Both the position numbers and the translations under genes were made by a program. This document shows positions 1 through 64,000 of a stretch of DNA of 64,000 nucleotides, in pieces; position 1 is the first letter of the stretch; each line of letters starts with the position of its first letter. The DNA is from an uncultured Acidobacteriota bacterium (lineage in GTDB: Bacteria > Acidobacteriota > Thermoanaerobaculia > UBA5066 > Gp7-AA6). The notes under the pieces are model-generated. The model was not told the DNA's origin. It did not search any database and worked only from the letters and a program-made list of their open reading frames with translations. The stretch covers positions 66,424 to 130,423 of the forward strand of contig CAVRUT010000009.1 in NCBI GenBank assembly GCA_963724465.1, written 5' to 3'.

Positions 1-1
1 C

Positions 2-574
2 CCCGAGGTCATGCGCACCCACGGCTACCACTGGTTCGACAAGGCCTGGATGGTGAACGAGACCCCGCCGAACCCGATCCGCAGGGAGGTCCTCCTCTAC
101 AACATGTTCAACACGCGCACCGAGGGCCACGCGACTTGCTGGGAAGAGCTCATGATGCAGGCCGGGATGTTCGACGCGCGGCCGCGTTCGCGCGAGCTCG
201 TGTACATCCTCGTCGCCCAGCGCGCCGCGCGGGCGCTCGGCGAGCTCTTCATGCAGGCAAACCTCCTGACCCTCGAGCAGGCCGCGGCCTTCGCCTGCGC
301 CAACACGCCGCGCGGCTGGCTGCGAATGAACGGAAACCTGGTCTTCTTCGAGCAGTACCTCTTCCTGCAGCAGCCCGGGTACGGGACGAGCTATCTGATC
401 GGCAAGATCGAGATCGAGAAGCTCCTGTCGGAGCGCAGGCAGCAGCAGGGCGACGCTTTCCGGATGCAGCTGTTCATGGACGACTTCAACTCCCGCGGTC
501 TCATCCCGGCGGCCCTGCTTCGCTGGGAAATGACCGGGCAGAAGTCGGACGAGCTCAAACGCATGTTGGAGTAG
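2..574 (+). CDS. DUF885 family protein, C-terminal part (5' end is upstream of the window)
   Basis: The frame is open from the window edge. The C-terminal block QQPGYGTSYLIGKIEIEKLL is typical of DUF885. Stop at 572-574. Confidence 0.6.
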   Translation, partial: PEVMRTHGYHWFDKAWMVNETPPNPIRREVLLYNMFNTRTEGHATCWEELMMQAGMFDARPRSRELVYILVAQRAARALGELFMQANLLTLEQAAAFACANTPRGWLRMNGNLVFFEQYLFLQQPGYGTSYLIGKIEIEKLLSERRQQQGDAFRMQLFMDDFNSRGLIPAALLRWEMTGQKSDELKRMLE

Positions 575-588
575 GGCGGAGAGGGCCC

Positions 589-2541
589 ATGAAGAGGCGT
601 CTTCTGGCGACCTGCGTTCTCCTCGTCGTCCGGCCGTTCGCGGTCGAAGCCCAGTTCGACGAAGAAAAGCTCGTCCGGGAGCACGCGAAGACCCTCGCCA
701 AGGACAGGGACGCGAAGGACCGCGCGGACGCGGCCCGCTGGCTCGGCGGCCGGAAGCAGACCGAGGCCGTCGCGGCCCTCGCGAAGGCGCTGTCGGACCC
801 GGACGCGTCCGTCCGCCAGGCCGCCGCCTCGGCGCTGTGGAGCACGGGAAAGGACGCGGTCGCCGCAAAGCCCGAGCTCGAGAAGGCGCTCGGCGACCCC
901 GTTGCGGCCGTCGTGGCTCGCGCCGCGGGGGCTCTGGCCTCGATGGGCGTGCCGGACGACACCCTGGCGGACGCCTGGCGCCGGGCGCTCAAGGGCTCGC
1001 ACGACGAGGCCACGGCGTTCGTGGCGGCGCGCGGCCTGATCGGGATCGACCCGCCCGAGACACTGGCCCCGCCCATCCTCGGCTACCTCGCCGGCAACGC
1101 GGAGGATGCGGCGCATCCGCGCCCCGGGCAATCGAGCCTCGCGGACCGGGACAGCGCGGAGGCCGCGGCAAGGGCACTCGAGCGTCTCCTGAAGGTGGAC
1201 CCGGCGCCCCTCCTGCCGCTGCTCGACCGGACGGTGACGAAGAGCCCGGAGTCCGGGCGGTACGTCCTCGGCGCTCTGGCGGCGGTCAAGAAGCTGCCGC
1301 CCGGGACGGTCGAGCTGGCGCTCGCCCACACGGGGTCGCCCGTAGCCGACACGCGCGAAGCCGCCATCGAGCTCGCGGGAAAGGTGAAGGCGGAGGGCGA
1401 GGCCGCTCGCTGGATTCCCGAGGCCATCCGGCTGCTCGGCGACCCCGACGAGGGCGTCCGGAACCAGGCGTGCTGGGCCCTGAGGGGCGTGAAGGGCCTG
1501 TCCTGGGAAGCGGCCCCGCAGCTGGCTCGTCTGGTGGCGAGCGATCCGTCGATGAGCGTCCGCAAGAGCGCCGCCGGCGCGCTCGAGGAGATTGGAGACG
1601 TCTCCAATCCCATCCCCAGAGCCGCCAAGATCTCGGTGGCCGCCGCCTCGCGGAGCGCCCTCGCCGCAGCGATGAAGGGCAAGGATCACGACCTCGCGGT
1701 CGAGGCGGTCGGCGCGTACAACGTGATGTACCTCGACACCGCCGAGATCGTCGCGACGCTCGCCGACGTAGCCGTGTCCGGCGCGGACGACGGCGCACGG
1801 CAGCGCGCGCTCCTGTGCCTGCGAAACCGGCAGAGTCAGGCAAAGAGCGCCGTCGAAACCATCCGGCCCCTGACGGCGTCGTCCGAGAAGCAGATCGCCG
1901 ACGATGCGAGGGTCGCCGTAGAGTGGATCGAACGCGGCGGCGCGGGCAGCCCGACCGCGATCAAGGCGCCGGCAAAACCAGCCTCGGTCTCCTCGTCCGG
2001 AAGCGAGGAGCGCGGCCTCGCGGCGCTGCGCGAGCGCAAGCTCGAGTTCGACGAGGACAGCTTCTTCCGCGCCCTGTCCCAGGCCGACCTCGAAGCCGTC
2101 CGCGCGTACCTCGACGCCGGCATGTCCGCGAACTACGTCTTCGTCGGCTCGAGCCGCCGGTCGCCTTTGATGATCCTGTTCTTCGTCGGAGCGGCCTGCG
2201 CCGCGCCGGAGACGGGCCACGCGATCGTCGCGCTTCTCCTGGACAGGGGCGCCGACGTCAACCAGCTGGACGACAACAAGAACACGGCGCTCATGTTCGC
2301 GGCGGACAAGTGCGACCGGCAGACGCTGAAGATGCTCCTGAAAGCGGGCGCGAAGCCGAACCTCAAGAACGGTTCGGGCCTGACGGCGCTCCAGATGGGG
2401 ATCTTCTCCGGCAATCCCGGGCTCGAGGAGCTGATCGCCGCCGGAGCGCGCCTGGATTCCGCGACGGCGAAGGCGTATGCCGAGGCCTATAAGAAGAACC
2501 CGAAGGCGCTGGCTCTCATCGAGAAGGCGACGGCGAAGTAA
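589..2541 (+). CDS. Secreted HEAT-repeat protein with C-terminal ankyrin repeats
   Basis: ATG at 589 is followed by a signal peptide (MKRRLLATCVLLVV). Repeated D/VR..AA.AL HEAT-like units follow. The C-terminus has ankyrin repeats (NKNTALMFAADKCDRQTLKMLLKAGAKPNLKNGSGLTALQ). Confidence 0.75.
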   Translation: MKRRLLATCVLLVVRPFAVEAQFDEEKLVREHAKTLAKDRDAKDRADAARWLGGRKQTEAVAALAKALSDPDASVRQAAASALWSTGKDAVAAKPELEKALGDPVAAVVARAAGALASMGVPDDTLADAWRRALKGSHDEATAFVAARGLIGIDPPETLAPPILGYLAGNAEDAAHPRPGQSSLADRDSAEAAARALERLLKVDPAPLLPLLDRTVTKSPESGRYVLGALAAVKKLPPGTVELALAHTGSPVADTREAAIELAGKVKAEGEAARWIPEAIRLLGDPDEGVRNQACWALRGVKGLSWEAAPQLARLVASDPSMSVRKSAAGALEEIGDVSNPIPRAAKISVAAASRSALAAAMKGKDHDLAVEAVGAYNVMYLDTAEIVATLADVAVSGADDGARQRALLCLRNRQSQAKSAVETIRPLTASSEKQIADDARVAVEWIERGGAGSPTAIKAPAKPASVSSSGSEERGLAALRERKLEFDEDSFFRALSQADLEAVRAYLDAGMSANYVFVGSSRRSPLMILFFVGAACAAPETGHAIVALLLDRGADVNQLDDNKNTALMFAADKCDRQTLKMLLKAGAKPNLKNGSGLTALQMGIFSGNPGLEELIAAGARLDSATAKAYAEAYKKNPKALALIEKATAK

Positions 2542-2562
2542 GCACGGTCGTCGCGCCGCGTC

Positions 2563-2775
2563 TCATTCGGGCTTCCGCTTCCCGTTGGTCAAGCCGTCCG
2601 CGTTGGCGAAGGCGCCCTCCCACGAATTTCCCCGGCCCCGGACGCTGACCTTTCCGAACCGTTTCGTCCCGACCTCGAACTGCCGTTCCCGGGAGTGGCG
2701 GGCAAAGCCGCGGGCGAAGAGTCCGCCCCATCTCCAGCGGGCCTCCTGCTCTGCCTGGTGAACCGTGAGTGCCAT
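2563..2775 (-). CDS. Small hypothetical protein (70 aa)
   Basis: ORF in an otherwise empty gap with GC3-biased codon usage. No family recognised and the RBS is weak. Confidence 0.35.
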   Translation of the reverse strand: MALTVHQAEQEARWRWGGLFARGFARHSRERQFEVGTKRFGKVSVRGRGNSWEGAFANADGLTNGKRKPE

Positions 2776-2823
2776 GAATACTTCTCTTTCTAGAACCTAT
2801 CATCATACCACCCCAGCGCAGGC

Positions 2824-3243
2824 CTACTCTTCGCCCCGGACCCGGCCGCGCCCGGCCTTGATTCGCGCGCGCTGGACTTTCGCAGCGATCCGCCGCTCGC
2901 GAGCGGCCCGGGTCGGCTTCGTCTTCCGTCGCGACTTCGGCCGCGCGGCCGCCTTTCGCACGAGCTCCACCAGCCGTTCGCGCGCCTCGGCGCGATTCTG
3001 GGCCTGAGTGCGATGCTCACGGCTGTCGATCACGAGCACACCGCTCGCGGTCATCCGGTTCCCCGCCAGGACCATCAGTCGCGCCTTCACGTCCTCGGGC
3101 AACGACGACGCGCCGATGTCGAACCGCAGCTCCACCGCCGTCGAGACCTTGTTGACGTTCTGGCCCCCGGGCCCCGACGCGCGCACGAACCGTTCTTCGA
3201 GTTCGTCCTCGCGGATCGCGATGGAGGGCGTGACGTGGAGCAT
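2824..3243 (-). CDS. arfB: Peptidyl-tRNA hydrolase ArfB (alternative ribosome-rescue factor, YaeJ)
   Basis: Starts at internal ATG 3243 (MLHVTPSIAIREDELEERF). It has the GGQ motif (SGPGGQNVNKVSTAVELRF) and a basic C-terminal tail. The upstream part of the tracked ORF is low complexity. Confidence 0.9.
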   Translation of the reverse strand: MLHVTPSIAIREDELEERFVRASGPGGQNVNKVSTAVELRFDIGASSLPEDVKARLMVLAGNRMTASGVLVIDSREHRTQAQNRAEARERLVELVRKAAARPKSRRKTKPTRAARERRIAAKVQRARIKAGRGRVRGEE

Positions 3244-3354
3244 CGGACACCTCGCTGCGGCCGGCTCAATATACCGGGCCGACGGCCCTCCGTGCACGAC
3301 CCTGGACTCCCGCGACACCGCTGTGGTCAGATCCCGCACAGATTGGAGGACTCG

Positions 3355-4617
3355 ATGGGACCGACGCGCAGATGGCTCTTTGGGCTCGCTCTGCTCGCCG
3401 CCGCCACGCTGCAGGCGCAGGTCGTCGCGATCAAGGCCGGCCGGCTGCTGGACCCGGCGTCGGGCGCGACGAGCCGCGATCAGGTGATCGTCGTCGAGGC
3501 GGGCAAGATCACCGCCGTCGGAGCGTTCGTGCCGATCCCGGGCAACGCCACGGTCGTGGACCTCTCGAAGAGGACCGTGATGCCGGGCCTCTTCGACACC
3601 CACACGCACCTCTGCCTCGGCTTGAAGACGCAGGGTGGCAACGGGCTACAGGCGCTGCTCCGGTCGCTCCTCGCGGCGACGGCGATCGAGACGACCGCCT
3701 ACCGCTCGATCCAGGGAGTCGCGAACGCGCGCGACATGCTCATGTCCGGGTTCACGACCGTGCGCGACGTCGGCAACGCCGGCAACTACGCGGACACCGC
3801 CCTGCGGCGCGGGATCGAGGACGGTCTCGTTCCCGGCCCGACGGTCGTCAACGCCGGTCGCATCATCGCGCCGTACGGCGGCCAGTACCACGGCCTTCCG
3901 CCCGAGCGCGCGGACATCGCGATTCCGGAATACCTTTACGCCGACACGCCCGACGAGATGCGCAAGGCAGTCCGCGAAAACATCGCGTTCGGGGCGAAGG
4001 TCATCAAGATCGTCGTGGACGATCAGCCCTATCTCTACTCGGTCGAGGACGTGCGCACGCTCGTGAAGGAGTCGGCCGCCGGCGGGATGAAGGTGGCGGC
4101 GCACTGCGGCACGGATGCCGGATCCCGCATCGCGGCCGAAGGCGGCGTCGCGTCGGTCGAGCATGCGTACACCGCGTCGAACTCGACGCTCGAGCTCATG
4201 AAGGCGAGGGGCGTCTACCTCGTCGGCACCGACTTCACCGAAATCGCGGCCCACGAGATGGGGATGGACGATTACCACCCGCGCGTCGTGGACCGCCTGA
4301 AGCGCGCCTACCAGATCGGTACGCCCGTCGCTTTCGGCACGGATGTCTGCTTCATCAAGGACGGGGAGACGCGCGGCACGCTCTCGATGGAGTTCATCAG
4401 CAGCTTCAAGGAGGCGGGTGTTCCGCCGAAGGCCATCCTCCAGGCGATGATCGTCAACGCCGCCCGCCTGTTGGGCATGGAGAAGGAGCGCGGCGCGATC
4501 GCACCCGGCTTCGCCGCGGACATCGTTGCGACGCCCGAGAACCCGCTCGATAACGTGGACACCCTGAGGCACGTCAGCTTCGTCATGAAGGACGGCCGCA
4601 TCGTCCGAAACGATTGA
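3355..4617 (+). CDS. Secreted amidohydrolase family protein (imidazolonepropionase / Xaa-Pro dipeptidase-like)
   Basis: Signal peptide MGPTRRWLFGLALLAAATLQA. It carries the metal-binding motif PGLFDTHTHL and the usual amidohydrolase C-terminal blocks. Confidence 0.85.
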   Translation: MGPTRRWLFGLALLAAATLQAQVVAIKAGRLLDPASGATSRDQVIVVEAGKITAVGAFVPIPGNATVVDLSKRTVMPGLFDTHTHLCLGLKTQGGNGLQALLRSLLAATAIETTAYRSIQGVANARDMLMSGFTTVRDVGNAGNYADTALRRGIEDGLVPGPTVVNAGRIIAPYGGQYHGLPPERADIAIPEYLYADTPDEMRKAVRENIAFGAKVIKIVVDDQPYLYSVEDVRTLVKESAAGGMKVAAHCGTDAGSRIAAEGGVASVEHAYTASNSTLELMKARGVYLVGTDFTEIAAHEMGMDDYHPRVVDRLKRAYQIGTPVAFGTDVCFIKDGETRGTLSMEFISSFKEAGVPPKAILQAMIVNAARLLGMEKERGAIAPGFAADIVATPENPLDNVDTLRHVSFVMKDGRIVRND

Positions 4618-4631
4618 CCGACACGCTTCGA

Positions 4632-5957
4632 ATGAGCTCGCGACTCTTCGGGCTTGCGCTCGCGGTCCTCCTGCCCGCCGCGACCCTCTCCGCCCAATCC
4701 ACTCCGACGCCGCCGACTCGGCCGACCCCCACCGCCGAAGCGAGCGCCGCCTCCTCGACCTCCGCCCCGACCGATTACCGTCTCTCCCCCGAGAAGCGCG
4801 AGGAGGCCATCGCCTACGCCCGCGCCCGCTACCGCCTCCACTTCGCCTCGTTCCTCTGGAGCGTCCTCGTCCTTCTCGCGCTCATCGCCCTGCGCCTCGG
4901 CCCGCGTTTCCGCGACGGCGCCGAGTCCGTCAGCCGACGCCGCTTCTGGCAGGCGGCCGTCTTCGTCCCGCTCCTCCTGATCACCCAGACCGTCCTCGAG
5001 TTGCCCACCGCCGCATACGGCCACCGGCTCGCGCTGCTCTACGGCCAGTCCGTCCAGACCTGGGGCTCGTGGCTCTGGGACCAGACCAAGGGCCTTCTCG
5101 TCGGCATCGTCATCGCGACCCCGCTCGTCTGGCTCCTCTACGCCATGCTGCGCAGGAGCCCGCGCCGCTGGTGGCTGTGGTTCTGGCTGGCGCTCCTGCC
5201 GATTCTCGTTTTCCTCATCTTCGTCGCGCCGCTCGTGATCGACCCCCTCTTCTTCCGATTCGAGCCGCTCGCACCCGCGCAGCCGGAGCTCGCGCGCGCG
5301 ATCGAGCGGGTCACCGTCCGCGCCGGCCAACCCATTGCGCCCGAGAAGATGTTCGTGATGAACGCGAGCTCGAAATACAACACCGTCAACGCCTACGTCA
5401 CCGGCCTCGGCGGTTCCAAGCGCGTAGTCGTGTGGGACACCACGATCGCGAAGGCGACGATCCCGCAGACCCTCTTCGTCTTTGGCCACGAGATGGGCCA
5501 CTACGTCCTGTTCCACGTCCCGAAGACGATCGCGTTCCTGTGGGCGCTCCTGTTCGCCCTGGCCGCTCTCGGAGCGTGGATCCTCGGCCACCTCTTCCGC
5601 GGTCCAGGCCGGTGGGGCATCCGGGGCCTCTCCGACTGGGCCTCTATGCCGGTCCTGCTTCTCTTCTTGACCATCGCCGGCGAGCTCGCGACGCCCCTCG
5701 TCAGCGGCTACAGCCGCAACCAGGAGCACCAGGCCGACATTTTCGGCCTCGAGGCCATTCACGGCCTCGTCCCCGACTCCCCGCGCGCCGCCGCGGAGGC
5801 GTTTCAGCTCCTCGGCGAGACCAACCTCTCCGATCCCGATCCCGGCCCCTTCATCACGTTCTGGCTCTACACCCACCCGCCCCTGGCCGAGCGCCTGCGC
5901 TTCGCGGCGCAGTACGACCCGTGGGGAAAGGGAGAGAAGGCGAAGTACGTGAAGTGA
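4632..5957 (+). CDS. M48 family (Ste24/HtpX-like) membrane metalloprotease
   Basis: HEXXH motif in FVFGHEMGHYVLFH, several TM segments, and a C-terminal THPPLAERL block. ATG 4632 is preferred over TTG 4614. Confidence 0.85.
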   Translation: MSSRLFGLALAVLLPAATLSAQSTPTPPTRPTPTAEASAASSTSAPTDYRLSPEKREEAIAYARARYRLHFASFLWSVLVLLALIALRLGPRFRDGAESVSRRRFWQAAVFVPLLLITQTVLELPTAAYGHRLALLYGQSVQTWGSWLWDQTKGLLVGIVIATPLVWLLYAMLRRSPRRWWLWFWLALLPILVFLIFVAPLVIDPLFFRFEPLAPAQPELARAIERVTVRAGQPIAPEKMFVMNASSKYNTVNAYVTGLGGSKRVVVWDTTIAKATIPQTLFVFGHEMGHYVLFHVPKTIAFLWALLFALAALGAWILGHLFRGPGRWGIRGLSDWASMPVLLLFLTIAGELATPLVSGYSRNQEHQADIFGLEAIHGLVPDSPRAAAEAFQLLGETNLSDPDPGPFITFWLYTHPPLAERLRFAAQYDPWGKGEKAKYVK

Positions 5958-6184
5958 GGGGCACGGTGGTCGGTCCGCCTCGAAGCGACGGCTATCGCAA
6001 AGCGCCCACGCCGGCCCCGACGGTGCCCCTGTCGTCGACATCGAGCCGGTGCTGAACTCGGAGACGTGAGGGGGCGCCTTCCCTTTCTCCCGGCGAGAGA
6101 GGGTTGGCTCGGCGAACGCGAGCGACGTCCGCATCGTCGTCGTGATAGGTTTTCGACAACACGAACCGTGACGCGCAGCGACGA

Positions 6185-7666
6185 ATGCGTGCCGCGGCTG
6201 TCGAATCGGTGATCAACGAGATGAACGGGATCAGCGGACTCCGAGGCGGCATCCTGGCTCTTGCCCTGGTCATCGCCACGCGACCCGGAGCCCTGCTCGC
6301 GAAGCAGACGACGCCGCCGGCGGGGCAAGCTCCGAAGTCCACCACGCCTGCGTCCCCGGCAACGAAGGACGGCTGGAGGGCGCTGAGCGACGAGGCGATG
6401 ACGCTCTTCAAGGACGGGAAGCTTGCGGAGGCGGAGTCTCTCCTGAAGCAATCCCTCGCGGAGGTCGAGAAGGAGCTCGGGCCCAAGAACCCGAACGTCG
6501 CCCGGATCTTGAACGAGCTGGCATACGTCGACAGCGCCCAGGGAAAATACCCAGAGGCGGAACCGCTCTTTCAGAGAGCAGTCGCGATCGTCGAGAAATC
6601 CCTCGGGAAGGACAACGCGAACCTCGCGTCCGTCCTTCGCGGTCTGGCATCGGCCTACGCGGCCGAGGGCAAGTACGCCGAGGCCGAACCCCTGTTCCGG
6701 CGGGCGCTGGCGATCGCGGAGAAATCCTACGGGCCCGACCACGCCAACGTCGCCGCCGTTCTGGCCGGCTACGCCGAGCTGCTGCGCAAGACGGGCAAAG
6801 CCGATGAAGCGGCTCAAATGGACGCCCGGGCGCGGAAGATCCGCGGCGAGCCTTCCGGTGACACCAGGAGCGCCGCGGCATCGCCCACGCCGGGAGCAAA
6901 GTACTCCGATCGGGGCTACGACGCGCGCGTCGCGTATCGCGACGGCGATTACGCTACCGCGCTGAAGTTGTTCCGGGAGCTCGCGGACGAGGGCGACGCC
7001 GGCGCCCAGGCCGCTCTCGGAGACATGTACATGGAAGGAAAGGGCGTGAAAGCCGACTCCGCGGAGGCCGCTCGCTGGTGGCGCAAGTCTGCCGATCAGG
7101 GCTTCGCCGGCGCGCAATTGAACCTCGGCGCCTGCTACGAGAGCGGATGGGGAGTGCCGAAGGATCCGGCCGAAGCTGTCCGCTGGTACCGCAAGGCGGC
7201 CGACCAGGGCGACGCCAAAGCGTACAAGTACATGGGAGACATGTACGCCAGGGGCATCGGGGTGCCGAAGGATCCGAAGGAGGCCCAGGCCTGGTACGAC
7301 AAGGCCCGCGCGACGGAAGGGGCCTGGGCGGCAGGCGGGTCCTTCCGGCCGCCCGGCGAAGGAAAGAGCACGAGCTCGAAGGACATGATGTCGCTCGGCC
7401 TGCGCGCCGTGGACCTCCAGGACGAGATCGGGATCCTCGAGTGGGCCGTCCCTAAGGGCGTCCGGGTCACGCTCGGCAGAGAGGAAGTCACGTCCGCAAA
7501 CGGAAACGAGGTTCTCGCCCGCCTCAAGGCCGAGCGGACCGAGGTGGACCGTACGATGGAGCAGATGGGGGCGAAAACGGTTGCCGGCGACTACGAGCTC
7601 ACGGAGCCGCCGAAGGCCAAGTGCAGGGTCTTCGGCCAGCGGCCGCTGCAGTATCCGGTGAAGTGA
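6185..7666 (+). CDS. TPR (TPR_12-like) plus Sel1-repeat protein
   Basis: Three KLC-like TPR units (YAEAEPLF.RALAI.EK..GPDH) are followed by Sel1 repeats (A.RWYRKAADQGDA.A...LG..Y..G.GV.KD). The start may instead be the internal Met at 6221. Confidence 0.8.
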   Translation: MRAAAVESVINEMNGISGLRGGILALALVIATRPGALLAKQTTPPAGQAPKSTTPASPATKDGWRALSDEAMTLFKDGKLAEAESLLKQSLAEVEKELGPKNPNVARILNELAYVDSAQGKYPEAEPLFQRAVAIVEKSLGKDNANLASVLRGLASAYAAEGKYAEAEPLFRRALAIAEKSYGPDHANVAAVLAGYAELLRKTGKADEAAQMDARARKIRGEPSGDTRSAAASPTPGAKYSDRGYDARVAYRDGDYATALKLFRELADEGDAGAQAALGDMYMEGKGVKADSAEAARWWRKSADQGFAGAQLNLGACYESGWGVPKDPAEAVRWYRKAADQGDAKAYKYMGDMYARGIGVPKDPKEAQAWYDKARATEGAWAAGGSFRPPGEGKSTSSKDMMSLGLRAVDLQDEIGILEWAVPKGVRVTLGREEVTSANGNEVLARLKAERTEVDRTMEQMGAKTVAGDYELTEPPKAKCRVFGQRPLQYPVK

Positions 7667-7902
7667 GCGTCGTCCAGACGAACAACGCCATAGAGCTGAC
7701 GGGAAAGGAGCTCTACGCGTGCGGCGTCGTGATCGGCAATCTCGTCGTCATGAAGGACCAGCAATGCGCAGGCACCTCGCCGGGCCGAATTCTCGCGGTG
7801 GCCTCGGACGAAGGCATCCGGGATTTGACCCTTCTCGAGTCGGCCGGCGCCTCCGGGTCGTGCAAGCTCGGCAACCTGGCACGCGTGCAGGGGTCGAACT
7901 AG
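7663..7902 (+). CDS. Hypothetical 79-codon ORF, or a frameshifted C-terminal extension of the TPR/Sel1 gene
   Basis: GTG at 7663 overlaps the upstream stop (7664-7666). No family recognised. Confidence 0.25.
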   Translation: MSVVQTNNAIELTGKELYACGVVIGNLVVMKDQQCAGTSPGRILAVASDEGIRDLTLLESAGASGSCKLGNLARVQGSN

Positions 7903-7936
7903 GCAGACGGGCGCTCCGTCTTGACGGCGGAGTGTT

Positions 7937-9469
7937 CTACGCTCCGCCTTCTCCTTCCTCCACCCACCCCCGCGTGCGCTCGACCGCTCGCTTCCAGCCC
8001 CTGAACGCCGACTCCCGCCGGTCGTCGTCCCACTCGGGCTCGAACGTCCGGTCGGCCTTCCAGAGCCGCCGCAGCTGGTCCGTCGACTCGAACGCTCCCA
8101 CGGCGAGCCCCGCCGCGTAGGCCGCGCCGAGCGCGGTCGTCTCGCTCACGACCGGGCGGACCACGGGGACGCCGAGCACGTCGGCCTGGAGCTGCATCAG
8201 GAAATTGTTGACGCTCGCGCCGCCGTCCACCTTGAGGACCGAGAGCGGCTTTCCGCTGTCGGCCGCCATCGCGTCGGCAACCTCTCGGCTCTGGAAGCAG
8301 ATCGCCTCGAGCGTTGCGCGCACCAGGTGCGCGCGGTTCGCGAATCGCGTCAGGCCCACGATGGCGCCGCGCGCCAGCATGTCCCAGTGTGGCGCGAAGA
8401 GACCCGAGAAGGCCGGCACGAAGTAGATGCCTCCCGAGTCGGCCACGCTCGCGGCAATCTCCTCCGTCTCGGCGGCGGTTCTGATCAGGCCGAGGTTGTC
8501 CCGCAGCCACTGCACCGCCGCGCCCGACACCGCGACCGAGCCCTCGAGCGCGTAGGCCCGCTCTCCGGGACCCGAGCAGGCCGCCGTCGCGAGCAGGCCG
8601 GAGGCGCTCGGGGCGGGGTTGCCGCCGACGTGCTCGAGCAGGAAGGACCCCGTCCCGTAGGTGTTCTTCGCTTCGCCCGGGGCGAAGCAGCCCTGGCCCG
8701 CCAGCGCGGCCTGCTGATCTCCGAGGTCGCCGCAGACCGGGATCCTGGTGCCGAAGGGACCATCCGCGCGTGTGTAACCGTAGGGCTCCTTCGCGATGGA
8801 CGGCCGGATCGCCGGCAGCGCGCCCCACGGCACGCCGAACCGCTCGAAGAGAACCGGATCCCACTGGAGCTCCGCGAGGTTGCACAGGAGGGTGCGCGAG
8901 GCGTTGGTCGGATCCGTCACGTGCGCGCCGCCGCGCGGACCGCCGGTCAGATTCCAGATCACCCAGGTGTCGATCGTCCCCAGCCTCAGGTGTCCGGAGC
9001 GGGCGAGCTCGCGAACCGCGGCGACGTTGTCGAGCAGCCACCGGATCTTGGTCGCGGAGAAGTAGGTCGAGATCGGAAGCCCCGATCGCCGGCGCACGTC
9101 CTCCTCCCACCCCCGGTCGATCGCCGCCCGGCAGTCCGCCGCCGTTCGCGTGTCCTGCCAGACGATCGCGTTCGCGGCAGGCCGGCCGTCGCGCGCGTCC
9201 CAGGCCACGACCGTCTCGCGCTGGTTGGTGATCCCGATCGCGAGCACGCGCCCCGGAGGCGCCGCCCGCATCGCCTCGAAGACGACCTCGTCCACGCGCT
9301 CCCGGATCTCGAGCGGGTCGTGCTCGACCCAGTCGGGCTGCGGAAAGATCTGCTCGTGCTCGCGGTAAGCCGCGGCGACTGGAGTCCCCTCGAGGTCGAA
9401 CAGAATGCAGCGAGTTCCGGTGGTCCCCTGGTCGATCGCCGCTACGTACTCGTGCATCGCGGGGGTCAT
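7937..9469 (-). CDS. glpK: Glycerol kinase
   Basis: Full-length FGGY kinase. N-terminus YVAAIDQGTTGTRCILFD, with characteristic GlpK blocks throughout (GAYFVPAF-like FSGLFAPHWD). Confidence 0.95.
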   Translation of the reverse strand: MTPAMHEYVAAIDQGTTGTRCILFDLEGTPVAAAYREHEQIFPQPDWVEHDPLEIRERVDEVVFEAMRAAPPGRVLAIGITNQRETVVAWDARDGRPAANAIVWQDTRTAADCRAAIDRGWEEDVRRRSGLPISTYFSATKIRWLLDNVAAVRELARSGHLRLGTIDTWVIWNLTGGPRGGAHVTDPTNASRTLLCNLAELQWDPVLFERFGVPWGALPAIRPSIAKEPYGYTRADGPFGTRIPVCGDLGDQQAALAGQGCFAPGEAKNTYGTGSFLLEHVGGNPAPSASGLLATAACSGPGERAYALEGSVAVSGAAVQWLRDNLGLIRTAAETEEIAASVADSGGIYFVPAFSGLFAPHWDMLARGAIVGLTRFANRAHLVRATLEAICFQSREVADAMAADSGKPLSVLKVDGGASVNNFLMQLQADVLGVPVVRPVVSETTALGAAYAAGLAVGAFESTDQLRRLWKADRTFEPEWDDDRRESAFRGWKRAVERTRGWVEEGEGGA

Positions 9470-9522
9470 CCTATCCGGCGGCCTTAGTCCGCGGGCGGAG
9501 TCCGTCGTAGAGTAGCCCTCGC

Positions 9523-9900
9523 ATGAGAGGCCGCTTCTCCAAACGTCTCCTCTCGCTCCTGGACGCCTCGCCGGCGCTCCGGATCCGCGCCGGCGCCGAC
9601 CATCGCTTCCTCGGCATCTGGGTCGTCGTCGTGAAAGGACGCGTCTTCGTGCGCCCGTGGAACGACGAGCCCGGAGGCTGGCGGCGGGCGTTTCTCGACG
9701 AGCCCGACGGCGCGATCCGGCTCGGCCCCGAGAAGCGCGAGATCCCCGTCCGCGCCCGGCCCGCCCGCGGCAAGCGCCTCTTCGATGCGGTCGACGCCGC
9801 CTATGCCATGAAGTACGTCACGAAGGGCTCGCAGAAATGGGTCCGCGGCTTCGCCACCCCGAGACGTCGAAAGACCACGATGGAGCTCCTGCCGGGCTGA
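9523..9900 (+). CDS. DUF2255 family protein
   Basis: About 125 aa with LRIRAG....FLGIWVVVVKGRVFVRPW and a C-terminal DAAYAMKY block typical of DUF2255. Confidence 0.6.
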   Translation: MRGRFSKRLLSLLDASPALRIRAGADHRFLGIWVVVVKGRVFVRPWNDEPGGWRRAFLDEPDGAIRLGPEKREIPVRARPARGKRLFDAVDAAYAMKYVTKGSQKWVRGFATPRRRKTTMELLPG

Positions 9901-9922
9901 CGGGGCCATTTCGCACTTAGAA

Positions 9923-10102
9923 TTGTGCAGCCTCGCCCGCATCCAGATCCCCACCGGCGAGCACGAGAAGGCGATCGACACTCTCGAGAAGCTCCTGAAG
10001 GTTCCGTACTACCTCACCCCCGCCTGGCTCAAGATCGACCCCAACTTCGAACCGCTGCACGGGAATCCGAGGTTTCAGAAGCTGGTCGCCGGGAAGGCGT
10101 GA
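9923..10102 (+). pseudogene. Orphan 3' fragment of a TPR-domain gene
   Basis: A start-less open frame reads ...GEHEKAIDTLEKLLKVPYYLTPAWLKIDPNFEPLHGNPRFQKLVAGKA*. This is the usual C-terminal end of TPR-tailed signalling proteins. No upstream body is present. Confidence 0.5.
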
Positions 10103-10119
10103 GGCTGCGGCGCCCGTGA

Positions 10120-10671
10120 TTGAATTTCGGCATGAAGACCTTCTTCGCACTCCTGCTGTCCGCGGCGCCTCTCCTCGCCAGCCCCGACCCGCCGAAGAAG
10201 CCCGCGCCGACGCTGAAGTCCATCCTCCTCGAGCAGTTCAAGACGACCCACGCCAACCAGGACTGGTTCGTCCCCGCGAGCAAAGCCGTCGACGGGCTCT
10301 CCGCGGAGCAGGCCGCGTGGAAGGACGGCAGCGTCAACCACTCGATCGCCCAGCTCGTCAGCCACCTCATCTTCTGGAACCAGGAGCAGCTCGCCCAGCT
10401 CAAGGGCAAGCCCGCGCCGCCCTAAAGCGGAAAGAACTACGACACCTTCAACATCAACGTCGACAAGAGCACCTGGGCCGCCATGGTCAAGGACCTCGAC
10501 GCCATCCTCACCGACTGGGAGAAGGCCATCGAGTCGGCCGACGACGCCACGCTGCAGAAATGGGCCTCCACCATCGCCCACGTCAGCACCCACAACGCGT
10601 ACCACACGGGCCAGATCCTCTACATCCGGAAGCAGCAGGGTTCGTGGAATCCGGAGAAGGGGGTCAAGTAG
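10120..10671 (+). pseudogene. DinB family (DinB_2) protein interrupted by an in-frame TAA
   Basis: Two same-frame ORFs (10120-10425 and 10483-10671) together form one DinB-like protein with a signal peptide (likely ATG 10132). They are separated by TAA at 10423-10425. The downstream part carries AHVSTHNAYHTGQILYIRK. Confidence 0.7.
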
Positions 10672-10682
10672 GGGAGCCTTAA

Positions 10683-10797
10683 CCCTCACCCCCCTGCGGG
10701 GGGAGCGGGGGAGTGCGAGGGTCTCCCCTCGCCACAAGGGGTGCCGGCCGCGGCCGAAGGCCGCGTCTCGCGGAGCGAGCGGCCGGCAGGGTGAGGG
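10683..10797. repeat. Repeat family 2 composite structured element (CCCTCACCC ... GGGTGAGGG)
   Basis: An outer 9-nt inverted repeat encloses the inner hairpins CCCCCC-TGC-GGGGGG and GGCCGCGGCCGAAGGCCGCG. Confidence 0.55.
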
Positions 10798-10875
10798 GGA
10801 GCGCGCACGATCTTCTCTCTCTGGTGCGGGGCAGGGGTGTGGAGACCTTCCTCCGGCCTGGCCTCGGTCAGTGCT

Positions 10876-10891
10876 ACAATATATAAATTGT
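10876..10891. promoter_or_regulatory. Palindrome ACAAT-N6-ATTGT overlapping the start of the NTase-1/HTH-1 operon (candidate XRE operator)
   Basis: Perfect 5+5 inverted repeat in the only AT-rich patch upstream of 10890, next to TACAAT and TATAAA -10-like hexamers. Confidence 0.35.
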
Positions 10892-11492
10892 GTCATCGCG
10901 CTCGCGTTTCGAGGATGTGGTCCGCCTGCCCGAAGGACCTCGCCGCACGGCCGCCATCGCCGCCTGGATCCAGAGTCTTTACGTCTCGAAGCCGCCGGTT
11001 CTCGTCGGCGGAGCCGCAGTCGAGCTGTACACCAGGGGTGCCTACACGACCGGCGACTTCGATTTCGTCGGCGTCGTTCCCGCCACGGTAGCCAAGGCGC
11101 TCGAGGAGGTGGGTTTTCGGCGCGAAGGCCGGCATTGGATTCACTCGAAAGCGCAGCTCTACGTGGAATTTCCGGGCGGCGCCGTGCAAGAACACGAGAA
11201 AACGGCCAGGGTCGAACTCGACGGCATCCGCGTTCTGACGCTCAGCCCCGAGGACCTGATCGTCGATCGCCTGGCCGCCTGGCAGTTCTGGCGCTCCACG
11301 ACGGATGCCGCCAGCGCGTTTCTGGTCTGGAAATCTCAGGAGGGCAGAGTCGATTCGAAACGGTTGGTAGAGCTCGCCGGCATTCGCGGTGTCGAGCGAG
11401 GTCTGAAGAAACTCCTGGATTTCGCAACTGCCTCGAAGCTGCGATCTCCTTCAGCCGAGGACCTCGAGAATTGGGCAAGCAAGACGCCGTGA
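10890..11492 (+). CDS. Nucleotidyltransferase-fold protein (pol-beta superfamily, MNT/DUF6036-like), module 1
   Basis: GG..AV..Y...T.DFDFV signature in VLVGGAAVELYTRGAYTTGDFDFVG. Its stop overlaps the GTG of the downstream HTH gene. Confidence 0.6.
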   Translation: MSSRSRFEDVVRLPEGPRRTAAIAAWIQSLYVSKPPVLVGGAAVELYTRGAYTTGDFDFVGVVPATVAKALEEVGFRREGRHWIHSKAQLYVEFPGGAVQEHEKTARVELDGIRVLTLSPEDLIVDRLAAWQFWRSTTDAASAFLVWKSQEGRVDSKRLVELAGIRGVERGLKKLLDFATASKLRSPSAEDLENWASKTP

Positions 11493-11812
11493 AAACTTAC
11501 GTGACCCCGCGCAACGCCTTCCTCGAGAAGCTACCGGAAGGACTCGTCCGGCGCCGACCGCGGTCGTTTGCCGAGTGGAAGGCATTGCGCCGGTGGGGAC
11601 AACTACCGAAATGGGAACCGGTGCCTGCGGGCTACCTCCTCCGACTCTGCCGCGAAAAGGCTGGATTGAGCCAGCCGGAGTTGGCGGCGCTTCTGGGTTG
11701 CTCCCAGCAAGCGGTCGCTCAGGCCGAGCGCTGGCAGAGCAACCCTACGGTTGAGTTCATGCGAAATTGGGCTCGGGCCTGCAAATCGACGATCAAGCTG
11801 GAAATTCGTTGA
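11489..11812 (+). CDS. XRE-family helix-turn-helix protein, module 1
   Basis: GTG 11489 overlaps the upstream TGA (GTGA). C-terminal HTH: LRLCREKAGLSQPELAALLGCSQQAVAQAERWQSNP. Confidence 0.6.
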   Translation: MKTYVTPRNAFLEKLPEGLVRRRPRSFAEWKALRRWGQLPKWEPVPAGYLLRLCREKAGLSQPELAALLGCSQQAVAQAERWQSNPTVEFMRNWARACKSTIKLEIR

Positions 11813-11945
11813 ACTTGCGAGGCTCCTCGCTCGGACTTTTCTCCGCGCGTAATAATCCCCCTCGGCGCGCGTAGGATTCGGGCGGGATTGGTGGGGTTGG
11901 TGCTCACGTCTTGGCGCTTCGAGAGAATTCCGCGCCTCGCTGACC

Positions 11946-11966
11946 CCCTCTCCCAGCGGGAGAGGG
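11946..11966. repeat. Repeat family 2 hairpin (CCCTCTCCC-AGC-GGGAGAGGG)
   Basis: Perfect 9-bp stem between convergent modules 1 and 2. Related hairpins lie at 6081-6103 and 16264-16298. Confidence 0.6.
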
Positions 11967-12011
11967 TTGGGGTGAGGGGCTCGCTCGCGGATTCGGCTGT
12001 TCAGTGCGCCC

Positions 12012-12587
12012 TTACCGTCGTTCGCCCTCAGGCTCCTTGGGCCAGCACATGTCGACCCACAGCTCGAGCGTCAGGTCATGCTTCTTCTGTCCTGATGCGA
12101 GATTGGGCCTGTATTCGGTTGCGTAACGCCTGCGCAAAGCCGCTTTGCTGATGAACCCGGCGCGCGCGAGCGCCTGAACGTCCTCGCGATCGACGTCACT
12201 GTTGCGTTCGAGCTTCGTCAAGGCGAGATCATGTGCTTCCAAGGCGAAGAGCCTGAGGCGGTCGAAATGGTGATCCGGCCACATCTGGATCAAGCGTGTC
12301 TCGTAGTTCTCGGGATACGTGGCGATTTTCACGGGCTGCAAATACACATGGAAGCGTCGATAGAGGCGCGTTCCCTCGCCAGCAACGCGTTGCAGCTCTG
12401 ACAGCTGCCCTGCGGGGATGGCTGTCAGGACGTCGATGTCCGAGGTCGTGCGAGATAGGCCGTACTGCATCGTGACCGCGAATCCGCCGATGCAGTAAAG
12501 GTCGATCGCCTCCGTCATCAGGCCGTCTAGAGCCTCCAGGAATCGCCCCCACGGCTCCGGAATCGGCGAGCTGCGGCTACGAGACAT
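12012..12587 (-). CDS. DUF6036-like nucleotidyltransferase, module 2
   Basis: IGGFAVTMQYGLSRTTSDIDVL signature. It overlaps the upstream HTH gene by 11 nt. Confidence 0.65.
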   Translation of the reverse strand: MSRSRSSPIPEPWGRFLEALDGLMTEAIDLYCIGGFAVTMQYGLSRTTSDIDVLTAIPAGQLSELQRVAGEGTRLYRRFHVYLQPVKIATYPENYETRLIQMWPDHHFDRLRLFALEAHDLALTKLERNSDVDREDVQALARAGFISKAALRRRYATEYRPNLASGQKKHDLTLELWVDMCWPKEPEGERR

Positions 12588-13263
12588 ACGGCAGCTCTTC
12601 CACCTTCATTCCCGCGAGGACGTTCCAGTGACGCGCCTCGGCCGACCGATGCCGGCGTAGCCATTCTCGCTCCGCCTCGGGCATCGTCTCGCGACACAGA
12701 GTCGTCTCGGCAGCGAGCCGGGCAGGCTCCAGTTCCCTCTCGACGCGCTTGAGCCTTTCGGCGGCGACGTGGTCGGACCGACGCTCTGCGACCTTCCTCG
12801 CCGCCGCGACCAGGAAGCCAAGCCGGTTCTGAACGTTTCGGAGCTTCGCGTTTTCGACGAGCCACTTCCAGTCGAGCGCCGGGTACCGCTGCAACATCCA
12901 GGGCATTGCCTCGGCGACGCGGCCATCGAGGTGATCCGCGACAACGGCGCCCAGGGCGACGGCCGCCGGATTGACCAGGGGCCCCTTTCGCAAGTGACCA
13001 TAGCCCGGGTATCCGAGCGTCGCGAGCTGGAAGGGGAGTCTCTCGGCTGCGGCTGGGCCGACCGGCGGCTCGTGGGGTGGGGCGAGCACCGTCGGGGAGA
13101 GCCCATACAACCTCGTGGCGGCGCGCGCGACCGGAGATGTGACGGCCCTCCGCCCTCGTTCGAGCAGCGAAAGATAGGGCTGTGTAAAGCCCAGCCGGGC
13201 CGCTGCCTCGACCTGCGTCAGCTTCGCGGCGACCCGTCCTTGCTTGAGGTCGGCTCCAGTCAT
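12577..13263 (-). CDS. XRE-family HTH protein with an extended C-terminal domain, module 2
   Basis: HTH: GRVAAKLTQVEAAARLGFTQPYLSLLERGRR. ATG 13263 is preferred because the sequence upstream of it is an AT-rich promoter/operator. Confidence 0.65.
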   Translation of the reverse strand: MTGADLKQGRVAAKLTQVEAAARLGFTQPYLSLLERGRRAVTSPVARAATRLYGLSPTVLAPPHEPPVGPAAAERLPFQLATLGYPGYGHLRKGPLVNPAAVALGAVVADHLDGRVAEAMPWMLQRYPALDWKWLVENAKLRNVQNRLGFLVAAARKVAERRSDHVAAERLKRVERELEPARLAAETTLCRETMPEAEREWLRRHRSAEARHWNVLAGMKVEELPYVS

Positions 13264-13278
13264 GCCATTCACCTGCTT

Positions 13279-13303
13279 GAATATAACACAATCTGTCATA
13301 TTC
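13279..13303. promoter_or_regulatory. Palindrome GAATAT-N13-ATATTC upstream of HTH-2 (candidate operator, contains a TATATT -10)
   Basis: Perfect 6+6 inverted repeat in an AT-rich patch immediately 5' of the module 2 operon on the minus strand. Confidence 0.35.
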
Positions 13304-13479
13304 ATGGCCCTCAACGGCCCCTGGCCGTCACTTGGAGCGGACCCTGTGCTCCCTCGCAGGCCCGCCGCGCGCCCCTACTCGTTCCTCAAGAGTGCGGCCG
13401 GGTGCGCGCGCGTCCCGCGGATGGCCGGAACGAGGCAGGCGCACATGGCCACGGCGAGGAGCAGCGCGCCCACGCTCTT

Positions 13480-13852
13480 GTAAGAATCGGCTTCCGTCGC
13501 GCCGGAGATCACTACGACCACGAGGCGACTTCTTTCTTCGTCGAGTTTCCGCGCGGCCCCCTTTCGATCGGTCGGGACCTCGAGATCCGACCGTTCGAGG
13601 TCAGGGTTGGGAACCGCACGGTTCTGGCGCTTTCGGCCACGGATTCCTGCCGAGACCGCCTAGGCGGCCTTCTACTTCTGGAACGACCGTCAGTGCCTGG
13701 AGGTAGCGGTTCGGATCGCGCTCCGACAGGACGTCGACCTCGGTACGATTCGGCGCTGGTCTGAGCTCGAAGGCATGCGGGAGCGATGCACGGACTTCGA
13801 ACGGGAGCTCAAGAGGCACCGTCGGAGACTCAGATCGGGAGGTTCGCGGTGA
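13480..13852 (+). pseudogene. Truncated, frameshifted third copy of the module-1-type nucleotidyltransferase gene
   Basis: IGFRRAGDHYDHEATSFFVEFPRGPL...VLALSATDSCRDRL parallels VGFRREGRHWIHSKAQLYVEFPGGAV...VLTLSPEDLIVDRL of 10890-11492. The match continues in another frame after about 13660 (AAFYFWNDRQCLEVAV...). The N-terminal catalytic part is missing. Confidence 0.5.
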
Positions 13853-14028
13853 TCCCGACTCCAACTCTTGAACTCTTCGCGCGCCCCGCGCCCCGCTGGG
13901 AGAGGGGGACTCATTGTCGCGCGCGGCTCCAACAATCCTCTCCAGCCGGAGAGGAGGTCGGCGAAGCGCGTGGGCGCAAGGCGGTCCGGGTGATAGCGTC
14001 CGGCCAACAGCACACTAAGGAGGGAACG

Positions 14029-14508
14029 ATGAGATCCAAAACGTTCGCAGCGCTGTTCGTCCTGGCGGCGGCTGTTTTCGCCCAGGAACCGGCGCAGTCG
14101 ACGGCGAAGGCCGTCACGAAGGCGGGAACGCCGATCTTCATGTCGGCCGCCGATCTGAAGTGGGCGGACTTGAACCCGACCGGCGCCCCCGGAGTCAAGA
14201 TTGCCGATGTCTGGGGCGAGCACGCCAGGGGCGGCTACCGCGCGTTCCTCAAGTTCCCGGCGGGCTTCGCGGCTCCGCTCCACACGCACACGAATGCCAT
14301 CAAGATCGTGGTGATCTCGGGCACGTACATCCAGACTCCGGAAGGAAAGAGCGAGATGAGGATGGGACCGGGCTCCTACGTGTTCCAGCCGGGAGGAAGC
14401 TACAAGCACCTTTCCGCCTGCGACAAGGCGTCCGAATGTTTGCTGTTCATCGAGAGCACCGGGAAGTTCGACCTGAAACCGGTGGAGGCGGCGAAGGCAG
14501 CGAAATAG
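14029..14508 (+). CDS. Secreted cupin-domain protein (paralog of 32180-32665)
   Basis: RBS AAGGAGGG, then a signal peptide and the cupin core FPAGFAAPLHTHTNAIKIVVISGT...GPGSYVFQPGG. Confidence 0.75.
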   Translation: MRSKTFAALFVLAAAVFAQEPAQSTAKAVTKAGTPIFMSAADLKWADLNPTGAPGVKIADVWGEHARGGYRAFLKFPAGFAAPLHTHTNAIKIVVISGTYIQTPEGKSEMRMGPGSYVFQPGGSYKHLSACDKASECLLFIESTGKFDLKPVEAAKAAK

Positions 14509-14511
14509 GTC

Positions 14512-14559
14512 GGGATCCCTCGCTGCGCTGGGGATGACTGGCAACGCGCTCGGGATGAC
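14512..14559. repeat. Repeat family 1 (GGGATCCCTCGCTGCGCTCGGGATGAC type), copy plus half-site
   Basis: GGGATCCCTCGCTGCGCTGGGGATGAC, then GCGCTCGGGATGAC. Confidence 0.8.
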
Positions 14560-14606
14560 GGCGACTCGGCGGTGCTCGTCGAGCCGCGGTCAGTCAGAAT
14601 GCGTGC

Positions 14607-15290
14607 ATGCCTGATTCTCCAGCCAGAGTTCTCGCGGTCAGCGTCGGCGGCGCTCGCGAATTCGAGTACCGCGGCCGCCCCGCACGGAGCGCGATCTGGA
14701 AGTCGCCAGTCGCGGGTCGGGTCGCCGTTCGCGGCGTCAATCTCGAAGGAGACGACCAGGCGGACCGGCAGGCGCACGGAGGTCCCGACAAAGCGGTCTA
14801 CGCCTATGCCGTCGAGGACGCACGCTGGTGGGAAGCGCAGATCGGCCGGCCATTCGCGCCTGCGGAGTTCGGCGAGAACCTGACGACCGAGGGCATCGAG
14901 GTCAACGACGCGCTCGTCGGCGAGCGATGGGCAGTCGGGTCGACCGTTCTCGAGGTCTCCGAGCCGCGAATACCGTGCTGGCGGCTGGGAGTGCGGATGA
15001 ACGACCCGAAGTTCGTTCGCCTTTTCACCGATTCGCTCCGATCGGGCGCCTACATGCGAATCGTCGTCGAGGGGGAGGTCGGAGCCGGCGACCAGATCGA
15101 GGTGATCGAGAAACCCGAACACGATGTGTCGATCCGCGACGTCTTCCGCATCTACACGAGGGATCGGGACGAGTGCGGGCGCCTCATCGCGGTTCCCCAG
15201 ATGTCGGCGGCATGGAAGCGGTGGGCCCGGGACATGCTTCAGCGCGTCCAGGGTGGCGCGAAGGACGCCGCGACGCCCGGCTGCTGCTGA
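14607..15290 (+). CDS. MOSC domain-containing protein (YiiM-like)
   Basis: GDDQADRQAHGGPDKAVYAY and SEPRIPCWRLGVRM blocks typical of MOSC. Confidence 0.8.
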   Translation: MPDSPARVLAVSVGGAREFEYRGRPARSAIWKSPVAGRVAVRGVNLEGDDQADRQAHGGPDKAVYAYAVEDARWWEAQIGRPFAPAEFGENLTTEGIEVNDALVGERWAVGSTVLEVSEPRIPCWRLGVRMNDPKFVRLFTDSLRSGAYMRIVVEGEVGAGDQIEVIEKPEHDVSIRDVFRIYTRDRDECGRLIAVPQMSAAWKRWARDMLQRVQGGAKDAATPGCC

Positions 15291-15363
15291 GAGGCGTGAA
15301 CGGTCGGCGGGCTTCGACGGCGTCTGCCCGCAACCTTTCCGCGGGTCGCCGGGTTCCACTTCC

Positions 15364-16262
15364 ATGGCCACGCCGCCAATCGGCCTGATCGGCGTCCCCT
15401 CGAGTGCCGGCGCGCGCCGAACCGGACAGGAGCGAGCGCCCGCCGCCTTCCGCGCCGCCGGCCTGCTGGAACGCTTGCGGGCCGACGGTCTCGACGTCGC
15501 CGATCTCGGCGACCTGCCCTCCGTCTCCTACCGCCCCGACCCCGAGCACCCACGGCAACAGAACGCCGACCTCGTCGCAGACGTGGCCCGGCAGACGGCG
15601 GATCGCGTCGACCGCGCCCTCGGGAATCGCCGATTGCCGCTCGTGCTGGGAGGCGACTGCACCATCGGTCTCGGGGTCATCTCGGGCTTGCTCCGGTATC
15701 GACCGCGTCTCGGCCTGCTGTATTTCGACGGAGACCTGGACCTCAACACTCCCGATACGACGCCCTCGGGGATCTTCGACGGGATGGTCTTGGCCCACGT
15801 TCTCGGTCGCGGCAGGCGCGAGCTCGCCGGGATCGGGCCCCGACGGCCGCTCCTGTCCGAAGAGGACGTCGTCCTCTTCGGTTACGACGAGGACTCCGGC
15901 TTCATCGACCCTCCCGAGCGCGAGGCCCTGGAGCGTTCGCGGATGTCGAAGTACCCGCTGGCTCTCGTCCGCTCGGATGCGTCCACGGCCGCGGGGCAGG
16001 CCCTGCTTTCTCTGGAGAGCCGGTCGGACGCCTTCCTCGTCCACTTCGACGTCGACGTGACGAACCTCGCCGCCGCCGACGTGCACCATCCCCACGGCCT
16101 CGACGTCGACTCGGCCTTCGCCGCGCTGAAGGTGTTCGTCGCAGCCCCCCCTGTGCGGCCGTCCTCGTGACCGAGCTCAACGCCGACAAGGATGCGGACG
16201 GCTCTCAGGCCGCCGGCCTGGTCGAGGGCCTGGTCGAAGTCCTCGGGGCGCGAAAGGCGTGA
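15364..16262 (+). pseudogene. Arginase/ureohydrolase-family protein, frame broken at a C7 run near the 3' end
   Basis: Family fold is recognisable (GGDCTIGLG, YFDGDLDLN, HFDVDV). The annotated frame stops at 16170. The conserved tail ...CAAVLVTELNADKDADGSQAAGLVEGLV continues in the next frame to TGA 16260-16262. The shift lies in CCCCCCC at 16145-16151. Confidence 0.7.
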
Positions 16263-16263
16263 A

Positions 16264-16298
16264 CTCCCCTCTCCCTCCTTTCAGTAGGGAGAGGGGAG
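16264..16298. terminator. 13-bp perfect hairpin between convergent genes (bidirectional terminator candidate)
   Basis: CTCCCCTCTCCCT-9 nt-AGGGAGAGGGGAG lies between the arginase-family gene (+) and 16309-16743 (-). Confidence 0.5.
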
Positions 16299-16308
16299 GA
16301 TTTCCTTC

Positions 16309-16743
16309 CTACTTGCTCGCGGCCGCGACGAGGTCGGCGGCGGTCACCGGCCCGATCACCATGGTGTCGCTGTGCCAGGCGATCATCGTGCGGAACTCGA
16401 GGCTCGCCGCGAATCCGGTCTTGCGGCCGTGTTTCTTGGAAACCTCATCCACCTTGGCCTGCTGAGCGTCGCTCAGGTCCGGCGCGATCTGCATGTAGTC
16501 CCAGCTGTCGCCGTTCGTGTGCGCATAGATCTGGGAGACCGGAACCCCGGCCTCCTTGTCTATCGCGTCGTTTTCGGCCACCCACTTCAGGAATTCGAGG
16601 TGCTTGCCCGGCGCAATGCGATAGAGGGCGACTCGCGCCGTCGGCGGCTTCATCTCCTTGCCCGCCTGTGCGCTGACGGTGGGAGCGTCGAGGAAGGCGA
16701 AAGCCAGTAGCAGAAGGGGAATCAGGCGGAGAAAACGTCTCAC
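16309..16743 (-). CDS. Secreted hypothetical protein
   Basis: GTG 16743 is preceded by AAGGAGG. Signal peptide RRFLRLIPLLLLAFAFL. No family recognised. Confidence 0.55.
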   Translation of the reverse strand: MRRFLRLIPLLLLAFAFLDAPTVSAQAGKEMKPPTARVALYRIAPGKHLEFLKWVAENDAIDKEAGVPVSQIYAHTNGDSWDYMQIAPDLSDAQQAKVDEVSKKHGRKTGFAASLEFRTMIAWHSDTMVIGPVTAADLVAAASK

Positions 16744-16918
16744 GAGAACCTCCTTGGTGCACGGCACCTGCGTCGCCACGATGGAATGAGATCGCCGTGC
16801 ACACCGCCCGGCGAGATCGTGTTCACTCCATGCTGGGGCGAAAAACTTGGGTGCACTCTATCCGTAGCGCCCTGGCACGTCAAAGTCGTCGGGCGAGAGT
16901 CCGGGATCCGCCGGATCC

Positions 16919-19574
16919 TCATTCGGCGCGCAGAACCTCGAAGAGATTGGCCGACGTCGCCTTCCGCGCGGCGGACCAGGAGGCCGCGATCGCCGCAAGG
17001 CCGAGCAGCAAGACCGCGATCGTGTAGCTGGCAGGGTCGCGCGGCGTGACGCCGAAGAGTTGCGAGCGAAGGAACCGCGCGATGAGGAAGGCGGCGGGGA
17101 TGCCGAGAGCGAGCCCGGCGGCCGCGACGCGCATTCCCTCGCGCAGCACCAGCCGCTGCACCTGGCCCGGCTGCGCCCCAACCGCCAATCGCAAGAGGAA
17201 TTCCTTTCGCCGCTGCGCCACCGAGTGCGCGACGACGCCGTAGAGGCCGACGCAGGCGAGCAGCAGCGCGACGGCGGCGAACGCCCCCGAGAGAATCATC
17301 GTGAAGCGCTGCGCTCCGCGCGCCGCCGTCAGGTACTCGGCCAGCGGGCGAACCTCGGAGATCGGCAGCTCTGGATCGAGGCGGGCCAGGAGCCGGCGAA
17401 TCGGCTCGGCGAGCGCGCCCGGATCCGCGGAGGAGCGCACCACGTATGCCACGGGATTGCGATTGATCTGCCTCTGAGGGAAATAGACCTGCTCCCGCAC
17501 CTCCTCCGAAAGGCTCCGGTGGCGCAGATGCCGGACCACCCCGACGACGGTCGCCCACTTGGTCGGGTGCCCCGTGGATTGCGGGTCGACGCCGAGGCGT
17601 TGACCGACAGCGCTCTGGTTCGGCCACGCGAACCGCGCCAGCCGCTCGTCGACGATCACGACGGGCCGGCCCCTCAAATCGTCCGACTCGTCGAAGCCGC
17701 GACCCGCGACGAGGCGAGCGCCGATTGCCGCGAAGAAGCCCGGCGTGACGGCGCGATAGTCGGCCATCGGGGCCGTCGTATCGTCCGCGCCCGGCGCGGT
17801 GACGTAGGGCCCTCCCCAGTTCGGAATGTGATCGAAAGGCAGATGGCTGACGGCGGCCGCCGCGACGACACCCGGAAGTGCTGACAGTTCCTTTTCGAAC
17901 CGCCGTCCAAACTCGTTGAACGCCTCGTGCGTGGCGTAGCGCGACTCCGGCAGGGCGAGGCGGAACGAGAGCACGCCGTCCGATTGGAACCCGGGATCGA
18001 CGCTCTGAAGGCGGTTGAAGGTCCGCGCGACGAGGCCGGCGCTCACGAGCAGAACGACGCCGAGGGCGATCTGAACGGCGACGAGGACCGTCCGAGTCCG
18101 GGACCGAAGTACCTGCCCCTCTCGCTTGAGCCTTGCGGCCGGGGTCGTCCGCAGGACCTCGGCGAGGGGCGCGAGCGAGAGAAGCACGCCCCACACCAGG
18201 GCCGTGCCGCCGGTGAACACGAGCACGCGCGCGTCGATTCTCGCAGCGGCAATCCGGCTCAGGCTCTCGGGCCGCGACGCGACGAGAGCGGCAAGGGCGG
18301 CCTTCGCCACGGCGATGCCGGCGCAAGCGCCGAGCGCCGCGAGGACGAGGCCCTCGACGACGCACTGCCGAAAGAGGCGCCCCCGGCTCGCTCCGAGGGC
18401 GATCCGGAGCGCGATCTCCTGTCTGCGAGAGGCGGCCCTGGCGGCGAGAAGCCCGGCGACGTTCACGCATGTGATCAGAAGGAGGATGGCGACCCCGCCG
18501 AAGAGCGCGAGCAGTACCGGCCGTATCTCCCTAACGCCGTCGGATTGGAGACCGACCGTGTTGTAGCGCCGACCTCCTCCGCCGTATTCGGTGAACTCCT
18601 GCGAGATCCGGGAGGCGATCGCGTCGATTTCCCGCCTTCCCTGATCGAGAGAGACGCCGGGTCGCATCCGGCCGACGACCCGCAGGAACTGCTGCCCGCG
18701 CGGCCCGGTCGTCATCTTCGGCCAGAAGGGAACCCAGGCCTCGAGGTCGTCCGGTACGGCCGAGTCGGGCGGCAGCAGAAGTCGGAAGGAGGCGGGCATC
18801 ACGCCGATGACCGTCGTCGGCTGCCCGTTGACGAGGATGCGGTGGCCCACGATCCCCGGATCGCCGCCGAACCGCCTCTGCCACAAGGAAGAGCTCAAGA
18901 GGATGCTGGGCGGCGCGCCGACGCCGTCGTCGCCCTCGCGGAACGCCCGGCCTCGCGCAGCCTCCGCTCCCAGGACCGAGAAGAAGTCCGGCGTGACGAG
19001 ACCGATCCGAAGCTGCTCGGGGTCTCCATCGCCATTGAGCGCCGCGCTGCTCGCCCAGATCGCGCCGAAGCCGCCGAACAGTCTCGCGCGTTCGCGCAGA
19101 TCCGCGAGCTCGGGGCCGGAAAGCGGCGCCCGCGGATAGCCGGCGTCGCTCATGTCGGACCACACGAAGACCAGGCGCGACGGTTCGCGATACGGCAGGG
19201 GCGCCAGCAACATCGCATTGACGACGCTGAAGATCGCCGTGTTCGCCCCGATGCCGAGGCCGAGCGTCAGAATCGTCGCCGCCGCGAAGCCCTTGAGACC
19301 TCCAGAGCCCTCTCCAGGCGTACCGCGCGTCCCGCCAGGTGGTCTCCAGGTCGACGCCGATCCGGGCCTCCCGCCCTTCTTCCTTGACGGACTCGACGCC
19401 GCCCATCTCGATCGAAGCCGCGCGGCGCGCGGCCGCCGGCTCGAGCCCCTCTCGGATCTTCTTGTCCGTCAGTGCCTGGAGGTATCCCCGCACTTCTTCG
19501 TCGAGCTCCGCGTCCAGGCGCGAGCGGTGGAAGAGGGTCCGCCACAGGCTCGCAATCCGGGGCATCAGGGGCAT
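16919..19574 (-). pseudogene. ADOP-type duplicated FtsX/MacB-like ABC permease, one frameshift near the N-terminus
   Basis: The N-terminal piece (MPLMPRIASLWRTLFHRSRLDAELDEEVRGYL...WRDARYAWRGL) is in one frame. The rest (KGFAAATILTLGLGIGANTAIFSVVNAMLLAPLPYREP...) is in another. The shift is at about 19290-19300. Confidence 0.8.
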
Positions 19575-19590
19575 GCGCTCCTCCTGAGTC

Positions 19591-19923
19591 CTAGTCCGCT
19601 TCGAGAACGCGGCCGACGGCGAGGACGATGCGGTCCCACTGCCGCCTCTGCCGTTCGAGCTGGCGCCGCCCCGCGGTCGCGAGGCGGTACGTCTTGACGC
19701 GGTATCCCTCCACCGACTCTCCCCAGGATCCGATCACGAACCCTTCCTGCTCGAGCCGATGCAGCGCCGGGAAGAGCGAGCCCGGTTTGACGACGAAGGT
19801 CCCGCGAGTGATCTGCTCGATGCGCTCCGCGATCGCCAGGCCGTGCCGCGGTTCGAGCGCGAGCGTGCGGAGAATCAGGAGGTCCAGGGTCCCTTTCAGG
19901 AGCTCGGTTCGACGAGGGCGCAA
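19591..19923 (-). CDS. PadR family transcriptional regulator
   Basis: LKGTLDLLILRTLALEPRHGLAIAERIE...GSLFPALHRLEQEGF. It lies immediately upstream of the permease, the usual PadR-permease pairing. Confidence 0.9.
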   Translation of the reverse strand: MRPRRTELLKGTLDLLILRTLALEPRHGLAIAERIEQITRGTFVVKPGSLFPALHRLEQEGFVIGSWGESVEGYRVKTYRLATAGRRQLERQRRQWDRIVLAVGRVLEAD

Positions 19924-19960
19924 AGGGCCTCCTTCAGCGATCTCGAGGGCTCGGGCGACT

Positions 19961-19988
19961 AATATAGACCATCAATATCGGTTCGCAA
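19961..19988 (-). promoter_or_regulatory. Sigma70-like promoter candidate for the padR-permease operon
   Basis: On the minus strand: TTGCGA-16 nt-TATATT, about 35 nt upstream of the padR RBS GAAGGAGG. Confidence 0.35.
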
Positions 19989-20038
19989 CACAGAGAGTAT
20001 GGCGACCCCGGGTGGCTCGTCAAGGGCCCTGGGGCCCG

Positions 20039-21400
20039 CTACTTTCGCCTCGCCGCCCCGCCCTTGTACACGACGCCGTCCTTCACCACGACCTCGACGT
20101 TCGCGAGCGCCGTGATGTCGAACAGGGGATTCCCCCTCACCACGATGACGTCCGCCAGCTTCCCCGGCTCGATCGTCCCGAGCTCCTTGCCCCTGCCGAG
20201 GATTTCTGCGTTGACGCGCGTCGCCGCGCAGATCGTCCGCTGCGGCGACATGCCGACGTCCACGTGCGCCTTCATTTCGCGCCACAGCGCCTCGGTATGG
20301 AAGTTCATCGGCGTGCCCGAATCCGTCCCCATGCCCATCGTCGCGTTCGCCTCGATCCACTGCCCGAGCGACGCCCGCGAGAATCGCATCTCCTGGTCGG
20401 TCGTCGAAAAGTAGGAGAGCCGCTGGAATCCCTTGAGCGAGTTCTGGACCTCCTCCCAGATCTGCGGCCCGAAGTCTTCCTTCAGCCGCGGATCCTGGAG
20501 CCGCTCCGGGAAGTCCACCGTCGCAGGAAAGAGAAATGCGCGGTGCGCGGCCGTCACGACCACCGGTGTTCCCTTCACCGCGATCGCCTTCACGAGCGCC
20601 GGATCGTACGTCGGCATCCCGGCCGACCCCACGTGCGTCAGGACGTCGATGCCCGCCTCGAACGAGTCGCGCACGTTGACCGGATCGTAGACGTGGGCAT
20701 GGACCTTGAGATGGTGCCTGTGCGCCGAGTCCGCGATCGCCTTGTAGTGCGCCGGCCCGAGCCCGACGTACGCCTTGATGACGTCCACGCCCCCGGCGGC
20801 GAGCCTGTCCACCGCGGCAGCGGCCTGTGCGGGCGTGTCCACCAGGATCTGGTTCGGGAGAACGGGGGAGTAATCGCCGAGATCCCGCGTGATCCAGGGC
20901 CCGCTCATCCACATCCGCGGCCCCGGAATGGCACCGCTCTTGATGCGGTCGCGAACGGAGAGACTCTCCTTCAGCGTCCCGCCCAGGTCCACGGCCGACG
21001 TGACGCCCGCCATCAGCAGCTGTTTCGCCGAGATCTCCGAGACCCTCTCGACCAGGTTGTTCTTCGCGATCCACGGATCCCACCGGTCGTAGTCGCCGTG
21101 GCCCAGGATCTGGAGATGGACGTGCACGTCGATGAGCCCCGGCATCATCACGCGCCCGCTCGTATCGATGAACTCGGCATCCGGCGGAATGGCCACTTCG
21201 GCAGCCGGCCCGACTAGGACGATCTTGTTGTCCTCGATCACGATCGCCGCGTGATGCACCGGGGGCACGTCGTATCCGTCGATCAGCATCCCGCCGACGA
21301 GCGCCAGCCTCTTCTTCGACGGCTGTGCGAGGGCGAAGGTCGAGGCAAGCAGGAACAGGACAGCCGGGAAGACCATCAGGCGCCAGGCGCGCAGTTTCAT
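20039..21400 (-). CDS. Secreted amidohydrolase family protein
   Basis: Signal peptide, then PGLIDVHVHLQ and later amidohydrolase blocks (HAHVYD, GTDSGTP). Confidence 0.85.
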   Translation of the reverse strand: MKLRAWRLMVFPAVLFLLASTFALAQPSKKRLALVGGMLIDGYDVPPVHHAAIVIEDNKIVLVGPAAEVAIPPDAEFIDTSGRVMMPGLIDVHVHLQILGHGDYDRWDPWIAKNNLVERVSEISAKQLLMAGVTSAVDLGGTLKESLSVRDRIKSGAIPGPRMWMSGPWITRDLGDYSPVLPNQILVDTPAQAAAAVDRLAAGGVDVIKAYVGLGPAHYKAIADSAHRHHLKVHAHVYDPVNVRDSFEAGIDVLTHVGSAGMPTYDPALVKAIAVKGTPVVVTAAHRAFLFPATVDFPERLQDPRLKEDFGPQIWEEVQNSLKGFQRLSYFSTTDQEMRFSRASLGQWIEANATMGMGTDSGTPMNFHTEALWREMKAHVDVGMSPQRTICAATRVNAEILGRGKELGTIEPGKLADVIVVRGNPLFDITALANVEVVVKDGVVYKGGAARRK

Positions 21401-21466
21401 TTCGTACCTCCGTGAAGCCGTTATCCCGAGCGGCCTCGTACCGTCTCGCCGAGCGCCCCTGCGCCT

Positions 21467-21493
21467 GTCATCCCGAGCGCAGCGAGGAATCCC
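21467..21493. repeat. Repeat family 1, opposite orientation
   Basis: GTCATCCCGAGCGCAGCGAGGAATCCC, with an extra half-site TTATCCCGAGCGG at 21421-21433. Confidence 0.8.
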
Positions 21494-21529
21494 GTACTCG
21501 ACGAGCCGCAGTCGCAGGCGCCCACCCCC

Positions 21530-21895
21530 CTACGGCGCGACGACGACGAACTCTCCCTTCATCTTCCTGTGCCCGAAGCCGCAGAAATGAGCGCACTTGA
21601 ACGGATACGTGCCCGGCTTCTCCGGCGTGAACGCGACCGTGGCGGGCTTGTCCTTCTCGTAAACGATCTCCTCGAGATTCAACTCCGGGCACACGAACCC
21701 GTGCTTGGTGTCTTCGCTCGTGAACGTAATTTCCACGTGCTCTCCGGCCTTCAGCTCGATTTTCGAGGGTTGGAACTGGTACTTCTTCGCCACGACCGTG
21801 ATCTTTCGGGGCTCCTGAGTTTCCTGAGCTTGGAGCAGGAAGGGGCAGCCGAGCACCGCGATCAGGAGAGCGGAAAGAGTTCGCGTGTTGCGCAT
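21530..21895 (-). CDS. Secreted cupredoxin-domain (type-1 copper) protein
   Basis: ATG 21895 with RBS GAGGAGAA and a signal peptide. Copper-ligand pattern HGF...CAHFCGFGHRKM. Confidence 0.75.
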   Translation of the reverse strand: MRNTRTLSALLIAVLGCPFLLQAQETQEPRKITVVAKKYQFQPSKIELKAGEHVEITFTSEDTKHGFVCPELNLEEIVYEKDKPATVAFTPEKPGTYPFKCAHFCGFGHRKMKGEFVVVAP

Positions 21896-22353
21896 GTTCG
21901 GTTCTCCTCGGGGAATCCGGCCAGACCATCCTAAGCCACGCCCCGTGGCGGCGTCCGCCATCGGTCGGACTCCATCCGGCGGGATCACCTCTCGGTGGTC
22001 CCGCGAGCCCGGACGGACGAACCGGGGTCTCTCTCGGTTGCCAGGAGGGTTGGCGCTGCTTGCCCTGATGGGCGAGAAACTTCGCGAGTGACTTCGGATG
22101 CCGAGGGGGCGAAGGTGTATTACTGGCGAGGCGTTCAATAGAATAGAGTAAGAAACCAAGATGGTTCGCGCCGGCTCCCGCCACGTCGTCACGAGGCGGG
22201 CTGCCCGAATTCGACACACGCCAGAGGGAATCAAGCACGGGCTGCCTCGTCGCCGTGTCGTGCGGCAGGAAGTGACGGGACGCGCGACGCCTCGATGCGA
22301 CGGGCAGAGGAACCTCTGGGCGGCTCGAGCGTAGAGTCCGAACAGGAGGAGCC

Positions 22354-23676
22354 ATGGCTTTGAGATCGCTCGCGTCCGCGCTGGTGGTTTCTCTGATCGC
22401 TGCGGCCCCCGTACCGGCGGGCGACTTTTCCGGTGAATGGGAGATGACGACCACCATCTTCGGCAACGCCCTCAGCAATCGACTCATTCTTCACGTCGAG
22501 AAGGGGAAGCTCACGGGATCGGTCTACCGCGGCAAGAGCATGCCGTTGACGGGCAAGGTCGAGGGGGATCGAGTCCAGTTCGAGTTCAAGGAACAGGACG
22601 GGACGACGAACGCGTACGAAGGGCGACTGCAAAACGGGAACCTCTCGGGTACGGTGACGTTCTCGGGCGAAAGCTGGGGTGGAACGCCTCCTTCAGCGTG
22701 GCGCGCGCGGCGCGCAGCGGCGGACAAGCCGGCGGTGCCGAGGACGCTCGAATTCGAGCCGAAGGAGTTCCATCGGATGTTCTCGAGCACGATCGAGCCG
22801 GTCCTTCGGATCTGGCCGGGCGACACGGTGCGGACGCTAACGGTGGACGCCGGGGGAGTGGACGAGCACGCGAAGTCGCGCGTCCTCGGCGGCAATCCGC
22901 AGACGGGGCCCTTCTACGTCGAAGGGGCGATGCCGGGCGACATGCTGGCGATCCACGTGAAGAAGCTGCGCCTCAATCGTCCGACGGCGATCAGCGACGA
23001 CGGATTAGTCGACCGGGCGATCACGACGGACTATGCGTCGGAGCACAAGGACAACAACTTCAACGACGTGGTCTGGAACCTCGATCTGTCGACGGGGCTG
23101 GCGCGGCCGGCGAAGCTGACGGAGCGCCTGAAGTACCTGGCCGTGCCGGTCAGGCCGATGCTCGGCTGTGTCGGCGTGGCTCCAGGCTTCGGTGCGGCAG
23201 CCGTACGGACGGGGGATTCGGGGCGGTTCGGCGGCAACATGGACTTCAACGAGATCCGCGAGGGAGCGACCGTGTACCTTCCGGTGGCGCAGCCGGGAGC
23301 GCTCCTCTATGTCGGAGACGGTCACGCCCTTCAGGGGGACGGCGAGTTGAACGGCAACGCGCTCGAGACCTCGCTCGACGTCGAGTTCTCCGTGGACCTC
23401 GTGCGCGAAAAGCGCCTCTCGGCGCCGCGCGTCGAGAATGAGGAATACCTGATGGCGATGGGCCTCGCCGGCTCGCTCGACGAGGCGTTCCGGGAGGCGA
23501 CTTCGAGTCTCGCGTCGTGGCTCGAAGGGGAGTACGGACTGACGGGGCCCGAGGCGGCGATGCTGCTCGGGGCGACCGTCGAATACAAGGTCTCCGAGGT
23601 GGCGGATCGCAACGCAGGCGTCGTGGCGAAAATCCCGAAGAAGTTCCTGCCGGCTGCGATTCCTGCGGCGAAATAG
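22354..23676 (+). CDS. Acetamidase/formamidase family protein with an N-terminal extra domain
   Basis: FmdA/AmdA blocks GPFYVEGAMPGDML, GGNMDFNEIREGATVYLPV, GDGHALQGDGE. Confidence 0.8.
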   Translation: MALRSLASALVVSLIAAAPVPAGDFSGEWEMTTTIFGNALSNRLILHVEKGKLTGSVYRGKSMPLTGKVEGDRVQFEFKEQDGTTNAYEGRLQNGNLSGTVTFSGESWGGTPPSAWRARRAAADKPAVPRTLEFEPKEFHRMFSSTIEPVLRIWPGDTVRTLTVDAGGVDEHAKSRVLGGNPQTGPFYVEGAMPGDMLAIHVKKLRLNRPTAISDDGLVDRAITTDYASEHKDNNFNDVVWNLDLSTGLARPAKLTERLKYLAVPVRPMLGCVGVAPGFGAAAVRTGDSGRFGGNMDFNEIREGATVYLPVAQPGALLYVGDGHALQGDGELNGNALETSLDVEFSVDLVREKRLSAPRVENEEYLMAMGLAGSLDEAFREATSSLASWLEGEYGLTGPEAAMLLGATVEYKVSEVADRNAGVVAKIPKKFLPAAIPAAK

Positions 23677-23699
23677 TGAGCCGAGGCTCGTCGAGCACC

Positions 23700-23740
23700 G
23701 GATTCCTCGCATCGGGAACCGTGCAGCGACGAGGGATCCC
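23700..23740. repeat. Repeat family 1, degenerate inverted pair
   Basis: GGATTCCTCGCATCGGGAAC ... GCAGCGACGAGGGATCCC. Confidence 0.55.
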
Positions 23741-23990
23741 GGGCTTGACCACCTGACGCGAATCGAGCGAAGGCACCTGGCACGTGCGACCGCTTTCCTC
23801 ACAACTTTTCTACCGCGCTGACGTTTTTTGTTCGGCCGCCTCTCCGGAACGATAGATAAACCATTCCCGTGCAGAGACATGGCGCCATTCGTGACATGGC
23901 TCCCAATTTGCGTCCATTTCTCTCCGTGAGTCCCCTGAACGACGGTGCTTTCCGGCGTGGCTGTGCCCTGCCTGGGGCCGGCGAAGCCGT

Positions 23991-26852
23991 ATGACGTCGA
24001 ACTCCCCCGGCGGCGGGATCGCCACCGTCGTTTCGCCGGGGGTCGGAGGAAAGGCCTCCTCGACCGCCGATCCGAGCGCGTCGCTCCAACCGGGAGCCCT
24101 TCTGGGCCCGTTTCAGATCATCGACCGCCTGGGCGCCGGCGGGATGGGAGAGGTCTACCGCGCCCTGGACACCCGGCTCGGCCGCAAGGTCGCGTTGAAG
24201 GTGTTGCCGACCGAGCTTCTCTCGAATCAGGAGGGGCTCGCCCGTTTCGCGCTCGAAGCCCGCTCCGCATCCGCGCTGAATCACCCCAACATCGTCACGA
24301 TCTTCGAGGTCGGCCGCGCAGGGGACTCGCCGTATCTGGCGATGGAGCTCATCGATGGCTGGACGCTCCGGCACCTGATGGACGCGGGGCCGCTTCCCGT
24401 CAAGAAGACCCTCGAGATCGCGACACAGATCGCGAGCGGACTCGCCAAGGCGCACCAGGCCGGCATCGTGCACCGGGACCTGAAGCCCGAGAACATCATG
24501 GTCTCGCAGGACGGCTTCGTGAAGATCCTGGACTTCGGGCTGGCGAAACTGCAAGGGCCACCCCCCGGAGGGGCGGCTCAGGCGGCGGCGTCGCTGACGC
24601 GAGTGGGTCTGGTCATCGGAACGCCGGACTACATGTCGCCCGAGCAGGCCGCCGACCGGCCGCTCGACTTTCGCTCCGACCAGTTCTCCGCCGGGCTCGT
24701 CTTCTACGAGGTGCTGACGACCCGCCGTCTCTTCCACCGCGCGACGCCCGTTCAGACGCTGTCCGCGATCATCCAGGAGGAGCCGCTTCCGCTCGAGGGC
24801 CTGGACTCCCGCGTGCCCCCGCCGCTGCGCTGGGCGATTGAGCGCTGCCTCTCGAAGGATCCCGCCGAGCGTTACGGCTCGACGGCGGAGCTCGCGCGAG
24901 AGTTGAAGCAGATCCGGGACAACCTTTCTGATTTCCAGCAGTCCGCCGACCGAGCGTCCCGCCGTGTGGAGACGCAGCCGGCCGGCGCTGGAGGCTCCTC
25001 GTCACCGCGGCAGCACACGCGGTCGGCGATGCCTTCGGCGCTCGGAGAGGCAGCGCCGGCCTCGGCAGTCATCGCGCCGGATCCCGGCGCCGCGCCTGCG
25101 AAGGTCCGACGCGTTCGCGAATTCGGGCTCGTCCTCGTTCTCGGGCTCGCGCTCTTTCTTGGCGGCGCGGTTGCGGGCGACTGGTTCCGGAGCAAGCAGA
25201 TCGACGCGCCGCCGCCGATCTGGACGGGGAACCTCCTCGTCGGGCCGATGACCCGTGTGATGGCGCCGCGCAGCTCCCCGGATGGACAGACCCTTGCGTT
25301 TCTGACGCTCGTCGGCGGCCGGTCTCAGGTCGCGGTCATGAAGCCCTCGTCGGGCGACTGGACCGTCCTGACCAGGCGCGGCGACACCGGCTCGGTCTCC
25401 AAGGTGTGCTGGTCCCGGGACGGCAACAAAATCTTCTTCGATCGCGTCAGCGACGTGCCGCGGGGCATCTTCAGCGTCCCACCCCTCGGCGGCGAGGAAC
25501 GCGCCGTCCTGGAGGACGCTCAGGCGCCTGAGGCACTGCCGGACGGAAGCCTTCTCGTCGTCAAGCGCGACGCAGCGCGCAATTTCCAGATCCTTCGCTT
25601 CCGGCCCGACGCCGGAAGCCTCACGCCAGTCGGACCCGCCGTGTCGGCCGAAGGCGGAAACTGGAGCCTGCGCGCCTTTCCCGATGGGAAGACGGCCGTT
25701 TTCTGGGGCCGCCTGGCGGGATCGACGGACCCCGCGCGCCGCGTCTATCTTCTCGACCTCGCGACGGGCAGGGCAACCCCGTTTGCGCCTCAGCTTCCGC
25801 TCGCTCCTCCGCTCGCGATCGGCGCGGGCGGCAAGACGGTTCTCGCCTTCGTCACCTTCGGCGATCTCCAGCAGGCGATCTCGGTGTCGCGCGACGGAGA
25901 GCAGGGCAAGATCCTGTTTCCCGTGACAGGCAAGCCCTGGGGCCTGGACTCGGGAGCCGACGGCAACCTCTTCGTCAGCACGATGGACAGTCCCGCGGAG
26001 CTGCTCCGGCTCTCGCCGACGGGAGGCGTGCCGGATCGGCTCGTCACGATGGCGGGCAGTCTCGTGACGAGCCCCGTCCAGCTTTCCGACGGCGGCATGC
26101 TCATTCCCAACCAGGTCCTCGGACGCAGGCGGCTCCTGATCACCGCGCCCGACGGGCAGCTGCGGCCGTTCCTGGACTCCGCCGAACAGGCCACGCCGCC
26201 GGCCACCCTCGTGGGCGGGAACCTCGTGGCATTCCTGTCCGGCAGCGTCGGCCAGCCTCCTTTGATCACCGTGGCGACCATGCCGGAAGGCCGAATCGTC
26301 CGCCGCCTCGAGGAAACGCGGGGGATCGCCCCGCAGAGCCTCGTGGCGGCTCCGGACGGCAAGACGCTCTATTACGTCAACACGGGATCCCTGTTCGCGG
26401 TCGGGATCGAGGGAGGCAAGCCGCGCAATTTGCGCCCTGCCAACGGTGTCACCGTCGATCCGCGGGGCCCCACTCCGTCGCTGATCGTTCAGGTCAACGC
26501 TCTCGACGGGGTCAGGCTCTTTCGCGTCCCGCTCGACGGAGGTTCCGAGGTTTCGATTCTCTTTGCCAGCGATCTTCGGCTCGCGCCGATCCCGATCTCC
26601 GGATCGGCCGTCGGCGCGGACGGCAGGATCGCCGTCACCGTCACGTCGCCGGACACGATGTTTCGGGGCGTCGCGCTCCTCGATCCGGCGACGGCCGTGC
26701 TCGAGCGTCTCCCCGTCACTTTCGACGGCGACCTTCAGTATCCCGCCTGGGGCCGCGACGGCGCGCTCTATGCCGTCGGAGTGTCGATTCGCAGCAGCCT
26801 CTGGCGCTTCCAGCCGCAAGCGACCGAGCAGAACGCAGAAGACAGCCGCTAG
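23991..26852 (+). CDS. Ser/Thr protein kinase with one TM segment and a TolB/WD40-like beta-propeller C-terminal region
   Basis: Kinase subdomains [27 protein letters not shown] and SPEQ, followed by a TM segment (FGLVLVLGLALFLGGAVAG) and repeated PDG/SPDG propeller blades. Confidence 0.85.
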   Translation: MTSNSPGGGIATVVSPGVGGKASSTADPSASLQPGALLGPFQIIDRLGAGGMGEVYRALDTRLGRKVALKVLPTELLSNQEGLARFALEARSASALNHPNIVTIFEVGRAGDSPYLAMELIDGWTLRHLMDAGPLPVKKTLEIATQIASGLAKAHQAGIVHRDLKPENIMVSQDGFVKILDFGLAKLQGPPPGGAAQAAASLTRVGLVIGTPDYMSPEQAADRPLDFRSDQFSAGLVFYEVLTTRRLFHRATPVQTLSAIIQEEPLPLEGLDSRVPPPLRWAIERCLSKDPAERYGSTAELARELKQIRDNLSDFQQSADRASRRVETQPAGAGGSSSPRQHTRSAMPSALGEAAPASAVIAPDPGAAPAKVRRVREFGLVLVLGLALFLGGAVAGDWFRSKQIDAPPPIWTGNLLVGPMTRVMAPRSSPDGQTLAFLTLVGGRSQVAVMKPSSGDWTVLTRRGDTGSVSKVCWSRDGNKIFFDRVSDVPRGIFSVPPLGGEERAVLEDAQAPEALPDGSLLVVKRDAARNFQILRFRPDAGSLTPVGPAVSAEGGNWSLRAFPDGKTAVFWGRLAGSTDPARRVYLLDLATGRATPFAPQLPLAPPLAIGAGGKTVLAFVTFGDLQQAISVSRDGEQGKILFPVTGKPWGLDSGADGNLFVSTMDSPAELLRLSPTGGVPDRLVTMAGSLVTSPVQLSDGGMLIPNQVLGRRRLLITAPDGQLRPFLDSAEQATPPATLVGGNLVAFLSGSVGQPPLITVATMPEGRIVRRLEETRGIAPQSLVAAPDGKTLYYVNTGSLFAVGIEGGKPRNLRPANGVTVDPRGPTPSLIVQVNALDGVRLFRVPLDGGSEVSILFASDLRLAPIPISGSAVGADGRIAVTVTSPDTMFRGVALLDPATAVLERLPVTFDGDLQYPAWGRDGALYAVGVSIRSSLWRFQPQATEQNAEDSR

Positions 26853-26875
26853 CGGCGCTCCCTCGCGTCGAGTAC

Positions 26876-26945
26876 GGAATCCCTCGCTTCGCTCGGGATG
26901 ACACTTTAGGCGCTCGGGATGATGCGCCTAGAAATTCGGGATGAC
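26876..26945. repeat. Repeat family 1, copy plus two half-sites
   Basis: GGAATCCCTCGCTTCGCTCGGGATGAC, GCGCTCGGGATGAT, ATTCGGGATGAC. Confidence 0.8.
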
Positions 26946-26965
26946 GGCGTGAGGCGCTCCGAGCT

Positions 26966-29556
<2,591 letters not shown>

Positions 29557-29643
29557 GAGGTCGGAGCATTCTATCGGTAACGCCCGGGCGGAGGAGAGGG
29601 AGGAGGCTCGTCTCGAGGACCGCCTCCGTCGCTCGTCGAGGAC

Positions 29644-29692
29644 GGGGTCCCTCGCTGCGCTCGGGATGACGGCCGAAAGCGCTCGGGATGAC
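29644..29692. repeat. Repeat family 1, copy plus half-site
   Basis: GGGGTCCCTCGCTGCGCTCGGGATGAC, GCGCTCGGGATGAC. Confidence 0.8.
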
Positions 29693-29820
29693 GGGTGAGG
29701 GGCTCGCGACGACAGCTGAGAATGCTCGCGACGAGGTGAGAGGAGGCGCGGCTCTCCAAAAAGAAAGAGGCCCCAATCGGGGCCTCAGTTGAACGAGCGT
29801 TGTCGCCCGTTCGAAAGTCG

Positions 29821-30117
29821 TTAGGCGCGCGCGTACGAGGTGACGTTCTCGTAGGTCTCGACCGTCGGAGTTCCCTCGATGACGGGCGTGAGCTTGGCGA
29901 GAACCTGGGGATAGGTCGCCGTCTGATACGTGTCGGCGCTCTGGCGGTTGTCCCAGAGGCTGATGGCGTGGGCGCCCTTCGGGTTGACCAGCGTCACTTC
30001 CTCGACGAAGCCGCTCTGCTTCCGGAGCATCGGAAGGACTTCCTTCTCGAACAGGCCGGCGAACTCCTGCTCTTTGCCGTTCTTGATCTGGAAATGGACG
30101 TTACGTGCGAATCGCAT
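29821..30117 (-). CDS. ABM/Dabb-fold monooxygenase-like small protein
   Basis: 98 aa with the usual beta-alpha-beta pattern (VHFQIKNGKEQEF...EVTLVNPKGAHAISLWDNRQSADTY). Confidence 0.55.
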   Translation of the reverse strand: MRFARNVHFQIKNGKEQEFAGLFEKEVLPMLRKQSGFVEEVTLVNPKGAHAISLWDNRQSADTYQTATYPQVLAKLTPVIEGTPTVETYENVTSYARA

Positions 30118-30268
30118 GACGGTACTCCTGGGTCCTTGAGTGATTGGCCTTCGTCGGGAATCTCCCGACTTCGAAGGAAGGACGGCGACGACAAGGTTCC
30201 GAGGCCGACTGGTTCTTTGAAGGAACTAGACCGTATCACAGATATCGAGGGCGTGCGGATGTATTTAC

Positions 30269-30378
30269 GGGATCCCTCGCATCGCTCGGGATGACACCGT
30301 GAGAGCTCGGAATGACAGGCTTTTGAGCCGCTCGACCATCCACCTGTCATCCCGAGGAGGGCAGCGACGAGGAATCCC
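30269..30378. repeat. Repeat family 1, inverted pair
   Basis: GGGATCCCTCGCATCGCTCGGGATGAC ... GTCATCCCGAGGAGGGCAGCGACGAGGAATCCC. Confidence 0.8.
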
Positions 30379-30472
30379 GTGTTTGGTTCGCCGCGCCCTG
30401 AATCATGACAGGGCCGGAATGGACGCCGGTTCCTTCGCGTTGGGCGAAGGTTGAACCGGAGGGAACACTCCG

Positions 30473-31426
30473 ATGCGACAAAGAGACACGATCAGCCGGC
30501 GCGCGTTCCTGGCAACGATCGGCGCGGCGGGCGCGGCGTCGGCGCTGCGTCCCTTGAACGCAGCGGTTCCTCCCGATCCGGCCGGCGCTCGTCCCGGGCC
30601 GATCCTGACTCGAGCGATCCCCTCGAGCGAGGAGAAGCTGCCGCTCGTCGGCCTCGGCAGCTGGATCACGTTCAACGTCGGCGACGACGCGGCTGCGCGC
30701 GACGCGTGCGCCGCGGTCATGGGCGCCTTCTTCCAGGAGGGCGGGCGGCTGATCGACTCCTCGCCGATGTACGGATCGTCGCAGGAAGTGATCGGGTACG
30801 GCCTCAAGAAACTCGGCCACCCGCCGCAGCTCTTCTCGGCCGACAAGGTCTGGATCTCGTCGGGCGGGCGCGGGCCGCAGCAGATCGAGGAATCGCTGAA
30901 GCGCTGGGGCATCCCGCGGTTCGACCTGCTCGAGGTCCACAACGTCATGTCCTGGGAGGAGCATCTGCCGACCCTCTTCGCGATGAAGAAGGCCGGGCGG
31001 CTGCGCTACGTGGGGATCACGACGTCGGAGGGGCGGCGCCACGACGAAATCGAGAAGATCATGCGAAGCCAGCCGATCGACTTCGTGCAGGTCACGTACA
31101 ACGTTCTCGATCGGGAGGTGGAGCAGCGGATTCTGCCGCTGGCTCTCGAGCGGCGCATCGGCGTGATCTGCAACCGGCCGTTTCGACGTGGGGAGTTGAT
31201 TCAGCGGACCGGGCGCGCGCCGCTGCCCGCCTGGGCCGGCGAGATCGACTGCGCGAACTGGGCGCAGGTTCTCCTGAAGTTCATCGTGTCGCATCCGGCG
31301 GTCGTCTGCGCGATCCCGGCCACGAGCCAGGTGGTCCACGTGAAGCAGAACGTGGGCGCCTCCTACGGCCGGCTGCCGGATGAGGCCATGCGCCGGCGCA
31401 TCGTCGCGGCCGTCGAGAAGCTCTGA
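30473..31426 (+). CDS. Aldo/keto reductase with a Tat signal
   Basis: Twin-arginine leader SRRAFLATIGAAGAASA. AKR blocks IDSSPMYGSSQEVIG and RYVGITTSE. Confidence 0.85.
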   Translation: MRQRDTISRRAFLATIGAAGAASALRPLNAAVPPDPAGARPGPILTRAIPSSEEKLPLVGLGSWITFNVGDDAAARDACAAVMGAFFQEGGRLIDSSPMYGSSQEVIGYGLKKLGHPPQLFSADKVWISSGGRGPQQIEESLKRWGIPRFDLLEVHNVMSWEEHLPTLFAMKKAGRLRYVGITTSEGRRHDEIEKIMRSQPIDFVQVTYNVLDREVEQRILPLALERRIGVICNRPFRRGELIQRTGRAPLPAWAGEIDCANWAQVLLKFIVSHPAVVCAIPATSQVVHVKQNVGASYGRLPDEAMRRRIVAAVEKL

Positions 31427-32109
31427 TGTCGGAGTGGTGGACGTACAGGATCTCGAGTTTTCTCCTCTTCTCTCCCCGCACCTACTACCGTCTCTTCGAG
31501 ATCTACAACCTGGCGGTCTGGCCGGCGCAGATCGCGGCGATCATCCTGGGCCTGGCGATCTTCGCGCTCGCGGCTCGCGTGGAGGTGGGGCGGGGGCGTT
31601 CGATTTCCGGCGCTCTCGCCGCGTGCTGGCTCTTCGTCGCGATCGCGTTTCACGCGCTTCGCTACGCGACGATCAACTGGGGTGCGGTGTATTTTGCTTG
31701 GGCGTTCGGGCTCGAGGCTGCGCTGCTGATCTGGATCGGCGTGATCCGCGGGCGGCTGCAGTTCGAGCGGCCGCGCGACCTCGCCGGTAAGGTGGGACAC
31801 GGCATTTTCCTCTTTGCGCTCCTGGTGGAGCCACTGGTCGGCCCCCTGCTTGGCCGCGAGTGGAGAGGAGTCGAGATCTTCGGCGTCGCGCCCGACCCGA
31901 CCGCGGTCGCGACACTCGGAATCCTCCTGCTCGCCAGAGGGCAGGGCCGCTGGGTGCTGATGGTCATTCCAGCGGTCTGGTGTGCAGTGACTGGCGCTTT
32001 TCTCACGGCCATGAAGGCGCCGGACGCCTGGATCGCGCCGGCGGCGGCGGTGGTTGCAGTTGCGATGGCAGTGCGGCAGGGGCGGTGGGCGGCGAATCGA
32101 GCGTATTGA
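31426..32109 (+). CDS. Integral membrane protein (family unknown)
   Basis: The start overlaps the upstream stop (TGATG). About six hydrophobic helices. Confidence 0.6.
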   Translation: MSEWWTYRISSFLLFSPRTYYRLFEIYNLAVWPAQIAAIILGLAIFALAARVEVGRGRSISGALAACWLFVAIAFHALRYATINWGAVYFAWAFGLEAALLIWIGVIRGRLQFERPRDLAGKVGHGIFLFALLVEPLVGPLLGREWRGVEIFGVAPDPTAVATLGILLLARGQGRWVLMVIPAVWCAVTGAFLTAMKAPDAWIAPAAAVVAVAMAVRQGRWAANRAY

Positions 32110-32179
32110 GATCCCGAGCTCGACGCGGACCCACCGGTGATAGCCTCCACGCCTGTTTCCACTAATAGAGGAGGATTGG

Positions 32180-32665
32180 ATGAGGGCAAGAAACGCGTTG
32201 GCATTTTCAGTGGCTTTCATTCTGGCGGCGGCGGTTCTGGCGCAGGCTCCAGGAGGGGCAAAACCGAAGAGCGCCCCAAAAGCGAGTGCGGGTAAGGCCG
32301 TCCTCATGCCGGCGGCCGACATGAAATGGACGGCGCTCGATCCCAATGCTCCGGGAGTCATGATCTCGGATCTGTGGGGCGACCACACGAAGGGCGCCTT
32401 CGGCGCGATGAACAAGTTTCCCGCCGGATGGAGCGCGCCTCTCCACAGCCACACGCACGACATGAGGGCCGTGGTCATCTCGGGCACGTGGATTCACACG
32501 CCGGAGGGAAAGCCCGAAGTGCGCCTGGGACCCGGCTCTTACATGATGCAGCCCGGCGGGAACTACCGCCACATGTCGGGCTGCGACAAGGCCTCCGAGT
32601 GTGTGGTCTTCATCGAGAGCAAGGGAGCTTTCGACATCAAGCCGGTCGAGGCAGCGAAGAAGTAG
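32180..32665 (+). CDS. Secreted cupin-domain protein (paralog of 14029-14508)
   Basis: RBS GAGGAGG and a signal peptide. FPAGWSAPLHSHTHDMRAVVISGT...GPGSYMMQPGG is collinear with the 14029 protein. Confidence 0.75.
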   Translation: MRARNALAFSVAFILAAAVLAQAPGGAKPKSAPKASAGKAVLMPAADMKWTALDPNAPGVMISDLWGDHTKGAFGAMNKFPAGWSAPLHSHTHDMRAVVISGTWIHTPEGKPEVRLGPGSYMMQPGGNYRHMSGCDKASECVVFIESKGAFDIKPVEAAKK

Positions 32666-32845
32666 AAGTGGTGGATCGGACGCGCGCCCTCCCGGGCGCG
32701 CGTCCCTCGCCCTGGCGCCCTTCCCTGCGCCAACAATTCTTGGGAAATTCTTGCTCCTGCCGCTTCCCGCAACATCGCGATAAGGCAACCGTACTCACAT
32801 TCATTGAGCCGCGGTGCCCGCTCACGCATCGCGAAGGAGGAGCCG

Positions 32846-34363
32846 ATGCGCCCGAACCGAACGCTCGCCTTTCTCTGGATGGGAGTCGCCGCAGCCGCGG
32901 CCGTCGCGGGCTGCGCCAAGAAGGAGGCGCCGGCGCCCGCCATCGCGACCGAGGCCGCGGCCCCGACTCCAGCGGACGCCGGAAAGATCCCCGTGACGAC
33001 CTCGCTGCCCGAGGCCAGGGCCGAGTACCTGCAGGGGCGCGACATGTTCGAGAAACTGCTGATCACGGACTCCATCGCTCACTTCGAAAAGGCCGTTTCT
33101 CTGGATCAGACGTTCGCTCTGGCCGAGTTGAGCCTCGCGAACTCCGCGCCGACCGGCAAGGGGTTCTTCGAGCATCTGAACAGGGCCGTGAGCCTGGCGG
33201 AAGGGGCCTCCAGAGGAGAGCGGCTTCTCATCCTTGCCGCGCAGGCCGGAGCCAACAACGACGTCGTGAAGCAGAAGGAGTATCTCGATCAGCTCGTCGC
33301 GGCGTACCCGAACGACGAACGGGCGCACTTCAACCTGGCCGGCTACTACTTCGGCCAGCAGGACTTCCCCCAGGCGATCGAGCACTACAAGAAGGCGACG
33401 GAGATTGCCCCGACCTACTCCACAGCCTGGAACCTCCTCGGTTACTCCTATCGGCAGAACGAGGATTACGCCAGCGCCGAGAAGGCCTTTCAGAAGTACA
33501 TCGAACTCATCCCCAAGGACCCCAACCCGTACGACTCCTACGCCGAGCTCCTCCTGAGGATGGGCAGGTTCGACGACTCGATCGCGCAGTACCGCAAGGC
33601 GCTGGCGATCGACCCGAACTTCGTCAACGCGCACCAGGGGATCGCCATGGACCTGTTGTACGGCGGCAAGCCCGACGAGGCGGCGGCCGAGCTGCAGGCC
33701 ATGAGCAAGAAGGCGAGAAACGACGGCGAACGCCGCACCGCCCTGTTCGCCCTGACCGTCGTGCACGTCGACGGCGGCAAGATGGCGCGGGCCCTGCAGG
33801 ACGTGGACGAGCGGTACGCGGCGGCGGAGAAGAACAAGGACGTTCCGGCCATGGCTTTCGATCTGCAACAGAAGGGGAACATCCTCCTGGAAATGGGAAA
33901 GCCCGACGAGGCGAGGAAGCAATTCGAGAGCGCCGCCAGGGTCGTGGAAGGCTCCGACCTTTCGCCGGAGATCAAGAGAAACGCCGCGCTCGTCCTGCAC
34001 CTCAACCTCGCCCGCGTCGCGGTTGGGAAGAAGGACTTCGCGGCGGCGACGGCCGAGGCGGACGAGTTTCGGAAGGGCGCCGAGGCGTCGAAGAACCCGG
34101 TCCAGGTCAAGAACGCCCACGAGCTCTACGGAATCATCGCGCTGGCGCAAAAGGACTACGACAAGGCCATCGCCGAGCTCCAGCAGGCGAACCAGCAGAA
34201 TCCCCAGGACCTGTATCGCCTGTGCCAGGCGTATCAGGGCAAGGGCGACGAGCAGAAGGCGAAGGAGTTCTGCGCCAAAGCCGCCGACTTCAACTCACTT
34301 CCGCTGATGAATTACGCGTTGGTGAGAGTGAAAGCCAAAGCCGGCGCTGGCCAGAAGGGCTGA
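32846..34363 (+). CDS. TPR-repeat lipoprotein
   Basis: RBS AAGGAGG and lipobox AAVAGC. Multiple TPR units (AIEHYKKATEIAPTYSTAWNLLGYSY...). Confidence 0.8.
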   Translation: MRPNRTLAFLWMGVAAAAAVAGCAKKEAPAPAIATEAAAPTPADAGKIPVTTSLPEARAEYLQGRDMFEKLLITDSIAHFEKAVSLDQTFALAELSLANSAPTGKGFFEHLNRAVSLAEGASRGERLLILAAQAGANNDVVKQKEYLDQLVAAYPNDERAHFNLAGYYFGQQDFPQAIEHYKKATEIAPTYSTAWNLLGYSYRQNEDYASAEKAFQKYIELIPKDPNPYDSYAELLLRMGRFDDSIAQYRKALAIDPNFVNAHQGIAMDLLYGGKPDEAAAELQAMSKKARNDGERRTALFALTVVHVDGGKMARALQDVDERYAAAEKNKDVPAMAFDLQQKGNILLEMGKPDEARKQFESAARVVEGSDLSPEIKRNAALVLHLNLARVAVGKKDFAAATAEADEFRKGAEASKNPVQVKNAHELYGIIALAQKDYDKAIAELQQANQQNPQDLYRLCQAYQGKGDEQKAKEFCAKAADFNSLPLMNYALVRVKAKAGAGQKG

Positions 34364-34425
34364 GCGCGTCGAGTCTGGAATCCGTCGCTGCGCTCGGGAA
34401 CAGGCTGCACGGCGAGACGCAGGCC

Positions 34426-34831
34426 CTAAGGCTCTTCGCCCTTCTTCTTCTTTCGCGTCGTTTCGCCGGGCTGGAAGCCCGCGTCCGTCGGGTCGAGGTC
34501 CGCGCCGGTCCGCCAGCCGAAGCGCTTGCCATCCATCTCGAAGCGCTCCGACGTGCGATCGGCTTCGTAGAAGGGCTCCCATCCCAGCCTCGAGGGATCG
34601 CCCTGCCTCGACGTCGTCGCGGTCTTCGTCGCCCGCGAGGCCGCCCGTTCCGACCGACTCGCCGCGATCGATGCCGAGGCCCGTCGCGGTACCGGAGGCG
34701 ATGCGCTCGAACGCACCTTCCTCGTCGCCGGTCGACGCCATCGTTTCCGCGTCGTCGACGCCGGAGGCCTCGCTCGACATTCCCTGGCGCTCGGTCCGTT
34801 CGGGGTCGTGCTCGGTCCTGGGCTTCCTCAT
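34426..34831 (-). CDS. Acidic hypothetical protein, probably frameshifted
   Basis: Two overlapping minus-strand ORFs look like one gene. The N-terminal piece is MRKPRTEHDPERTERQGMSSEASGVDDAE.... The C-terminal piece is ...DPSRLGWEPFYEADRTSERFEMDGKRFGW. No family recognised. Confidence 0.3.
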
Positions 34832-34941
34832 GGGGGCTCCTTTGACGCTCCGAGCCTAGCGCGCCGGACGCCGGCTGTCGAGATGTACTCCCTCCGGCCG
34901 GCGCGAGGGTAGAGTCTTGACCTTCACGAGGGGAGCCCGGC

Positions 34942-35852
34942 ATGCCCGAAGGAAACACGATCCACCGCCTCGCGCGGATCCACACGCGGGACTTCGGAGG
35001 CCGCCGCGTCGCCGTGAGCTCGCCGCAGGGCCGCTTCGCGAAGGAGGCCGATCGGCTCGACGGGCGGCGGTTCGTGCGCGCCGACGCCTACGGCAAGCAC
35101 CTCTTCCATCACTGGAGCGGCGGCCTCGTCGTGCACGTCCATCTCGGGATGGCCGGCTGGTTCTACCGGCACCGCAGCAAGCGTGCCCGAGCCGCGGTCG
35201 ACGGTGCGGATGCGCCTTTCGACGCGGGAAGTCTCGACCGACCTCATCGGGCCGCCGACCTGCGAGCTCATTCCGGAGTTCGCGCGCCGGGCGCTCGTCG
35301 CGCGACTGGGGCCCGATCCGCTGCGGCCGGACTTCGACCCGGAGCCCGCGCGGGCGGTTCTGCGCAAGCGGCCGCGCCGCGCGATCGGCGACGCCCTGCT
35401 CGACCAGCGCGTGCTCGCGGGAGTCGGGAACATCTACCGGAACGAGGCGCTGTACCTCGACGGGGATCCATCCGCTGAGGCCGTCGGGGAGCCTCACGGA
35501 AGAGGAGTGGGAGAGCCTGTGGCGGACGATCCGCAAGCTCATGCGCCGCGGAGTCGTCCAGGCGGAGATTCGCACCGTCGCCGCGGCCGAGCCGCCCCCG
35601 CATCCCCTCTCCGGGCGCGGACCGGACGATTCCTTCTACGTCTACCAGCAGGAAGTCTGCCGCCGGTGCGGGACGCCGATCAGCGAGTTCCCGCTCTCGG
35701 CCAGGCGCATGTTCGCGTGCCCGCGGTGCCAGCCGCAGCGGGGGGCGGCGGCGTTAGGCCCGAGCGGCGCGTCGAGGCTTGCCGGGGTCCCTGCTGGACC
35801 GAGGCGGAAACGAGCGCGCGCTCGAGAAAGCGGCGTTCGGCATCGTTGGTGA
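34942..35852 (+). pseudogene. nei: Nei/Fpg-family DNA glycosylase, two to three frameshifts
   Basis: MPEGNTIHRLA...HLGMAGWFYRH is in frame a. ...IGDALLDQRVLAGVGNIYRNEALYLDG is in frame b. IHPLRP...[25 protein letters not shown] (zinc finger) is in frame c. Shifts are at about 35175 and at the GGGG run 35462-35465. The likely native stop is TAG 35755-35757, if the G6 run at 35740-35745 is one base too long. Confidence 0.75.
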
Positions 35853-36935
35853 CGAGGGTGAGGGCGCGGCGATAGGCGTCGGCCGCCTCCTCGCGGCGGC
35901 CGAGACGCGCGAGGAGCTGGCCCCGGGCGGCGGGCAGCAGGTGGTAGGTCGAGAGCTCGCCGCGGCGGTCGAGATCGTCGAGCAGGCGCAGCCCTTCCTC
36001 CGGCCCGGAGGCCTCGGCGACCGCGGCCGCGTGGTTGAGCTCGACGACCGGTGAGGGCTGACGGGCGAGCAGCGCGCGGTAGAGCCCGACGATCTGGTGC
36101 CAGTCCGTGTCCTGCGGTCTCGCCGCCTCCGCGTGGACGGCTGCGATGGCGGCCTGGAGGGCGTAGGCGCTGTTGTCTCGGAGCGCCGACTCGGTCAGAG
36201 CGATGCCCTCTCGAATCTCCTGGTGGTCCCAGAGGCTGCGGTCCTGTTCCTCCAGGCGCACGAGCTCGCCCTCCGATGAGACCCGGGCGTTGCGGCGCGA
36301 GTCGTGGAGAAGCATCAGGGCGAGCAGTCCGCGGGCCTCGGCGCTGTCGGGCATGAGCTCGGTCACGAGGCGCGCCAGGCGGATCGCCTCGGCGCAGAGC
36401 TCCCGCCGCACGAGCTCCGCGCCCGACGTCGACGCATAGCCTTCGTTGAAGACGAGGTAGAGCACGGCGAGCACCGCATCGAGCCGCTCGGGCAGCGCCT
36501 CGTCGGGCGGGACGCGGTACGGGATGCGGGCCTGGCGGATCTTCTGCTTGGCACGCACGAGCCTCTGGGCCATCGTGGGCACGGGGACGAGGAACGCCCG
36601 CGCGATTTCGTCGGTCGTCAGGCCGCCGAGCGTGTGGAGCGTGAGGGCCACGCGGGCCTCGACGCCGAGAGCCGGGTGGCAGCACGTGAAGATCAGGCGC
36701 AGGCGGTCGTCGGCGACGCGGTTGTCCTCGGGATGGGCGAAGTCGGGAGGGGCGCCCTCTTCCAGCGCGGCCCAGTGCGCGAGCTCCTCGCGCTTTTCAC
36801 GGAACCGCGCATCCCGCCGCAGGCGGTCGATCGCCTTGTGGCGCGCGGTCGAGACGAGCCAGGCGCGCGGGTTTTCTGGAACGCCGTGCCCGGGCCACCG
36901 CTCGAGCGCCGCCGCGAACGCGTCGTGCCCCGGGG
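35680..36935 (-). pseudogene. ECF-type sigma-70 factor with a long C-terminal (DUF6596-like) domain, 5'-truncated
   Basis: The readable frame begins mid-region-2 ([37 protein letters not shown]). Region 4 is [36 protein letters not shown]. About 40 N-terminal codons and any start codon are missing. Confidence 0.7.
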
Positions 36936-37231
36936 ACGCGGGCGGCGACGGCCGAGGCCTCGTCGAGGTCTTTGGCCTTGATGATGTAGTAGCCGCCGAG
37001 CTGCTCGCGCGTCTCGGCGAACGGGCCGTCGGTCGAGATGGCCTTGCCGCCCTTGACGCGAACGGTCGTAGCGGTCGTGGTCTTGTCGAGCGGGTCGCCG
37101 GCCACGTAGTGGCCGCTCTTCTTGATCGAGTCGGTGTAGTCCATGTACTCCTTGTACAGGGCCCCCCGCTCGCCCTCGGAGAGGGCGTCCCAATCGGCTT
37201 CCTTGCTGTAGATCAGAAGCATGTAACGCAT
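36797..37231 (-). pseudogene. YciI-like (YCII-related) protein, 3'-truncated and reading out of frame into the sigma gene
   Basis: RBS AAGGAG, then [11 protein letters not shown]...[36 protein letters not shown]. The usual ...GSIEVRP end is then replaced by out-of-frame sigma-gene sequence. Confidence 0.7.
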
Positions 37232-37293
37232 GGTCGAGATCTCCTTTTCACCATCTAGTCGAACAGACACGCCTGAAATCGACAACCTCGGGC

Positions 37294-38133
37294 TTGAACC
37301 CGGAGCACAATGGGGCCGTGCGCTCGCCAGGCCAACTACTGGCGGAATGGTTTCTTCACCAGCTGACGCGGCCTCGCCGCGTTTACCGCCACGTCGTCTT
37401 CAATGATCCCGTGAGGCTGAAGAGCCGAATTCGACCTGGAGACGTCGTTCTCGTCGACGGCGACCAGCGCGTGTCCCAGGTCGTCAAGTACCTGACGATG
37501 TCCCCCTGGTCGCACAGTGCCCTGTACGTCGGCAGCGGCCTCCTGCGCGACCCGGCGAGCAGGTCGGAGGTCCGGCGGCGTTTCGGTTCCGAAGCACGAT
37601 ATTTGATCGTCGAGGCCCTCGTCGACAAGGGAGTCGTGGTTTCCCCGCTCATCAAGTACATCGACTTCAACATCCGGATCTGTCGCCCGCACGGCCTCGA
37701 CCGCGAGCAGATCGAGACGGTCGTCGGCTACGTGCTCTCCCGGATCGGATTCACCTACGACCGGCGCAACATTCTGGACCTCTTCCGCTACCTGCTCCCG
37801 CTGCACCTGCTTCCGATGCGCCTGCGCGAGGACGCCCTCCATTTTGGCAGCGGGAGGGACACGGAGACGATCTGCTCCTCTCTTCTCGCCGAGGCGTTTC
37901 GCCAGGTCGGCCATCCGATCCTCCCAATGCATGTCCGGCGAGGCGCCGCCATGCCCGGCAAGCTCCGACAGAGCGTCCTCGGCCGGCCGACGCGTCGCGC
38001 CTGGAGCGGGTTCTTGAAGGCCCGCCATCCGACGCTCTGCGTCCCCCAGGACTTCGACCTTTCGCCCCACTTCGACGTCGTCAAGTTCAATGCCCGCGAC
38101 CCGATCCAATTCGACCATCTTCGAACGGACTGA
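37294..38133 (+). CDS. YiiX/YaeF-like permuted papain-fold (C92) amidase family protein
   Basis: GDVVLVDGDQRVSQVVKYLTMSPWSHSALYVG and a later ICSSLLAEAF cysteine block. Confidence 0.6.
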   Translation: MNPEHNGAVRSPGQLLAEWFLHQLTRPRRVYRHVVFNDPVRLKSRIRPGDVVLVDGDQRVSQVVKYLTMSPWSHSALYVGSGLLRDPASRSEVRRRFGSEARYLIVEALVDKGVVVSPLIKYIDFNIRICRPHGLDREQIETVVGYVLSRIGFTYDRRNILDLFRYLLPLHLLPMRLREDALHFGSGRDTETICSSLLAEAFRQVGHPILPMHVRRGAAMPGKLRQSVLGRPTRRAWSGFLKARHPTLCVPQDFDLSPHFDVVKFNARDPIQFDHLRTD

Positions 38134-38214
38134 GACAGCCGGACGCCCCGAGCGCCGCCGCCCTCGGTAACCTCCTGCCGCGCCGCGCGTACCCCCTTGT
38201 CGTGGAGGTGCGCG

Positions 38215-38916
38215 ATGCCACGCTCGTCCGAAAGACCCGGTTTTCTCGTTTGCCGGCCGCCGGTCTCGGCCTTCTTCCTCGTGCTCGCCGGCCTTGCCCA
38301 TGCCCCGGCCGCTTTGCCATCCGGGTCGGGCGCGCAGCACTCCACTCGAGGCTTCAACGGCGATTTCTATGCGCTCTCGGTCGGCAAGACGATGACGAGC
38401 ACCAACATTTCACTCGACGAATACGTCCGGCTCGACGAGAAACGGGCCGGCGACTTCCTGTGGTTCCGTCGCAGCGGAAAGACCGGGCTGATCACGGATT
38501 TCGCGACGCTGAAGGAGGCCGCGGCCCTCTTGGCGCCGCTCAGGGCGCTCGAGCCCGAGCAGGAGGATCTGCGGCGGCGCGAGCAGGCCCTGGAGAAGGA
38601 GGAGCGGAAGCTCGACCGCCAGGAAGAGAAGCTCGACCGCCTGATGGACCTGGCGAGCGGCGAAGACGAGGACCTCGACGAGGGCGACGCCGCCGCCCGG
38701 AGCCCGGATGCGGATGTGCGGGAGCTCGAGACCCGTCTCGATCAGATCCGCTCTCGCCAGCGGCAGCTCGAGGCTCGCGAGCGCGAGCTCGACTCCATCG
38801 AGCGGTCTCTCGACGCACGCGAGGAGGCGATCGAGCGTGAGGCCGAGGCGAAGCTGTGGACCCTGATCGATTCCGCGGTCGAAAAGGGCCTCGCCCGGCC
38901 CGCCGCGGCGCGGTAG
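38215..38916 (+). CDS. Secreted coiled-coil protein
   Basis: Signal-like N-terminus, then a long E/R/L-rich heptad region (EQEDLRRREQALEKEERKLDRQEEKLDRL...). Confidence 0.55.
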   Translation: MPRSSERPGFLVCRPPVSAFFLVLAGLAHAPAALPSGSGAQHSTRGFNGDFYALSVGKTMTSTNISLDEYVRLDEKRAGDFLWFRRSGKTGLITDFATLKEAAALLAPLRALEPEQEDLRRREQALEKEERKLDRQEEKLDRLMDLASGEDEDLDEGDAAARSPDADVRELETRLDQIRSRQRQLEARERELDSIERSLDAREEAIEREAEAKLWTLIDSAVEKGLARPAAAR

Positions 38917-38995
38917 GCCCGGCGCGAAGTGATGCAAACAAACCTTGTCGCGGCACCCGCCGGCGGGGGAGCATTGCTTTGGAGCACGAAAAGCC

Positions 38996-40090
38996 ATGGC
39001 GCCCGCGGGTCCCGTCGTTCCCACCAAGTACTGGCATCGTCTCGAGGACGGTCGAATCCAGTGCGACGTGTGCCCCCGTTTCTGCACTCTGCGGGAAGGC
39101 CAGAGGGGCCTCTGCTTCGTCCGAGCGCGCGAGGGTGACCAGGTCGTCCTGACGACGTACGGTCGCTCGAGCGGTTTCTGCGTGGACCCGATCGAGAAGA
39201 AACCCCTCAACCATTTTCTGCCCGGAAGCTCGGTGCTTTCCTTCGGCACGGAGGGATGCAATCTCTCGTGCAAGTTCTGCCAGAACTGGGACATCAGCAA
39301 GTCGCGCGAGATCTCGAAGCTCGCCGACGAGGCGTCTCCGGAGCTGATCGCGCGCGCGGCCAAGTCGCTCGGTTGCCAGAGCGTCGCCTTCACCTACAAC
39401 GACCCGACGATCTTCTTCGAGTACGCGATCGATGTCGCGAAAGCCTGCCACGAGCTCGACATCCGGACGGTGGCCGTCACGGCCGGCTACATCTGCGAGG
39501 GACCTCGCGAGGAGTTCTACCGGCACATCGACGCCGCCAACGTCGACCTGAAGGCCTTCACCGAGAAGTTCTACTGGGAAATCACCGGGGCCCACCTCCA
39601 GCCGGTGCTCGACACGCTCGTGTACCTGAAGAAACACACGAAGGTCTGGCTCGAGATCACGAACCTCGTGATTCCCGGGCACAACGACTCCGACGAGGAG
39701 ATCCGCGCCATGTCGCGGTGGGTCGTCGAAAACCTCGGCCGCGACGTGCCGGTGCACTTCTCGGCTTTCCACCCCGACTGGAAGATGCTGGACGTCCCGC
39801 CCACGCCGCCGGCCACTCTCGCTCACGCCCGCCGCATCGCGCTCAAGGCCGGCGTGCGTTATGCCTACACCGGCAACATCGACGACCCGGAGGGGGGAAG
39901 CACGTTCTGCCACGCCTGCGCCGCGGAGCTCATCGGGCGCGACGGGTACGAGCTGACGCACTGGGGCCTTGCGGACGGCCGCTGCGCGTCCTGCGGCGAG
40001 CCCTGCGCGGGAGTTTTCGAGGAAAGGCCCGGAGAGTGGGGCCAGCGCCGACTCCCCGTCCGGCTCAAAGATTTCGCGGCCCTGCAGTAG
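38996..40090 (+). CDS. AmmeMemoRadiSam-system radical SAM enzyme (AmrS-like)
   Basis: An N-terminal CDVCPRFC cluster plus the radical-SAM CNLSCKFCQNW motif. Collinear family blocks run to the C-terminal CHAC...CASCG. Confidence 0.8.
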   Translation: MAPAGPVVPTKYWHRLEDGRIQCDVCPRFCTLREGQRGLCFVRAREGDQVVLTTYGRSSGFCVDPIEKKPLNHFLPGSSVLSFGTEGCNLSCKFCQNWDISKSREISKLADEASPELIARAAKSLGCQSVAFTYNDPTIFFEYAIDVAKACHELDIRTVAVTAGYICEGPREEFYRHIDAANVDLKAFTEKFYWEITGAHLQPVLDTLVYLKKHTKVWLEITNLVIPGHNDSDEEIRAMSRWVVENLGRDVPVHFSAFHPDWKMLDVPPTPPATLAHARRIALKAGVRYAYTGNIDDPEGGSTFCHACAAELIGRDGYELTHWGLADGRCASCGEPCAGVFEERPGEWGQRRLPVRLKDFAALQ

Positions 40091-40142
40091 AGGCGCCGGG
40101 CCCCGGGGCCGGAGCCCGAGCAGGCCGGGTAGGATCGACGTC

Positions 40143-40570
40143 GTGGCTTTCGAGCAGTTCGAGCACGGAGCCGACGTGGGAGTGCGAGGGTTCGGCGCCA
40201 CCCCGGCCGAGGCGTTCGAGGCAGCGGCGCAGGCGCTCTTCGCTCTGCTCACCGAGGATCCCGGCCGCGTGCGCGCGGAGGTCGAGGAGCGGCTGGAGGT
40301 CGAGGCCGCCGATCTGGAGGGGCTTCTCGTGGCCTTCCTGGACGAGCTGATTTCGCTGTCCGACGCGCGGCGGCTCGTCTTCGGGCGCTTCGACGTCGCG
40401 ATCCCGACGGTTCCCCGGGCCCGTTCCGCCTGACGGCGCGGGCCGAGGGCGAGCGCTTCGACCCGCACCGCCACGAGTCCACGGTGGAGCCGAAGGGGAC
40501 CACCTTCACGGCCCTGCGGGTCGCGCGGGACGGCGACCGCTGGGTCGCCCAGTGCGTCGTGGACGTCTGA
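40143..40570 (+). pseudogene. Archease, one frameshift
   Basis: AFEQFEHGADVGVRGFGATPAEAFEAAAQALF... is in one frame. ...DPDGSPGPFRLTARAEGERFDPHRHESTVEPKGTTFTALRV...VVDV* is in another. The shift is at about 40400. Confidence 0.75.
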
Positions 40571-40576
40571 GGAGCC

Positions 40577-42018
40577 ATGGAGCGACGTTCCGCGAGATCG
40601 GCCCAACGTCTGGGAGCTCCCGAAGCGGGGACGATGCGCGTCCCGGGCGGCATCTACGCGAGCCGCGAGCTCGTCGACGCGCTGGACGACGAAGGTTCGC
40701 GAGCAGCTCACGAACGTCGCCTCGCTCCCGGGAATCGTCGGCGCCGCCTACGCGATGCCCGACGCCCACTGGGGCTACGGCTTCCCGATCGGCGGCGTCG
40801 CGGCGTTCGACCCGGACGAGGGGGGCATCGTGTCGGCCGGCGGCGTCGGCTTCGACATCTCGTGCGGCGTGCGGACCTACACGGACCGGCCTCACGGGCA
40901 GCAGCCCTCGGCGACCGGCTGGAGCCGCTGGCGCACGACCTCTACCGGAGCGGTTCCCGCCGGCGTCGGCTCGGAAGGCGCGCTCCGGCTCTGACGAAGG
41001 ACGAGCTCGACGAGGTCCTCGTCGGCGGCGCCCGCTGGGCGGTCGAGACGGGTTCGGGAGCGAGGAGGAGCTCGCCTTCGTCGAGGAGGGCGGGCGGATG
41101 GCCGGGGCCGATCCGATCGAAGGTGAGCGACCGGGCCAAGGAGCGGCAGCTGCGGGAGGTGGGAACGCTCGGCTCGGGAAACCACTATCTCGAGCTCCAG
41201 GTCGTCGACCGCGTCTTCGACGCGGCGGCCGCGCGCGCCTTCGGGCTCTCGGAGGGGGACCTTCTCGTCTCGATCCACTGCGGCTCGCGGGGCCTCGGGC
41301 ACCAGATCGGGACGGACTACCTGCAGACGCTCCGGCCGGCGCCGGGAAGTACGGCTTGACGCTGCCGGACCGGGAGCTCGCCTCGGCGCCGATCCGCTCG
41401 CCGGAGGGACGGACTACCTCGGGCGCCATGCGCGCCGGCATCAACTGCGCACTCGCGAACCGGCAGGTCATCGGGGCGTCTCGTGCGGCGCGTCTTCGCG
41501 CGGCGCACTTCCCGAAGGCCGGCTCTGACGCTCCTCTACGACGTCTCGCACAACACGTGCAAGGAGGAGACGCACTTCGTCGGAGGCGTTCCGCGGCGCC
41601 TCTTCGTCCACCGCAAGGGCGCGACGCGCGCGTTCGGTCCCGGGCCACCCGGAGCTGCCCGAGCGAGCTACCGCGACGTGGGGCAGCCGGTCCTGGTCGG
41701 CGGGACGATGGGAACCGCGTCCTTCGTCCTCGTCGGGACGGCGGAGCCGAGAGAGCGCTCCTTCTCGTCGTCGTGCCACGGCGCCGGACGGCGCGATGAG
41801 CCGGACGCAGGCCAAGGGCAGCTGGCAGGGTAAGGCCCTGATCGCGCGAGCTCGTCGGAGAGGGGCATCCTCGATCGAGGCGCACACGGCCAAGGGCGCG
41901 GCGGAGGAGGCGCCGGGCGCCTACAAGGACGTCGAGGAGGTGGCCGCGGTCGCCGAGGCGACGGGGCTGTCGCGCCGGGTGGCGCGCGTGCGGCCCGATC
42001 GCCTGCGTGAAGGGGTGA
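40577..42018 (+). pseudogene. rtcB: RNA ligase RtcB, fragmented over all three frames by many single-base shifts
   Basis: Conserved pieces are found in alternating frames. They include WELPK, MRVPGGIYAS, NVASLPGIVGAAYAMPDAHWGYGFPIGGVAAFD, VPAGVGSEG, LTKDELDEVLVGGARWAV, EEGGRMAGADP, GTLGSGNHYLELQ, HCGSRGLGHQ, LPDRELASAP, ANRQVI, LLYDVSHN, VHRKGATRAF, YRDVGQPVLVGGTMGTASFVLVG, SSSCHGAGR and AEEAPGAYKDV. Confidence 0.85.
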
Positions 42019-42093
42019 GATTGGTGCGTTCGGCTCATGCCGCGGCTTCGGGCGCGTGCTTACGATGAGAACGCGGCAGAAGGAGGAATGATT

Positions 42094-42483
42094 ATGGAGC
42101 CCCTTCAGATTCACTTTCTCGACATGCCCGGGTCGGAAGCCGTCGAGGCCAAGATCCGCGAACGCGTCGACCATCTCTCGCGCTTTTCCGCCGATATCGT
42201 GAAGTGCGAAGTCTGGGTCGCATCACCACATGGTCACCACCACAAGGGTGACGTTTACGGGGTGCGCATCCGCCTCACGGTGCCGGGCGAGGAGATCGAC
42301 ATCGACCTGCAACCAGAGGAGGATGACGTTTACATCGCCATCCGCGAGGCCTTCGACGCAGCGCGCCGCAAGCTAGAGGACTACGAGCGGCGGCGCCGCG
42401 GGACGGTCAAGGCCCACCCCCGCGGCGTGGAACGCGATCGGCCGAGGCGTCGCGAGGTCCCCGCGCGTGGCAAGCGCGCCTGA
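42094..42483 (+). CDS. HPF/RaiA-family ribosome-associated (hibernation) protein, short form
   Basis: RBS AAGGAGGAA, then MEPLQIHFLDMPGSEAVEAKIRERVDHL...VRIRLTVPG...IREAFDAARRKLEDY. Confidence 0.7.
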   Translation: MEPLQIHFLDMPGSEAVEAKIRERVDHLSRFSADIVKCEVWVASPHGHHHKGDVYGVRIRLTVPGEEIDIDLQPEEDDVYIAIREAFDAARRKLEDYERRRRGTVKAHPRGVERDRPRRREVPARGKRA

Positions 42484-42494
42484 CATCTGAGGCA

Positions 42495-43379
42495 ATGTCG
42501 ACCGTCACACTGAAAGCGAAGTCGGTCAATCTCGACCTGGCGAGCCGCCTGGACGAGGCGGGTCGGCTCCTGCTCGAACAGGGCGCCAACCCCTATCGAG
42601 TGCGCGCCTACCAGCGGGCCGCCGAGACGCTGCGGGCCCTCGATCGTCCGGTAACCGAGATCCTGGAAACCGAGGGCCTGGAGGGCCTGGACCGGCTTCC
42701 CGGAATCGGCATGACGCTGGCACGGGCGATCCGGGACACCGTGCGCCTGGGCCGGATGCCCATGCTCGAGCGGCTGCGCGGCGAGATGGACCCCGTCTCT
42801 CTGCTTTCGTCCGTGCCGGGAATCGGAGAGCGGCTGGCGCATAAGATTCACGAGGACCTGGGGATCGACTCGCTCGAGGATCTCGAGGCGGCGGCTCACG
42901 ACGGGCGCCTGGCGTCGATCGCGGGCCTCGGCAGGAAGAGAGTCGCCGGCGTCATCGACACGCTCGAGAGCCGTCTGCGAAGGGTGCGCATGAATCCGAC
43001 TCCGACCGAGGAAGCGCCGGTCGAGGAGATCCTCGACGTGGACCGGGAGTATCGAGAGGAAGCGGCCGCCGGAACTCTTCACCGGATCGCGCCACGGCGC
43101 TTCAACCCGGAGGGGAAGGCGTGGCTCCCGATCCTGCACACGCAGCGGGGCCCGCGGCACTACACGGCGCTCTTTTCCAATACGGCGAGGGCGCACGAGC
43201 AGGGCAAGACGGACGACTGGGTGGTCCTGTATTACGACGGAGGCGGGGGAGAGCGGCAGAACACCGTGATCACGTCCGAGCGCGCACCCCTGCGCGGGCG
43301 GCGCATCGTCCGTGGGCGGGAGGATGAATGCGCCCGGTACTACGCGGCGGAGTCGCCGTCACCGCGGAGGAGAACCGAG
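42495..43379 (+). CDS. Helix-hairpin-helix DNA-binding protein (PolX N-terminal-like)
   Basis: NPYRVRAYQRAAETL, LPGIGMTLARAI, VPGIGERLAHKI, LGRKRVAGV. No stop codon lies before the next gene's ATG. Confidence 0.6.
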
Positions 43380-43913
43380 ATGAAAGATCCCTGGAGGAAG
43401 CTGCTCGTTTTCGTTGCGGGATTCGCGCTCGCCGCAGGCGTCGCTGCCGGGTCCGGAATCGACGAGATCGACCGGTACCACCGGGTCAACGATCGGGTTG
43501 CGGTCGCCGGTCAGCCGACTCCGGCGCAGGTCGGGGCCATTGCCCAGGCGGGCTTCCGCACGATCATTAATCTGCGGCAGGAGTCGGAGCTCGACGCGCA
43601 GCCGGAGATCGAGGCCGCAAAGGACGCGGGACTGCGCTACATCTCGATCCCGATCTTGTCGGCGAGCCCGTCGGAGGAGCGCGTCGGGGAGTTCCTCCGC
43701 GTGACGGACGACCCGGACATCTATCCCGTCTTCATCCACTGCGCGACGGCCAATCGCGCCTCGGCCCTCTGGATGGTGCGTCGTGTGCTGCGCGACGGCT
43801 GGACTCTCGAGGAGGCCGAGAGGGAGGCCGGGCAGAACGGGTTGACGAGCGAAAGCCTCCGCAAGTTCGCCCGCGAGTACATCGAGACCCACGTTCCCCG
43901 GCCGGCGAACTGA
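43380..43913 (+). CDS. Secreted DUF442/PTP-loop phosphatase-like protein
   Basis: RBS GGAGGAG 7 nt upstream and signal peptide MKDPWRKLLVFVAGFALAAG. VAGQPTPAQVGAIAQAGFRTIINLR and an IHCATANRAS loop. Confidence 0.65.
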   Translation: MKDPWRKLLVFVAGFALAAGVAAGSGIDEIDRYHRVNDRVAVAGQPTPAQVGAIAQAGFRTIINLRQESELDAQPEIEAAKDAGLRYISIPILSASPSEERVGEFLRVTDDPDIYPVFIHCATANRASALWMVRRVLRDGWTLEEAEREAGQNGLTSESLRKFAREYIETHVPRPAN

Positions 43914-43940
43914 CGCGCGGGCTCCCCGCGCCGCTCGACA

Positions 43941-44660
43941 CTACGTATGCCCGTAGACCGGGATCGCTGCGCCGTGGATCAGCCTGGCATCGTCGCTGCA
44001 GAGAAACAGGATGACGCGCGCGATCTCCTCGGGCTTCGGCCACTTTGCAAAGTCCGCCTTCGGCATCGCCTTACGATTGGCTTCGGTGTCGATGATGCTC
44101 GGCAGAATCGAGTTCGCGCGCACGCCCGTGCCCTTGAGATCCGCGGCCAGCGAGTCGATCAGGGCGAGGGCCGCGGCCTTGGAGGCCGAGTAGGCGGCCT
44201 CGCCGGCGCCGTGAACGAGCGCCGACCGTGAGGCGACGTTGACGATCGCCCCGTGTCCCTGCTCGAGCATGGCGGGAGCGGCGGCGCGCGACAGCATGAA
44301 GCCCGAGCGCAGGTTGAGCAGCAGCATCCGGTCGAGGTCGCTCGCCTCCATTTCCCAGACTTTAGCGCCGCCCGTATAGCCGCCGACCGCGTTCACGAGG
44401 GCGTCGAGTCGCCCGTGGCGCGAGACGAGCTCCCAGACGAGCGCGCGGGCCGCAGCCTCGTCGGTGACGTCGGTCCGGTGGCCGGACAGGCGCGAGGCAT
44501 CGGCGCCGGCGGCGGCCTTCAAGGTCTCGAGCTCCTCGGTGTTGCGGTACGTGACCGCGACCCTGGCGCCTTGCCCGAGGAAGGCGAGCGTGACCGCGCG
44601 GCCGAGCCCGCCCGTTCCGCCGGCAACGAGAACGACTTTCTGGGCGAAGGTCATGATCAT
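43941..44660 (-). CDS. SDR family oxidoreductase (FabG-like)
   Basis: VAGGTGGLGRAV cofactor motif, NAVG, and the YSASKAA catalytic motif. Confidence 0.9.
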   Translation of the reverse strand: MIMTFAQKVVLVAGGTGGLGRAVTLAFLGQGARVAVTYRNTEELETLKAAAGADASRLSGHRTDVTDEAAARALVWELVSRHGRLDALVNAVGGYTGGAKVWEMEASDLDRMLLLNLRSGFMLSRAAAPAMLEQGHGAIVNVASRSALVHGAGEAAYSASKAAALALIDSLAADLKGTGVRANSILPSIIDTEANRKAMPKADFAKWPKPEEIARVILFLCSDDARLIHGAAIPVYGHT

Positions 44661-44703
44661 GCTCCGGGCGCGGCGTGCATTATGGCCCGGGCTGCGATCG
44701 AAC

Positions 44704-44809
44704 GGGATCCTTCGTCGCTCCGCTCGTCGAGATCACAGCGTAGTCACCGCGAGCGCTTCGTCGTCGTGCTGAGCCCCGCGCCGTCATCTCGAGCGCGGCG
44801 AGGGATCCC
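44704..44809. repeat. Repeat family 1, diverged inverted pair
   Basis: GGGATCCTTCGTCGCTCCGCTCGTCGAGATCAC ... GTCATCTCGAGCGCGGCGAGGGATCCC. Confidence 0.65.
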
Positions 44810-44885
44810 GGCCTCGACACGCGTCCGGCTCGTGCGGACTTGGCAGGAGCCTTGCTCCACCAGTCTTCATGATCGAGGTTGAATC

Positions 44886-45125
44886 ATGAAGGCCTTGACG
44901 AGAACCCCCCGGGAGGTGCCGCGGAAGGAAGTCCCGAGATCTCGTGTGAGACGACGACAACCGGCGGTCTTCATCGTCGGCATTACCGGCGACGGCTACG
45001 TGCCCGTGGTCGAGGATTACGAGACAGCGGCGTGTCGGTACGTGGTCGGGCTGCCGCGGGTCGTCCTCGATGCGGCGACCCGTCGCGAGCCCAACGCGAT
45101 GCGGGAGCAGGTCCAGATATTCTGA
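44886..45125 (+). CDS. Small hypothetical protein (79 aa)
   Basis: Isolated ORF with GAGG 8 nt upstream. No family recognised. Confidence 0.3.
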   Translation: MKALTRTPREVPRKEVPRSRVRRRQPAVFIVGITGDGYVPVVEDYETAACRYVVGLPRVVLDAATRREPNAMREQVQIF

Positions 45126-45284
45126 GCTAGCTGGCCGAGCTGGCCGGGGTCTTGAGGCCGGTCTCGTCATCCCGGATTGCCCGGAACCCATCTCGGGCCG
45201 TGCCGCCCACGTCAATGGATCGCGGATCCCCAAAGAAGATGACGCGGGGGCTTGCCGTGCCCGACTGATACGCAAAGGACAGGA

Positions 45285-46013
45285 TCAGCTCCCGCTCTCG
45301 TCCCGTGTTCCTGCGAACACCTCACGGACGTCTTCCGCCGAGCGGGCTTCCAGAAGCCTCCGGACCAACTCCTCCTTGTGAACGAGGTAGCTCAGCCGAG
45401 CCTCCCAGAGGAGCTGGATCGAGACTGTCTGGGTTAGCAGGATGAAGGCGATCCTTGGTCGGTGCTCGTAGGGGTCATGAAAGTCAACCGGTCCGAGGGC
45501 CCGAATCACCACGATCTGGTTCGACCCGAGCAGGCGTCTGCCCGCTTCCTTCGGATGCGGATACGCGACATCCGGATGGAACGCGGTGCTAGAAAGAGCT
45601 TCGCGCTCGAGGACGGACCGGCAGATCCGCTCGTTCGCCGTTTCAGCCCCGGCCGGTCCCGGGCCCTCAGCGAGCACGATGCGAGCGCGGCGAAAGGCAG
45701 CGCGGATGAGCTGCGCCGCATCGCGCTGGGGCGCGTCGAGGAAGACGTTCTGAACGTCCAGATAGGGATGAAGGCTGATCTCACAGCCCGGGTAACTGAC
45801 TGGCTCGGCCGGCATTTGCTCCACGGACCGGCGTCTCGCAATCCACTCTTCCAGATCGCTGACGCGCAGACGCCAGCGTCCATCCACGCGGACAGCGTGA
45901 AGTTCCCCCGATAGTCGCCGGACGGTCGTCGGAGAGAGCGAGAGATAGCGCACAGCGTCGGCGACCGACATCGTCTCCTCGGCGTCGAGCATCTCCTGCT
46001 CCTGCGAACCCAT
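45285..46013 (-). CDS. Excisionase-type HTH fused to a PTS EIIA-2 (PtsN-like) domain, copy 2
   Basis: N-terminus MSVADAVRYLSLSPTTVRRL...RLRVSDLEEWI. The EIIA-like core has the His loop VAYPHPK and FILLT...LLWEARLSYL. Its start is 1 nt after the upstream stop. Confidence 0.65.
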   Translation of the reverse strand: MGSQEQEMLDAEETMSVADAVRYLSLSPTTVRRLSGELHAVRVDGRWRLRVSDLEEWIARRRSVEQMPAEPVSYPGCEISLHPYLDVQNVFLDAPQRDAAQLIRAAFRRARIVLAEGPGPAGAETANERICRSVLEREALSSTAFHPDVAYPHPKEAGRRLLGSNQIVVIRALGPVDFHDPYEHRPRIAFILLTQTVSIQLLWEARLSYLVHKEELVRRLLEARSAEDVREVFAGTRDESGS

Positions 46014-46014
46014 T

Positions 46015-46371
46015 TCAGCGCGACTTTGTCGGGGGTGACGACCTGACCGGCTTGCGAGCTCGGCGGCTCATCGATGCGGTTTGCCTCGACGAGGGGCGCC
46101 TGGCTTGGTCGCCCGAGCGGGACGTCCGAGCCGAACCGGTGGCTTCATCAGCCGGCCTCGGGAGCGACAACTTCGTCTGGTCCTCGTGAAACAGCAGGCG
46201 GCCACAGTGTGGGCACCCGACAAGGCCCTCGTTCTGACGGATCAGTTGAAGAAGCCGAGGCAGGAGTCTGAGGTGGCAGCCACCACAGTGAGCGCCCTGA
46301 ACGTGTGCGATCGGGGATTGATCCGCCGCTCGATGGAGGCTGCCACTCTGCCGGGGAAACTCAGAAGCCAT
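46015..46371 (-). CDS. C4 zinc-ribbon protein (COG1579-type ribbon) with a basic tail
   Basis: CGGCHLRLLPRLLQLIRQNEGLVGCPHCGRLLF, followed by an Arg/Ser/Lys-rich tail. It is sandwiched between the two HTH-EIIA genes with 6-nt and 1-nt gaps. Confidence 0.6.
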   Translation of the reverse strand: MASEFPRQSGSLHRAADQSPIAHVQGAHCGGCHLRLLPRLLQLIRQNEGLVGCPHCGRLLFHEDQTKLSLPRPADEATGSARTSRSGDQARRPSSRQTASMSRRARKPVRSSPPTKSR

Positions 46372-46377
46372 GGTCCC

Positions 46378-47097
46378 TCAGTTGCCGACCCTTGCCGAGA
46401 GCTCCGGCTCCAGGATCCGCTCCGCTTGAATGAGTGACTCGTAAATCGCGGCGGTGTCCGCAGCCTCGAGCAGGTCCTTGACGGCGTGCTCACGAGCGAG
46501 CATTTGCGAGAGCTTGAAGAGCCAGGGCAGGTGCAGCTCTTCGTACTTGAGGCCCAACACGAAGAAGAGATGCGTCGGTTTTCCGTCGAGGGCGTCGAAT
46601 TCCACTCCCTCGAGCGACCGCCCGAGCACCATGAACGGTCGGACGATCTGCTCGGGATTGCGGCGCAGCGTGTGCAGGAAGGCGATGCCACCTCCGAATG
46701 CTCCCGGAAACACGTTTTCCCGTTGAATCAGAGCCCCCACGAACCAGGTCTTGTCGCGGACGAGTCCCAGGCGGTGCGCGAGCCCCGACAACTCTTCGAT
46801 CACCCCGTTCTTGGTCTGGGCGGTGAGCTCCGGGATGATGTGATCCGGCTGAAAGCAGGTCGAAAGACCCAGCATGCGCCGGGGCGAACCCTCCATCGGA
46901 GGTCCGCTGAGATAGCGGGGCAACACTCCCAGCATCTGGTCGTCCAGCCAGGTGTCGATCATTGCCTTTCGAAAACGCCATTGGCTGCCGACCTTCACGC
47001 CCGGAACGGTGCCGTCAGCCACCAGCTTCAAGGCGGTCCGCTCGTTAACGTTCAGGTAAGCAGCCAGTTGCTTCACAGTCATCAAGCGATCTTCCAT
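46378..47097 (-). CDS. Excisionase-type HTH fused to a PTS EIIA-2 (PtsN-like) domain, copy 1
   Basis: MTVKQLAAYLNVNERTALKLVADGTVPGVKVGSQWRFRKAMIDTWL. The EIIA-2 core is TKNGVIEELSGL...GGGIAFLHT...THLFFVLG...HLPWLFKLSQML. Confidence 0.75.
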   Translation of the reverse strand: MEDRLMTVKQLAAYLNVNERTALKLVADGTVPGVKVGSQWRFRKAMIDTWLDDQMLGVLPRYLSGPPMEGSPRRMLGLSTCFQPDHIIPELTAQTKNGVIEELSGLAHRLGLVRDKTWFVGALIQRENVFPGAFGGGIAFLHTLRRNPEQIVRPFMVLGRSLEGVEFDALDGKPTHLFFVLGLKYEELHLPWLFKLSQMLAREHAVKDLLEAADTAAIYESLIQAERILEPELSARVGN

Positions 47098-47124
47098 TCG
47101 TACCTCCAGCCTGATCCATCGCCG

Positions 47125-47153
47125 TTGACCTGAGGGCTATCGTGCTCTAAAAT
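47125..47153 (+). promoter_or_regulatory. Near-consensus sigma70 promoter (TTGACC-17 nt-TAAAAT)
   Basis: Exact hexamers and spacing seen in the AT-rich divergent region between 47097 (-) and 47177 (+). Confidence 0.5.
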
Positions 47154-47176
47154 ACGCCTTTCGTCAAGAGACGACG

Positions 47177-47590
47177 TTGTTTTACGTAAAACTACCTGTT
47201 GATACCCTGGAATACCATCCCGATATTGGTAGCCAGAGCCCGGTTCACGGGACGCCCGCTGAGGCGGAATTGAGGCAGCCGGGCGAGCCGAGAGGGTGGT
47301 GGTCTTCCGCAGGTTCGAGAATCTCTCTCGCGGGCTTCGGACTGAGCTTGCTCCTGCTGATGATCGAGTATTTGACCGCGGGCGGGTTCCCCGGCTGGTT
47401 CATCCTGGTTCCGAGTAACCCGACCACAATCCTGGCCGCTCTCGTTGGCCACAAGGTTGAGGCAGCCGTCGGCGCTCGGTGGTCGGACGAGGCCTTCTTC
47501 GCCACACTCGGCGTGGAATCGGCTCTCTGGTGGTATTTGGTCGGCGTCCTCGTCGTCGTAGTTCGCCGTCGCCGCGCCCACCAGAGGTAG
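47177..47590 (+). CDS. Small membrane protein, start uncertain
   Basis: Three hydrophobic segments (FGLSLLLLMIEYL, WFILVPSNPTTILAALV, LWWYLVGVLVVVV). It lies downstream of the promoter at 47125. Confidence 0.35.
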   Translation: MFYVKLPVDTLEYHPDIGSQSPVHGTPAEAELRQPGEPRGWWSSAGSRISLAGFGLSLLLLMIEYLTAGGFPGWFILVPSNPTTILAALVGHKVEAAVGARWSDEAFFATLGVESALWWYLVGVLVVVVRRRRAHQR

Positions 47591-47726
47591 CCATCTAGTC
47601 GGCGGCTCTCCGTGCGTGGTTGGGTCTGGTCGGAAAGCACGAGAGGGTCAGTGGCGAGCGGTGTAGGAGCCGAACGGAGCGCGTGCGCTAAGCCAAGGAC
47701 TGATCCGATAAGGGCCGGACCTTAGG

Positions 47727-47880
47727 TGAACCCATGGGATTCTTGCGAATCCCTGAATGATTTCGACTTACTCCCTCGATTTGTCCGTATCGATGTCCGC
47801 GTTGGCGTGGAGAAAACGAGATGCGGATCGGCCCGTGGGCCAGCGTTCGAGCTGAACTTCAGCTCGTCGCAGCGCGCAGC
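47727..47880. repeat. X repeat, copy A (begins with the tmRNA T-loop heptamer TGAACCC)
   Basis: ATGGGATTCTTGCGAATCCCTGAATGATTTCGACTTACTCCCTCGATTTGTCCGT... aligns with copies at 49885 and 52705. Hairpin GGGATTC/GAATCCC at 47736-47753. Confidence 0.7.
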
Positions 47881-47939
47881 AGACACTGGAGAAGGGAGCG
47901 TGCCGCGGCCGCTGGTATCGTGGGGCCGGAGGTGCCGCC

Positions 47940-48932
47940 ATGAGCCGCCTGGCCGCCGTTCTCGCCGCGCTCCTTCTGGCGCCGATCGCGCTGACCGCCG
48001 AGCCTTCGCCAACGGTCCCGCTTCGCCCGGTCCACACCTACTCGATCGTCGCCCGCGATGCGGCGACGGGCGAGATGGGCGTGGCCGTTCAGTCGCACGC
48101 GTTCTCGGTCGGCTCGGGCGTGACGTGGGCGGAGGCGGGCGTGGGCGCGGTCGCGACCCAGTCGTTCATCGACCCGAGCTACGGGCCGCTCGGCCTCGCC
48201 ATGATGCGCGCCGGGCGGAGCGCCCCCGACGCCCTCAAGGGGCTCCTTGCGGCAGACGACGGGCGCGACGTGCGGCAGGTGGCGATGATCGACGCCTCCG
48301 GCCGCGTCGCCGCCCACACCGGCGTGAAGTGCATTCCGGCCGCGGGGGATCACGTCGGCGAGAACTACTCCGTCCAGGCGAACCTGATGGAGAAGGACAC
48401 CGTGTGGCCCGCGATGGCGAAGGCGTTCGAAACGACGCGCGGCGACCTCGCCGATCGGATGCTCGCCGCGCTCGAGGCCGCCCAGGGGGAGGGCGGCGAC
48501 ATCCGCGGCATGCAGTCGGCCGCGATTCTCGTCGTCAAGGGCGTCTCGAGCGGGCGGCCGTGGCAGGACCGAATCTTCGACCTCCGCGTCGAGGACCATC
48601 CGTCGCCCGTCGCGGAGCTTCGGCGCCTCGTCAGGCTCCAGCGCGCCAACAACCTCGCGAGCGAAGGGGACCGCGCGTTGGAGAAGAAGGACGACGCCAA
48701 GGCGCTCGAGGCCTACGGCGCGGCCGAGACCCTTGTCCCCGACGACGCCGAGATGGCCTACTGGCACGCCGTCGCCATGGTGAACGCGGGGCGCTTGGAC
48801 GAATCGCTCCCCGTCTTCGCGAAGGCCTACCGCCTCTACCCCAAATGGCGTGAGATGGCAGCGCGCCTCTCGAAGGTGGGGCTCCTCCCGGACGACCCGA
48901 AGGTCATCGCCCGCATCGTCGCCGCGAAGTAG
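47940..48932 (+). CDS. DUF1028 family (Ntn-hydrolase-like) secreted protein with a TPR-like tail, copy 1
   Basis: Signal peptide, then HTYSIVARDAATGEMGVAVQSHAFSVGSGVTWAEAGVGAVATQSF, typical of DUF1028. About 93% aa identity to 50782-51774. Confidence 0.75.
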   Translation: MSRLAAVLAALLLAPIALTAEPSPTVPLRPVHTYSIVARDAATGEMGVAVQSHAFSVGSGVTWAEAGVGAVATQSFIDPSYGPLGLAMMRAGRSAPDALKGLLAADDGRDVRQVAMIDASGRVAAHTGVKCIPAAGDHVGENYSVQANLMEKDTVWPAMAKAFETTRGDLADRMLAALEAAQGEGGDIRGMQSAAILVVKGVSSGRPWQDRIFDLRVEDHPSPVAELRRLVRLQRANNLASEGDRALEKKDDAKALEAYGAAETLVPDDAEMAYWHAVAMVNAGRLDESLPVFAKAYRLYPKWREMAARLSKVGLLPDDPKVIARIVAAK

Positions 48933-48987
48933 CGGGTCGGGCTGCGGCTCGCTGAGCTTGCACGGAGCGAGGAGTCACTTCTCTTTT

Positions 48988-49165
48988 CTTGAGAAACAGG
49001 AAATGGTGGACGTCCTCCAGGCGATTGCGCGCTCTTGGGACGAGTTTCGAGGCAATTGCGCGACAGCTCGGAGTGAGCGAAAAAGACCGTTGAGAAATCT
49101 TTGCGAAACTAAACGGACCGATCGAGCCATCGCTCTGGCGTCCGAAGATGGGGGACGGCTACATC
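48988..49165 (+). pseudogene. Degenerate LuxR-type HTH fragment
   Basis: Pieces EMVDVLQAIA / IARQLGVSEK / LRNL...DRAIALA lie in different frames with an internal stop. They resemble the C-terminal HTH of LuxR/FixJ regulators. Confidence 0.35.
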
Positions 49166-49169
49166 GTCT

Positions 49170-49269
49170 CGGCCAAACAGGTGGGGTCACGCCGGGGCTC
49201 GTCCGGATCTCCGTCGGCATCGAGGACGCGGCCGACATCCTGGCCGACCTCGATCAGGCACTGGCCTGA
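49170..49269 (+). pseudogene. Orphan 3' fragment of the cystathionine gamma-lyase/synthase gene (diverged copy of the 56283-56370 end)
   Basis: Encodes ...GVTPGLVRISVGIEDAADILADLDQALA*, identical at the aa level to the C-terminus of 56283-57416. About 85% nt identity by eye. Confidence 0.7.
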
Positions 49270-49299
49270 CGAGGCGGGCTCGCGCGCCCGCCCGGGGCC

Positions 49300-49581
49300 T
49301 CAGCTCGCGTGTCGGAGGCGCATCGGTCCCCGGGCGGCGCGTTCCTCCGGGAACGCAACGGCGACCGGGCGCGTGCGGACGGGGGCCTGCATCCACTTGG
49401 CCATCAGCCAGAACTGCTCGCCGCCGCACTTGGGGCACGTCCGGTTCCGGACGCTGAAGGTGACCAGGCAGTCGAGACAGAGCGCCGTCTCGCCTTCCCG
49501 GACGGCCTCGCCGAACCTCGACTCGGCACGAATCCGGGAATCGGACCATCCCAGCCAGTTCGACTGATCACGGACCCCCAT
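49300..49581 (-). CDS. Small zinc-ribbon protein (93 aa), copy 1
   Basis: RBS GGAGG, with CLDC...CPKC. The central 46 codons are identical in aa to 55971-56252, with 5 synonymous nt differences. Confidence 0.65.
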   Translation of the reverse strand: MGVRDQSNWLGWSDSRIRAESRFGEAVREGETALCLDCLVTFSVRNRTCPKCGGEQFWLMAKWMQAPVRTRPVAVAFPEERAARGPMRLRHAS

Positions 49582-49739
49582 GGGAGCCTCCTTCGTTCCG
49601 AGCCGCCTTTCGATCGCTGCGACTCGGGGGTCGGCCCCGGCAGAGTCCAGCGGGACCCCTGATGCTATCGCGACTTCCTGTCTGGGAGGACAGGTGTCGA
49701 GGTCCCACGGACAGGTACGGACAGGTCTTCGATGGCGGC

Positions 49740-49880
49740 TAAACGTTGTCAGCGCACGAGTTCGACGCGCGATACGGTCGGTCGGACCGAGGGAACTGGG
49801 GGAGGGTAACGGCTTCGGACCCGGACGATACGCGGCAGGAACGAGGCCGAAACATGGAGAGACGAAACCGACACCTGGCG
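49740..49880 (-). pseudogene. Degenerate 3' fragment of the VWA-like gene (copy of the 55700-55820 end)
   Basis: ...CTCCCCCAG...GCGTCGAACTCGTGCGCTGACAACGTTTA aligns with the end of 54558-55820. The frame is broken by one base. Confidence 0.5.
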
Positions 49881-49884
49881 GGAA

Positions 49885-49970
49885 CGATCCGATTCCTGGA
49901 GTTTTCATCTTTGAATTGGAAATTCCTGAGTGATTTGAGTCACCTCCCTTGTCGTTGTCCGCGTTGCGGC
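49885..49970. repeat. X repeat, copy B (most diverged)
   Basis: ...AATTCCTGAGTGATTTGAGTCACCTCCCTTGTCGTTGTCCGCGTTGCGG aligns with X-A and X-C. Confidence 0.5.
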
Positions 49971-50144
49971 TGCATGATGGCGATGACGGCCCACGCCGCG
50001 GGCGAACGCACGCGTCGCAGATCGGCGGGCAACGGCTCGATACCCTGCCGTGGGCTGGATGTATACATTGCGTATGTCCGAGGCCCATGAACGCACGAAA
50101 GCAAGAGCCGCTCGACTTCGCCTGAGAGAAAGAGATCTTGCCTG

Positions 50145-50711
50145 ATGTCCCTCCTCGCCCTCCTCTGCGCCTCCGCGCTTGCGCTTGCCGGCGCGGAGCC
50201 CGCGATGCGCGAGGAGGTGGCCGGCGTACCGAACTTCGCGGTTGTGTCGCCGGTCCTGTCGCGCGGCGCGCAGCCGACGCACGAGGGTTTTCGCGCCCTG
50301 CGCGAACGCGGGATCCGGACGATCGTCGCGCTGCGCTGGGTGCACGATGATGACGCGGCGCTCGCGGGGCTCGGCCTGAACTCCTACCGGCTCCGCGCCA
50401 AGCAGTGGCACCCGGAGACTGAAGACGTGGTGCGCGCGATGAAGGTGATCCTCACGCCGGAGTACCAGCCCGTCTTCGTCCACTGCCAGGCCGGGAAGGA
50501 CCGCACGGGCCTCGTCGTCGCCGTCTACCGGATCCTCGTGGACGGGTGGAGTGTGGACGACGCGATCGCCGAGCGGAAGGCCTTCGGCGCCGCGGATTTC
50601 TGGGAAGAGAACAAGACGTACCTCATGCGCCTCCGGAGTGCGGAAGCGAGACGGGAGCTCATGGCGGCCATCGAGGCCGCTCCCGTGCCGCCCGTCGTCC
50701 TGGTGCCGTAG
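50145..50711 (+). CDS. Secreted dual-specificity/tyrosine protein phosphatase
   Basis: Signal peptide and PTP loop VHCQAGKDRTG. Confidence 0.8.
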   Translation: MSLLALLCASALALAGAEPAMREEVAGVPNFAVVSPVLSRGAQPTHEGFRALRERGIRTIVALRWVHDDDAALAGLGLNSYRLRAKQWHPETEDVVRAMKVILTPEYQPVFVHCQAGKDRTGLVVAVYRILVDGWSVDDAIAERKAFGAADFWEENKTYLMRLRSAEARRELMAAIEAAPVPPVVLVP

Positions 50712-50781
50712 GTCCCTCGTCGAGATCTCGAGAAGGGAGCGCACCGGCGGCCGCTGGTATCGTGGGGCCGGAGGTGCCGCC

Positions 50782-51774
50782 ATGAGCCGCCGGACCGCCG
50801 TTCTCGCCGCGCTTCTTCTGGCGCCGATCGCACTGACCGCCGATCCTGCGCCCCCGATCCCGCTTCGCCCGGTCCACACCTACTCGATCGTCGCCCGCGA
50901 TGCGGCGACGGGCGAGTTGGGCGTGGCCGTCCAGTCGCACGCGTTCTCGGTCGGCTCGGGCGTGACGTGGGCCGAGGCGGGCGTGGGCGCGGTCGCGACG
51001 CAGTCGTTCATCGACCCGAGCTACGGGCCCCTCGGCCTCGCCATGATGCGTGCCGGACGGAGCGCCCCCGATGCCCTCAAGGGGCTCCTTGCGGCCGACG
51101 ACGGGCGCGACGTGCGGCAGGTGGCGATGATCGATGCCTCCGGCCGCGTCGCGGCGCACACCGGCGCGAAGTGCATCCCGGCCGCGGGGGATCACGTCGG
51201 CCAGAACTATTCCGTCCAGGCGAACCTGATGGACAGGGACACCGTGTGGCCCGCGATGGCGAAGGCGTTCGAGACGACGCGCGGCGACCTCGCCGATCGG
51301 ATGCTCGCCGCGCTCGAAGCCGCCCAGGGGGAGGGAGGCGACATCCGCGGCATGCAGTCGGCCGCGATCCTCGTCGTCAAGGGCGTCTCGAGCGGGCGGC
51401 CGTGGCAGGACAAGATCTTCGACCTCCGCGTCGATGACCATCCGTCGCCGGTCGCGGAGCTCCGGCGCCTCGTCCGGCTCCAGCGCGCCAACAACCTGGC
51501 GAGCGAGGGGGATCGCGCGTTGGAGAAGAAGGACGACGCCAGGGCGCTCGAGGCCTACGGCGCGGCCGAGGCTCTCATCCCCGACGACGCCGAGATGGCC
51601 TACTGGCACGCCGTCGCCCTCGTGAACGCGGGCCACGTGGACGACTCACTCCCCGTCTTCGCGAAGGCCTACCGCCTCTACCCCAGGTGGCGCGAGATGG
51701 CCCCGCGCCTCTCGAAGGTGGGACTTCTTCCGGACGACCCGAAGGTCATCGCTCGAATCGTCGCGGCGAAGTAG
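50782..51774 (+). CDS. DUF1028 family secreted protein, copy 2
   Basis: Collinear with 47940-48932, with 22 aa differences in 330 by my count. Confidence 0.75.
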   Translation: MSRRTAVLAALLLAPIALTADPAPPIPLRPVHTYSIVARDAATGELGVAVQSHAFSVGSGVTWAEAGVGAVATQSFIDPSYGPLGLAMMRAGRSAPDALKGLLAADDGRDVRQVAMIDASGRVAAHTGAKCIPAAGDHVGQNYSVQANLMDRDTVWPAMAKAFETTRGDLADRMLAALEAAQGEGGDIRGMQSAAILVVKGVSSGRPWQDKIFDLRVDDHPSPVAELRRLVRLQRANNLASEGDRALEKKDDARALEAYGAAEALIPDDAEMAYWHAVALVNAGHVDDSLPVFAKAYRLYPRWREMAPRLSKVGLLPDDPKVIARIVAAK

Positions 51775-51898
51775 CGGGTCGGGTCGCTGGGACGGGTCGT
51801 GTGACTAATTCTTCGCGGGCTTCGCGTTGCGCGGGTCGTCTGCCGGGTTCACATACTTGAACTCGACCGGACCCTTCATCGCCGGACCGGAATCGCGG

Positions 51899-52339
51899 CT
51901 ACTTCACGACCTGGAGCTTGAGACCTTCCGCGGCGATCTTGAGGCTGGCGCCCTTCGTCACGCTCGTCAGCAGGATCGAGACGCCGTTCGCGTTGGTCAG
52001 CGCGCTCGCCCCGGCGCCCTTGCCGGCCGTCGCCCCGGCGCCACCCGCCGCATAGACGCCGTCGAAATCCTCGAGCTTCTGCAGGTTGTAGACGTTGCCC
52101 TTTGCCTTGACGTTCGTGAGGCCCAGCTCGCCGACGGTGAGGCCCTCGATCTTGACCTTGTACGTCTTGCCTTTGTAGTTCATGGTTCCGTGGCCCCAGC
52201 TCCAGCCGATTCCTGCGGCGAACGAGCCCTCAGAGAGTCTCAGCGTAGCGTCCACCTTCTTGTCTTCGGCCAGCGCGGCGCCCGCAAGCAGCGTCATCAG
52301 GCACGCCACCACCACCGATGCGATCCAGCGACGATGCAT
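51899..52339 (-). CDS. Secreted hypothetical protein (possibly DUF1134-like)
   Basis: Signal peptide and Gly/Ala-rich beta-type repeats (AAGIGWSWGHGTMNYKGKTYKVKIEGLTVG). Confidence 0.55.
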   Translation of the reverse strand: MHRRWIASVVVACLMTLLAGAALAEDKKVDATLRLSEGSFAAGIGWSWGHGTMNYKGKTYKVKIEGLTVGELGLTNVKAKGNVYNLQKLEDFDGVYAAGGAGATAGKGAGASALTNANGVSILLTSVTKGASLKIAAEGLKLQVVK

Positions 52340-52639
52340 GAATTCCTCCTCCTGGCAACTGGCTGCCGGTGGATTCCGGCAATGCGAAGTCTATCCAAGA
52401 CACCCGACGGATGGCTAGTGTCCGGAAACTGTCAGTCGGATGTGCGCCGGCGGCGCCCTCCGGCGGCGCGGGCAGGACGGCTGGTACTTCGCCCGCGTCG
52501 CCTTGTAAGCCTTGTCCCACGCCTCGGACTTGCCCGTAGCGAGCGACGTCTTGATGTCCGGATCGGCTTCCTCGAACGACGAGGGTGCTCCCCGGCGGTA
52601 GGTCGAGAGATCAACCTGGCGTGCGAATCCAATAGAAAA

Positions 52640-52658
52640 GGGCCGGAAGTTCCGGCCC
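52640..52658 (-). terminator. Intrinsic terminator, inferred original ssrA terminator
   Basis: On the minus strand: GGGCCGGAA-C-TTCCGGCCC followed by TTTTCTATT. It lies 20 nt after the displaced tmRNA CCA end. Confidence 0.7.
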
Positions 52659-52678
52659 TCGTCTCGATAGATATGAAA

Positions 52679-52704
52679 TGGTGAAGGCGGCGGGAGTTGA
52701 ACCC
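52679..52704 (-). repeat. Displaced copy of the last 26 nt of ssrA (attR-like core)
   Basis: TGGTGAAGGCGGCGGGAGTTGAACCC versus TGGTGGAGGCGGCGGGAGTTGAACCC at 53625-53650 (25/26). Confidence 0.8.
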
Positions 52705-52906
52705 ATGGAATTCCTGCCAATTCCTGAACGATTTCGACGTACTCCCCCGATTTGTCCGTGTCGTTGTCAGCGTTGCCCGGCCGTTCTCGAAGAGCTGAAT
52801 AGCCGGTTGCAAAGGGCTCCGCTCCAGATCCGAGAAAAGTAAGCGTCCAACGGCACCTCTCAAGCCTCTGTTTTTCTCTCAGAAGTCGCAGGAATCAGCC
52901 TTCATG
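52705..52906. repeat. X repeat, copy C (longest; abuts the displaced ssrA end)
   Basis: ATGGAATTCCTGCCAATTCCTGAACGATTTCGACGTACTCCCCCGATTTGTCCGT.... Hairpin GGAATT/AATTCC at 52707-52724. Confidence 0.7.
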
Positions 52907-52908
52907 GC

Positions 52909-53054
52909 CGGGAGAGGCCACTCCACGCTTAGCCTCCTCTGGGTTCTTGCCCCGCCACCTCGAGAAGAGGCAAGACGGCGGAAGGGCAACTCGGGATTCG
53001 TTTCGCCGCCGGGTCCGGGGAACCGCCGCGGCTACACCGGCATTTCGCGACGTC
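52909..53054 (-). pseudogene. Partial, diverged copy of internal tmRNA sequence
   Basis: 146 nt collinear with 53667-53812, with about 22 mismatches by eye. The 11-bp helix of the intact gene carries 3 mismatches here. Confidence 0.7.
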
Positions 53055-53334
53055 ACCGGTAGGCATCCTTCCGATGATCGGCGGCGGTCAGGAAGACGAT
53101 GTGCTTCTCGTCGTCGATCTCGTAGAAAAGCCGCCAGCTCCCGATCCGAATTCTCCAGGTCGGAGGATCCCAGTCCTTGAGGCGCGCGGCCGACGCAGCG
53201 GCGCGGGGCGCCGCCCGGAGAATCGGATAGACCCGCTTCAAGAGCGTGTTCTGGATTCGCTTCGCCGCTTCGGGTCCGAGGGTGGCGAGATCGCGCTGGA
53301 AGCCTGTCGTCTCGAAGATGCGGTACTCAGACAA
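53053..53334 (-). CDS. RelE/ParE-family type II toxin
   Basis: ...WRIRIGSWRLFYEIDDEKHIVFLTAADHRKDAYR. It overlaps the antitoxin gene by 8 nt. Confidence 0.8.
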   Translation of the reverse strand: MSEYRIFETTGFQRDLATLGPEAAKRIQNTLLKRVYPILRAAPRAAASAARLKDWDPPTWRIRIGSWRLFYEIDDEKHIVFLTAADHRKDAYR

Positions 53335-53566
53335 AGCGGCCCTTGCCGCTCACCGCGTCTCGATGGCCTCTCTTCAGGCGCCGGCCAAGAGCGGGCTTGG
53401 AGCGAATCTCGCTCATCTCGGCATCCGACACGAAGATCTCCGCCACGGCTCGCTGTCTGGCTGCCGTCTCGATGAAGTTGGAGACCGAGCGGTTCTCCGT
53501 GGCGGCGGCCTCGGCGATGAGGCGGTACGTCGCGTCGTCGATGCGAACGGTCAGGGTCTTGGGCAT
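53327..53566 (-). CDS. Ribbon-helix-helix (CopG-like) antitoxin
   Basis: MPKTLTVRIDDATYRLIAEAAATENRSVSNFIETAARQRA. It lies upstream of and overlapping the toxin gene. Confidence 0.7.
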   Translation of the reverse strand: MPKTLTVRIDDATYRLIAEAAATENRSVSNFIETAARQRAVAEIFVSDAEMSEIRSKPALGRRLKRGHRDAVSGKGRFV

Positions 53567-53624
53567 TGCATCACTCCGATAGCATATTACCATCATAGTG
53601 ATGCAGCCCGTTCTGAAAGAGGAA

Positions 53625-53985
53625 TGGTGGAGGCGGCGGGAGTTGAACCCGCGTCCGGAAGCGCGGCGGGAGAGGCCACTCCATGCTCAGCCTCTTCTTG
53701 GTTCTCGCCCTGCCGCCTCGAGAAGAGGCAAAACGGCGGCAGGGCAACCCCGAATTGATTTCGCCGCTCCGTCCGGGGGTCCGGAGCGGCTACACCCGCA
53801 TTTCGCGACGTCGGGCGCGGCGCGGCGGGTGCGCTACACGCCAAACGAGGCTACTTAATTAAGCAGCCAGAGCGAAGTTGCTGTTGTTCGCAGCTACTAT
53901 TTTTCACCCTGCTTTTACGAGGAGGGGTGAGACCTCGGCATGCGACCTCTCGCGTCATCGTCCCCGTCGAAGCCGTTTCGCCCCC
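53625..53985 (-). ncRNA. ssrA: tmRNA (SsrA), tag AANNSNFALAA
   Basis: 5' GGGGGCGAAACGGCTTCGACGGGGA. The acceptor stem has a G3:U pair. The tag ORF GCU GCG AAC AAC AGC AAC UUC GCU CUG GCU GCU UAA (53859-53894) follows AAAAAUAGUA. The 3' end is GGACGCGGGTTCAACTCCCGCCGCCTCCACCA. Confidence 0.93.
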
Positions 53986-54097
53986 ACGTGGTCTCGATCG
54001 CGAAAGACTCAAAGAACGGAGCGGAAGTGTAACACCCGCGTGCCTGGGGTTCTTCCCGGCTTGACTCGCACGGGTCCCGCGGGGTCCAATCCGCGCC

Positions 54098-54511
54098 GTG
54101 GCCGCCAGCGATCTGATCGTCGTCGTCACCTCCGTCGGAACGGAGGAGCAGGCGCTCGACGTGGCGCACGCGCTCGTGCGCGGCAAGCGGGCGGCCTGCG
54201 TCAACATCATTCCCAACGTGCACTCGATCTACCGCTGGAAGGGCCGGGTGTGCGACGACGGGGAGATGCTGCTCATCGTCAAGACGCGCGCCTCGAACTT
54301 CGAGGCCGTGCGCGAGACGATCCACCGGGTCAATACCTACGAGCTGCCCGAGGTGCTCGGCTATCGGGTCGACTGGGCGTCGAAGGGCTTTTCCGACTGG
54401 ATCGAGAAGATGACCACCGCGCCCGGCCGCCGCCCTGCGGCGACGAAGAGGGCGGCGAAGAAGCCCGCGTCCGCGCGCAGGAAAAAGAAGACTCGGCGCA
54501 CGAAGGCGTAG
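54098..54511 (+). CDS. cutA: Divalent-cation tolerance protein CutA with an unusual basic tail
   Basis: VVVTSVGTEEQALDVAHALVRGKRAACVNIIPNVHSIYRWKG...E.LLIVKT core. The extra 25-aa K/R-rich C-terminus may belong to the next gene's mis-framed 5' end. Confidence 0.8.
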   Translation: MAASDLIVVVTSVGTEEQALDVAHALVRGKRAACVNIIPNVHSIYRWKGRVCDDGEMLLIVKTRASNFEAVRETIHRVNTYELPEVLGYRVDWASKGFSDWIEKMTTAPGRRPAATKRAAKKPASARRKKKTRRTKA

Positions 54512-54557
54512 GGCCCCCACGAGCGCGACGGTCGCGTTCCTCTCCCTCTTTCTCGGG

Positions 54558-55820
54558 TTGACCTCCGGCGTCCAGCAGGTGAGGTTGAACGTCCAGGGCC
54601 GCGTCGCGGAGGTAGAGCTCCTCCTCGACGGCGAAGAAGTCGCCACGTTCGACAGCCCGCCCTGGGTCGCGCCGATCGATCTCGGTCCGGCGCTGTCGCC
54701 GCACGAGCTCGTTGCCCGCGCGCTCGACGAGAAGGGCTCGGAGATCACCCGGGTGCGCCAGTGGATCAACATGCCGCGGCCGCCGGCCGAGGCCAAGATC
54801 CTCCTCGAGCGCGACGCGAAGGGGCGCGTGAAGGCCGCGACGATCGCCTGGCAGAACCTGATGGGGGAGGAGCCGTCGAAGATCTCCGTCAGCTTCGACG
54901 GCCGGCCCGTCGCGATCGACGCTTTTCGCCGCGTGATCATCCCGCCGTACGCGCCCGAGGTCTCGCACGTCCTGACCGTCGAGCTCGATTTCGAGAGCGG
55001 GATGAGCTCGCGGGACGATCTCGCGATCGGAGGCGGCGCGGGCGACGAGGCCAGAAGCGAGCTGACGGCCGTTCCGGTCCGCCGGACGACCAGGCGCAAG
55101 CTCGAGCCGAAGGCGTTCGATGGCCTCCTGCGCGTGCGCGATCAGCCGCTCCGCGTGGCGACGGTCGAGGAAGGGGGCGCCTCGCTCTGGATCGTGCGCG
55201 ACGAGAGCGCCCTCGAATCCTTCTCGAAGCTGCGATCCGGCAGCGGTTCCCCGCTCGGAGGGATCTTCGCCCCCTCGGCCCTGCCGCTGAAGAAGGGAGA
55301 CGAGGTCCGCTTCCTCTGGCCGCGGCCGAGAGGCGTGGCCGGCGCCGCCGTGCCGACGGCCCTCTTTCCGTCCTCGCAGCTCTTCGACCGCTCGAGCGGC
55401 GGCCTCGCCTTCCTGCTCGAGCGCATCACCAACACCGAGCCGGCGGGGCTCTTTCCGATGTACACGGACGCCGTGGCGGTCGCGGGACTGAATGCCTTCG
55501 AGAGCTTTGGACGGCGCGCCGTGCTCCTCGTGCTGACCGGCTCGGCCCCGGACCTGAGCACCTACAAGCCCGCGGTCGTCCGGCGGTACCTGGAGATCCT
55601 GCGCGTGCCGCTCTTCGTGTGGTCGCTCGACGCGGAGGCTTCCGGCGAATCCCCGTGGGGCAGCGTCGACGCCGTCGGCACGAGCCGGGGGCTGCGCGCC
55701 GCCTACTCGCGGCTGCGCGAGTCGCTCGACTCACAGGCGATCGTTTGGGTCGAGGGCCGCTATCTCCCCCAGGAGATCGAGCTCGCGCCATCCGCATCGG
55801 GCGTCGAACTCATGCGCTGA
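54558..55820 (+). CDS. VWA-related (TIGR03436-like) protein, 5' end unresolved
   Basis: The C-terminal part resembles the acidobacterial VWFA-related domain (AVLLVLTGSAPDLS...LEILRVPLFVWSL). The first start codon (TTG 54558) lies after a signal-peptide-like stretch (ATVAFLSLFLGL) that has no start of its own. Confidence 0.55.
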   Translation: MTSGVQQVRLNVQGRVAEVELLLDGEEVATFDSPPWVAPIDLGPALSPHELVARALDEKGSEITRVRQWINMPRPPAEAKILLERDAKGRVKAATIAWQNLMGEEPSKISVSFDGRPVAIDAFRRVIIPPYAPEVSHVLTVELDFESGMSSRDDLAIGGGAGDEARSELTAVPVRRTTRRKLEPKAFDGLLRVRDQPLRVATVEEGGASLWIVRDESALESFSKLRSGSGSPLGGIFAPSALPLKKGDEVRFLWPRPRGVAGAAVPTALFPSSQLFDRSSGGLAFLLERITNTEPAGLFPMYTDAVAVAGLNAFESFGRRAVLLVLTGSAPDLSTYKPAVVRRYLEILRVPLFVWSLDAEASGESPWGSVDAVGTSRGLRAAYSRLRESLDSQAIVWVEGRYLPQEIELAPSASGVELMR

Positions 55821-55970
55821 CAACGTTTAAGCGTCACCGATCCCTTGCCCGTACGACCTGGACACCTGTCCCCGGGGACAGGAAATCGCGATACGATTCC
55901 TGGTCCCGCTGGACTGGGCTCGCCCCCGAGTCGCAGCGACGGAAGACGGCTCGGAACCAAGGAGGCTCGC

Positions 55971-56252
55971 ATGAGGGTCCTTGATCGGTCGAACTGGCTG
56001 GGATGGTCCGATTCTCCGATTCGAGCCGAGTCGAAATTCGGCGAGGCCGTCCGGGTAGGCGAGACGGCGCTCTGTCTCGACTGCCTGGTGACCTTCAGCG
56101 TTCGGAACCGGACCTGCCCCAAGTGCGGCGGCGAGCAGTTCTGGCTGATGGCCAAGTGGATGCAGGCTCCCGTCCGGACGCGCCCGGTCGCCGTTCCGTT
56201 CCCGAAGGAACACGTCGCCCGGAGACCGATGCGTCTCCGAGAGGCGGGCTGA
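55971..56252 (+). CDS. Small zinc-ribbon protein (93 aa), copy 2
   Basis: RBS AAGGAGG, with CLDC...CPKC. Paralog of 49300-49581. Confidence 0.65.
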   Translation: MRVLDRSNWLGWSDSPIRAESKFGEAVRVGETALCLDCLVTFSVRNRTCPKCGGEQFWLMAKWMQAPVRTRPVAVPFPKEHVARRPMRLREAG

Positions 56253-56282
56253 GGCCCGGGCCGGACGCCCAAGCCCGGCTCG

Positions 56283-57416
56283 TCAGGCCAGCGCCTGGTC
56301 CAGGTCGGCCAGGATGTCGGCCGCGTCCTCGATTCCTACGGAGATGCGCACGAGGCCAGGGGTCACGCCGAGGCGATTGCGCTCCTCCTCCGGAATCGAG
56401 CCGTGGGTCATCGAGGCGGGATGCGAGATGAGCGTCTCGACGCCGCCGAGGCTCTCACCGAGCGAGCAGAGGCGCACCTTCGCCAGGAACGCGCCGGCCG
56501 CCTCGAGCGACCCGAGATCGAACGAGATCATCGCGCCGAACCCCCGCATCTGCTTCTTCGCGAGGGCGTGCTGGGGATGGGACGGCAGCCCCGGGTAGTG
56601 GACCTGCTGGATCTTCGGATGCCGGGCGAGGTGCTCGGCGACTTTCCGGCCGTTCTCCTCGTGGCGCTCCATGCGGACGACGAGGGTCTTGATCCCGCGG
56701 AGCACCAGAAACGAGTCCATCGGCGACAGGATCGCGCCCGAGCTGTTCTGCACGAACCCGAGCCACTCGACGTGCTCCTTCGCCTTCGCGATGGCGACGC
56801 CGCCGACCGTGTCGGAGTGGCCGCCGAGAAACTTCGTCGTCGAGTGCATGACGATGTCGGCGCCGAGCGAAAGCGGCTGCTGAAGGTACGGTGAGGCGAA
56901 AGTGTTGTCGACGACGACGATGGCGCCGACGCGATGGGCGAGCTCCGAGAGCCGCGCGATGTCGGCCAGCCGCATCGTCGGGTTGGTCGGCGATTCGAGG
57001 TGGAGCATCCGCGTCTCCGGCCGGATCGCCCGCTCGACCGCCGCCGGGTCCGCCGTGTCGACGAAGTCGAACGTGACGCCGTAGCGCGCCAGGATCTTCG
57101 TGTAGTAACGGTAGGTCCCGCCGTACGTCATGTTCGAGCAGACGACGTGGTCGCCCTGCTTGACGAAGGTCGAGATCGCCGTGATCGCCGCCATGCCCGA
57201 GGCGAAGGCCTTCGCGCCCGTTCCGCCCTCGAGGACGGTGAGGTTCTCCTCGAGCCGCGCGCGCGTCGGGTTCTGTGTGCGCGCGTACTCGAAGCCCTTG
57301 TTCCGGCCGAGCCCCTCCTGGACGTAGGTCGAGGTCTGGTAGATCGGGAACGAGACGGACCCGGTCGCGGGCTCGGGTTCGTTCCCGGCGTGAATGCAGT
57401 CGGTCGAGAAGCCCAT
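56283..57416 (-). CDS. Cystathionine gamma-lyase/gamma-synthase family PLP enzyme
   Basis: Cys/Met-metabolism PLP family: YARTQNPTR, the HSTTKFLGGHSD lysine motif, and the C-terminal RISVGIEDAADILADL. Confidence 0.9.
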   Translation of the reverse strand: MGFSTDCIHAGNEPEPATGSVSFPIYQTSTYVQEGLGRNKGFEYARTQNPTRARLEENLTVLEGGTGAKAFASGMAAITAISTFVKQGDHVVCSNMTYGGTYRYYTKILARYGVTFDFVDTADPAAVERAIRPETRMLHLESPTNPTMRLADIARLSELAHRVGAIVVVDNTFASPYLQQPLSLGADIVMHSTTKFLGGHSDTVGGVAIAKAKEHVEWLGFVQNSSGAILSPMDSFLVLRGIKTLVVRMERHEENGRKVAEHLARHPKIQQVHYPGLPSHPQHALAKKQMRGFGAMISFDLGSLEAAGAFLAKVRLCSLGESLGGVETLISHPASMTHGSIPEEERNRLGVTPGLVRISVGIEDAADILADLDQALA

Positions 57417-57431
57417 CGCCTTCCTTTCGGT

Positions 57432-58373
57432 CTAAGACTCGAAGATTCCCTGGTGGGGATAGCGCTCCGCGCCGTCGGGAAACAGCGTCACGACGGTCTT
57501 TCCGGGGCCCAGCCTCCGCGCGATCTGCAGGGCGGCGTTGGCCGCGGCGCCCGAGGAGCCGCCGACGAAGAGCCCCTCCTCGCGCGCGAGCGCGGCACAG
57601 GTCTCGAAGGCCGGCGCGTCGGGGACGGTCACGATCTCGTCGATCAGGCTCCGGTCGAGGATCGGCCAGATCTGCGAGAGGCCGATGCCCTCGACGTCGT
57701 GGGGCCCGTGCGCGCCTCCTGCGAGGATCGAGCCCTGCGGCTCGACGGCGACGCGGAGCAGTCCGGGATGCCGCTCCATGAGGAAGCGCGCCACGCCGGT
57801 GAAGGTTCCCGTCGTTCCCACGCCGGCGACCCAGGCGTCGATCCGTCCGCCGAGCTGCTCGACGATCTCCGGGCCGGTCGTCTCGAAGTGGGTTCGCGGA
57901 TTGACGGGATTGGAGAACTGTCCGGGGACATAAGAGCCGGGGGTCGAAGCGGCGATCTCGACGGCGCGGGCGACCGCGCCGGACATCATGGCGTCGGTGG
58001 GGGTCCGCACGACCTCGGCGCCCGCCGCCGCCATCAGCTTCGCCTTGACGGCGCCGTAACCCTCGGGCATCACGATGACGCAGCGGTACCCCCGCGATGC
58101 GGCGATGAGCGCCAGCGCGACGCCGGTGTTCCCGGAGGTCGCCTCGACGATCGTACCGCCAGCCGCGAGCAGCCCGCGATCCTCGGCGTCGTCGACCATC
58201 GCCCGGGCGATGCGGTCCTTGACGCTTCCGCCCGGGTTGAACCACTCGAGCTTGGCGAAGAGGCGGGCGGCGCCGCGCGCGAAGCGCGGAAGCTCGACCA
58301 GGGGCGTCGAGCCGATGGCGCCGGACAGACGGCCGGCCGGGCGCGACGCGGTCTCGGCGGGGGACAGCTTCAC
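57432..58373 (-). CDS. Cysteine synthase / cystathionine beta-synthase family PLP enzyme
   Basis: FNPGGSVKDRIA and EATSGNTGVALA motifs. GTG 58373 was chosen so that the gene does not overlap 58454-58753. Confidence 0.85.
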   Translation of the reverse strand: MKLSPAETASRPAGRLSGAIGSTPLVELPRFARGAARLFAKLEWFNPGGSVKDRIARAMVDDAEDRGLLAAGGTIVEATSGNTGVALALIAASRGYRCVIVMPEGYGAVKAKLMAAAGAEVVRTPTDAMMSGAVARAVEIAASTPGSYVPGQFSNPVNPRTHFETTGPEIVEQLGGRIDAWVAGVGTTGTFTGVARFLMERHPGLLRVAVEPQGSILAGGAHGPHDVEGIGLSQIWPILDRSLIDEIVTVPDAPAFETCAALAREEGLFVGGSSGAAANAALQIARRLGPGKTVVTLFPDGAERYPHQGIFES

Positions 58374-58453
58374 GGCCAAAATGTGACTCCGCGCCACGAT
58401 AACAAAAAAAGCCCCGGCGAATGCCGGGGCTCGAAAGAACGAAAGGAAATGGC

Positions 58454-58753
58454 TCAGTAGGCCTGCTGCGAACGGCGAGCCGAGTAGCACTCGCGGCAAT
58501 AGACCGGCTTGCCGTTGGTCGGGTTGAACGGGACCTGCGTCTGCTTGCCGCAGCCGTCGCAGGTCACGTCGTAGAACGTGCGCTCGCGGCCCTCTCCCGA
58601 GGACGTCTTGCGCTTGTCGCGGCAGGGCTTGCAGCGCTTGGGCTCGTTGGTGAACCCCTTGCGCGCGTAGAACTCCTGGTCGTCGGCCGAGAAAAGGAAG
58701 GTCCCCCCACAGTCGACGCACGTGAGGTTCTTGTCCGTGTATTGCTGCATCAT
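58454..58753 (-). CDS. Double zinc-ribbon protein (CxxC-x17-CxxC type)
   Basis: CVDC...CKPC and CDGC-17 aa-CREC. RBS AGGAG. Confidence 0.7.
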   Translation of the reverse strand: MMQQYTDKNLTCVDCGGTFLFSADDQEFYARKGFTNEPKRCKPCRDKRKTSSGEGRERTFYDVTCDGCGKQTQVPFNPTNGKPVYCRECYSARRSQQAY

Positions 58754-59119
58754 GGAAGTTACAAATCTCCTGGGTTTAATCCCCTGGCCGGGCGGTTGTC
58801 CGCTCCGGTGAAAAAGATGGTGAATCGAATACGGAACTCTGGAGAAATCCGGCGCACCGCGCCGGGATCAAGCTCTCTCTAGGACCAACCCCCTTTCGAA
58901 ACGCGGACGCCTCCCCGCAAGAGGGCGTACGGATGGGGGATGGAAAGCATAAAGGCGGCGGTTAGGACGTGCGGGGTCTTCGTAAAAGCTGGCGGAACGT
59001 AGCATGGGGATTGAAATCGTTGCAAGCGGAATCTGGCCTCAGGGACAGGTCTGGGCCCGGCGGGCGGTGGCCCGAGGATGGGGGCGGGCCGCCGAATCCC
59101 TTCTGCCGGTTCGGGTTAG

Positions 59120-59932
59120 CTACGACCCGATGACGCCCTGGATCGGCGAGGAGGCCGTGGCGTAGCGCTTTCGCGGGATACGGCCGGCGAGGAAGGCATC
59201 CCGGCCCGACCGCACGGCATCGCGCATCGCCCGGGCCATCCGCACGGGGTCCGCCGCGCCGGCGATCCCGGTGTTCATCAGCACGCCGGCCGCGCCGAGC
59301 TCCATCGCCACGCACGCGTCGGAGGCGGTCCCGACGCCCGCGTCGACGATGACCGGAACCTTCGCGCGCTCGAGGATGATCGCGATCGAGTTCGGATTCT
59401 GGATGCCGAGGCCCGAGCCGATCGGCGCGCCGAGGGGCATCACGGCCGCCGCGCCCGCGTCCTCGAGTCGTCGACAGACGATGGGATCGTCCGAGGTGTA
59501 CGGAAAAACGACGAAGCCTTCCTTCACGAGCGTCTTCGTCGCCGACAGCAGCGCCTCGTTGTCCGGCCAGAGCGTCTGTTCGTCGCCGAGGACTTCGAGC
59601 TTGACCCAGTTCGACAGCCCCACCTCGCGCCCCAGCCGCGCCGCGCGCACCGCATCCTCGGCGTTGTAGCAGCCGGCCGTGTTCGGAAGCAGCGTCATGC
59701 CCTTCGGAATGTAGTCGAGCAGCGACTCCTTCGAGCGATCGGTGAGATTGACGCGCCGGACGGCCACGGTGACGATCTCGGCCCCGGACTCCTCCAGGGC
59801 CTCCTTCATCAGCGGGAACGTGGCGTACTTTCCGGTCCCGACGATGAGGCGCGAGGCGAACGTCCGTCCGCCGAAGGCGAACGGATCGGTCGCCGCGGCG
59901 GGAGATCTCTCGAGAGTCGTGTCGGTCGCCAT
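59120..59932 (-). CDS. thiG: Thiazole synthase
   Basis: [42 protein letters not shown]. Confidence 0.93.
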
Positions 59933-59944
59933 GGGAACCCCTGT

Positions 59945-60805
59945 TTAATCCCCGGGTCTCTCCGGGTCAAGCAGGAAAACGTTGTCGATCAGGCGCGTCT
60001 TCCCGAGCCGCACCGCCGCGGTGAGCGCGACACCGGGACGCACCTCGGCGGCCCGGGCCATCGTGGCGGCGTCGACGGCTTCGACGTAGTCGACCGCGAG
60101 CCCGGCGGCCTCGAGCTGAAGAAGCGCCTCGGCCTCCAGCGCCCGGGCGTCGCGCTCTCCGTACGCCGCACGACCTCGCGCGGCCGAGAGCGTGCGCGAG
60201 AGGTCGACGGCGCGGCGACGATCGTCGGGAGAGAGGTACGCGTTGCGGGACGACAGGGCGAGGCCATCCGGCTCGCGGACGGTCTCGCCGACGACGAGTT
60301 GGATCGGGAAGTCGAGGTCGCGGACCAGGCGCCGCACGGCGGCGACCTGCTGAAGGTCCTTGCGGCCGAAGACGGCGACGTCGGGCAGGACCTGGAGGAA
60401 GAGCTTCGTCACGACGGTCGCGACTCCCCGGAAGTGCCCGGGCCGCTTGGCACCCTCGCCGCCTTCCGTCACGGCGCCGACCTCGACGCTCGTGGAGAAG
60501 TCCGGGGGGTAGAACGCCCCGGGATCCGGGCGATAGAGCACGTCCACGCCTTCGCGAGCGAGGAGCCGGGCGTCCTCGTCTTCGCGGCGGGGATAGCGGG
60601 AGAAGTCTTCGTTCGGCGCGAACTGGAGCGGATTGACGAAGACCGACACGACGACGAACGGGGCGTGCCGCCGCGCCAGACGCACGAGCGAGAGGTGCCC
60701 CTCGTGCAGCGCGCCCATCGTCGGGACGAGCGCGATCGGTTCGCCGGCGGCGCGCGCCCGGCCGACGGCCGACCGCAGAGGTCCGAGTTCCGAAACCGTG
60801 ATCAC
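59945..60805 (-). CDS. panC: Pantoate--beta-alanine ligase
   Basis: VPTMGALHEGHLSL, VSVFVNPLQF, HFRGVATVVTKLF. Confidence 0.93.
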   Translation of the reverse strand: MITVSELGPLRSAVGRARAAGEPIALVPTMGALHEGHLSLVRLARRHAPFVVVSVFVNPLQFAPNEDFSRYPRREDEDARLLAREGVDVLYRPDPGAFYPPDFSTSVEVGAVTEGGEGAKRPGHFRGVATVVTKLFLQVLPDVAVFGRKDLQQVAAVRRLVRDLDFPIQLVVGETVREPDGLALSSRNAYLSPDDRRRAVDLSRTLSAARGRAAYGERDARALEAEALLQLEAAGLAVDYVEAVDAATMARAAEVRPGVALTAAVRLGKTRLIDNVFLLDPERPGD

Positions 60806-60836
60806 GAGCCGCCCCCCGCGAGACGACGTCTCTCGA

Positions 60837-61682
60837 TCAGTGCACTCTCCGCAAGGCCGGGGGCTTGCCGCTGAACGACTCCTCCTGCGACGGGAACGAG
60901 CCGTCCTTGACGTCCTTGCGGAAGGCCCGGGCCGCGTCGCCGATGACGGTCGTCAGGTCCGCGTAGCGGCGGACGAACTTGGGTCGCAGGTCGCGTGTCA
61001 GGCCGACGACGTCGTGGAAGACGAGGACCTGCCCGTCGCAGTGGGGCCCGGCGCCGATCCCGAGCGTGGGGACGGAGATCTCCTGCGTGATCTCGGCGGC
61101 CAGCGATTCCGGCACGCACTCCAGCACGACCGCAAAACACCCGGCCTGCGCCAGGGCCTGCGCGTCCTCGCGGATCTCGCGCGCGGAGTCCGCCTCGCGG
61201 CCCTGCACCTTGAATCCGCCGAGCTTGCGATAGGACTGCGGCGTGAGGCCCACGTGGCCCATCACCGGGATGTCGGCGGCGAGGATGGCTTCGACGGCCG
61301 GGAGGATTCGCTTTCCGCCTTCGACCTTCACGGCCGCGCAACCCGCCTCGGCGAGGAACCGCCCGGCGTTTTCGACGGCGCGTGCGGGATCGACCTGGTA
61401 GGAGAGGAACGGCATGTCGCCGACGACGACCGCGCGACGGGTCGCGCGCGCGACCGCCCGCGAATGGCGGATCATCTGATCCATCGTCGCCGAGAGCGTG
61501 TTCGCTTCGCCGTAGACCGTCATCTCGACGGAATCGCCGATGAGCAGGATGTCGATGCCCGCTTCGTCGAGCAGGCGCGCCGAGGGCGCGTCGTAGACCG
61601 TCAGCATCGAGAGCTTTTCGCGGCCCTTGGCCGCGACGATCTGAGGGATCGAGAGGGGCGTGTCCTCGGGCAGGTCGGCCAT
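60837..61682 (-). CDS. panB: 3-methyl-2-oxobutanoate hydroxymethyltransferase
   Basis: LSMLTVYDAPSA, LLIGDS, VKVEGG, GHVGLTPQS. Confidence 0.93.
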   Translation of the reverse strand: MADLPEDTPLSIPQIVAAKGREKLSMLTVYDAPSARLLDEAGIDILLIGDSVEMTVYGEANTLSATMDQMIRHSRAVARATRRAVVVGDMPFLSYQVDPARAVENAGRFLAEAGCAAVKVEGGKRILPAVEAILAADIPVMGHVGLTPQSYRKLGGFKVQGREADSAREIREDAQALAQAGCFAVVLECVPESLAAEITQEISVPTLGIGAGPHCDGQVLVFHDVVGLTRDLRPKFVRRYADLTTVIGDAARAFRKDVKDGSFPSQEESFSGKPPALRRVH

Positions 61683-61793
61683 CGTTCGCTCCTTGCCTTT
61701 CGGTCGACGTCCCCGACACGGAGGATCGCCGCCGATCAGGGCGAGGAGAGGATTATATGCCCGGCCCGGCCGGCGAGGCGCGAGGCTTCCGCC

Positions 61794-61890
61794 GTCATCC
61801 CGAGCGCAGCGAGGGATCCCGGACTCGGAGCGGGGCCGGGAAGCGACGGTGGAGTTCGGGATCCCTCGGCGCTGTGCGCCTCGGGATGAC
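61794..61890. repeat. Repeat family 1, inverted pair
   Basis: GTCATCCCGAGCGCAGCGAGGGATCCC ... GGGATCCCTCGGCGCTGTGCGCCTCGGGATGAC. Confidence 0.8.
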
Positions 61891-61917
61891 CGGCGGCGGC
61901 GCGGAGCGCGCCGCCGG

Positions 61918-62583
61918 TCACTTGGGCGCGCTGGCCGCCGGGACGTAGTACTGGACGCCCTTCTTCGCTTTCCGGATCCGGCCGACGAGGTCTTCGAAGT
62001 CGCCCGGGCGGTTGACGAAGTCGATCTCGTTGGTGTCGACGACGAGCAGCGGCGTTTCGTCGTAGTGGTAGAAGTAGTAGTTGTAGGCCTCGATCAGCTG
62101 CGCCAGGTACTCCGGCGTGACGGCCTTCTCGAGCGGGCGGCTCTTCTTCTTGATCCGCTTCAGGCAGTTCTCGATCGACGCCTGCAGGAAGATCACCAGG
62201 TCCGGTTTGCGGACGGACTCCGAGAGCAGGGTGTACAGGCGGTCATAGATCAGGAGCTCCGAGTCGTCGAGGTTGAGGCAGGCGAAGATCTTGTCCTTGG
62301 GGAAGTGGTAGTCGGCGACCACGAGGTTGGTGAAGAGGTCGATCTGCGCGATCTCCTGCTGCTGCTGGTAGCGCGACAGGAGAAAGAAGAGCTGGGTCTG
62401 GAAGGCCGCGCCCTTCTTCTTCTTGTAGAAGTCGGGCAGGAACGGGTTGTCGACGTCCTCGAGGACCTTCGTGCCGTGGAACCGGCGGGCGAGCATCTCG
62501 ACGAGCGAGGTCTTGCCGACGCCGATCGCGCCCTCCACCGCGAGGTGGCGGAGCGGGACGTCGCCTTCCGACGGGATGACCAC
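61918..62583 (-). CDS. Deoxynucleoside kinase family protein
   Basis: P-loop AVEGAIGVGKTSL, with later DR and ERxxxR-type blocks. Confidence 0.8.
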   Translation of the reverse strand: MVIPSEGDVPLRHLAVEGAIGVGKTSLVEMLARRFHGTKVLEDVDNPFLPDFYKKKKGAAFQTQLFFLLSRYQQQQEIAQIDLFTNLVVADYHFPKDKIFACLNLDDSELLIYDRLYTLLSESVRKPDLVIFLQASIENCLKRIKKKSRPLEKAVTPEYLAQLIEAYNYYFYHYDETPLLVVDTNEIDFVNRPGDFEDLVGRIRKAKKGVQYYVPAASAPK

Positions 62584-62592
62584 GCCCGGATT

Positions 62593-63472
62593 CTAATGCG
62601 AACGCGCGAGCACGTCCGCGATGCCGCAGGCGGCGAGCGTGACCGAGACGAACCCGTTGGCGGTGAAGAAGGCCGCGTCCACGCGCGAGAGGTCCCCCGG
62701 CCGGACGATGGCGTGCTGGTAGACGAGCGCCGCGACGGTCGCCAGGACTCCGGCGAGAAAGAGCCAGCCTCCGCCCGAGAGCCGCCAGACCGCGAGGAGG
62801 AGGGCCGCCATCGCGACGTGAAAGAGCGCCGAGATCCAGAGCGCGCGCCGCGCTCCGAAGCGCGCCGGAATCGACCGCAGCCCCGCCCGGCGGTCGTGCT
62901 CCTCGTCCTGCAGGGAGTAGATGACGTCGAATCCGGCCGTCCAGAAGAGGACGGCGAGGCCGAGAAGGACGGGCAGGAGCGCGAGCTCGCCTCGCACGGC
63001 GATCCAGGCGCCGACGGGCGCGACACCCAGGCACAGGCCGAGGACGAGGTGGGAGAGCGTCGTGAATCGCTTCGTGTACGAATAGAGAAGGAGCAGCGCC
63101 AGGGCGACGGGCGAAAGCAGCAGCGTCAGGCGGTTGAGGCTCGCCGCGGCCGCGAGAAAGAGAGCGATCGAGCCGGCGAGGAAAACCCGCACGAATCCGA
63201 CCGAGAGGGCGCCCGCCGGGAGCGCCCGGGAGGCCGTGCGGGGGTTGGCGGCGTCGAGGTGGCGGTCGGCGAGGCGGTTGTGGGCCATGGCCGCGCTCCG
63301 CGCGCCGACCATCGCGAGGACGATCTTGACCAGGGTGGCGGCGGCGCGGCCAGCCGCCCGCGGCGAGGACGGCGGCGAGGATCGCGAACGGCAGCGCGAA
63401 GAGCGTGTGCGAGAACTTGATCATCTCGAGCGTCGCCCGGAAGGACCGGAAGACGCCCGCCGACGCGCTCAC
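62593..63472 (-). pseudogene. UbiA-family aromatic prenyltransferase, one frameshift near the N-terminus
   Basis: [26 protein letters not shown] is in one frame. ...[41 protein letters not shown]...[16 protein letters not shown] is in another. The shift is at about 63340-63352. Confidence 0.8.
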
Positions 63473-64000
63473 CGCTTCGCGGGAGGAGCGGGGCCGGCCT
63501 CGGCCGGCGGCCTGGCCGCGGATTCCCGTCCAGCGGAACTGGTCCCCGCGGGGAGCCAGGCCCAGCATCCGCGCCGCACGCACGCAGTAGGCGTCGAGGA
63601 ACCGGGACACCGACGGGGACTCGACGTAGAAGGCGGGCGAGGGCGGCGCGACGATCGCCCCGGCGAGGGTCGCCAGACGCATGTTCTCGATGTGGACGAG
63701 CGAGTAGGGGGATTCCCGGAAGGCGAGGACGAGCGGCCGGCGCTCCTTGAGGCAGACGTCGGCGGCGCGTGCGAGCAGGTCCCGCGCGATTCCGTGAGCG
63801 ATCGAACCGAGGGTCCCGCCGCTGCACGGGATCACGATCATGCCGGAGGCCGGGTAGGAGCCCGAGGCGATCGAGGCGCCGACGTTGCCGTTGTCGTGGA
63901 GCTCGATGCGCGCTCGCTGCGCCCCGGGCACGCCGAGCTTCGCGATCCAGTCCTGCGGCGTCGCGACGTCGGAGGCGATCTCGCTTCGCGCGACGTCGAG
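63473..64000 (-). CDS. ubiX: Flavin prenyltransferase UbiX (5' end beyond the window; no stop before ubiA)
   Basis: GMIVIPCSGGTLGSIAHGIARDLLARAADVCLKERRPLVL...ENMRLATLAGAIVAPPSPAFY. The recognisable domain ends near 63524, but the frame stays open into ubiA. Confidence 0.8.

Follow-up and report, generated by a model that had tools for sequence, protein, structure and literature searches.

A putative autoregulated HTH–EIIA operon with a phased operator in an uncultured Acidobacteriota bacterium

The window analysed here is a 64-kb stretch of DNA from an uncultured Acidobacteriota bacterium, and all coordinates are positions within it. It contains three consecutive genes, named A, B and C in order of transcription, and a divergent gene, c9, separated from A by a repeat array and two promoter-like sites (Table 1). 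A preliminary description of the locus had reported the three-gene layout, and the same open reading frames were found again on the minus strand, with gaps of 6 nt between A and B (TGA GGGACC ATG) and 1 nt between B and C (TGA A ATG). It had further proposed that translation is coupled through a ribosome-binding-like GAGGGA at the end of A. The tight gaps agree with coupling, as does the stop–start junction, which is conserved where B follows A, within one lineage of Acidobacteriota and a further clade; GAGGGA, however, ends just 2 nt before the ATG of B. The predicted coupling is better backed by the conserved junction than by canonical Shine–Dalgarno spacing. In the reading favored below, A, B and C would constitute one translationally coupled operon of transcription regulators.

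Table 1. Features of the cassette and of the adjoining divergent region (positions within the 64-kb window)
Feature	Position	Strand	Description
Gene C	45285..46013	-	242 aa; HTH_17 + EIIA_2
Gene B	46015..46371	-	118 aa; C4 zinc ribbon + basic tail
Gene A	46378..47097	-	239 aa; HTH_17 + PTS_EIIA_2
P_c9, promoter-like site	47125..47153	+	TTGACC-17-TAAAAT; 10/12 consensus matches; reads toward the small membrane-protein gene
P_A, inferred promoter	47139..47167	-	from alignment with L001–L005; overlaps P_c9 back to back
Operator array	47147..47217		direct repeats (A/G/C)GTA(A/G)TTYT, exact 10-bp period
c9, small membrane protein, divergent	47177..47590	+	syntenic with A in L001, L003–L005 and L007

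Profile searches upheld the fusion of a helix-turn-helix (HTH) to an EIIA-2 domain in both A and C. With a Pfam cut-off of 27 bits for each family (PF12728 and PF00359), A matched HTH_17 (3.6e-13, 50 bits) and PTS_EIIA_2 (1.4e-24, 87.1 bits), and C matched the same two (3.1e-11, 43.8 bits, and 3.6e-12, 46.9 bits); no PRD or EIIB-like domain was found in either by Pfam. The two proteins had been called paralogous. They share their architecture, but their identity is only ~19%, which makes them distant subfamilies and not close paralogues. The A subfamily is 63–92% identical among orthologues in 74 loci from at least six phyla, whereas C, marked by the motif HPxVA(F/Y)PHP(R/K)(D/E), was found only in Thermoanaerobaculia-labelled loci. 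In the AlphaFold model of A (pLDDT 84), a winged HTH_17 (residues 1–55, with a helix-helix-hairpin-helix arrangement over residues 8–55) is joined by a disordered linker of about 20 residues (58–71) to an EIIA-Ntr-like domain (78–237). The model matches the IIA-Ntr and IIA-Mtl structures 1a6j, 1a3a and 2a0j with target TM-scores of 0.83–0.88, and for the PtsN structures, 3URR/4GQX included, the Foldseek target TM-scores are 0.8–0.86.

The active site is likewise retained. The histidines of IAFLHT in A and VAYPHP in C, proposed earlier as phosphorylatable, align with the phospho-His of the PtsN structures 1a6j and 2a0j, and the upstream Arg-Glu pair is present in both proteins; in A the signature reads Arg126-Glu127...His142 (GGGIAFLHT). 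Across 78 sequences R126 never varies, while E127 and H142 each reach at least 90% conservation, and the histidine is kept in 101 of the 103 collected family members. The usual EIIA-2 loop is AxPH; that of A is AFLH, with leucine in place of the proline before the histidine.

Two groups of characterized proteins come close to this architecture. With PtsN/EIIA-Ntr (E. coli 1A6J, N. meningitidis 2A0J, Burkholderia 3URR/4GQX), A and C share the EIIA-2 fold, the active-site Arg-Glu, the position of the phospho-His, the regulatory, non-transport character and a matching EI/HPr relay in the genome. To our knowledge PtsN consists of a single domain (about 160 aa), is encoded in the rpoN operon and acts through protein–protein contacts only, whereas A and C carry an N-terminal DNA-binding domain, are located elsewhere and have an operator of their own, and A differs in its AFLH loop. 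Neither is a PtsN orthologue by the TIGR01419/PRK10896 profile (42 bits for A and 22.6 bits for C against a cut-off of 138.7); the genome's true ptsN lies on contig C1, beside rpoN, hpf and hprK. The Firmicutes PRD activators MtlR, LicR and ManR also combine DNA binding and a PTS_EIIA_2 domain in one polypeptide, and in them PTS phosphorylation acts directly on transcription. They are proteins of 600–700 aa with a DeoR/Mga-type HTH, two PRDs and EIIB-like and EIIA-Mtl-like domains, and they act on sugar-PTS operons; A and C, in contrast, have an excisionase-type HTH and no sugar-PTS linkage. A third group, known from database annotation, consists of the D-type HTH_17–EIIA regulators that head Hyf/Ehr-like operons. 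These have the same two-domain architecture and conserved histidine, but their identity to A or C is only about 22%, and their loop is the canonical GxGIAIPH. D-type genes adjoin A in many loci and directly follow C in the closest relatives. No GGACAT arrays were seen in the loci, and GGACA/TGTCC repeats were not evident upstream of their D genes. Literature searches on HTH_17/EIIA fusions returned no paper describing the architecture or the family.

Judged by its predicted structure, B is a stand-alone C4 zinc ribbon of the HP0958/CT398 type. It matched Pfam Zn_ribbon_9 at 35 bits (cut-off 29.1), and its ordered core (about residues 20–65, preceded by ~20 disordered residues) superposes on the ribbons of 3na7 and 4ilo with an rmsd of 0.9–1.3 Å (Foldseek); over 44 columns and with 5Y05 included, the range is 0.9–1.5 Å. 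The four cysteines of CGGC...CPHC (C29, C32, C53 and C56) fit the family pattern CxxC-X18-26-CxxC and are invariant in 23 homologues, and the C-terminal tail is Arg/Ser-rich, basic and disordered. The characterized COG1579 proteins HP0958 (3NA7), CT398/CdsZ (4ILO) and MSMEG_4306 (5Y05) share this zinc-ribbon domain, but are about 240 aa long and bear a 130-Å coiled coil that binds sigma-54. That long N-terminal coiled coil is entirely absent from B, which instead has the basic tail and belongs solely to the A operon; the NCBIfam CdsZ profile scored 29.4 bits (cut-off 275) over profile positions 192–238 only. B is a shortened form of a 150–195-aa protein that comes after A in related lineages, where no more than about 65 helical residues are left in the long form. 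The genome has, in addition, an ordinary full-length COG1579 gene. The coiled coil of HP0958/CT398 binds sigma-54, and the HP0958 zinc-ribbon domain binds flaA mRNA and partner proteins (PMC5947703). The zinc-ribbon call in the preliminary description stands, while the nucleic-acid binding attributed to B there is putative, by analogy with HP0958.

Between A and c9, the direct repeats are arranged around two overlapping promoters. Four to five array units lie upstream of the -35 box of P_A and one lies inside the promoter spacer, and the array contains a 16-bp palindrome, AGTTTTACGTAAAACT. The strong divergent promoter noted earlier, P_c9, is genuine as a consensus match. P_A escaped the consensus scan; its boxes are TTGACG (-35, 47162–47167) and CACGAT (-10, 47139–47144), the latter weak in the window and better in relatives (CAGTAT, TAGTAT), and the Shine–Dalgarno sequence of A is GGAGGT at 47102–47107. 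c9 gave no family match. Since its conserved part begins near codon 26–47, the true start probably lies downstream of the annotated one, near 47270.

The array is linked exclusively to A-family genes. A GTA-N7 pattern of four units occurs once in the window and in none of 100 shuffles. A genes are almost everywhere preceded by two to five direct repeats ACGTA(A/G)TTYT with a period of exactly 10 bp, which overlie two promoters placed back to back, and the same array stands upstream of A orthologues from other phyla. CGTA pairs spaced by exactly 10 nt number 32 in the 74 upstream regions of 250 nt, against 39 in all 668 kb of loci. Chains of GTA at a 10-nt period with at least two units were found in 56 of the 74 upstream regions and 70 of 1480 shuffles, and chains of at least three units in 18 regions and no shuffle. 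With a position weight matrix (PWM), 120 of 145 hits fell within 300 nt upstream of A, most others being upstream of paralogue genes, and 29 of 46 loci left out of matrix building were also hit. We considered a global regulon and rejected it: PWM hits of at least 20 bits in the organism's own 3.0-Mb assembly occur only at 47168–47199, in the A/c9 intergenic region, and the strict repeat pattern in the genomes of seven relatives falls almost exclusively at A-family loci. Because matches are confined essentially to these loci, the regulator is local, not global. We infer that A itself is the protein that binds the array; some other factor could do so, though nothing else co-varies with it.

Two known DNA-binding systems offer precedents for this arrangement. 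The excisionase-type winged helix (PF12728, TIGR01764) is that of lambda Xis, which binds X1-X1.5-X2 cooperatively in a head-to-tail manner, and the phased repeats at A suggest a similar mode. The layout at A/c9, in which divergent promoters overlap and one repeat unit sits in the spacer, recalls merR/merT. The cassette differs from both in having no recombinase partner, MerR coiled-coil dimerization helix or metal-binding domain, its effector domain being EIIA.

An excisionase-type HTH also raises the question of whether A and C are part of a mobile element or of a phage-defense system, as HTH proteins of the MAD1 type in a MADS-like or island-borne module at a tmRNA integration hot spot. A tmRNA gene lies 6.5 kb from the cassette, the GC content of the cassette region (0.59–0.67) is slightly below that of its flanks, and A has weak MAD1 matches in NCBIfam (56.9 bits) and PADLOC (21.6 bits). 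The MAD1 match, however, spans only the 49-aa HTH and falls under the NCBIfam cut-off of 80 bits, and PADLOC gave no hit for B, C or neighboring genes. No integrase or other MADS gene is adjacent, and no recombinase ORF was found in 42–51 kb. Orthologues of A occupy stable metabolic contexts (PEPCK, Hyf/Ehr-like, SulP) across many phyla, and the A tree groups largely by phylum. As PADLOC and NCBIfam show only a sub-threshold HTH match, we rejected this origin, which we regard as highly improbable. The profile searches and the recurrence of the trio bear out the earlier view of the cassette as a regulatory module.

HPr and EI genes are absent from the window, in line with the earlier remark that none is nearby; both are on contig C1, which carries rpoN-hpf-ptsN-hprK-EIIA-Man-HPr-EI, a regulatory PTS. 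The description of the switch as self-contained fails on this point, since this system can supply the phosphoryl group. Among the 35 other A-carrying genomes, HPr is present in 34 and EI in 33, a co-occurrence that does not discriminate, because EI and HPr are common in these phyla; an A-like gene was found in just 3 of 201 genomes of a phylum sample. Given the retained active site, the input of the cassette is probably phosphorylation of the EIIA histidine by HPr~P, with transfer predicted for both A and C.

Alternatively, the EIIA-like domains may go unphosphorylated and act as ligand- or protein-binding sensor and oligomerization domains, with a binding pocket formed by His, Arg and Glu. 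In that case the cassette would remain an autoregulated transcription switch, but one that works independently of the PTS. The leucine in the A loop, where EIIA-2 proteins have proline, fits this possibility, as do extra paralogues in which arginine replaces the histidine (L045, L061), and unphosphorylated PtsN also works through protein–protein contacts. Two A-carrying metagenome-assembled genomes (MAGs) point the same way: HPr and EI are both missing from G012, and G028 lacks EI and carries only part of HPr, at the end of a contig. As MAGs, however, these two may simply be incomplete, and EI and HPr accompany A in the organism's own genome and in nearly all other carriers. The full Arg-Glu...His signature is, moreover, retained in three subfamilies across wide divergence. 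We consider a PTS-independent sensor rather doubtful.

We favor a locally autoregulated transcription-factor cassette with a conserved operator and an input through the EIIA domain, to which, taken as a whole and including the coupled operon, we assign a probability of about 0.55. In this model A would bind the ACGTA array by means of its winged, excisionase-type HTH, and the bound form would probably be a head-to-tail oligomer. The array covers both back-to-back promoters, A's own and that of c9, and binding would allow A to autoregulate the operon and control c9; we infer the sign of this regulation, as we do the roles of B and C. The EIIA-Ntr-like domain of A would serve as the signal input, His142, together with Arg126 and Glu127, being phosphorylated by HPr~P from the EI–HPr relay encoded elsewhere in the genome, and promoter occupancy would then track the PEP/pyruvate (carbon/energy) state. 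As a diverged paralogue, C shares the input domain of A but not its HTH, and may add a second layer by competing for HPr~P, partnering with A or binding a related site. B would be made in fixed proportion to A and could be an accessory factor that associates with A or with nucleic acid.

The three genes had been presented as a cassette, and the trio does recur, in L001–L007 and L082, but in its exact form it is restricted to a single small clade. What is conserved widely is A by itself, together with its operator; the A-B pair is conserved in one lineage, and C is lineage-specific. In the closest relatives the trio usually heads a longer cluster, A-B-C-D followed by genes for a complex-I-like (Hyf/Ehr-like) membrane complex, with the order A-B-C-D-Proton_antipo_M-NADHdh in L003, L005, L006 and L082. 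In the window, synteny with relatives stops immediately after C, and no remnants of D or of the membrane complex were found downstream of C by tblastx or elsewhere in the assembly by tblastn. The cassette may be an orphaned remnant in this genome, where just the regulatory head and c9 remain. A stronger form of this idea holds that rearrangement near the tmRNA-linked island removed the downstream part, leaving a relic with little or no function beyond regulation of itself and c9. All three ORFs are nevertheless intact, their residues, junctions and operator are conserved, L001, L002 and L007 likewise have A-B-C without an adjacent D, and the assembly is only 64% complete, so that the complex may sit on missing DNA. 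We judge this relic reading unlikely; it addresses the present role of the genes and not their mechanism, and is compatible with the favored autoregulated cassette.

Over 70 loci, the genes around A show enrichment for the PEP/pyruvate node and energy-converting complexes, including Proton_antipo_M, NADHdh, GTP-PEPCK (13 loci), LutB, acetate kinase, phosphoketolase and PFOR, and in other phyla A precedes PEP carboxykinase. A more far-reaching proposal, which we hold tentatively and at clearly lower confidence than the cassette model itself, is that A-type HTH–EIIA proteins form a conserved and so far undescribed transcriptional output that the regulatory PTS controls directly in many non-enteric phyla. 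Phosphorylation of His142 by HPr~P would set cooperative assembly on the 10-bp-phased ACGTA repeats, yielding a feedback switch that senses PEP and, elsewhere, drives PEP carboxykinase and Hyf/Ehr-like complexes; in this lineage it would have been extended to a three-protein device, with B binding A stoichiometrically and C tuning or splitting the phosphoryl flux. The characterized EIIA-Ntr outputs known to us are all protein–protein contacts (Trk, KdpD, PhoR, SpoT and others), and the only EIIA-bearing transcription factors under PTS control that we know of are the large PRD proteins of Firmicutes. The cassette looks like an uncharacterized connection through which the regulatory sugar-phosphotransferase system reaches transcription directly. 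A minimal fusion of EIIA to a DNA-binding domain with a cross-phylum operator would, if confirmed, be the simplest possible wiring from PEP/pyruvate to a promoter, and in relatives would help to explain how PEP carboxykinase and the still puzzling Hyf/Ehr-like complexes are controlled in Acidobacteriota, Myxococcota, Planctomycetota and Binatota. A dedicated mini zinc ribbon would also give the poorly understood COG1579 family a new context. The 70-bp operator, the single histidine and the set of three proteins provide testable handles.

Some loci also place A beside DabA or SulP, which had suggested a regulator of inorganic carbon (CO2/bicarbonate). With two and four loci, respectively, these neighbors are minor beside Proton_antipo_M, NADHdh and PEPCK, and inorganic carbon was dropped as the main theme.

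Genes A, B and C follow one another head to tail, all on the minus strand, with a 6-nt gap at the A/B junction (AAC TGA GGGACC ATG) and a 1-nt gap at the B/C junction (CGC TGA A ATG). Pfam profiles assign HTH_17 and PTS_EIIA_2 domains to both A (3.6e-13 and 1.4e-24) and C (3.1e-11 and 3.6e-12), and Zn_ribbon_9 to B (35 bits vs a cut-off of 29.1). The preliminary description of this trio proved correct, since ORFs, junctions, Pfam domains and structure alignments and models all agree with it, and we regard the domain architecture and operon structure as close to certain; the one correction is that A and C share only ~19% identity. NCBIfam matches on the trio are all sub-threshold (PtsN, FruA-IIA, excisionase, MAD1, and the C-terminal 47 positions of CdsZ), so that a mobile or defence module, at which the MAD1 and excisionase hits might hint, is poorly supported.

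Features of the cassette, its surroundings and related loci (L, loci in other genomes; C1, contig of the same assembly)
Feature	Location	Strand	Details
Gene A	46378-47097	-	239 aa
Gene B	46015-46371	-	118 aa
Gene C	45285-46013	-	242 aa
ACGTA array	47147-47217		towards A: GGTATTCCAG GGTATCAACA GGTAGTTTTA CGTAAAACAA CGTCGTCTCT TGACGAAAGG CGTATTTTAG
P_c9, promoter-like site	47125-47153	+	near-consensus TTGACC-17-TAAAAT; scan; reads towards c9
P_A, inferred promoter		-	-35 TTGACG, -10 CACGAT; alignment; back-to-back overlap with P_c9
c9 ORF	47177-47590	+	divergent small membrane protein
Second HPF/RaiA-type gene	42037-42483		Ribosomal_S30AE
Recurring ~35-nt segment	44779-44818		C-SDR intergenic
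Regulatory PTS cluster	C1:334500-342600		lptB-rpoN-hpf-ptsN-hprK-...-EIIA(Man)-HPr-EI
A-like paralogue	L045:1259-1969		AFLRALR
A-like paralogue	L061:4166-4870		AFPRPLQ
NuoB-like/PFOR ORF	L075:8635-10479		acidobacterial relative
A-B-C-D locus	L082:2046-8106		A-B-C-D-Proton_antipo_M-NADHdh

The upstream regions (250 nt) of A orthologues are otherwise unalignable across phyla, yet share direct repeats of ACGTA(A/G)TTYT with an exact 10-bp period, usually flanked by two inverted -35-like boxes (TTGACA ... TGTCAA). CGTA pairs at a spacing of 10 occurred 32 times in the 18.5 kb upstream of A vs 39 times in all 668 kb, with spacings of 20, 30 and 40 enriched too; GTA chains of 10-nt period with at least two units were present in 56/74 upstream regions vs 4.7% of shuffles, and chains of at least three units in 18 of the 74 vs 0/1480 shuffles. 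A 22-nt position weight matrix (PWM), built with 46 loci left out, gave 145 hits, of which 120 lay no more than 300 nt upstream of A, including hits at 29 of the 46 omitted loci; the other hits mostly preceded paralogues of the C-like or D-type groups. The four-unit GTA pattern between A and c9 occurs once in the 64-kb window (0 in 100 shuffles), and PWM hits of at least 20 bits in the 3.0-Mb assembly fall at this array only. The strict two-unit pattern in seven relatives' genomes is likewise almost confined to A-family loci, which points to autoregulation within a local circuit rather than to a global regulon.

Because A alone co-varies with the array across phyla, we propose that A binds it, autoregulating the operon along with c9, with a probability of roughly 0.7. 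Cooperative, head-to-tail binding of the kind known from lambda Xis would suit such phased direct repeats. One repeat unit occupies the spacer of the inferred P_A, with the others upstream of its -35 box. Synteny of c9 with A holds in L001, L003-L005 and L007, and its product matched neither a Pfam nor a PADLOC family. In relatives the initial 30-45 codons of its ORF, which overlap the array, are unconserved; the true start probably lies downstream, e.g., at a TTG near 47270 preceded by GAGG.

The AlphaFold model of A (pLDDT 84) comprises a winged helix (8-55), a disordered linker (58-71) and an EIIA domain, with IIA-Ntr and IIA-Mtl as its closest PDB matches (target TM-score 0.83-0.88). The histidines of A (GGGIAFLHT) and C (DVAYPHP) align with the IIA-Ntr active-site histidine in the solved structures 1a6j and 2a0j, and these EIIA domains display both the fold and the active site of the EIIA-2 family. 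Clustering of all HTH-EIIA proteins of the collected loci yielded three subfamilies: A-type, with the loop G-N-G-x-A-F-L-H-T; C-type (H-P-x-V-A-F/Y-P-H-P), found at acidobacterial loci only and 45-86% identical; and D-type (G-x-G-I-A-I-P-H), the first gene of operons with Proton_antipo_M, NADHdh and HyfE-like subunits. The histidine is kept in 101/103 members. Across the three types R126 never varies, and conservation of E127 and H142 is 90% or higher. Arginine replaces the phospho-site histidine in extra A-like paralogues at L045 and L061, which may be naturally "locked" forms.

The regulatory PTS cluster on contig C1 of this MAG (64% complete) holds the assembly's sole HPr, sole EI and sole other EIIA_2 gene; a phosphoryl donor for His142 therefore exists, though distant from the cassette. 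Among 35 other A-carrying genomes, 34 encode HPr and 33 EI, a distribution compatible with phosphorylation and not discriminating. We hold the odds to be about even that HPr-dependent phosphorylation of His142 exerts control; the EIIA-like domain may instead be a non-phosphorylated sensor. The cassette would represent a variant kind of PTS-controlled transcription regulator. The EIIA domains of A and C are not PtsN orthologues, and MtlR/LicR-type regulators carry PRD and EIIB domains, whereas A and C have neither. A literature search found no paper on HTH_17-EIIA fusions; new here are the A subfamily definition, its ACGTA operator, the putative dedicated zinc-ribbon partner and the C subfamily.

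In a search sample of one genome per species, A orthologues (63-92% identical) are encoded at 74 loci of MAGs labeled Acidobacteriota/Thermoanaerobaculia, Planctomycetota, Myxococcota, Binatota, Gemmatimonadota, Chloroflexota and Eisenbacteria, and group largely by phylum in the A tree. A is rare: among 201 high-quality genomes sampled from the window's phylum, 3 have matches at E <= 1e-40, the two others among them showing just 36-40% identity. A large protein collection holds ~1000 clusters at 90% identity, throughout under generic names; in databases HTH_17-EIIA fusions are called "excisionase family DNA binding protein" or "PTS sugar transporter subunit IIA".

By tblastn over the loci, the full A-B-C order is confined to L001-L007; it recurs on the independently annotated contig L082, whose gene calls match our own. 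L082 is an NCBI MAG contig labeled Syntrophomonadaceae, with a B 59% identical to that of the window; the label probably reflects an acidobacterial contig that was misbinned or given the wrong taxonomy. Most other Thermoanaerobaculia-labeled loci and two of another clade (L026, L032) carry A-B without an intervening C, often with a C-type gene divergent and upstream. In these lineages B spans 150-195 aa, including ~65 N-terminal helical residues resembling the COG1579 coiled-coil end, a part lost in the trio clade. The A-B junction TGA-GGRACN-ATG is kept in most of the trio clade, except in L082, where B starts at a GTG overlapping the A stop; the gap is 3 nt in the clade with long-form B, and the B-C junction is kept as TGA-N-ATG.

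The four cysteines of B are invariant in 23 homologues. Its model contains a single ordered element (residues ~20-65), which superposes on the HP0958, CT398 and MSMEG_4306 zinc ribbons at 0.9-1.5 Å, and a disordered 50-residue Arg/Ser-rich tail. B has the COG1579 zinc ribbon without the coiled coil, which in HP0958-type proteins binds sigma-54. A full-length COG1579 gene stands on the minus strand of contig C14 (ORF of ~287 codons; long coiled coil and CSAC...CDSC zinc ribbon), which makes B an extra copy dedicated to the A operon. Binding of RNA or partners by the HP0958 ribbon is the sole precedent for a role of B (PMC5947703), and a stoichiometric partnership with A is a tentative proposal, held less likely than not.

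Genes flanking the HTH-EIIA block at ~70 loci encode Proton_antipo_M (34 proteins), NADHdh (14), GTP-dependent PEP carboxykinase (PEPCK; directly downstream of A at 13 loci), LutB/LUD, SulP and pentapeptide proteins (4 each), and phosphoketolase, acetate kinase, DabA and Fe-ADH (2 each); one extended locus reads ackA / A-D-HyfB-HyfC-HyfF-NuoD-like-NuoB-like-PFOR. This recurrent theme of the PEP/pyruvate node and energy-converting complexes fits a regulator with PEP-driven relay input. With PEPCK directly behind it, A would complete a feedback loop on PEP. C would be a second-layer regulator. At L075, a NuoB-like small subunit of a Hyf/Ehr-like cluster and an N-terminal pyruvate:ferredoxin oxidoreductase domain share one ORF, either a true fusion or a frameshift artefact of long-read assembly.

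In the window's own genome, PEPCK, energy-complex and other tallied targets are not adjacent to the cassette, D and the matching membrane complex are absent from the assembly, and synteny with relatives stops directly after C; a rival reading is that the trio is an orphaned remnant of a larger cluster. A distance of 3 kb separates the cassette from the second HPF/RaiA-type gene, which is additional to the hpf in the rpoN cluster. Copies of the ~35-nt segment downstream of C, 85-93% identical, are present on contigs C1, C3, C7, C9, C14 and C16 of this genome; the segment resembles a dispersed intergenic repeat of the REP kind.

Follow-up and report, generated by a model that had tools for sequence, protein, structure and literature searches.

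The tmRNA gene, ssrA, is the most enriched target of tDNA islands; displaced tDNA fragments mark the ends of such islands, and tandem arrays of them are known (PMC4383910). In Dehalococcoides, tandem islands occur at ssrA, with insertion in the T-loop's middle and a conserved motif by each ssrA repeat (McMurdie et al. 2011, PMC3146451). Decay to CIMEs and accretion are reviewed in PMC5704250 (Pavlovic 2004, Bellanger 2011).

The locus presented here is an integration hot spot in an uncultured Acidobacteriota lineage; it is real, ordinary, and of a kind already described. Three repeats (X; copies A, B, and C) lie in the window, by which we mean the whole 64 kb of DNA that was analyzed. They are best read as the arms that related mobile islands left on the island side when recombining into the tmRNA gene's T-loop.

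The tmRNA gene and its surroundings

The target of integration is the intact ssrA. The features listed here extend downstream from it.

53625..53985, minus strand, intact ssrA (tmRNA), tag AANNSNFALAA (ARAGORN; Rfam RF00023, 186 bits, full model)
53625..53650, minus strand, 26-nt identity block ("core"); the identical 26-mer adjoins X in L001, L002, L003, L020, and L027
53053..53596, minus strand, RHH/ParE cassette (Pfam), beginning 28 nt past ssrA
53327-53596, minus strand, RHH antitoxin (Pfam)
53053-53334, minus strand, ParE toxin (Pfam)
52909..53054, minus strand, partial second ssrA copy, 85% identical to the ssrA body 53667-53812
52786..52908, unstranded, window-specific DNA from the ssrA fragment to copy C (alignment)
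52706..52785, unstranded, X copy C, read as an island-side arm (nhmmer, E 2e-49, and alignments)
52680..52705, minus strand, displaced ssrA 3' end, in direct orientation with ssrA
52582..52679, minus strand, "type-1" 3' partner of the core: spacer, terminator, and ~55 nt of flank (terminator scan)

The core comprises three T-stem G's, the T-loop, the 3' strand of the T-stem, that of the acceptor stem, and ACCA. Beyond this block, the X junctions have no further homology to ssrA; judged from the alignments, a crossover would have to fall within the core or at its 5' edge. The type-1 partner, with its intrinsic terminator hairpin at 52638-52660, has homologues in L001, L002, and L003, and its spacer and terminator also occur after the intact ssrA of L039. 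The RHH/ParE cassette likewise recurs, after X-core in L020 (84% nucleotide identity; ParE, 86% amino acid identity) and after ssrA in L032.

The partial ssrA copy, which the initial annotation did not mention, begins at the stop codon of ParE. Its counterpart in L031 runs unbroken to the CCA end; in the window, 52786-52908 and copy C replace about 14–17 nt of the 5' half of the T-arm. The stretch 52786-52908 has no similarity to any other X locus. Copy C lies inside a displaced partial ssrA copy made by a separate insertion of the RHH/ParE cassette. Such a position requires at least one extra deletion, which counts against our preferred reading.

The X repeat family

The family is real; profile HMMs (nhmmer) built from external loci alone recovered all three copies. 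Copy C gave the strongest match (52582-52804, E 2e-49, 114 bits), and no fourth copy was found in the whole 64 kb window. The other two copies are:

47724..47824, unstranded, X copy A (E 2e-25, 88 bits; 86% identical to C, 89% to L003)
49916..49987, unstranded, X copy B, degenerate (E 1e-5 / 6e-6, 21 bits; nhmmer, BLAST to L003, and alignment)

The identity of A to C holds over 81 ungapped nt (47724-47804 vs. 52695-52775, BLAST E 1e-19) and is lower than that of A to L003. The initial annotation had recognized these three copies, giving them spans that were too long: approximately 80–100 nt is common to the copies, and the outer parts (up to 47880 in A, up to 52906 in C, and starting at 49885 in B) are unique sequence rather than X.

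Similarity to ssrA ends, and similarity among X copies begins, at ...GTTGAACCC|AT; alignment thus bears out the earlier observation that X starts exactly at the tmRNA T-loop. The ssrA remnants preceding X fared less uniformly. Copy C does carry the ssrA end that had been reported as full, with 25 of 26 matches. Copy A retains a short remnant, as proposed, which is longer than the TGAACCC first described: ten nucleotides at 47724-47733 (AGGTGAACCC, 9/10 vs. the core end) precede X proper (47734-~47813). For copy B, which has an 11-nt deletion and no core, the supposed degenerate remnant has no statistical support, since its alignment begins within the hairpin. The right end of B (GCGGCTGCATGATGGCGA) matches the subtype of L003 and L027.

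Two nucleotides off the core, nine copies have a 7-bp palindrome in which 94% of cells are paired (52708-52714 / 52719-52725 in C; 47736-47742 / 47747-47753 in A). The single compensated pair noted between copies, GGGATTC/GAATCCC in A vs. GGAATTC/GAATTCC, was confirmed. TTGTCCG-type heptamers recur in X at a 12-nt spacing; in C, these are TTGTCCG at 52753-52759 and TTGTCAG at 52765-52771. The centre of C is near-invariant across copies. No clear IHF consensus was noticed on reading X. Two features count against the preferred reading: a partial inverted copy of the core forms the centre of X, and some copies are not visibly constrained. In L038, for example, X and core have decayed, yet the neighbouring otsB is 95% identical to that of L001. 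The same ssrA position also hosts an unrelated junction family with tandem ATGTAGCA repeats.

X copies and junction partners in other genomes

Whether X matches in related genomes flank ssrA or integrase genes had been set as a check beforehand. All seven external copies, found in seven Acidobacteriota contigs, adjoin the same 26-nt 3' end of ssrA, with the joint at one and the same place in the T-loop, for a total of eight contigs in which X and the ssrA end are linked. These loci were retrieved by an X-internal pattern (L001), translations of X alone (L002, L003), the core plus AT (L020, L027), or neighbouring genes (L035, L038). So far, the proposed island family is known only from Acidobacteriota-type (Thermoanaerobaculia-like) contigs.

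The core joins two 5' partners (the ssrA body and X) to two 3' partners (spacer-plus-terminator and RHH/ParE), and all four combinations occur: ssrA-core-terminator in L039, X-core-terminator in L001, L002, L003, and copy C of the window, ssrA-core-RHH/ParE in the window and L032, and X-core-RHH/ParE in L020. In two pairs of loci (L003 vs. L027 and L001 vs. L038), the X side is alike and the 3' side differs, the break falling at the core end. In L035, an intact ssrA (14230-14590) is followed, 2.66 kb downstream and in the same orientation, by X-core (17168-17276). Both have the T-loop variant TTCGACT, as would be expected if the displaced end derived from the resident gene. The exchange of partners in all combinations and the arrangement in L035 are the hallmark of recombination that is site-specific and takes place at the 26-nt core. 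In L034, L036, L037, and L039, X is absent directly downstream of ssrA, where other DNA is found; upstream synteny (PALP, Cys/Met enzyme, CutA1, ssrA) is kept. Counting against the preferred reading, five of the seven external contigs have no ssrA on the X side within the available 0.5–9.4 kb, and we found no intact, autonomous member of the family.

Gene blocks of the variable region

Farther from ssrA, the following features were delineated.

49988..52581, unstranded, block between C and B, cargo (Pfam)
51899-52339, minus strand, secreted protein, in the C-to-B block
50782-51774, plus strand, DUF1028-2 (Pfam), in the C-to-B block
50145-50711, plus strand, DSP-type phosphatase (Pfam), in the C-to-B block
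47825..49915, unstranded, block between B and A, cargo and junk (Pfam and comparisons)
47940-48932, plus strand, DUF1028-1, in the B-to-A block
49009-49088, HTH fragment, in the B-to-A block
49198-49777, inverted 86% copy of 55792-56354, in the B-to-A block
49300-49581, minus strand, small Zn-ribbon ORF within that inverted copy
42037..43913, plus strand, conserved far-side anchor (Pfam; homology to L020 6850-9123 and L037 7734-8066)
42037-42483, plus strand, HPF, in the far-side anchor
42495-43913, plus strand, HHH plus DSP-phosphatase protein, in the far-side anchor

The module of terminator flank and secreted protein is 92% identical in L038. Copy A, which had been placed at the outer edge of the layout, is not the limit of the variable region; this region extends to the conserved HHH/phosphatase and HPF anchor that starts at 43.9 kb. 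The blocks had first been described as free of integrase and excisionase genes, and the scan agrees: integrase, resolvase, and excisionase had no Pfam match among the scanned ORFs and the gene calls with precomputed Pfam annotation, over most of 40.5–58.7 kb of the window. Among external contigs bearing X (67.5 kb in all), the same scan found none in the parts covered, which lie outside L003 and L027.

Origin of the X junctions

We consider it probable that X is the P-arm of junctions of the attR type, within a tandem island array that has decayed and is recombinase-less. The T-loop of the tmRNA gene would be the place where the islands recombine, in a site-specific manner. Each would bring the final 26 nt of ssrA with it in a copy of its own, by which the gene would be regenerated, and the displaced original 3' end would remain joined to X at the island's far end. 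The three junctions of the window, which have direct orientation and fall in the 6 kb downstream of ssrA, would represent accreted remnants of the cis-mobilizable type. Deletions, the DUF1028 duplication, and the separate RHH/ParE insertion would have scrambled the array further.

We infer that a site-specific recombinase made the joints. It was most likely a tyrosine integrase that either acted in trans or has since been lost; a serine recombinase, by analogy with Dehalococcoides, is possible. The palindrome by the core and the tandem TTGTCCG heptamers are putative binding sites of this enzyme or its accessory proteins.

Recombination of related elements into the T-loop, as the initial annotation envisaged, draws support from the external copies and the recombinant joints. 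The order of the integration events, which we likewise infer, is not the simple outward one proposed there. Decay of the junctions with distance from ssrA was expected, and the profile scores (C, 114; B, 21; A, 88 bits) are not so ordered. Moreover, older attR sites were to have been pushed outward, and the spacer-plus-terminator that follows the intact ssrA of L039 adjoins the innermost copy, C, rather than the outermost; simple serial displacement is therefore not the history.

Alternative explanations

The most durable alternative, albeit an unlikely one, holds that the X-core-terminator unit is ancestral chromosomal DNA, such as the stump of an old second ssrA. X would never have been mobile, and the unit would merely be a secondary target with variable DNA on its other side. 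The unit is indeed contiguous and conserved in four genomes, its X-side genes are ordinary metabolic ones (otsA/B, a CrtI-like oxidoreductase, a sulfatase) lacking mobile-element hallmarks, and in two pairs, L003/L027 and L001/L038, it is the X side that is conserved. In L020, however, it is the 3' side of X-core that is the conserved chromosomal anchor (RHH/ParE, then phosphatase-HHH-HPF), and X must therefore be on the inserted side. X-core lies downstream of an intact ssrA in L035, every lineage has different DNA past X, no similarity links X to the tmRNA body, and L039 has the type-1 terminator directly after ssrA without X.

There is little chance that the copies arose by tandem segmental duplication of an X-plus-DUF1028 unit instead of separate integrations. 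To the right of A and of B lie DUF1028 genes with 93.6% identity over 1057 nt (47886-48941 vs. 50727-51783), and the left flank of A weakly resembles the terminator flank of C (p about 0.02–0.03). Yet the duplication starts 62 nt past the end of copy A and excludes X; A and B have diverged far more than the DUF1028 genes (the 11-nt deletion in B, 21 vs. 88 bits). Furthermore, the right-hand extension of B is common to L003 and L027 and not to A, A is nearer to L003 than to C, and the same DUF1028 gene adjoins ParE without X in L033 and L038. For X, duplication is already largely refuted.

It is still less credible that X and the ssrA 3' end form a small functional RNA gene, a tRNA-like domain reduced to a minimum and carrying a terminator of its own; 5' GGGGGAG would pair with 3' CGCCUCC (G3:U included). 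Such a gene would accord with the terminator after X-core in four loci, with the 75–89% conservation of the unit between genomes, and with end-to-end "mini" alignments to the Rfam tmRNA model (L001 3743-3812, 20.9 bits; window 52679-52748, 18 bits). Those scores are far under the gathering score of 47 and are mostly owed to the genuine 26-nt ssrA end. Changes in the 5' strand (GGGCGAG in L002; GAGGGAG in L003 and A) disrupt pairs without compensation, RNAalifold found 0 compensatory pairs on both strands, and folding energies were no better than those of shuffled sequences (z +0.6 to -2.4, mostly near 0). A promoter scan found no sigma-70-like promoter, decay of core and X has gone unchecked in A, B, and L038, and X-core is joined to other 3' partners lacking the terminator in L020, L027, L035, and L038. 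On testing, the RNA-structure and mini-tRNA-like readings were both rejected. Of the two roles first suggested for the hairpin, RNA structure or protein-binding arm, the latter is more likely.

Finally, a protein-coding X, for example the end of a gene overlapping the attachment site, is hardly tenable: open frames do traverse X in several loci (with gene-caller ORFs P0001 and P0002), and two of three substitutions in its invariant centre read as synonymous in two frames, but chance open frames are expected at 62–70% G+C, these frames continue through the tmRNA end and the terminator hairpin, one candidate frame of A has a stop codon, indel lengths (11 nt in B, 13 nt in L038) are not divisible by three, and a search of 5.8 billion proteins with X translations returned only two ORFs, both spurious overlaps with other genes. 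For practical purposes, the coding reading is already refuted.

Comparison with known systems

The attP arms of lambda-type phages (lambda, HP1, L5) have a conserved one-sided stretch with short direct repeats about one helical turn apart. X seems to follow this plan, with approximately 80–100 nt on one side of the core and TTGTCCG repeats at a 12-nt spacing; across the core from X, a comparable motif is present in C, L001, and L003. A palindrome adjoining the core and a partial inverted copy of the core are not standard for such sites.

As in tDNA islands, the target gene is regenerated, a direct-orientation 3' fragment marks the far end, and attP belongs to the T-stem-region class (PMC4383910, which cites Williams 2002). 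In contrast, junction C sits within a longer displaced ssrA fragment from another insertion. Islander demands an integrase gene per island (PMC4383910); the X units have none and would therefore be filtered out.

With cis-mobilizable elements, the units share the loss of integration and transfer genes with retention of att junctions, and tandem stacking through repeated rounds of site-specific recombination at a single target, among them integration into attR (PMC5704250). In the streptococcal cases, the cognate ICE/IME integrase is known and excision was shown experimentally (PMC5704250), whereas no autonomous partner was found here. Two of the three window junctions lack the core and therefore can no longer recombine.

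Dehalococcoides likewise has several tandem islands downstream of a single tmRNA gene, a conserved motif immediately upstream of each repeat that cannot be aligned with ssrA, and some islands without integration genes, read as cis-mobilizable or fixed (PMC3146451). There, however, 16 islands keep a six-gene integration module with the serine recombinase DsiB by attL (PMC3146451), and no recombinase was found here. Phylum and cargo differ as well. The conserved flank is ~80–100 nt here vs. 15 bp in Dehalococcoides, and the palindrome and tandem heptamers are closer to a tyrosine-integrase attP arm than to the Dehalococcoides flank. The ssrA islands of Dehalococcoides, together with accreted cis-mobilizable elements, are the closest precedents for the array described here.

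The X repeat and displaced ends of the tmRNA gene

The X repeat is a real feature of the window, and the interpretation offered in the initial annotation, that its copies may be relics of related elements integrated into the tmRNA gene (ssrA), was largely correct. Because ssrA lies on the minus strand, its downstream side is that of the lower coordinates, and it is there that the three copies of X (A, B and C) are found. To avoid circularity, two profile HMMs were built from external loci only and then run against the window. They recovered all three copies; the outer parts of the spans first assigned to A and C proved to be unique sequence, the common part amounting to ~80-100 nt per copy. 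The only further profile match in the window was the core of the intact gene, i.e. the last 26 nt of ssrA, from the T-stem/T-loop to the CCA end.

The tmRNA gene, its displaced end and the X copies (window coordinates).
53625-53985, minus strand: intact tmRNA gene (ssrA; ARAGORN; Rfam 186 bits)
52582-52804: X copy C, profile match, E 2e-49
52680-52705, same orientation as ssrA: displaced ssrA 3' end beside copy C, 25/26 match with one mismatch; X at higher coordinates
52660-52638, minus strand: strong intrinsic terminator, 3' of the displaced ssrA end
49916-49987: X copy B, profile match, E 1e-5, with an 11-nt deletion
47724-47824: X copy A, profile match, E 2e-25, starting at AGGTGAACCC

Copies A (47724-47804) and C (52695-52775) are 86% identical over 81 ungapped nt (E 1e-19). 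An identity block, GGGUUCAACUCCCGCCGCCUCCACCA, is common to ssrA and to all complete X junctions; it starts at a canonical sublocation, the T-stem/T-loop, and reaches the gene's 3' terminus. The ssrA end that had been noted beside C is present, with one mismatch. Elsewhere, A retains 9 of the 10 terminal ssrA nucleotides, and the degenerate remnant once ascribed to B found no support, B having none. Since the core is absent from both, A and B are probably dead as recombination sites. The boundary of similarity at TGAACCC held: leftward homology in A was marginal only (p 0.016-0.034), and nhmmer gave no extension.

All three copies have the orientation of ssrA and fall within 5.9 kb. They form a tandem array of att-type junctions on the downstream side of a single target, with no recombinase among the scanned ORFs of the units and with the intact target gene at one end, as in the Islander definition of an island.

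X copies and ssrA loci in other genomes

External copies of X were reached by several routes. An X-internal pattern had a sole genome match, an Acidobacteriota MAG (L001, contig CAVXTP010000018.1). Translations of X used as protein queries matched just two spurious ORFs, through which L002 and L003 were reached. Scanning for the ssrA core with AT directly after it yielded L020 and L027, and context look-ups through ParE and the Cys/Met enzyme brought in L035 and L038. The latter look-ups also gave ssrA loci without adjoining X (L031, L032, L034, L036, L037 and L039). Source names of the homologues point to Thermoanaerobaculia/Acidobacteriota. No match came from X patterns in viral contigs, from the phage and plasmid collections, from the initial metagenome pattern, or when the Cys/Met enzyme of the window was looked up exactly. 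The link of X to ssrA in other genomes, proposed initially as a check, was borne out: all seven external copies are fused to the ssrA 3' end, and at the same nucleotide.

The related loci also show what the region looks like otherwise. In L039, a locus without an island, the type-1 partner (a spacer and intrinsic terminator) directly follows ssrA, and upstream synteny is conserved in L034, L036 and L037 with no X adjoining ssrA. The upstream order PALP, Cys/Met enzyme, CutA1, ssrA is kept in relatives; the downstream DNA is quite different. From ssrA to HPF is 2.9 kb in L037, the closest relative, vs. ~11 kb in the window. The HPF gene, together with an HHH/DSP-phosphatase gene, forms a conserved far-side anchor (window 42037-43913; L020 6850-9123; L037 7734-8066), and the variable region is therefore ~9.7 kb (43.9-53.6 kb). 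Its 3.8 kb beyond copy A lack a recognisable att remnant.

Other junctions at the same target were encountered. The core-then-AT scan also gave 23 junctions (within L005-L030) of an unrelated low-G+C, apparently marine family, which has the same 26-nt ssrA end and T-loop position and a conserved arm of its own, marked by tandem ATGTAGCA repeats. One member, L025 (2272-2400 and 5186-5223), holds a 2.9-kb island with one TPR-sulfotransferase gene and no integrase. In L036, the ssrA end recurs 2 kb downstream of the gene as a second copy of 24 nt (8807 and 10845-10868); it bounds a small, p450-containing segment without X, another island type at the ssrA target.

Recombination at the core

Of the sequences found 3' of the core, two, the type-1 partner and an RHH/ParE toxin-antitoxin cassette, each occur with both ssrA and X on the other side.

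Partner combinations at the 26-nt core.
ssrA body + type-1 spacer/terminator: L039 (intact tmRNA gene at 13048-13408)
X + type-1 spacer/terminator: window copy C, L001, L002, L003
ssrA body + RHH/ParE: window, L032
X + RHH/ParE: L020

These four combinations speak for site-specific recombination at this core sequence. L003 and L027 have the X side in common, including a CrtI-like gene, and diverge from the first base past the core; L001 and L038 share otsB-X-core (otsB is 95% identical) and diverge a few bases past it. The RHH/ParE cassette of L020 directly adjoins the far-side anchor (phosphatase-HHH-HPF, with homology to window 42.2-43.9 kb), which places X on the inserted side. Finally, L035 carries an X-core 2.66 kb downstream of its intact ssrA in the same orientation, and both have the T-loop variant TTCGACT. 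All remaining complete X-cores carry TTCAACT, as do the other ssrA genes read (the decayed core of L038 reads TTCCCCT). Such a shared variant is expected if the displaced end comes from the resident gene.

Anatomy of X

Away from the core, X consists of two bases, a palindrome, a 37-nt centre and two heptamers. The palindrome, GGAATTC-N4-GAATTCC (7 bp with a 4-nt spacer), is perfect in four copies, and 94% of its cells are paired; it shows one clean compensated change, in A. The centre is nearly invariant and repeats part of the core in inverted orientation. Most copies have the heptamers TTGTCCG/TTGTCAG, 12 nt apart and at a distance of 48-66 nt from the core; they are candidate arm-type sites of a lambda-type (tyrosine integrase) attP. 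A heptamer-like motif occurs on the opposite side of the core as well, in C (window 52547-52567), L001 and L003. In its layout, X resembles an attP arm.

Other readings of X were considered. The hairpin had been thought to fit an RNA structure as well. For X or X-core on either strand, RNAalifold reported no compensatory pairs, z-scores from single-sequence folding were ~0, and covariation in the hairpin was weak, with 27-59 of 500 shuffles equally good; that suggestion was dropped. A mini tRNA-like domain scored 18-21 bits against Rfam RF00023 (gathering score 47), and its acceptor-strand substitutions are uncompensated; these end-to-end mini-alignments are due to the likeness of the X centre to the 5' acceptor strand. 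A segmental duplication of X together with DUF1028 is excluded for X by a duplication boundary that leaves X out and by the separate affinities of A and B. Against a coding region stand indels of 11 and 13 nt, not multiples of three, and a stop codon in A.

The RHH/ParE cassette and the order of events

The RHH/ParE cassette is itself a small insertion, with long direct repeats of the 3' part of ssrA on its two sides (L032 9330-10348; L031 9769-10469; window 52909-53054 and 53053-53596). The repeat is perfect over 64 nt in L032 and uninterrupted over 189 nt in L031. In the window it is a 146-nt piece (52909-53054), overlooked in the initial annotation, that starts at the ParE stop codon and is 85% identical to the functional gene (53667-53812). 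In the 5' half of the T-arm of this partial copy, ~14-17 nt are replaced by X copy C and 120 unique nt. Copy C is located in the displaced ssrA fragment that the cassette made.

A related locus has a further arrangement. L031 contains a second, degenerate ssrA copy without its last ~10 nt (6393-6711); ~3 kb of unrelated DNA separates it from a TCCACCA that immediately precedes the RHH gene (9690-9700). The arrangement resembles an insertion at the very 3' terminus of ssrA. The 20 kb of L031 gave no functional tmRNA call.

The copies had been expected to decay with age, each insertion pushing older ones outward. This expectation failed, and the history of the window is not a simple series, because decay is unordered by distance (C 114, B 21 and A 88 bits) and because the terminator flank found after ssrA in L039 adjoins the innermost copy here. 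The layout would require at least one deletion and a gene duplication, and probably an exchange of composite segments between strains.

Other features of the region

The two DUF1028-TPR genes (47886-48941 and 50727-51783) are 93.6% identical duplicates, and the duplication boundary is 62 nt past copy A. This gene is also found convergent to ParE in the related loci L033 and L038 (92-94% nucleotide identity); it therefore travels as a module in the hot spot. Within the island region, ~140 nt from copy B, 49198-49777 is an inverted 86% copy of 55792-56354, DNA upstream of ssrA; it covers the 3' end of the Cys/Met PLP-enzyme gene and a small Zn-ribbon gene, and its first part is 92% identical to L036. 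A short LuxR/GerE-like HTH gene fragment in the A-B block (49009-49088) has 94% identity to L031 9535-9613, in the DNA upstream of that locus's RHH/ParE cassette. A promoter scan of 47.4-54.1 kb returned no sites.

Search for a recombinase

Pfam scans of ORFs across most of window 40.5-58.7 kb revealed no recombinase families, in agreement with the earlier remark that the blocks have no integrase or excisionase. Two paralogous genes (45285-46013 and 46378-47097) encode fusions of an excisionase-type HTH_17 with a PTS EIIA_2 domain; the two are regulators rather than recombination directionality factors, but might be taken for excisionases. The external X-bearing contigs total 67.5 kb, and in their annotated parts no recombinase was found among scanned ORFs or gene calls of L001, L002, L020, L035 and L038; the Pfam scans gave no Resolvase or Recombinase domain. 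The context look-up of L039-L043, which supplied the joint of ssrA with the type-1 terminator, yielded no integrase. No cognate autonomous element with an integrase of the same specificity was found in viral contigs, phage/plasmid collections or the 15 related loci fetched (L001-L003, L020, L027, L031-L039 and others). With no integrase found, the array does not qualify as an autonomous island; it fits a decayed, accreted form.

We also entertained an integron-like platform at ssrA, in which X-core and the ssrA end would be still-active sites served by a recombinase elsewhere in the genome, and one- to three-gene modules lacking their own recombinase would be shuffled between genomes at the 26-nt core. 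Candidate modules would be RHH/ParE, the terminator with a secreted protein, DUF1028, the phosphatase, otsAB and ECF sigma-YCII. We regard this scheme as unlikely.

Significance and comparison with known systems

For an uncultured Acidobacteriota clade, the finding documents a T-loop-specific integration hot spot at ssrA together with a conserved att arm that is new. It explains why the 9.7 kb downstream of ssrA form a mosaic in which single genes, fragments and duplicates stand side by side. X and the 26-nt core provide a sequence handle by which island ends can be mapped in these metagenome-assembled genomes, and island finders that require an integrase would miss such arrays. The principle is known and no new mechanism is revealed; the lineage and the arm sequence are new.

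The closest described system is that of the Dehalococcoides ssrA islands, which are tandem, have a 20-bp ssrA repeat with a conserved motif beside each repeat, insert in mid-T-loop and include some integrase-less members (PMC3146451). The two differ in what lies next to the target: in Dehalococcoides, the DsiB serine recombinase module is beside attL, whereas in the window the RHH/ParE cassette adjoins ssrA. In its general principle the array follows Islander (PMC4383910), and the decay of islands to cis-mobilizable elements, with accretion, has been reviewed (PMC5704250).

Follow-up and report, generated by a model that had tools for sequence, protein, structure and literature searches.

Two copies of a small zinc-ribbon gene with its own leader on either side of ssrA in an uncultured soil acidobacterium

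Gene copies S1 and S2 and their surroundings

The window, a 64,000-nt stretch of contig C9 from an uncultured Acidobacteriota bacterium, contains two copies of a 93-codon ORF that encodes a C4 zinc-ribbon protein (ZR). The tmRNA gene (ssrA; 53625–53985, minus strand; ARAGORN and Rfam, 186 bits) is located between them. The ORF is complete in both copies, as the earlier note had reported, and follows an AAGGAGG ribosome-binding site ahead of the ATG. ZR_S2 (55971–56252, plus strand), whose protein is identical to that of sister-strain contig L067, is flanked upstream by ORF420 (54558–55820, plus strand; syntenic in at least 14 contigs) and downstream by a convergent cystathionine gamma-lyase family gene (CGL; 56283–57416, minus strand; Pfam Cys_Met_Meta_PP, E 4.9e-153). 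The order tmRNA–CutA–ORF420–ZR–CGL–CysK is observed at S2 and in at least 14 other contigs (L017/L024, L019, L029, L030, L031, L034, L049, L052–L055, L060, L062 and L067) and marks S2, by synteny, as the resident gene in the ancestral slot that ORF420 and CGL enclose, 2 kb from ssrA. The S2 leader (55821–55970, plus strand) contains the dyad CCTGTCC-N4-GGACAGG at 55865–55882. Searches of Pfam and NCBIfam at E ≤ 0.1 assign ORF420 to no family, the PDB contains nothing related to it by sequence, and its L067 orthologue has no Pfam match on record; the 'VWA-like' label given to it previously finds no support in the Pfam, NCBIfam or PDB sequence searches.

ZR_S1 (49300–49581, minus strand) is a relocated copy, 3.8–4.4 kb past the tmRNA 3′ end, and retains a dead piece of each S2 neighbour as a scar. 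The right-hand scar (49183–49269, plus strand) is a CGL 3′ fragment of 28 codons and a stop that encodes the same residues as the CGL end at 56283–56369; it differs from the real gene at 12 nucleotides, all in third codon positions, and carries the derived ...AADILADLDQALA* end typical of CGL in this lineage. The left-hand scar (49749–49832, minus strand) is an ORF420 3′ fragment with a TGA stop. The reading frame of its final 27 codons runs into the stop, without the one-base shift that had been supposed. The two scars have decayed very unequally: the ORF420 piece agrees with the C-terminus of ORF420 at 11/27 residues, the CGL piece with its counterpart at 28/28. The final ∼18 nt of the ORF420 scar (GTCGAACTCGTGCGCTGA) are retained in nearly all relocated copies, and the CGL-fragment junction recurs, decayed, in soil contig L045.

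The S1 leader (49582–49748, minus strand) contains, besides the ribbon gene's ribosome-binding site, a GC hairpin, a degenerate −24/−12 box, a TAGCAT box, a dyad and a CTGACAACGTTTAG block. A GC-rich hairpin 3′ of the ORF (49255–49299, minus strand) is a putative terminator; its energy of −27.1 kcal/mol (z −1.3) is not significant in such GC-rich DNA, and a hairpin is found at the corresponding place in all copies examined. The divergent neighbour of ZR_S1 is a tyrosine/dual-specificity phosphatase-like gene (50145–50711, plus strand; Pfam Y_phosphatase2 and PTP-NADK, E 1e-16), a neighbour relation also present in contigs L014 and L044. A DUF1028-TPR gene (Pfam) occurs as copy A (47940–48932, plus strand) and copy B (50782–51774), which are 93.6% identical over 1057 nt.

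S1 and S2 stand in opposite orientation on a single contig, 6.3 kb from each other. The repeat search yields inverted arms of 430 nt (49183–49612 and 55940–56369, 90% complementary) with collinear pieces beyond them out to 49777 and 55792, and self-BLAST aligns 49198–49777 with 56354–55792 at 85.9% identity over 580 nt (E 4e-172, far above chance). Both searches bear out the inverted duplication described in the earlier note, which overall pairs 49183–49777 with 55792–56369 at 86–90% identity; the reach of S1 to ∼49832 is a weak protein-level similarity in the ORF420 frame. In an invertible-segment test, the arm length (∼600 nt) and similarity (86–90%) suffice for recombination. The longest run of identity between the arms is 53 bp, and judged by these repeats an inversion would be possible in principle; no flipped arrangement is found among related contigs.

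The zinc-ribbon family, its conservation and its leader

A homologue search identifies 73 ZR relatives, none of them named, and the small ORF represents a real, conserved and uncharacterised protein gene. The four cysteines and ∼12 other residues are invariant, with C35, C38, C49 and C52 retained in 43 aligned sequences and in 31/31 DNA-derived copies. The cysteines form two CxxC/CPxC knuckles (CLDC...CPKC) that are 10 residues apart throughout the family and belong to the family-specific motif R-E-x-E-T-A-L-C-L-D-C-x-V-x-F-x-[VI]-R-x-R-x-C-P-K-C-G-G-E-Q-F-W-L. A search of 1.84 billion proteins yields just 16 representative clusters at E ≤ 1e-10, matches occur in 12/61 related genomes, all of one genus, and the homologue records are named Acidobacteriota or Thermoanaerobaculia. 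In these searches, ZR is a family with no earlier annotation and is confined to a single genus of uncultured soil Thermoanaerobaculia (Acidobacteriota).

ZR resembles the small C4 zinc-ribbon proteins of the Pfam zinc-ribbon clan (DZR/DZR_2, Zn_ribbon_8/FmdB-like and the HypA zinc site) in its knuckle spacing, its length of <100 residues and, tentatively, its predicted three-stranded ribbon. Unlike the named families, it has a motif of its own and is matched by no Pfam or NCBIfam model above cut-off. The Pfam scores (HypA 17.3, DUF7838 15.8, DZR_2 15.1 and Zn_Tnp_IS91 14.4) all fall below cut-offs of 26–29 bits, and the best-scoring model, HypA, reaches 17 bits against its own cut-off of 28.9 bits; searches of NCBIfam, PADLOC and PHROGs return no match. 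The AF2 model places the ribbon at residues 32–61 (strands 32–35, 41–43 and 58–61; pLDDT ∼75) between disordered tails, with an overall pLDDT of 58. Foldseek against the PDB retrieves generic ribbons as best matches (E 0.4 or worse), and no solved structure akin to ZR is found by sequence or fold. The protein may act as a zinc-binding adaptor or regulator.

A comparison of S1 with S2 gives exactly five nucleotide differences in the central 46 codons, at window positions 49462, 49450, 49438, 49384 and 49375, each of them synonymous, and 13 residue changes in the tails (six N-terminal and seven C-terminal); five and 13 are also the counts of the earlier note. The identity of ZR_S1 with S2 is 87%, compared with 91% for the copy of genome G033 and 86% for that of G013. 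With homologues from other genomes, the core dN/dS is well below 1 (∼0.2): it amounts to 0.21–0.22, compared with 0.55–0.60 for the tails, and to 0.21 among 18 close copies and ≤0.03 in two distant subgroups. These ratios indicate that the ZR core is under purifying selection. The proposal of such selection therefore holds for the family core; it is not supported for the S1–S2 pattern as a record of selection after duplication within this genome, because the two are old paralogues.

The ZR gene is preceded by a recognisable control region. Among 19 aligned leaders, sequence is conserved and no covariation is found. The S1 dyad, CCTGTCC-N4-AGACAGG at 49677–49694, has a chance expectation of 0.00 in the window, and the dyad is unique to ZR leaders. 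The sigma-54 motif GG-N9-TGC[AT] is located 51–70 nt before the ATG at 15/15 loci of the other family branches (background 0.07 per 120 nt) but in its strict form at 0/18 of the type I copies, which comprise S1, S2 and their close relatives. The −24 GG is gone from the degenerate boxes of S1 (CGACCCCCGAGTCGCA) and S2 (TCGCCCCCGAGTCGCA), which read TCGCA at −12 and fall outside the defining sigma-54 motif, GG-N10-GC with TGC[AT] at −12. No sigma-70 consensus is found in the S1 and S2 leaders, and rpoN is present in the genome. The other ZR branches resemble sigma-54 (RpoN) genes with an upstream activator site, in that TGG-N9-TTGCA is suitably spaced from the ATG and has a dyad upstream; S1 and S2 differ from such genes in lacking a canonical −24/−12 box. 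Ancestral ZR expression may have started from an enhancer-dependent sigma-54 promoter, and the S1/S2 lineage would use a remodelled promoter that keeps the ZR-specific putative dyad operator CCTGTCC-N4-GGACAGG. With a canonical sigma-54 promoter in all branches but the mobile one, the family offers a clean natural example of promoter turnover. Its sharply conserved zinc-ribbon core and its own control region define a small-protein family that overturns no current idea and gives a concrete target in uncultured soil Acidobacteria, namely a 93-residue protein, a putative dyad operator and a possible link to the neighbouring phosphatase.

Variable DNA downstream of ssrA

Sister-strain contig L067 is collinear with 53620–64000 at 94.5% identity and unrelated past the tmRNA 3′ end. 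S1 lies downstream of this synteny break, in the position of an ssrA-targeted island, and is bracketed by direct att-like repeats, as such an island would be. The proximal repeat (52677–52775, minus strand; repeat search and self-BLAST) combines a 28-nt repeat of the tmRNA 3′ end (52677–52704, 96%) with an adjoining shared stretch and forms the boundary of a cassette array. The second copy of this stretch (47724–47804, minus strand, 86%; self-BLAST) forms the distal boundary of the S1-holding block. A PF00589 search for the integrase of such an island finds none in the window; the sole match on contig C9 lies at 11776–12183, 108 kb from ssrA.

Relocated copies are present in 16 contigs from several species. 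In L025 and L050, the tmRNA end is located 520–565 nt before the ATG and a 16–28-nt repeat of it follows the ORF; in L042 and L047, a tmRNA fragment stands just after the ZR ORF. The L023 copy is 2.8 kb from the tmRNA gene, and the L022 copy is 160 nt from tRNA-Asn. By these positions, relocated copies now reside in variable DNA downstream of ssrA, often beside tmRNA 3′-end repeats, or beside a tRNA gene.

Tandem ssrA-specific genomic islands, some of them integrase-less and 'cis-mobilizable', have been described in Dehalococcoides (McMurdie et al. 2011, PMC3146451). The present locus is similar in that the DNA directly downstream of the tmRNA gene is variable and falls into blocks set off by direct repeats of the tmRNA 3′ end; some of these blocks lack an integrase, and the synteny with close relatives breaks exactly at ssrA. 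It differs in that the blocks are very small (∼0.9 kb in L025, L050 and the window's ParE-RHH block), a tyrosine integrase is not found near them (PF00589, contig C9) and the ZR cargo is copied from a chromosomal locus just 2 kb across ssrA. The ZR unit may travel as the cargo of integrative cassettes that target t(m)RNA genes, after the manner of the Dehalococcoides islands.

Sister copies in differing surroundings share a block that extends only from ∼−181 to +292/+335 relative to the ATG, and these ends recur at the junctions inspected, which contain no convincing TIR or TSD. No transposase is found near the module, and no empty site is found for comparison with occupied ones. The sharp common ends might reflect selection for a complete expression unit or some site-specific step. 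A stronger reading takes the module for a discrete mobile cassette with defined ends, ∼181 nt upstream of the ATG and ∼10–50 nt past the stop, that is inserted next to tmRNA or tRNA genes, and also at other places, through an undescribed site-specific step, perhaps with its own ZR protein and dyad site participating. This reading is in our view quite improbable; if true, it would describe a gene-sized mobile unit with no recognisable recombinase. Phage and island 'morons' are independent promoter–gene–terminator units inserted between other genes. Like them, the ZR module joins one small gene to a control region before it and a hairpin behind it; unlike them, it has no phage context and originates from the chromosome, at a locus within the same genus.

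Relationship between the two copies

At nearly every S1/S2 difference, the S1 state is that of relocated copies in other genomes, and at no fewer than nine sites a derived state is common to all relocated copies and S2 keeps the outgroup state. In a maximum-likelihood tree, S2 pairs with the orthologue of the sister strain (support 99), and this pair falls outside the relocated copies, whose monophyly has a bootstrap value of 43% in a 20-sequence tree and 92% in a 7-sequence tree. Because of these shared derived sites and this tree, S1 and S2 are regarded as old paralogous lineages; no patch of homogenisation by gene conversion is visible. The same comparisons identify S1 as a member of a single relocated lineage that apparently arose once from a resident-type copy and carried the last codons of both neighbours along. 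The whole explanation, in which S1 and S2 are paralogous copies of a self-contained ∼0.5-kb module with a ∼180-nt regulatory leader, the 93-codon ORF and a GC hairpin, is probable, although no contig besides this one carries S1 and S2 together.

A rival reading that builds on the earlier note takes S1 for a recent inverted duplication of S2 within this genome, with the synonymous core differences as the trace of purifying selection since. The inverted placement at 6.3 kb, the pieces of both S2 neighbours and the trees, in which S2 is the closest resident-type relative of S1, would fit such an event. The S1 ORF is nevertheless nearer to copies of other genomes (94.6% to G033, contig L022; 92.4% to G013, contig L023) than to S2 (91.8%), its derived states are shared with them, and the S1 locus is repeated in soil contigs L044 and L045. 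The former carries phosphatase–ZR–DUF1028, matching the order around S1, and by gene content and junction these two loci are orthologous to S1. A recent private duplication is very unlikely. A chimeric contig, mis-joined at the conserved tmRNA gene from two related organisms, is very unlikely. A mis-join there is conceivable because the bin, 64% complete, has a second tmRNA–CutA–CGL–CysK locus on contig C14, and this genome's homologue of the unrelated DNA past the L067 tmRNA 3′ end lies on contig C2. However, L023, L025 and L050 independently show a relocated ZR copy after the tmRNA gene on one contig, the tmRNA-end repeats of the window form a graded series, as is typical where serial integration is real, and genome G014 is closest or near-closest for parts of both sides (87–88%).

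S1 could also be a non-functional relic too young to have broken, with S2 alone in use. Its terminal branch contains only two ORF changes, both non-synonymous and too few for a selection test, the canonical sigma-54 box is gone, and in three relocated relatives (L043, L045 and L048) the reading frame continues past a lost stop codon. Against this, all 16 relocated copies keep the full open ORF, the ribosome-binding site and the dyad across a synonymous divergence of ∼0.3 substitutions per site, beside flanking fragments that decay, their core dN/dS of 0.22 is at the level of resident copies (0.17–0.21), and in G013 and MFD05513 the relocated copy is the sole one, the resident slot being empty. 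A relic is thus unlikely, and we infer that S1 and S2 are both functional genes. Under the paralogous-module explanation, a single copying event out of a conserved slot of the chromosome would have been followed by spread of the ZR gene between species within the ssrA-adjacent integration hot spot, and both the source-type and the travelling copy are present in this genome. In the trees, the S1 branch is oddly short compared with those of its relatives.

Two arms and one zinc-ribbon family

The inverted repeat reported in an earlier note, formed by a relocated arm (S1) and a resident arm (S2), was recovered by both a repeat finder and self-BLAST. The repeat finder placed the arms at 49183-49612 and 55940-56369 (430 nt, 90% complementary), with collinear repeat pieces extending them to 49777 and 55792. 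Self-BLAST of the window aligned 49198-49777 with 56354-55792 (85.9% over 580 nt, E 4e-172), and the longest run identical between the arms, between which the inversion suggested in the earlier note might occur, is 53 bp. Each arm contains one 93-codon zinc-ribbon (ZR) ORF with AAGGAGG before its ATG, ZR_S1 at 49300-49581 on the minus strand and ZR_S2 at 55971-56252 on the plus strand. The differences counted in the earlier note are correct: five nucleotides, all synonymous, across the central 46 codons and 13 residues in the tails; in total, 23 ORF positions distinguish S1 from S2. Its description of the upstream gene did not hold. The S1 fragment of that gene, said to be frameshifted by one base, is in frame over its last 27 codons, and its 'VWA-like' label is not backed by any match to VWA in Pfam, NCBIfam or PDB sequences; the gene is named ORF420 here.

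ZR is a new family of small proteins with a narrow distribution and a notable history of dispersal. Among 5.8 billion proteins searched, 73 relatives of 79-142 residues were identified, nearly all of them unnamed and none with a Pfam domain on record. In a 43-sequence alignment, M1, E31, T32, L34, C35, L36, D37, C38, F42, R45, R47, C49, C52, Q56, L59 and W63 are invariant. When 1.84 billion representatives were searched exhaustively with a profile, only 16 clusters reached E<=1e-10, and the weaker matches are other tiny proteins bearing a CLDC...CPxC motif. The gene occurs in 12 of 61 related genomes, exclusively in one genus, and its public records are MAGs labelled Acidobacteriota or Thermoanaerobaculia. 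The protein matches nothing above threshold in Pfam, NCBIfam, PADLOC or PHROGs, and membership of a defence system or phage family was dropped on the zero hits in the last two. In its AlphaFold model, residues 32-61 form a three-stranded zinc ribbon (pLDDT about 75) and the tails are disordered; a structure-based function was dropped because the model is of low confidence and has no significant PDB neighbour.

Resident and relocated lineages

The ancestral gene order is tmRNA, CutA, ORF420 and ZR, followed by cystathionine gamma-lyase (CGL) and CysK on the opposite strand. S2 is the resident copy at this ancestral place, because the same order recurs in related contigs (L017/L024, L019, L029, L030, L031, L034, L049, L052-L055, L060, L062 and the sister-strain contig L067). 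In a tree built on leader and ORF and rooted with the resident copies L024/L049, S2 groups with its L067 orthologue (support 99) beside the relocated copies. The whole set of S1, S2 and close relatives (type I) has 92% support, as does the relocated clade in a smaller tree. In a site-by-site table, S1 agrees with the relocated copies of other genomes at nearly all S1/S2 differences. At least nine sites, including 49718, 49711, 49633, 49610, 49535, 49450, 49438, 49375 and 49305, carry a derived base common to all relocated copies and the outgroup base in S2. From these shared derived bases, the relocated lineage therefore arose once, and S1 is a member of it. The table and trees thus do not bear out a private duplication; S1 and S2 represent old paralogous lineages. 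Gene conversion between them, suspected from the very short S1 branch, was rejected because no stretch groups S1 with S2 against the rest; no recent conversion has taken place.

Relocated copies occupy varied surroundings. The copy in L022 (genome G033) lies 160 nt from the 3' end of a tRNA-Asn gene and that in L023 (genome G013) 2.8 kb beyond tmRNA. In L025 and L050, the tmRNA end precedes the ATG by 520-565 nt and is repeated over 16-28 nt after the ORF, and in L042 and L047 a tmRNA fragment immediately follows the ORF. The copies in L014, L040 and L041 adjoin MacB/FtsX transporter genes, and further S1 relatives away from the ancestral place are found in L043-L048 and L051. The soil contig L044 carries phosphatase, ZR and DUF1028 genes in the order and orientations of the window around S1, and L045 shares with S1 the junction at which the CGL fragment begins; S1 is therefore no artefact peculiar to this assembly.

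The relocated copies retain scars of their former neighbours. The sequence GTCGAACTCGTGCGCTGA, which corresponds to the final ORF420 codons with their stop, is present at the left end of all of them, and part of the CGL end is retained at the right in several. The scars show that copying proceeded outwards from the ancestral locus. The scars of S1 have decayed unequally: 11 of 27 residues of the ORF420 piece are identical, and the CGL piece (49183-49269) still matches the real CGL in all 28 residues and the stop, with all nucleotide differences at third codon positions. The CGL piece also shares the derived terminus of this lineage's CGL, which ends in AADILADLDQALA before the stop. Recent import of the piece from a foreign functional gene, an idea raised by its exclusively synonymous differences, was rejected. 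Most S1 states recur in L045, L042 and L050, whose fragments are decayed, and the S1 piece therefore dates back as far as the relocated lineage itself.

Other DNA occupies the ancestral slot, between ORF420 and CGL, in G013 and MFD05513, whose sole ZR gene is a relocated copy. This slot filler measures 0.9-3.2 kb (L023 of G013, 2116-3034; L025, 2034-5266). In L024 (8273-8958) and L049, an extra ~0.7 kb separates ZR from CGL and starts with a perfect hairpin and T-run made from a repeat of the CGL end (CCTCAGGCCAGCGCCTGAGG).

The claim that the ZR ORF is a genuine gene under selection is borne out by its homologue family and by dN/dS. For type I (18 copies), dN/dS is 0.21 over the 36 codons of the core and reaches 0.55-0.60 in the tails. 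Core values are 0.22 for relocated copies and 0.17-0.21 for resident copies, and two distant subgroups give 0.03 and 0. The ORF is open in all 16 relocated copies, three of which have lost the stop codon with read-on, whereas their dead flanking pieces have acquired replacements and indels. Open ORFs and low core dN/dS against decaying flanks support a probable function for the relocated lineage as judged from sequence; for S1 by itself, whose own branch has two ORF changes, the case for a putative function is thin.

A distant ZR subgroup (45-50% identity) is located upstream of a phosphatase-like gene; the gene between the two in L056 is, on our own reading of its sequence, presumably di-haem cytochrome-like. 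Tyrosine-phosphatase-like genes adjoin ZR in two separate branches (L026-L028 and L056-L058; window 50145-50711, L014 and L044). The two genes are on the same strand and 0.45-2.7 kb apart in the distant branch, and divergent and 0.25-0.56 kb apart in the S1 lineage. This recurring adjacency may hint at a functional link.

The ssrA neighbourhood and the ends of the module

The tmRNA gene (53625-53985) is followed by a 28-nt repeat of its end (52677-52704), a partial copy (52909-53054, 85% to 53667-53812) and a second att-like stretch (47724-47804). The interval between the two att-like stretches contains S1, two DUF1028 genes, the phosphatase gene and an ORF of 146 aa. Within 52677-53985, a ParE toxin gene and an RHH antitoxin gene between the tmRNA 3' end and its 28-nt repeat, along with the partial tmRNA copy, make up a ~0.95-kb cassette at ssrA, and a directly duplicated DUF1028-TPR gene (47886-48941 and 50727-51783, 93.6% over 1057 nt) flanks the S1-phosphatase block.

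The sister-strain contig L067 matches 53620-64000 at 94.5% identity and shows no relationship past the tmRNA end. Tandem ssrA islands, some of them integrase-less, have been described in Dehalococcoides (PMC3146451), and their pattern matches this synteny break. Less probably, the contig is mis-joined at ssrA: the bin, which has another tmRNA-CutA-CGL-CysK locus on contig C14, may mix two organisms, although elsewhere single contigs carry tmRNA followed by a relocated ZR copy. How the module itself moved allows two readings. Between sister copies in differing surroundings (L040/L041, S1/L022, L022/L023 and L047/L050), the shared block, numbered from the ATG, starts at about -181, -180 or -179 and ends between about +292 and +335; in three pairs it starts at about -131 to -135. 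Such ends could result from many hot-spot rearrangements among which selection retained only the complete expression unit, or from a site-specific step acting at the module ends. Junction inspection and a PF00589 integrase search found no convincing terminal inverted repeats or target duplication and no recombinase for the module, and no tmRNA-derived sequence was seen in its left flanks. Hot-spot rearrangement with selection is favoured over the site-specific step. A pseudo-att resembling the tmRNA T-loop at the left end was rejected, AACTC alone being in common.

The second complete tmRNA gene of the source bin (G000), followed by CutA, CGL and CysK, spans C14:7762-16000 (L077), is 79-86% identical to window 53623-63089 and is without ORF420 and ZR. 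The cysK side is likewise present in two copies in genomes G033 and G064. These bins may each combine two related organisms, or the genus may carry a genuine duplication of the region. A ~78-nt sequence, first noticed at L067:4639-4716, is present in no fewer than 35 copies across four arrays of the source bin (C2:280-9648, C8:314-4216, C13:217814-220436 and C16:201951-206766) at a spacing of about 450-1100 nt.

The ZR control region

A canonical sigma-54 -24/-12 element, GG-N9-TGC[AT] (...AGTTGCA), is positioned 51-70 nt before the ATG at all 15 loci outside type I (L019, L024, L026-L029, L031, L032, L034, L049, L052, L055, L056, L060 and L062); the background rate is 0.07 per 120 nt. None of the 18 type I copies, S1 and S2 among them, retains the element, and RpoN is encoded in the source genome. 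The ancestral ZR promoter would have been enhancer-dependent, with a remodelling in the lineage that acquired mobility. No sigma-70 consensus promoter or intrinsic terminator was found at S1 or S2, where strong 3' hairpins are no better than shuffles of this GC-rich DNA.

The ZR leader is conserved in sequence without a covariation-supported fold, and tmRNA is the sole Rfam match in the window. A structured RNA leader or riboswitch was rejected (RNAalifold -6.7 kcal/mol, unfavourable covariation term, one of 13 pairs compensatory). All type I leaders and those of L024/L049 keep a dyad, CCTGTCC-N4-GGACAGG, with a TAnnnT box a few bases downstream. In the window the dyad occurs solely at 49677-49694 and 55865-55882 (expected 0.00), and among the fetched loci it is exclusively upstream of ZR genes. 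A NifA-type TGT-N10-ACA site was dropped, as the dyad spacing on recount is TGT-N8-ACA. A regulon search of the genome found four one-mismatch dyad sites (C1:9993, C3:237127, C5:82396 and C14:117612) vs two in the control, an uninformative margin; these sites might represent additional targets of the same regulator.
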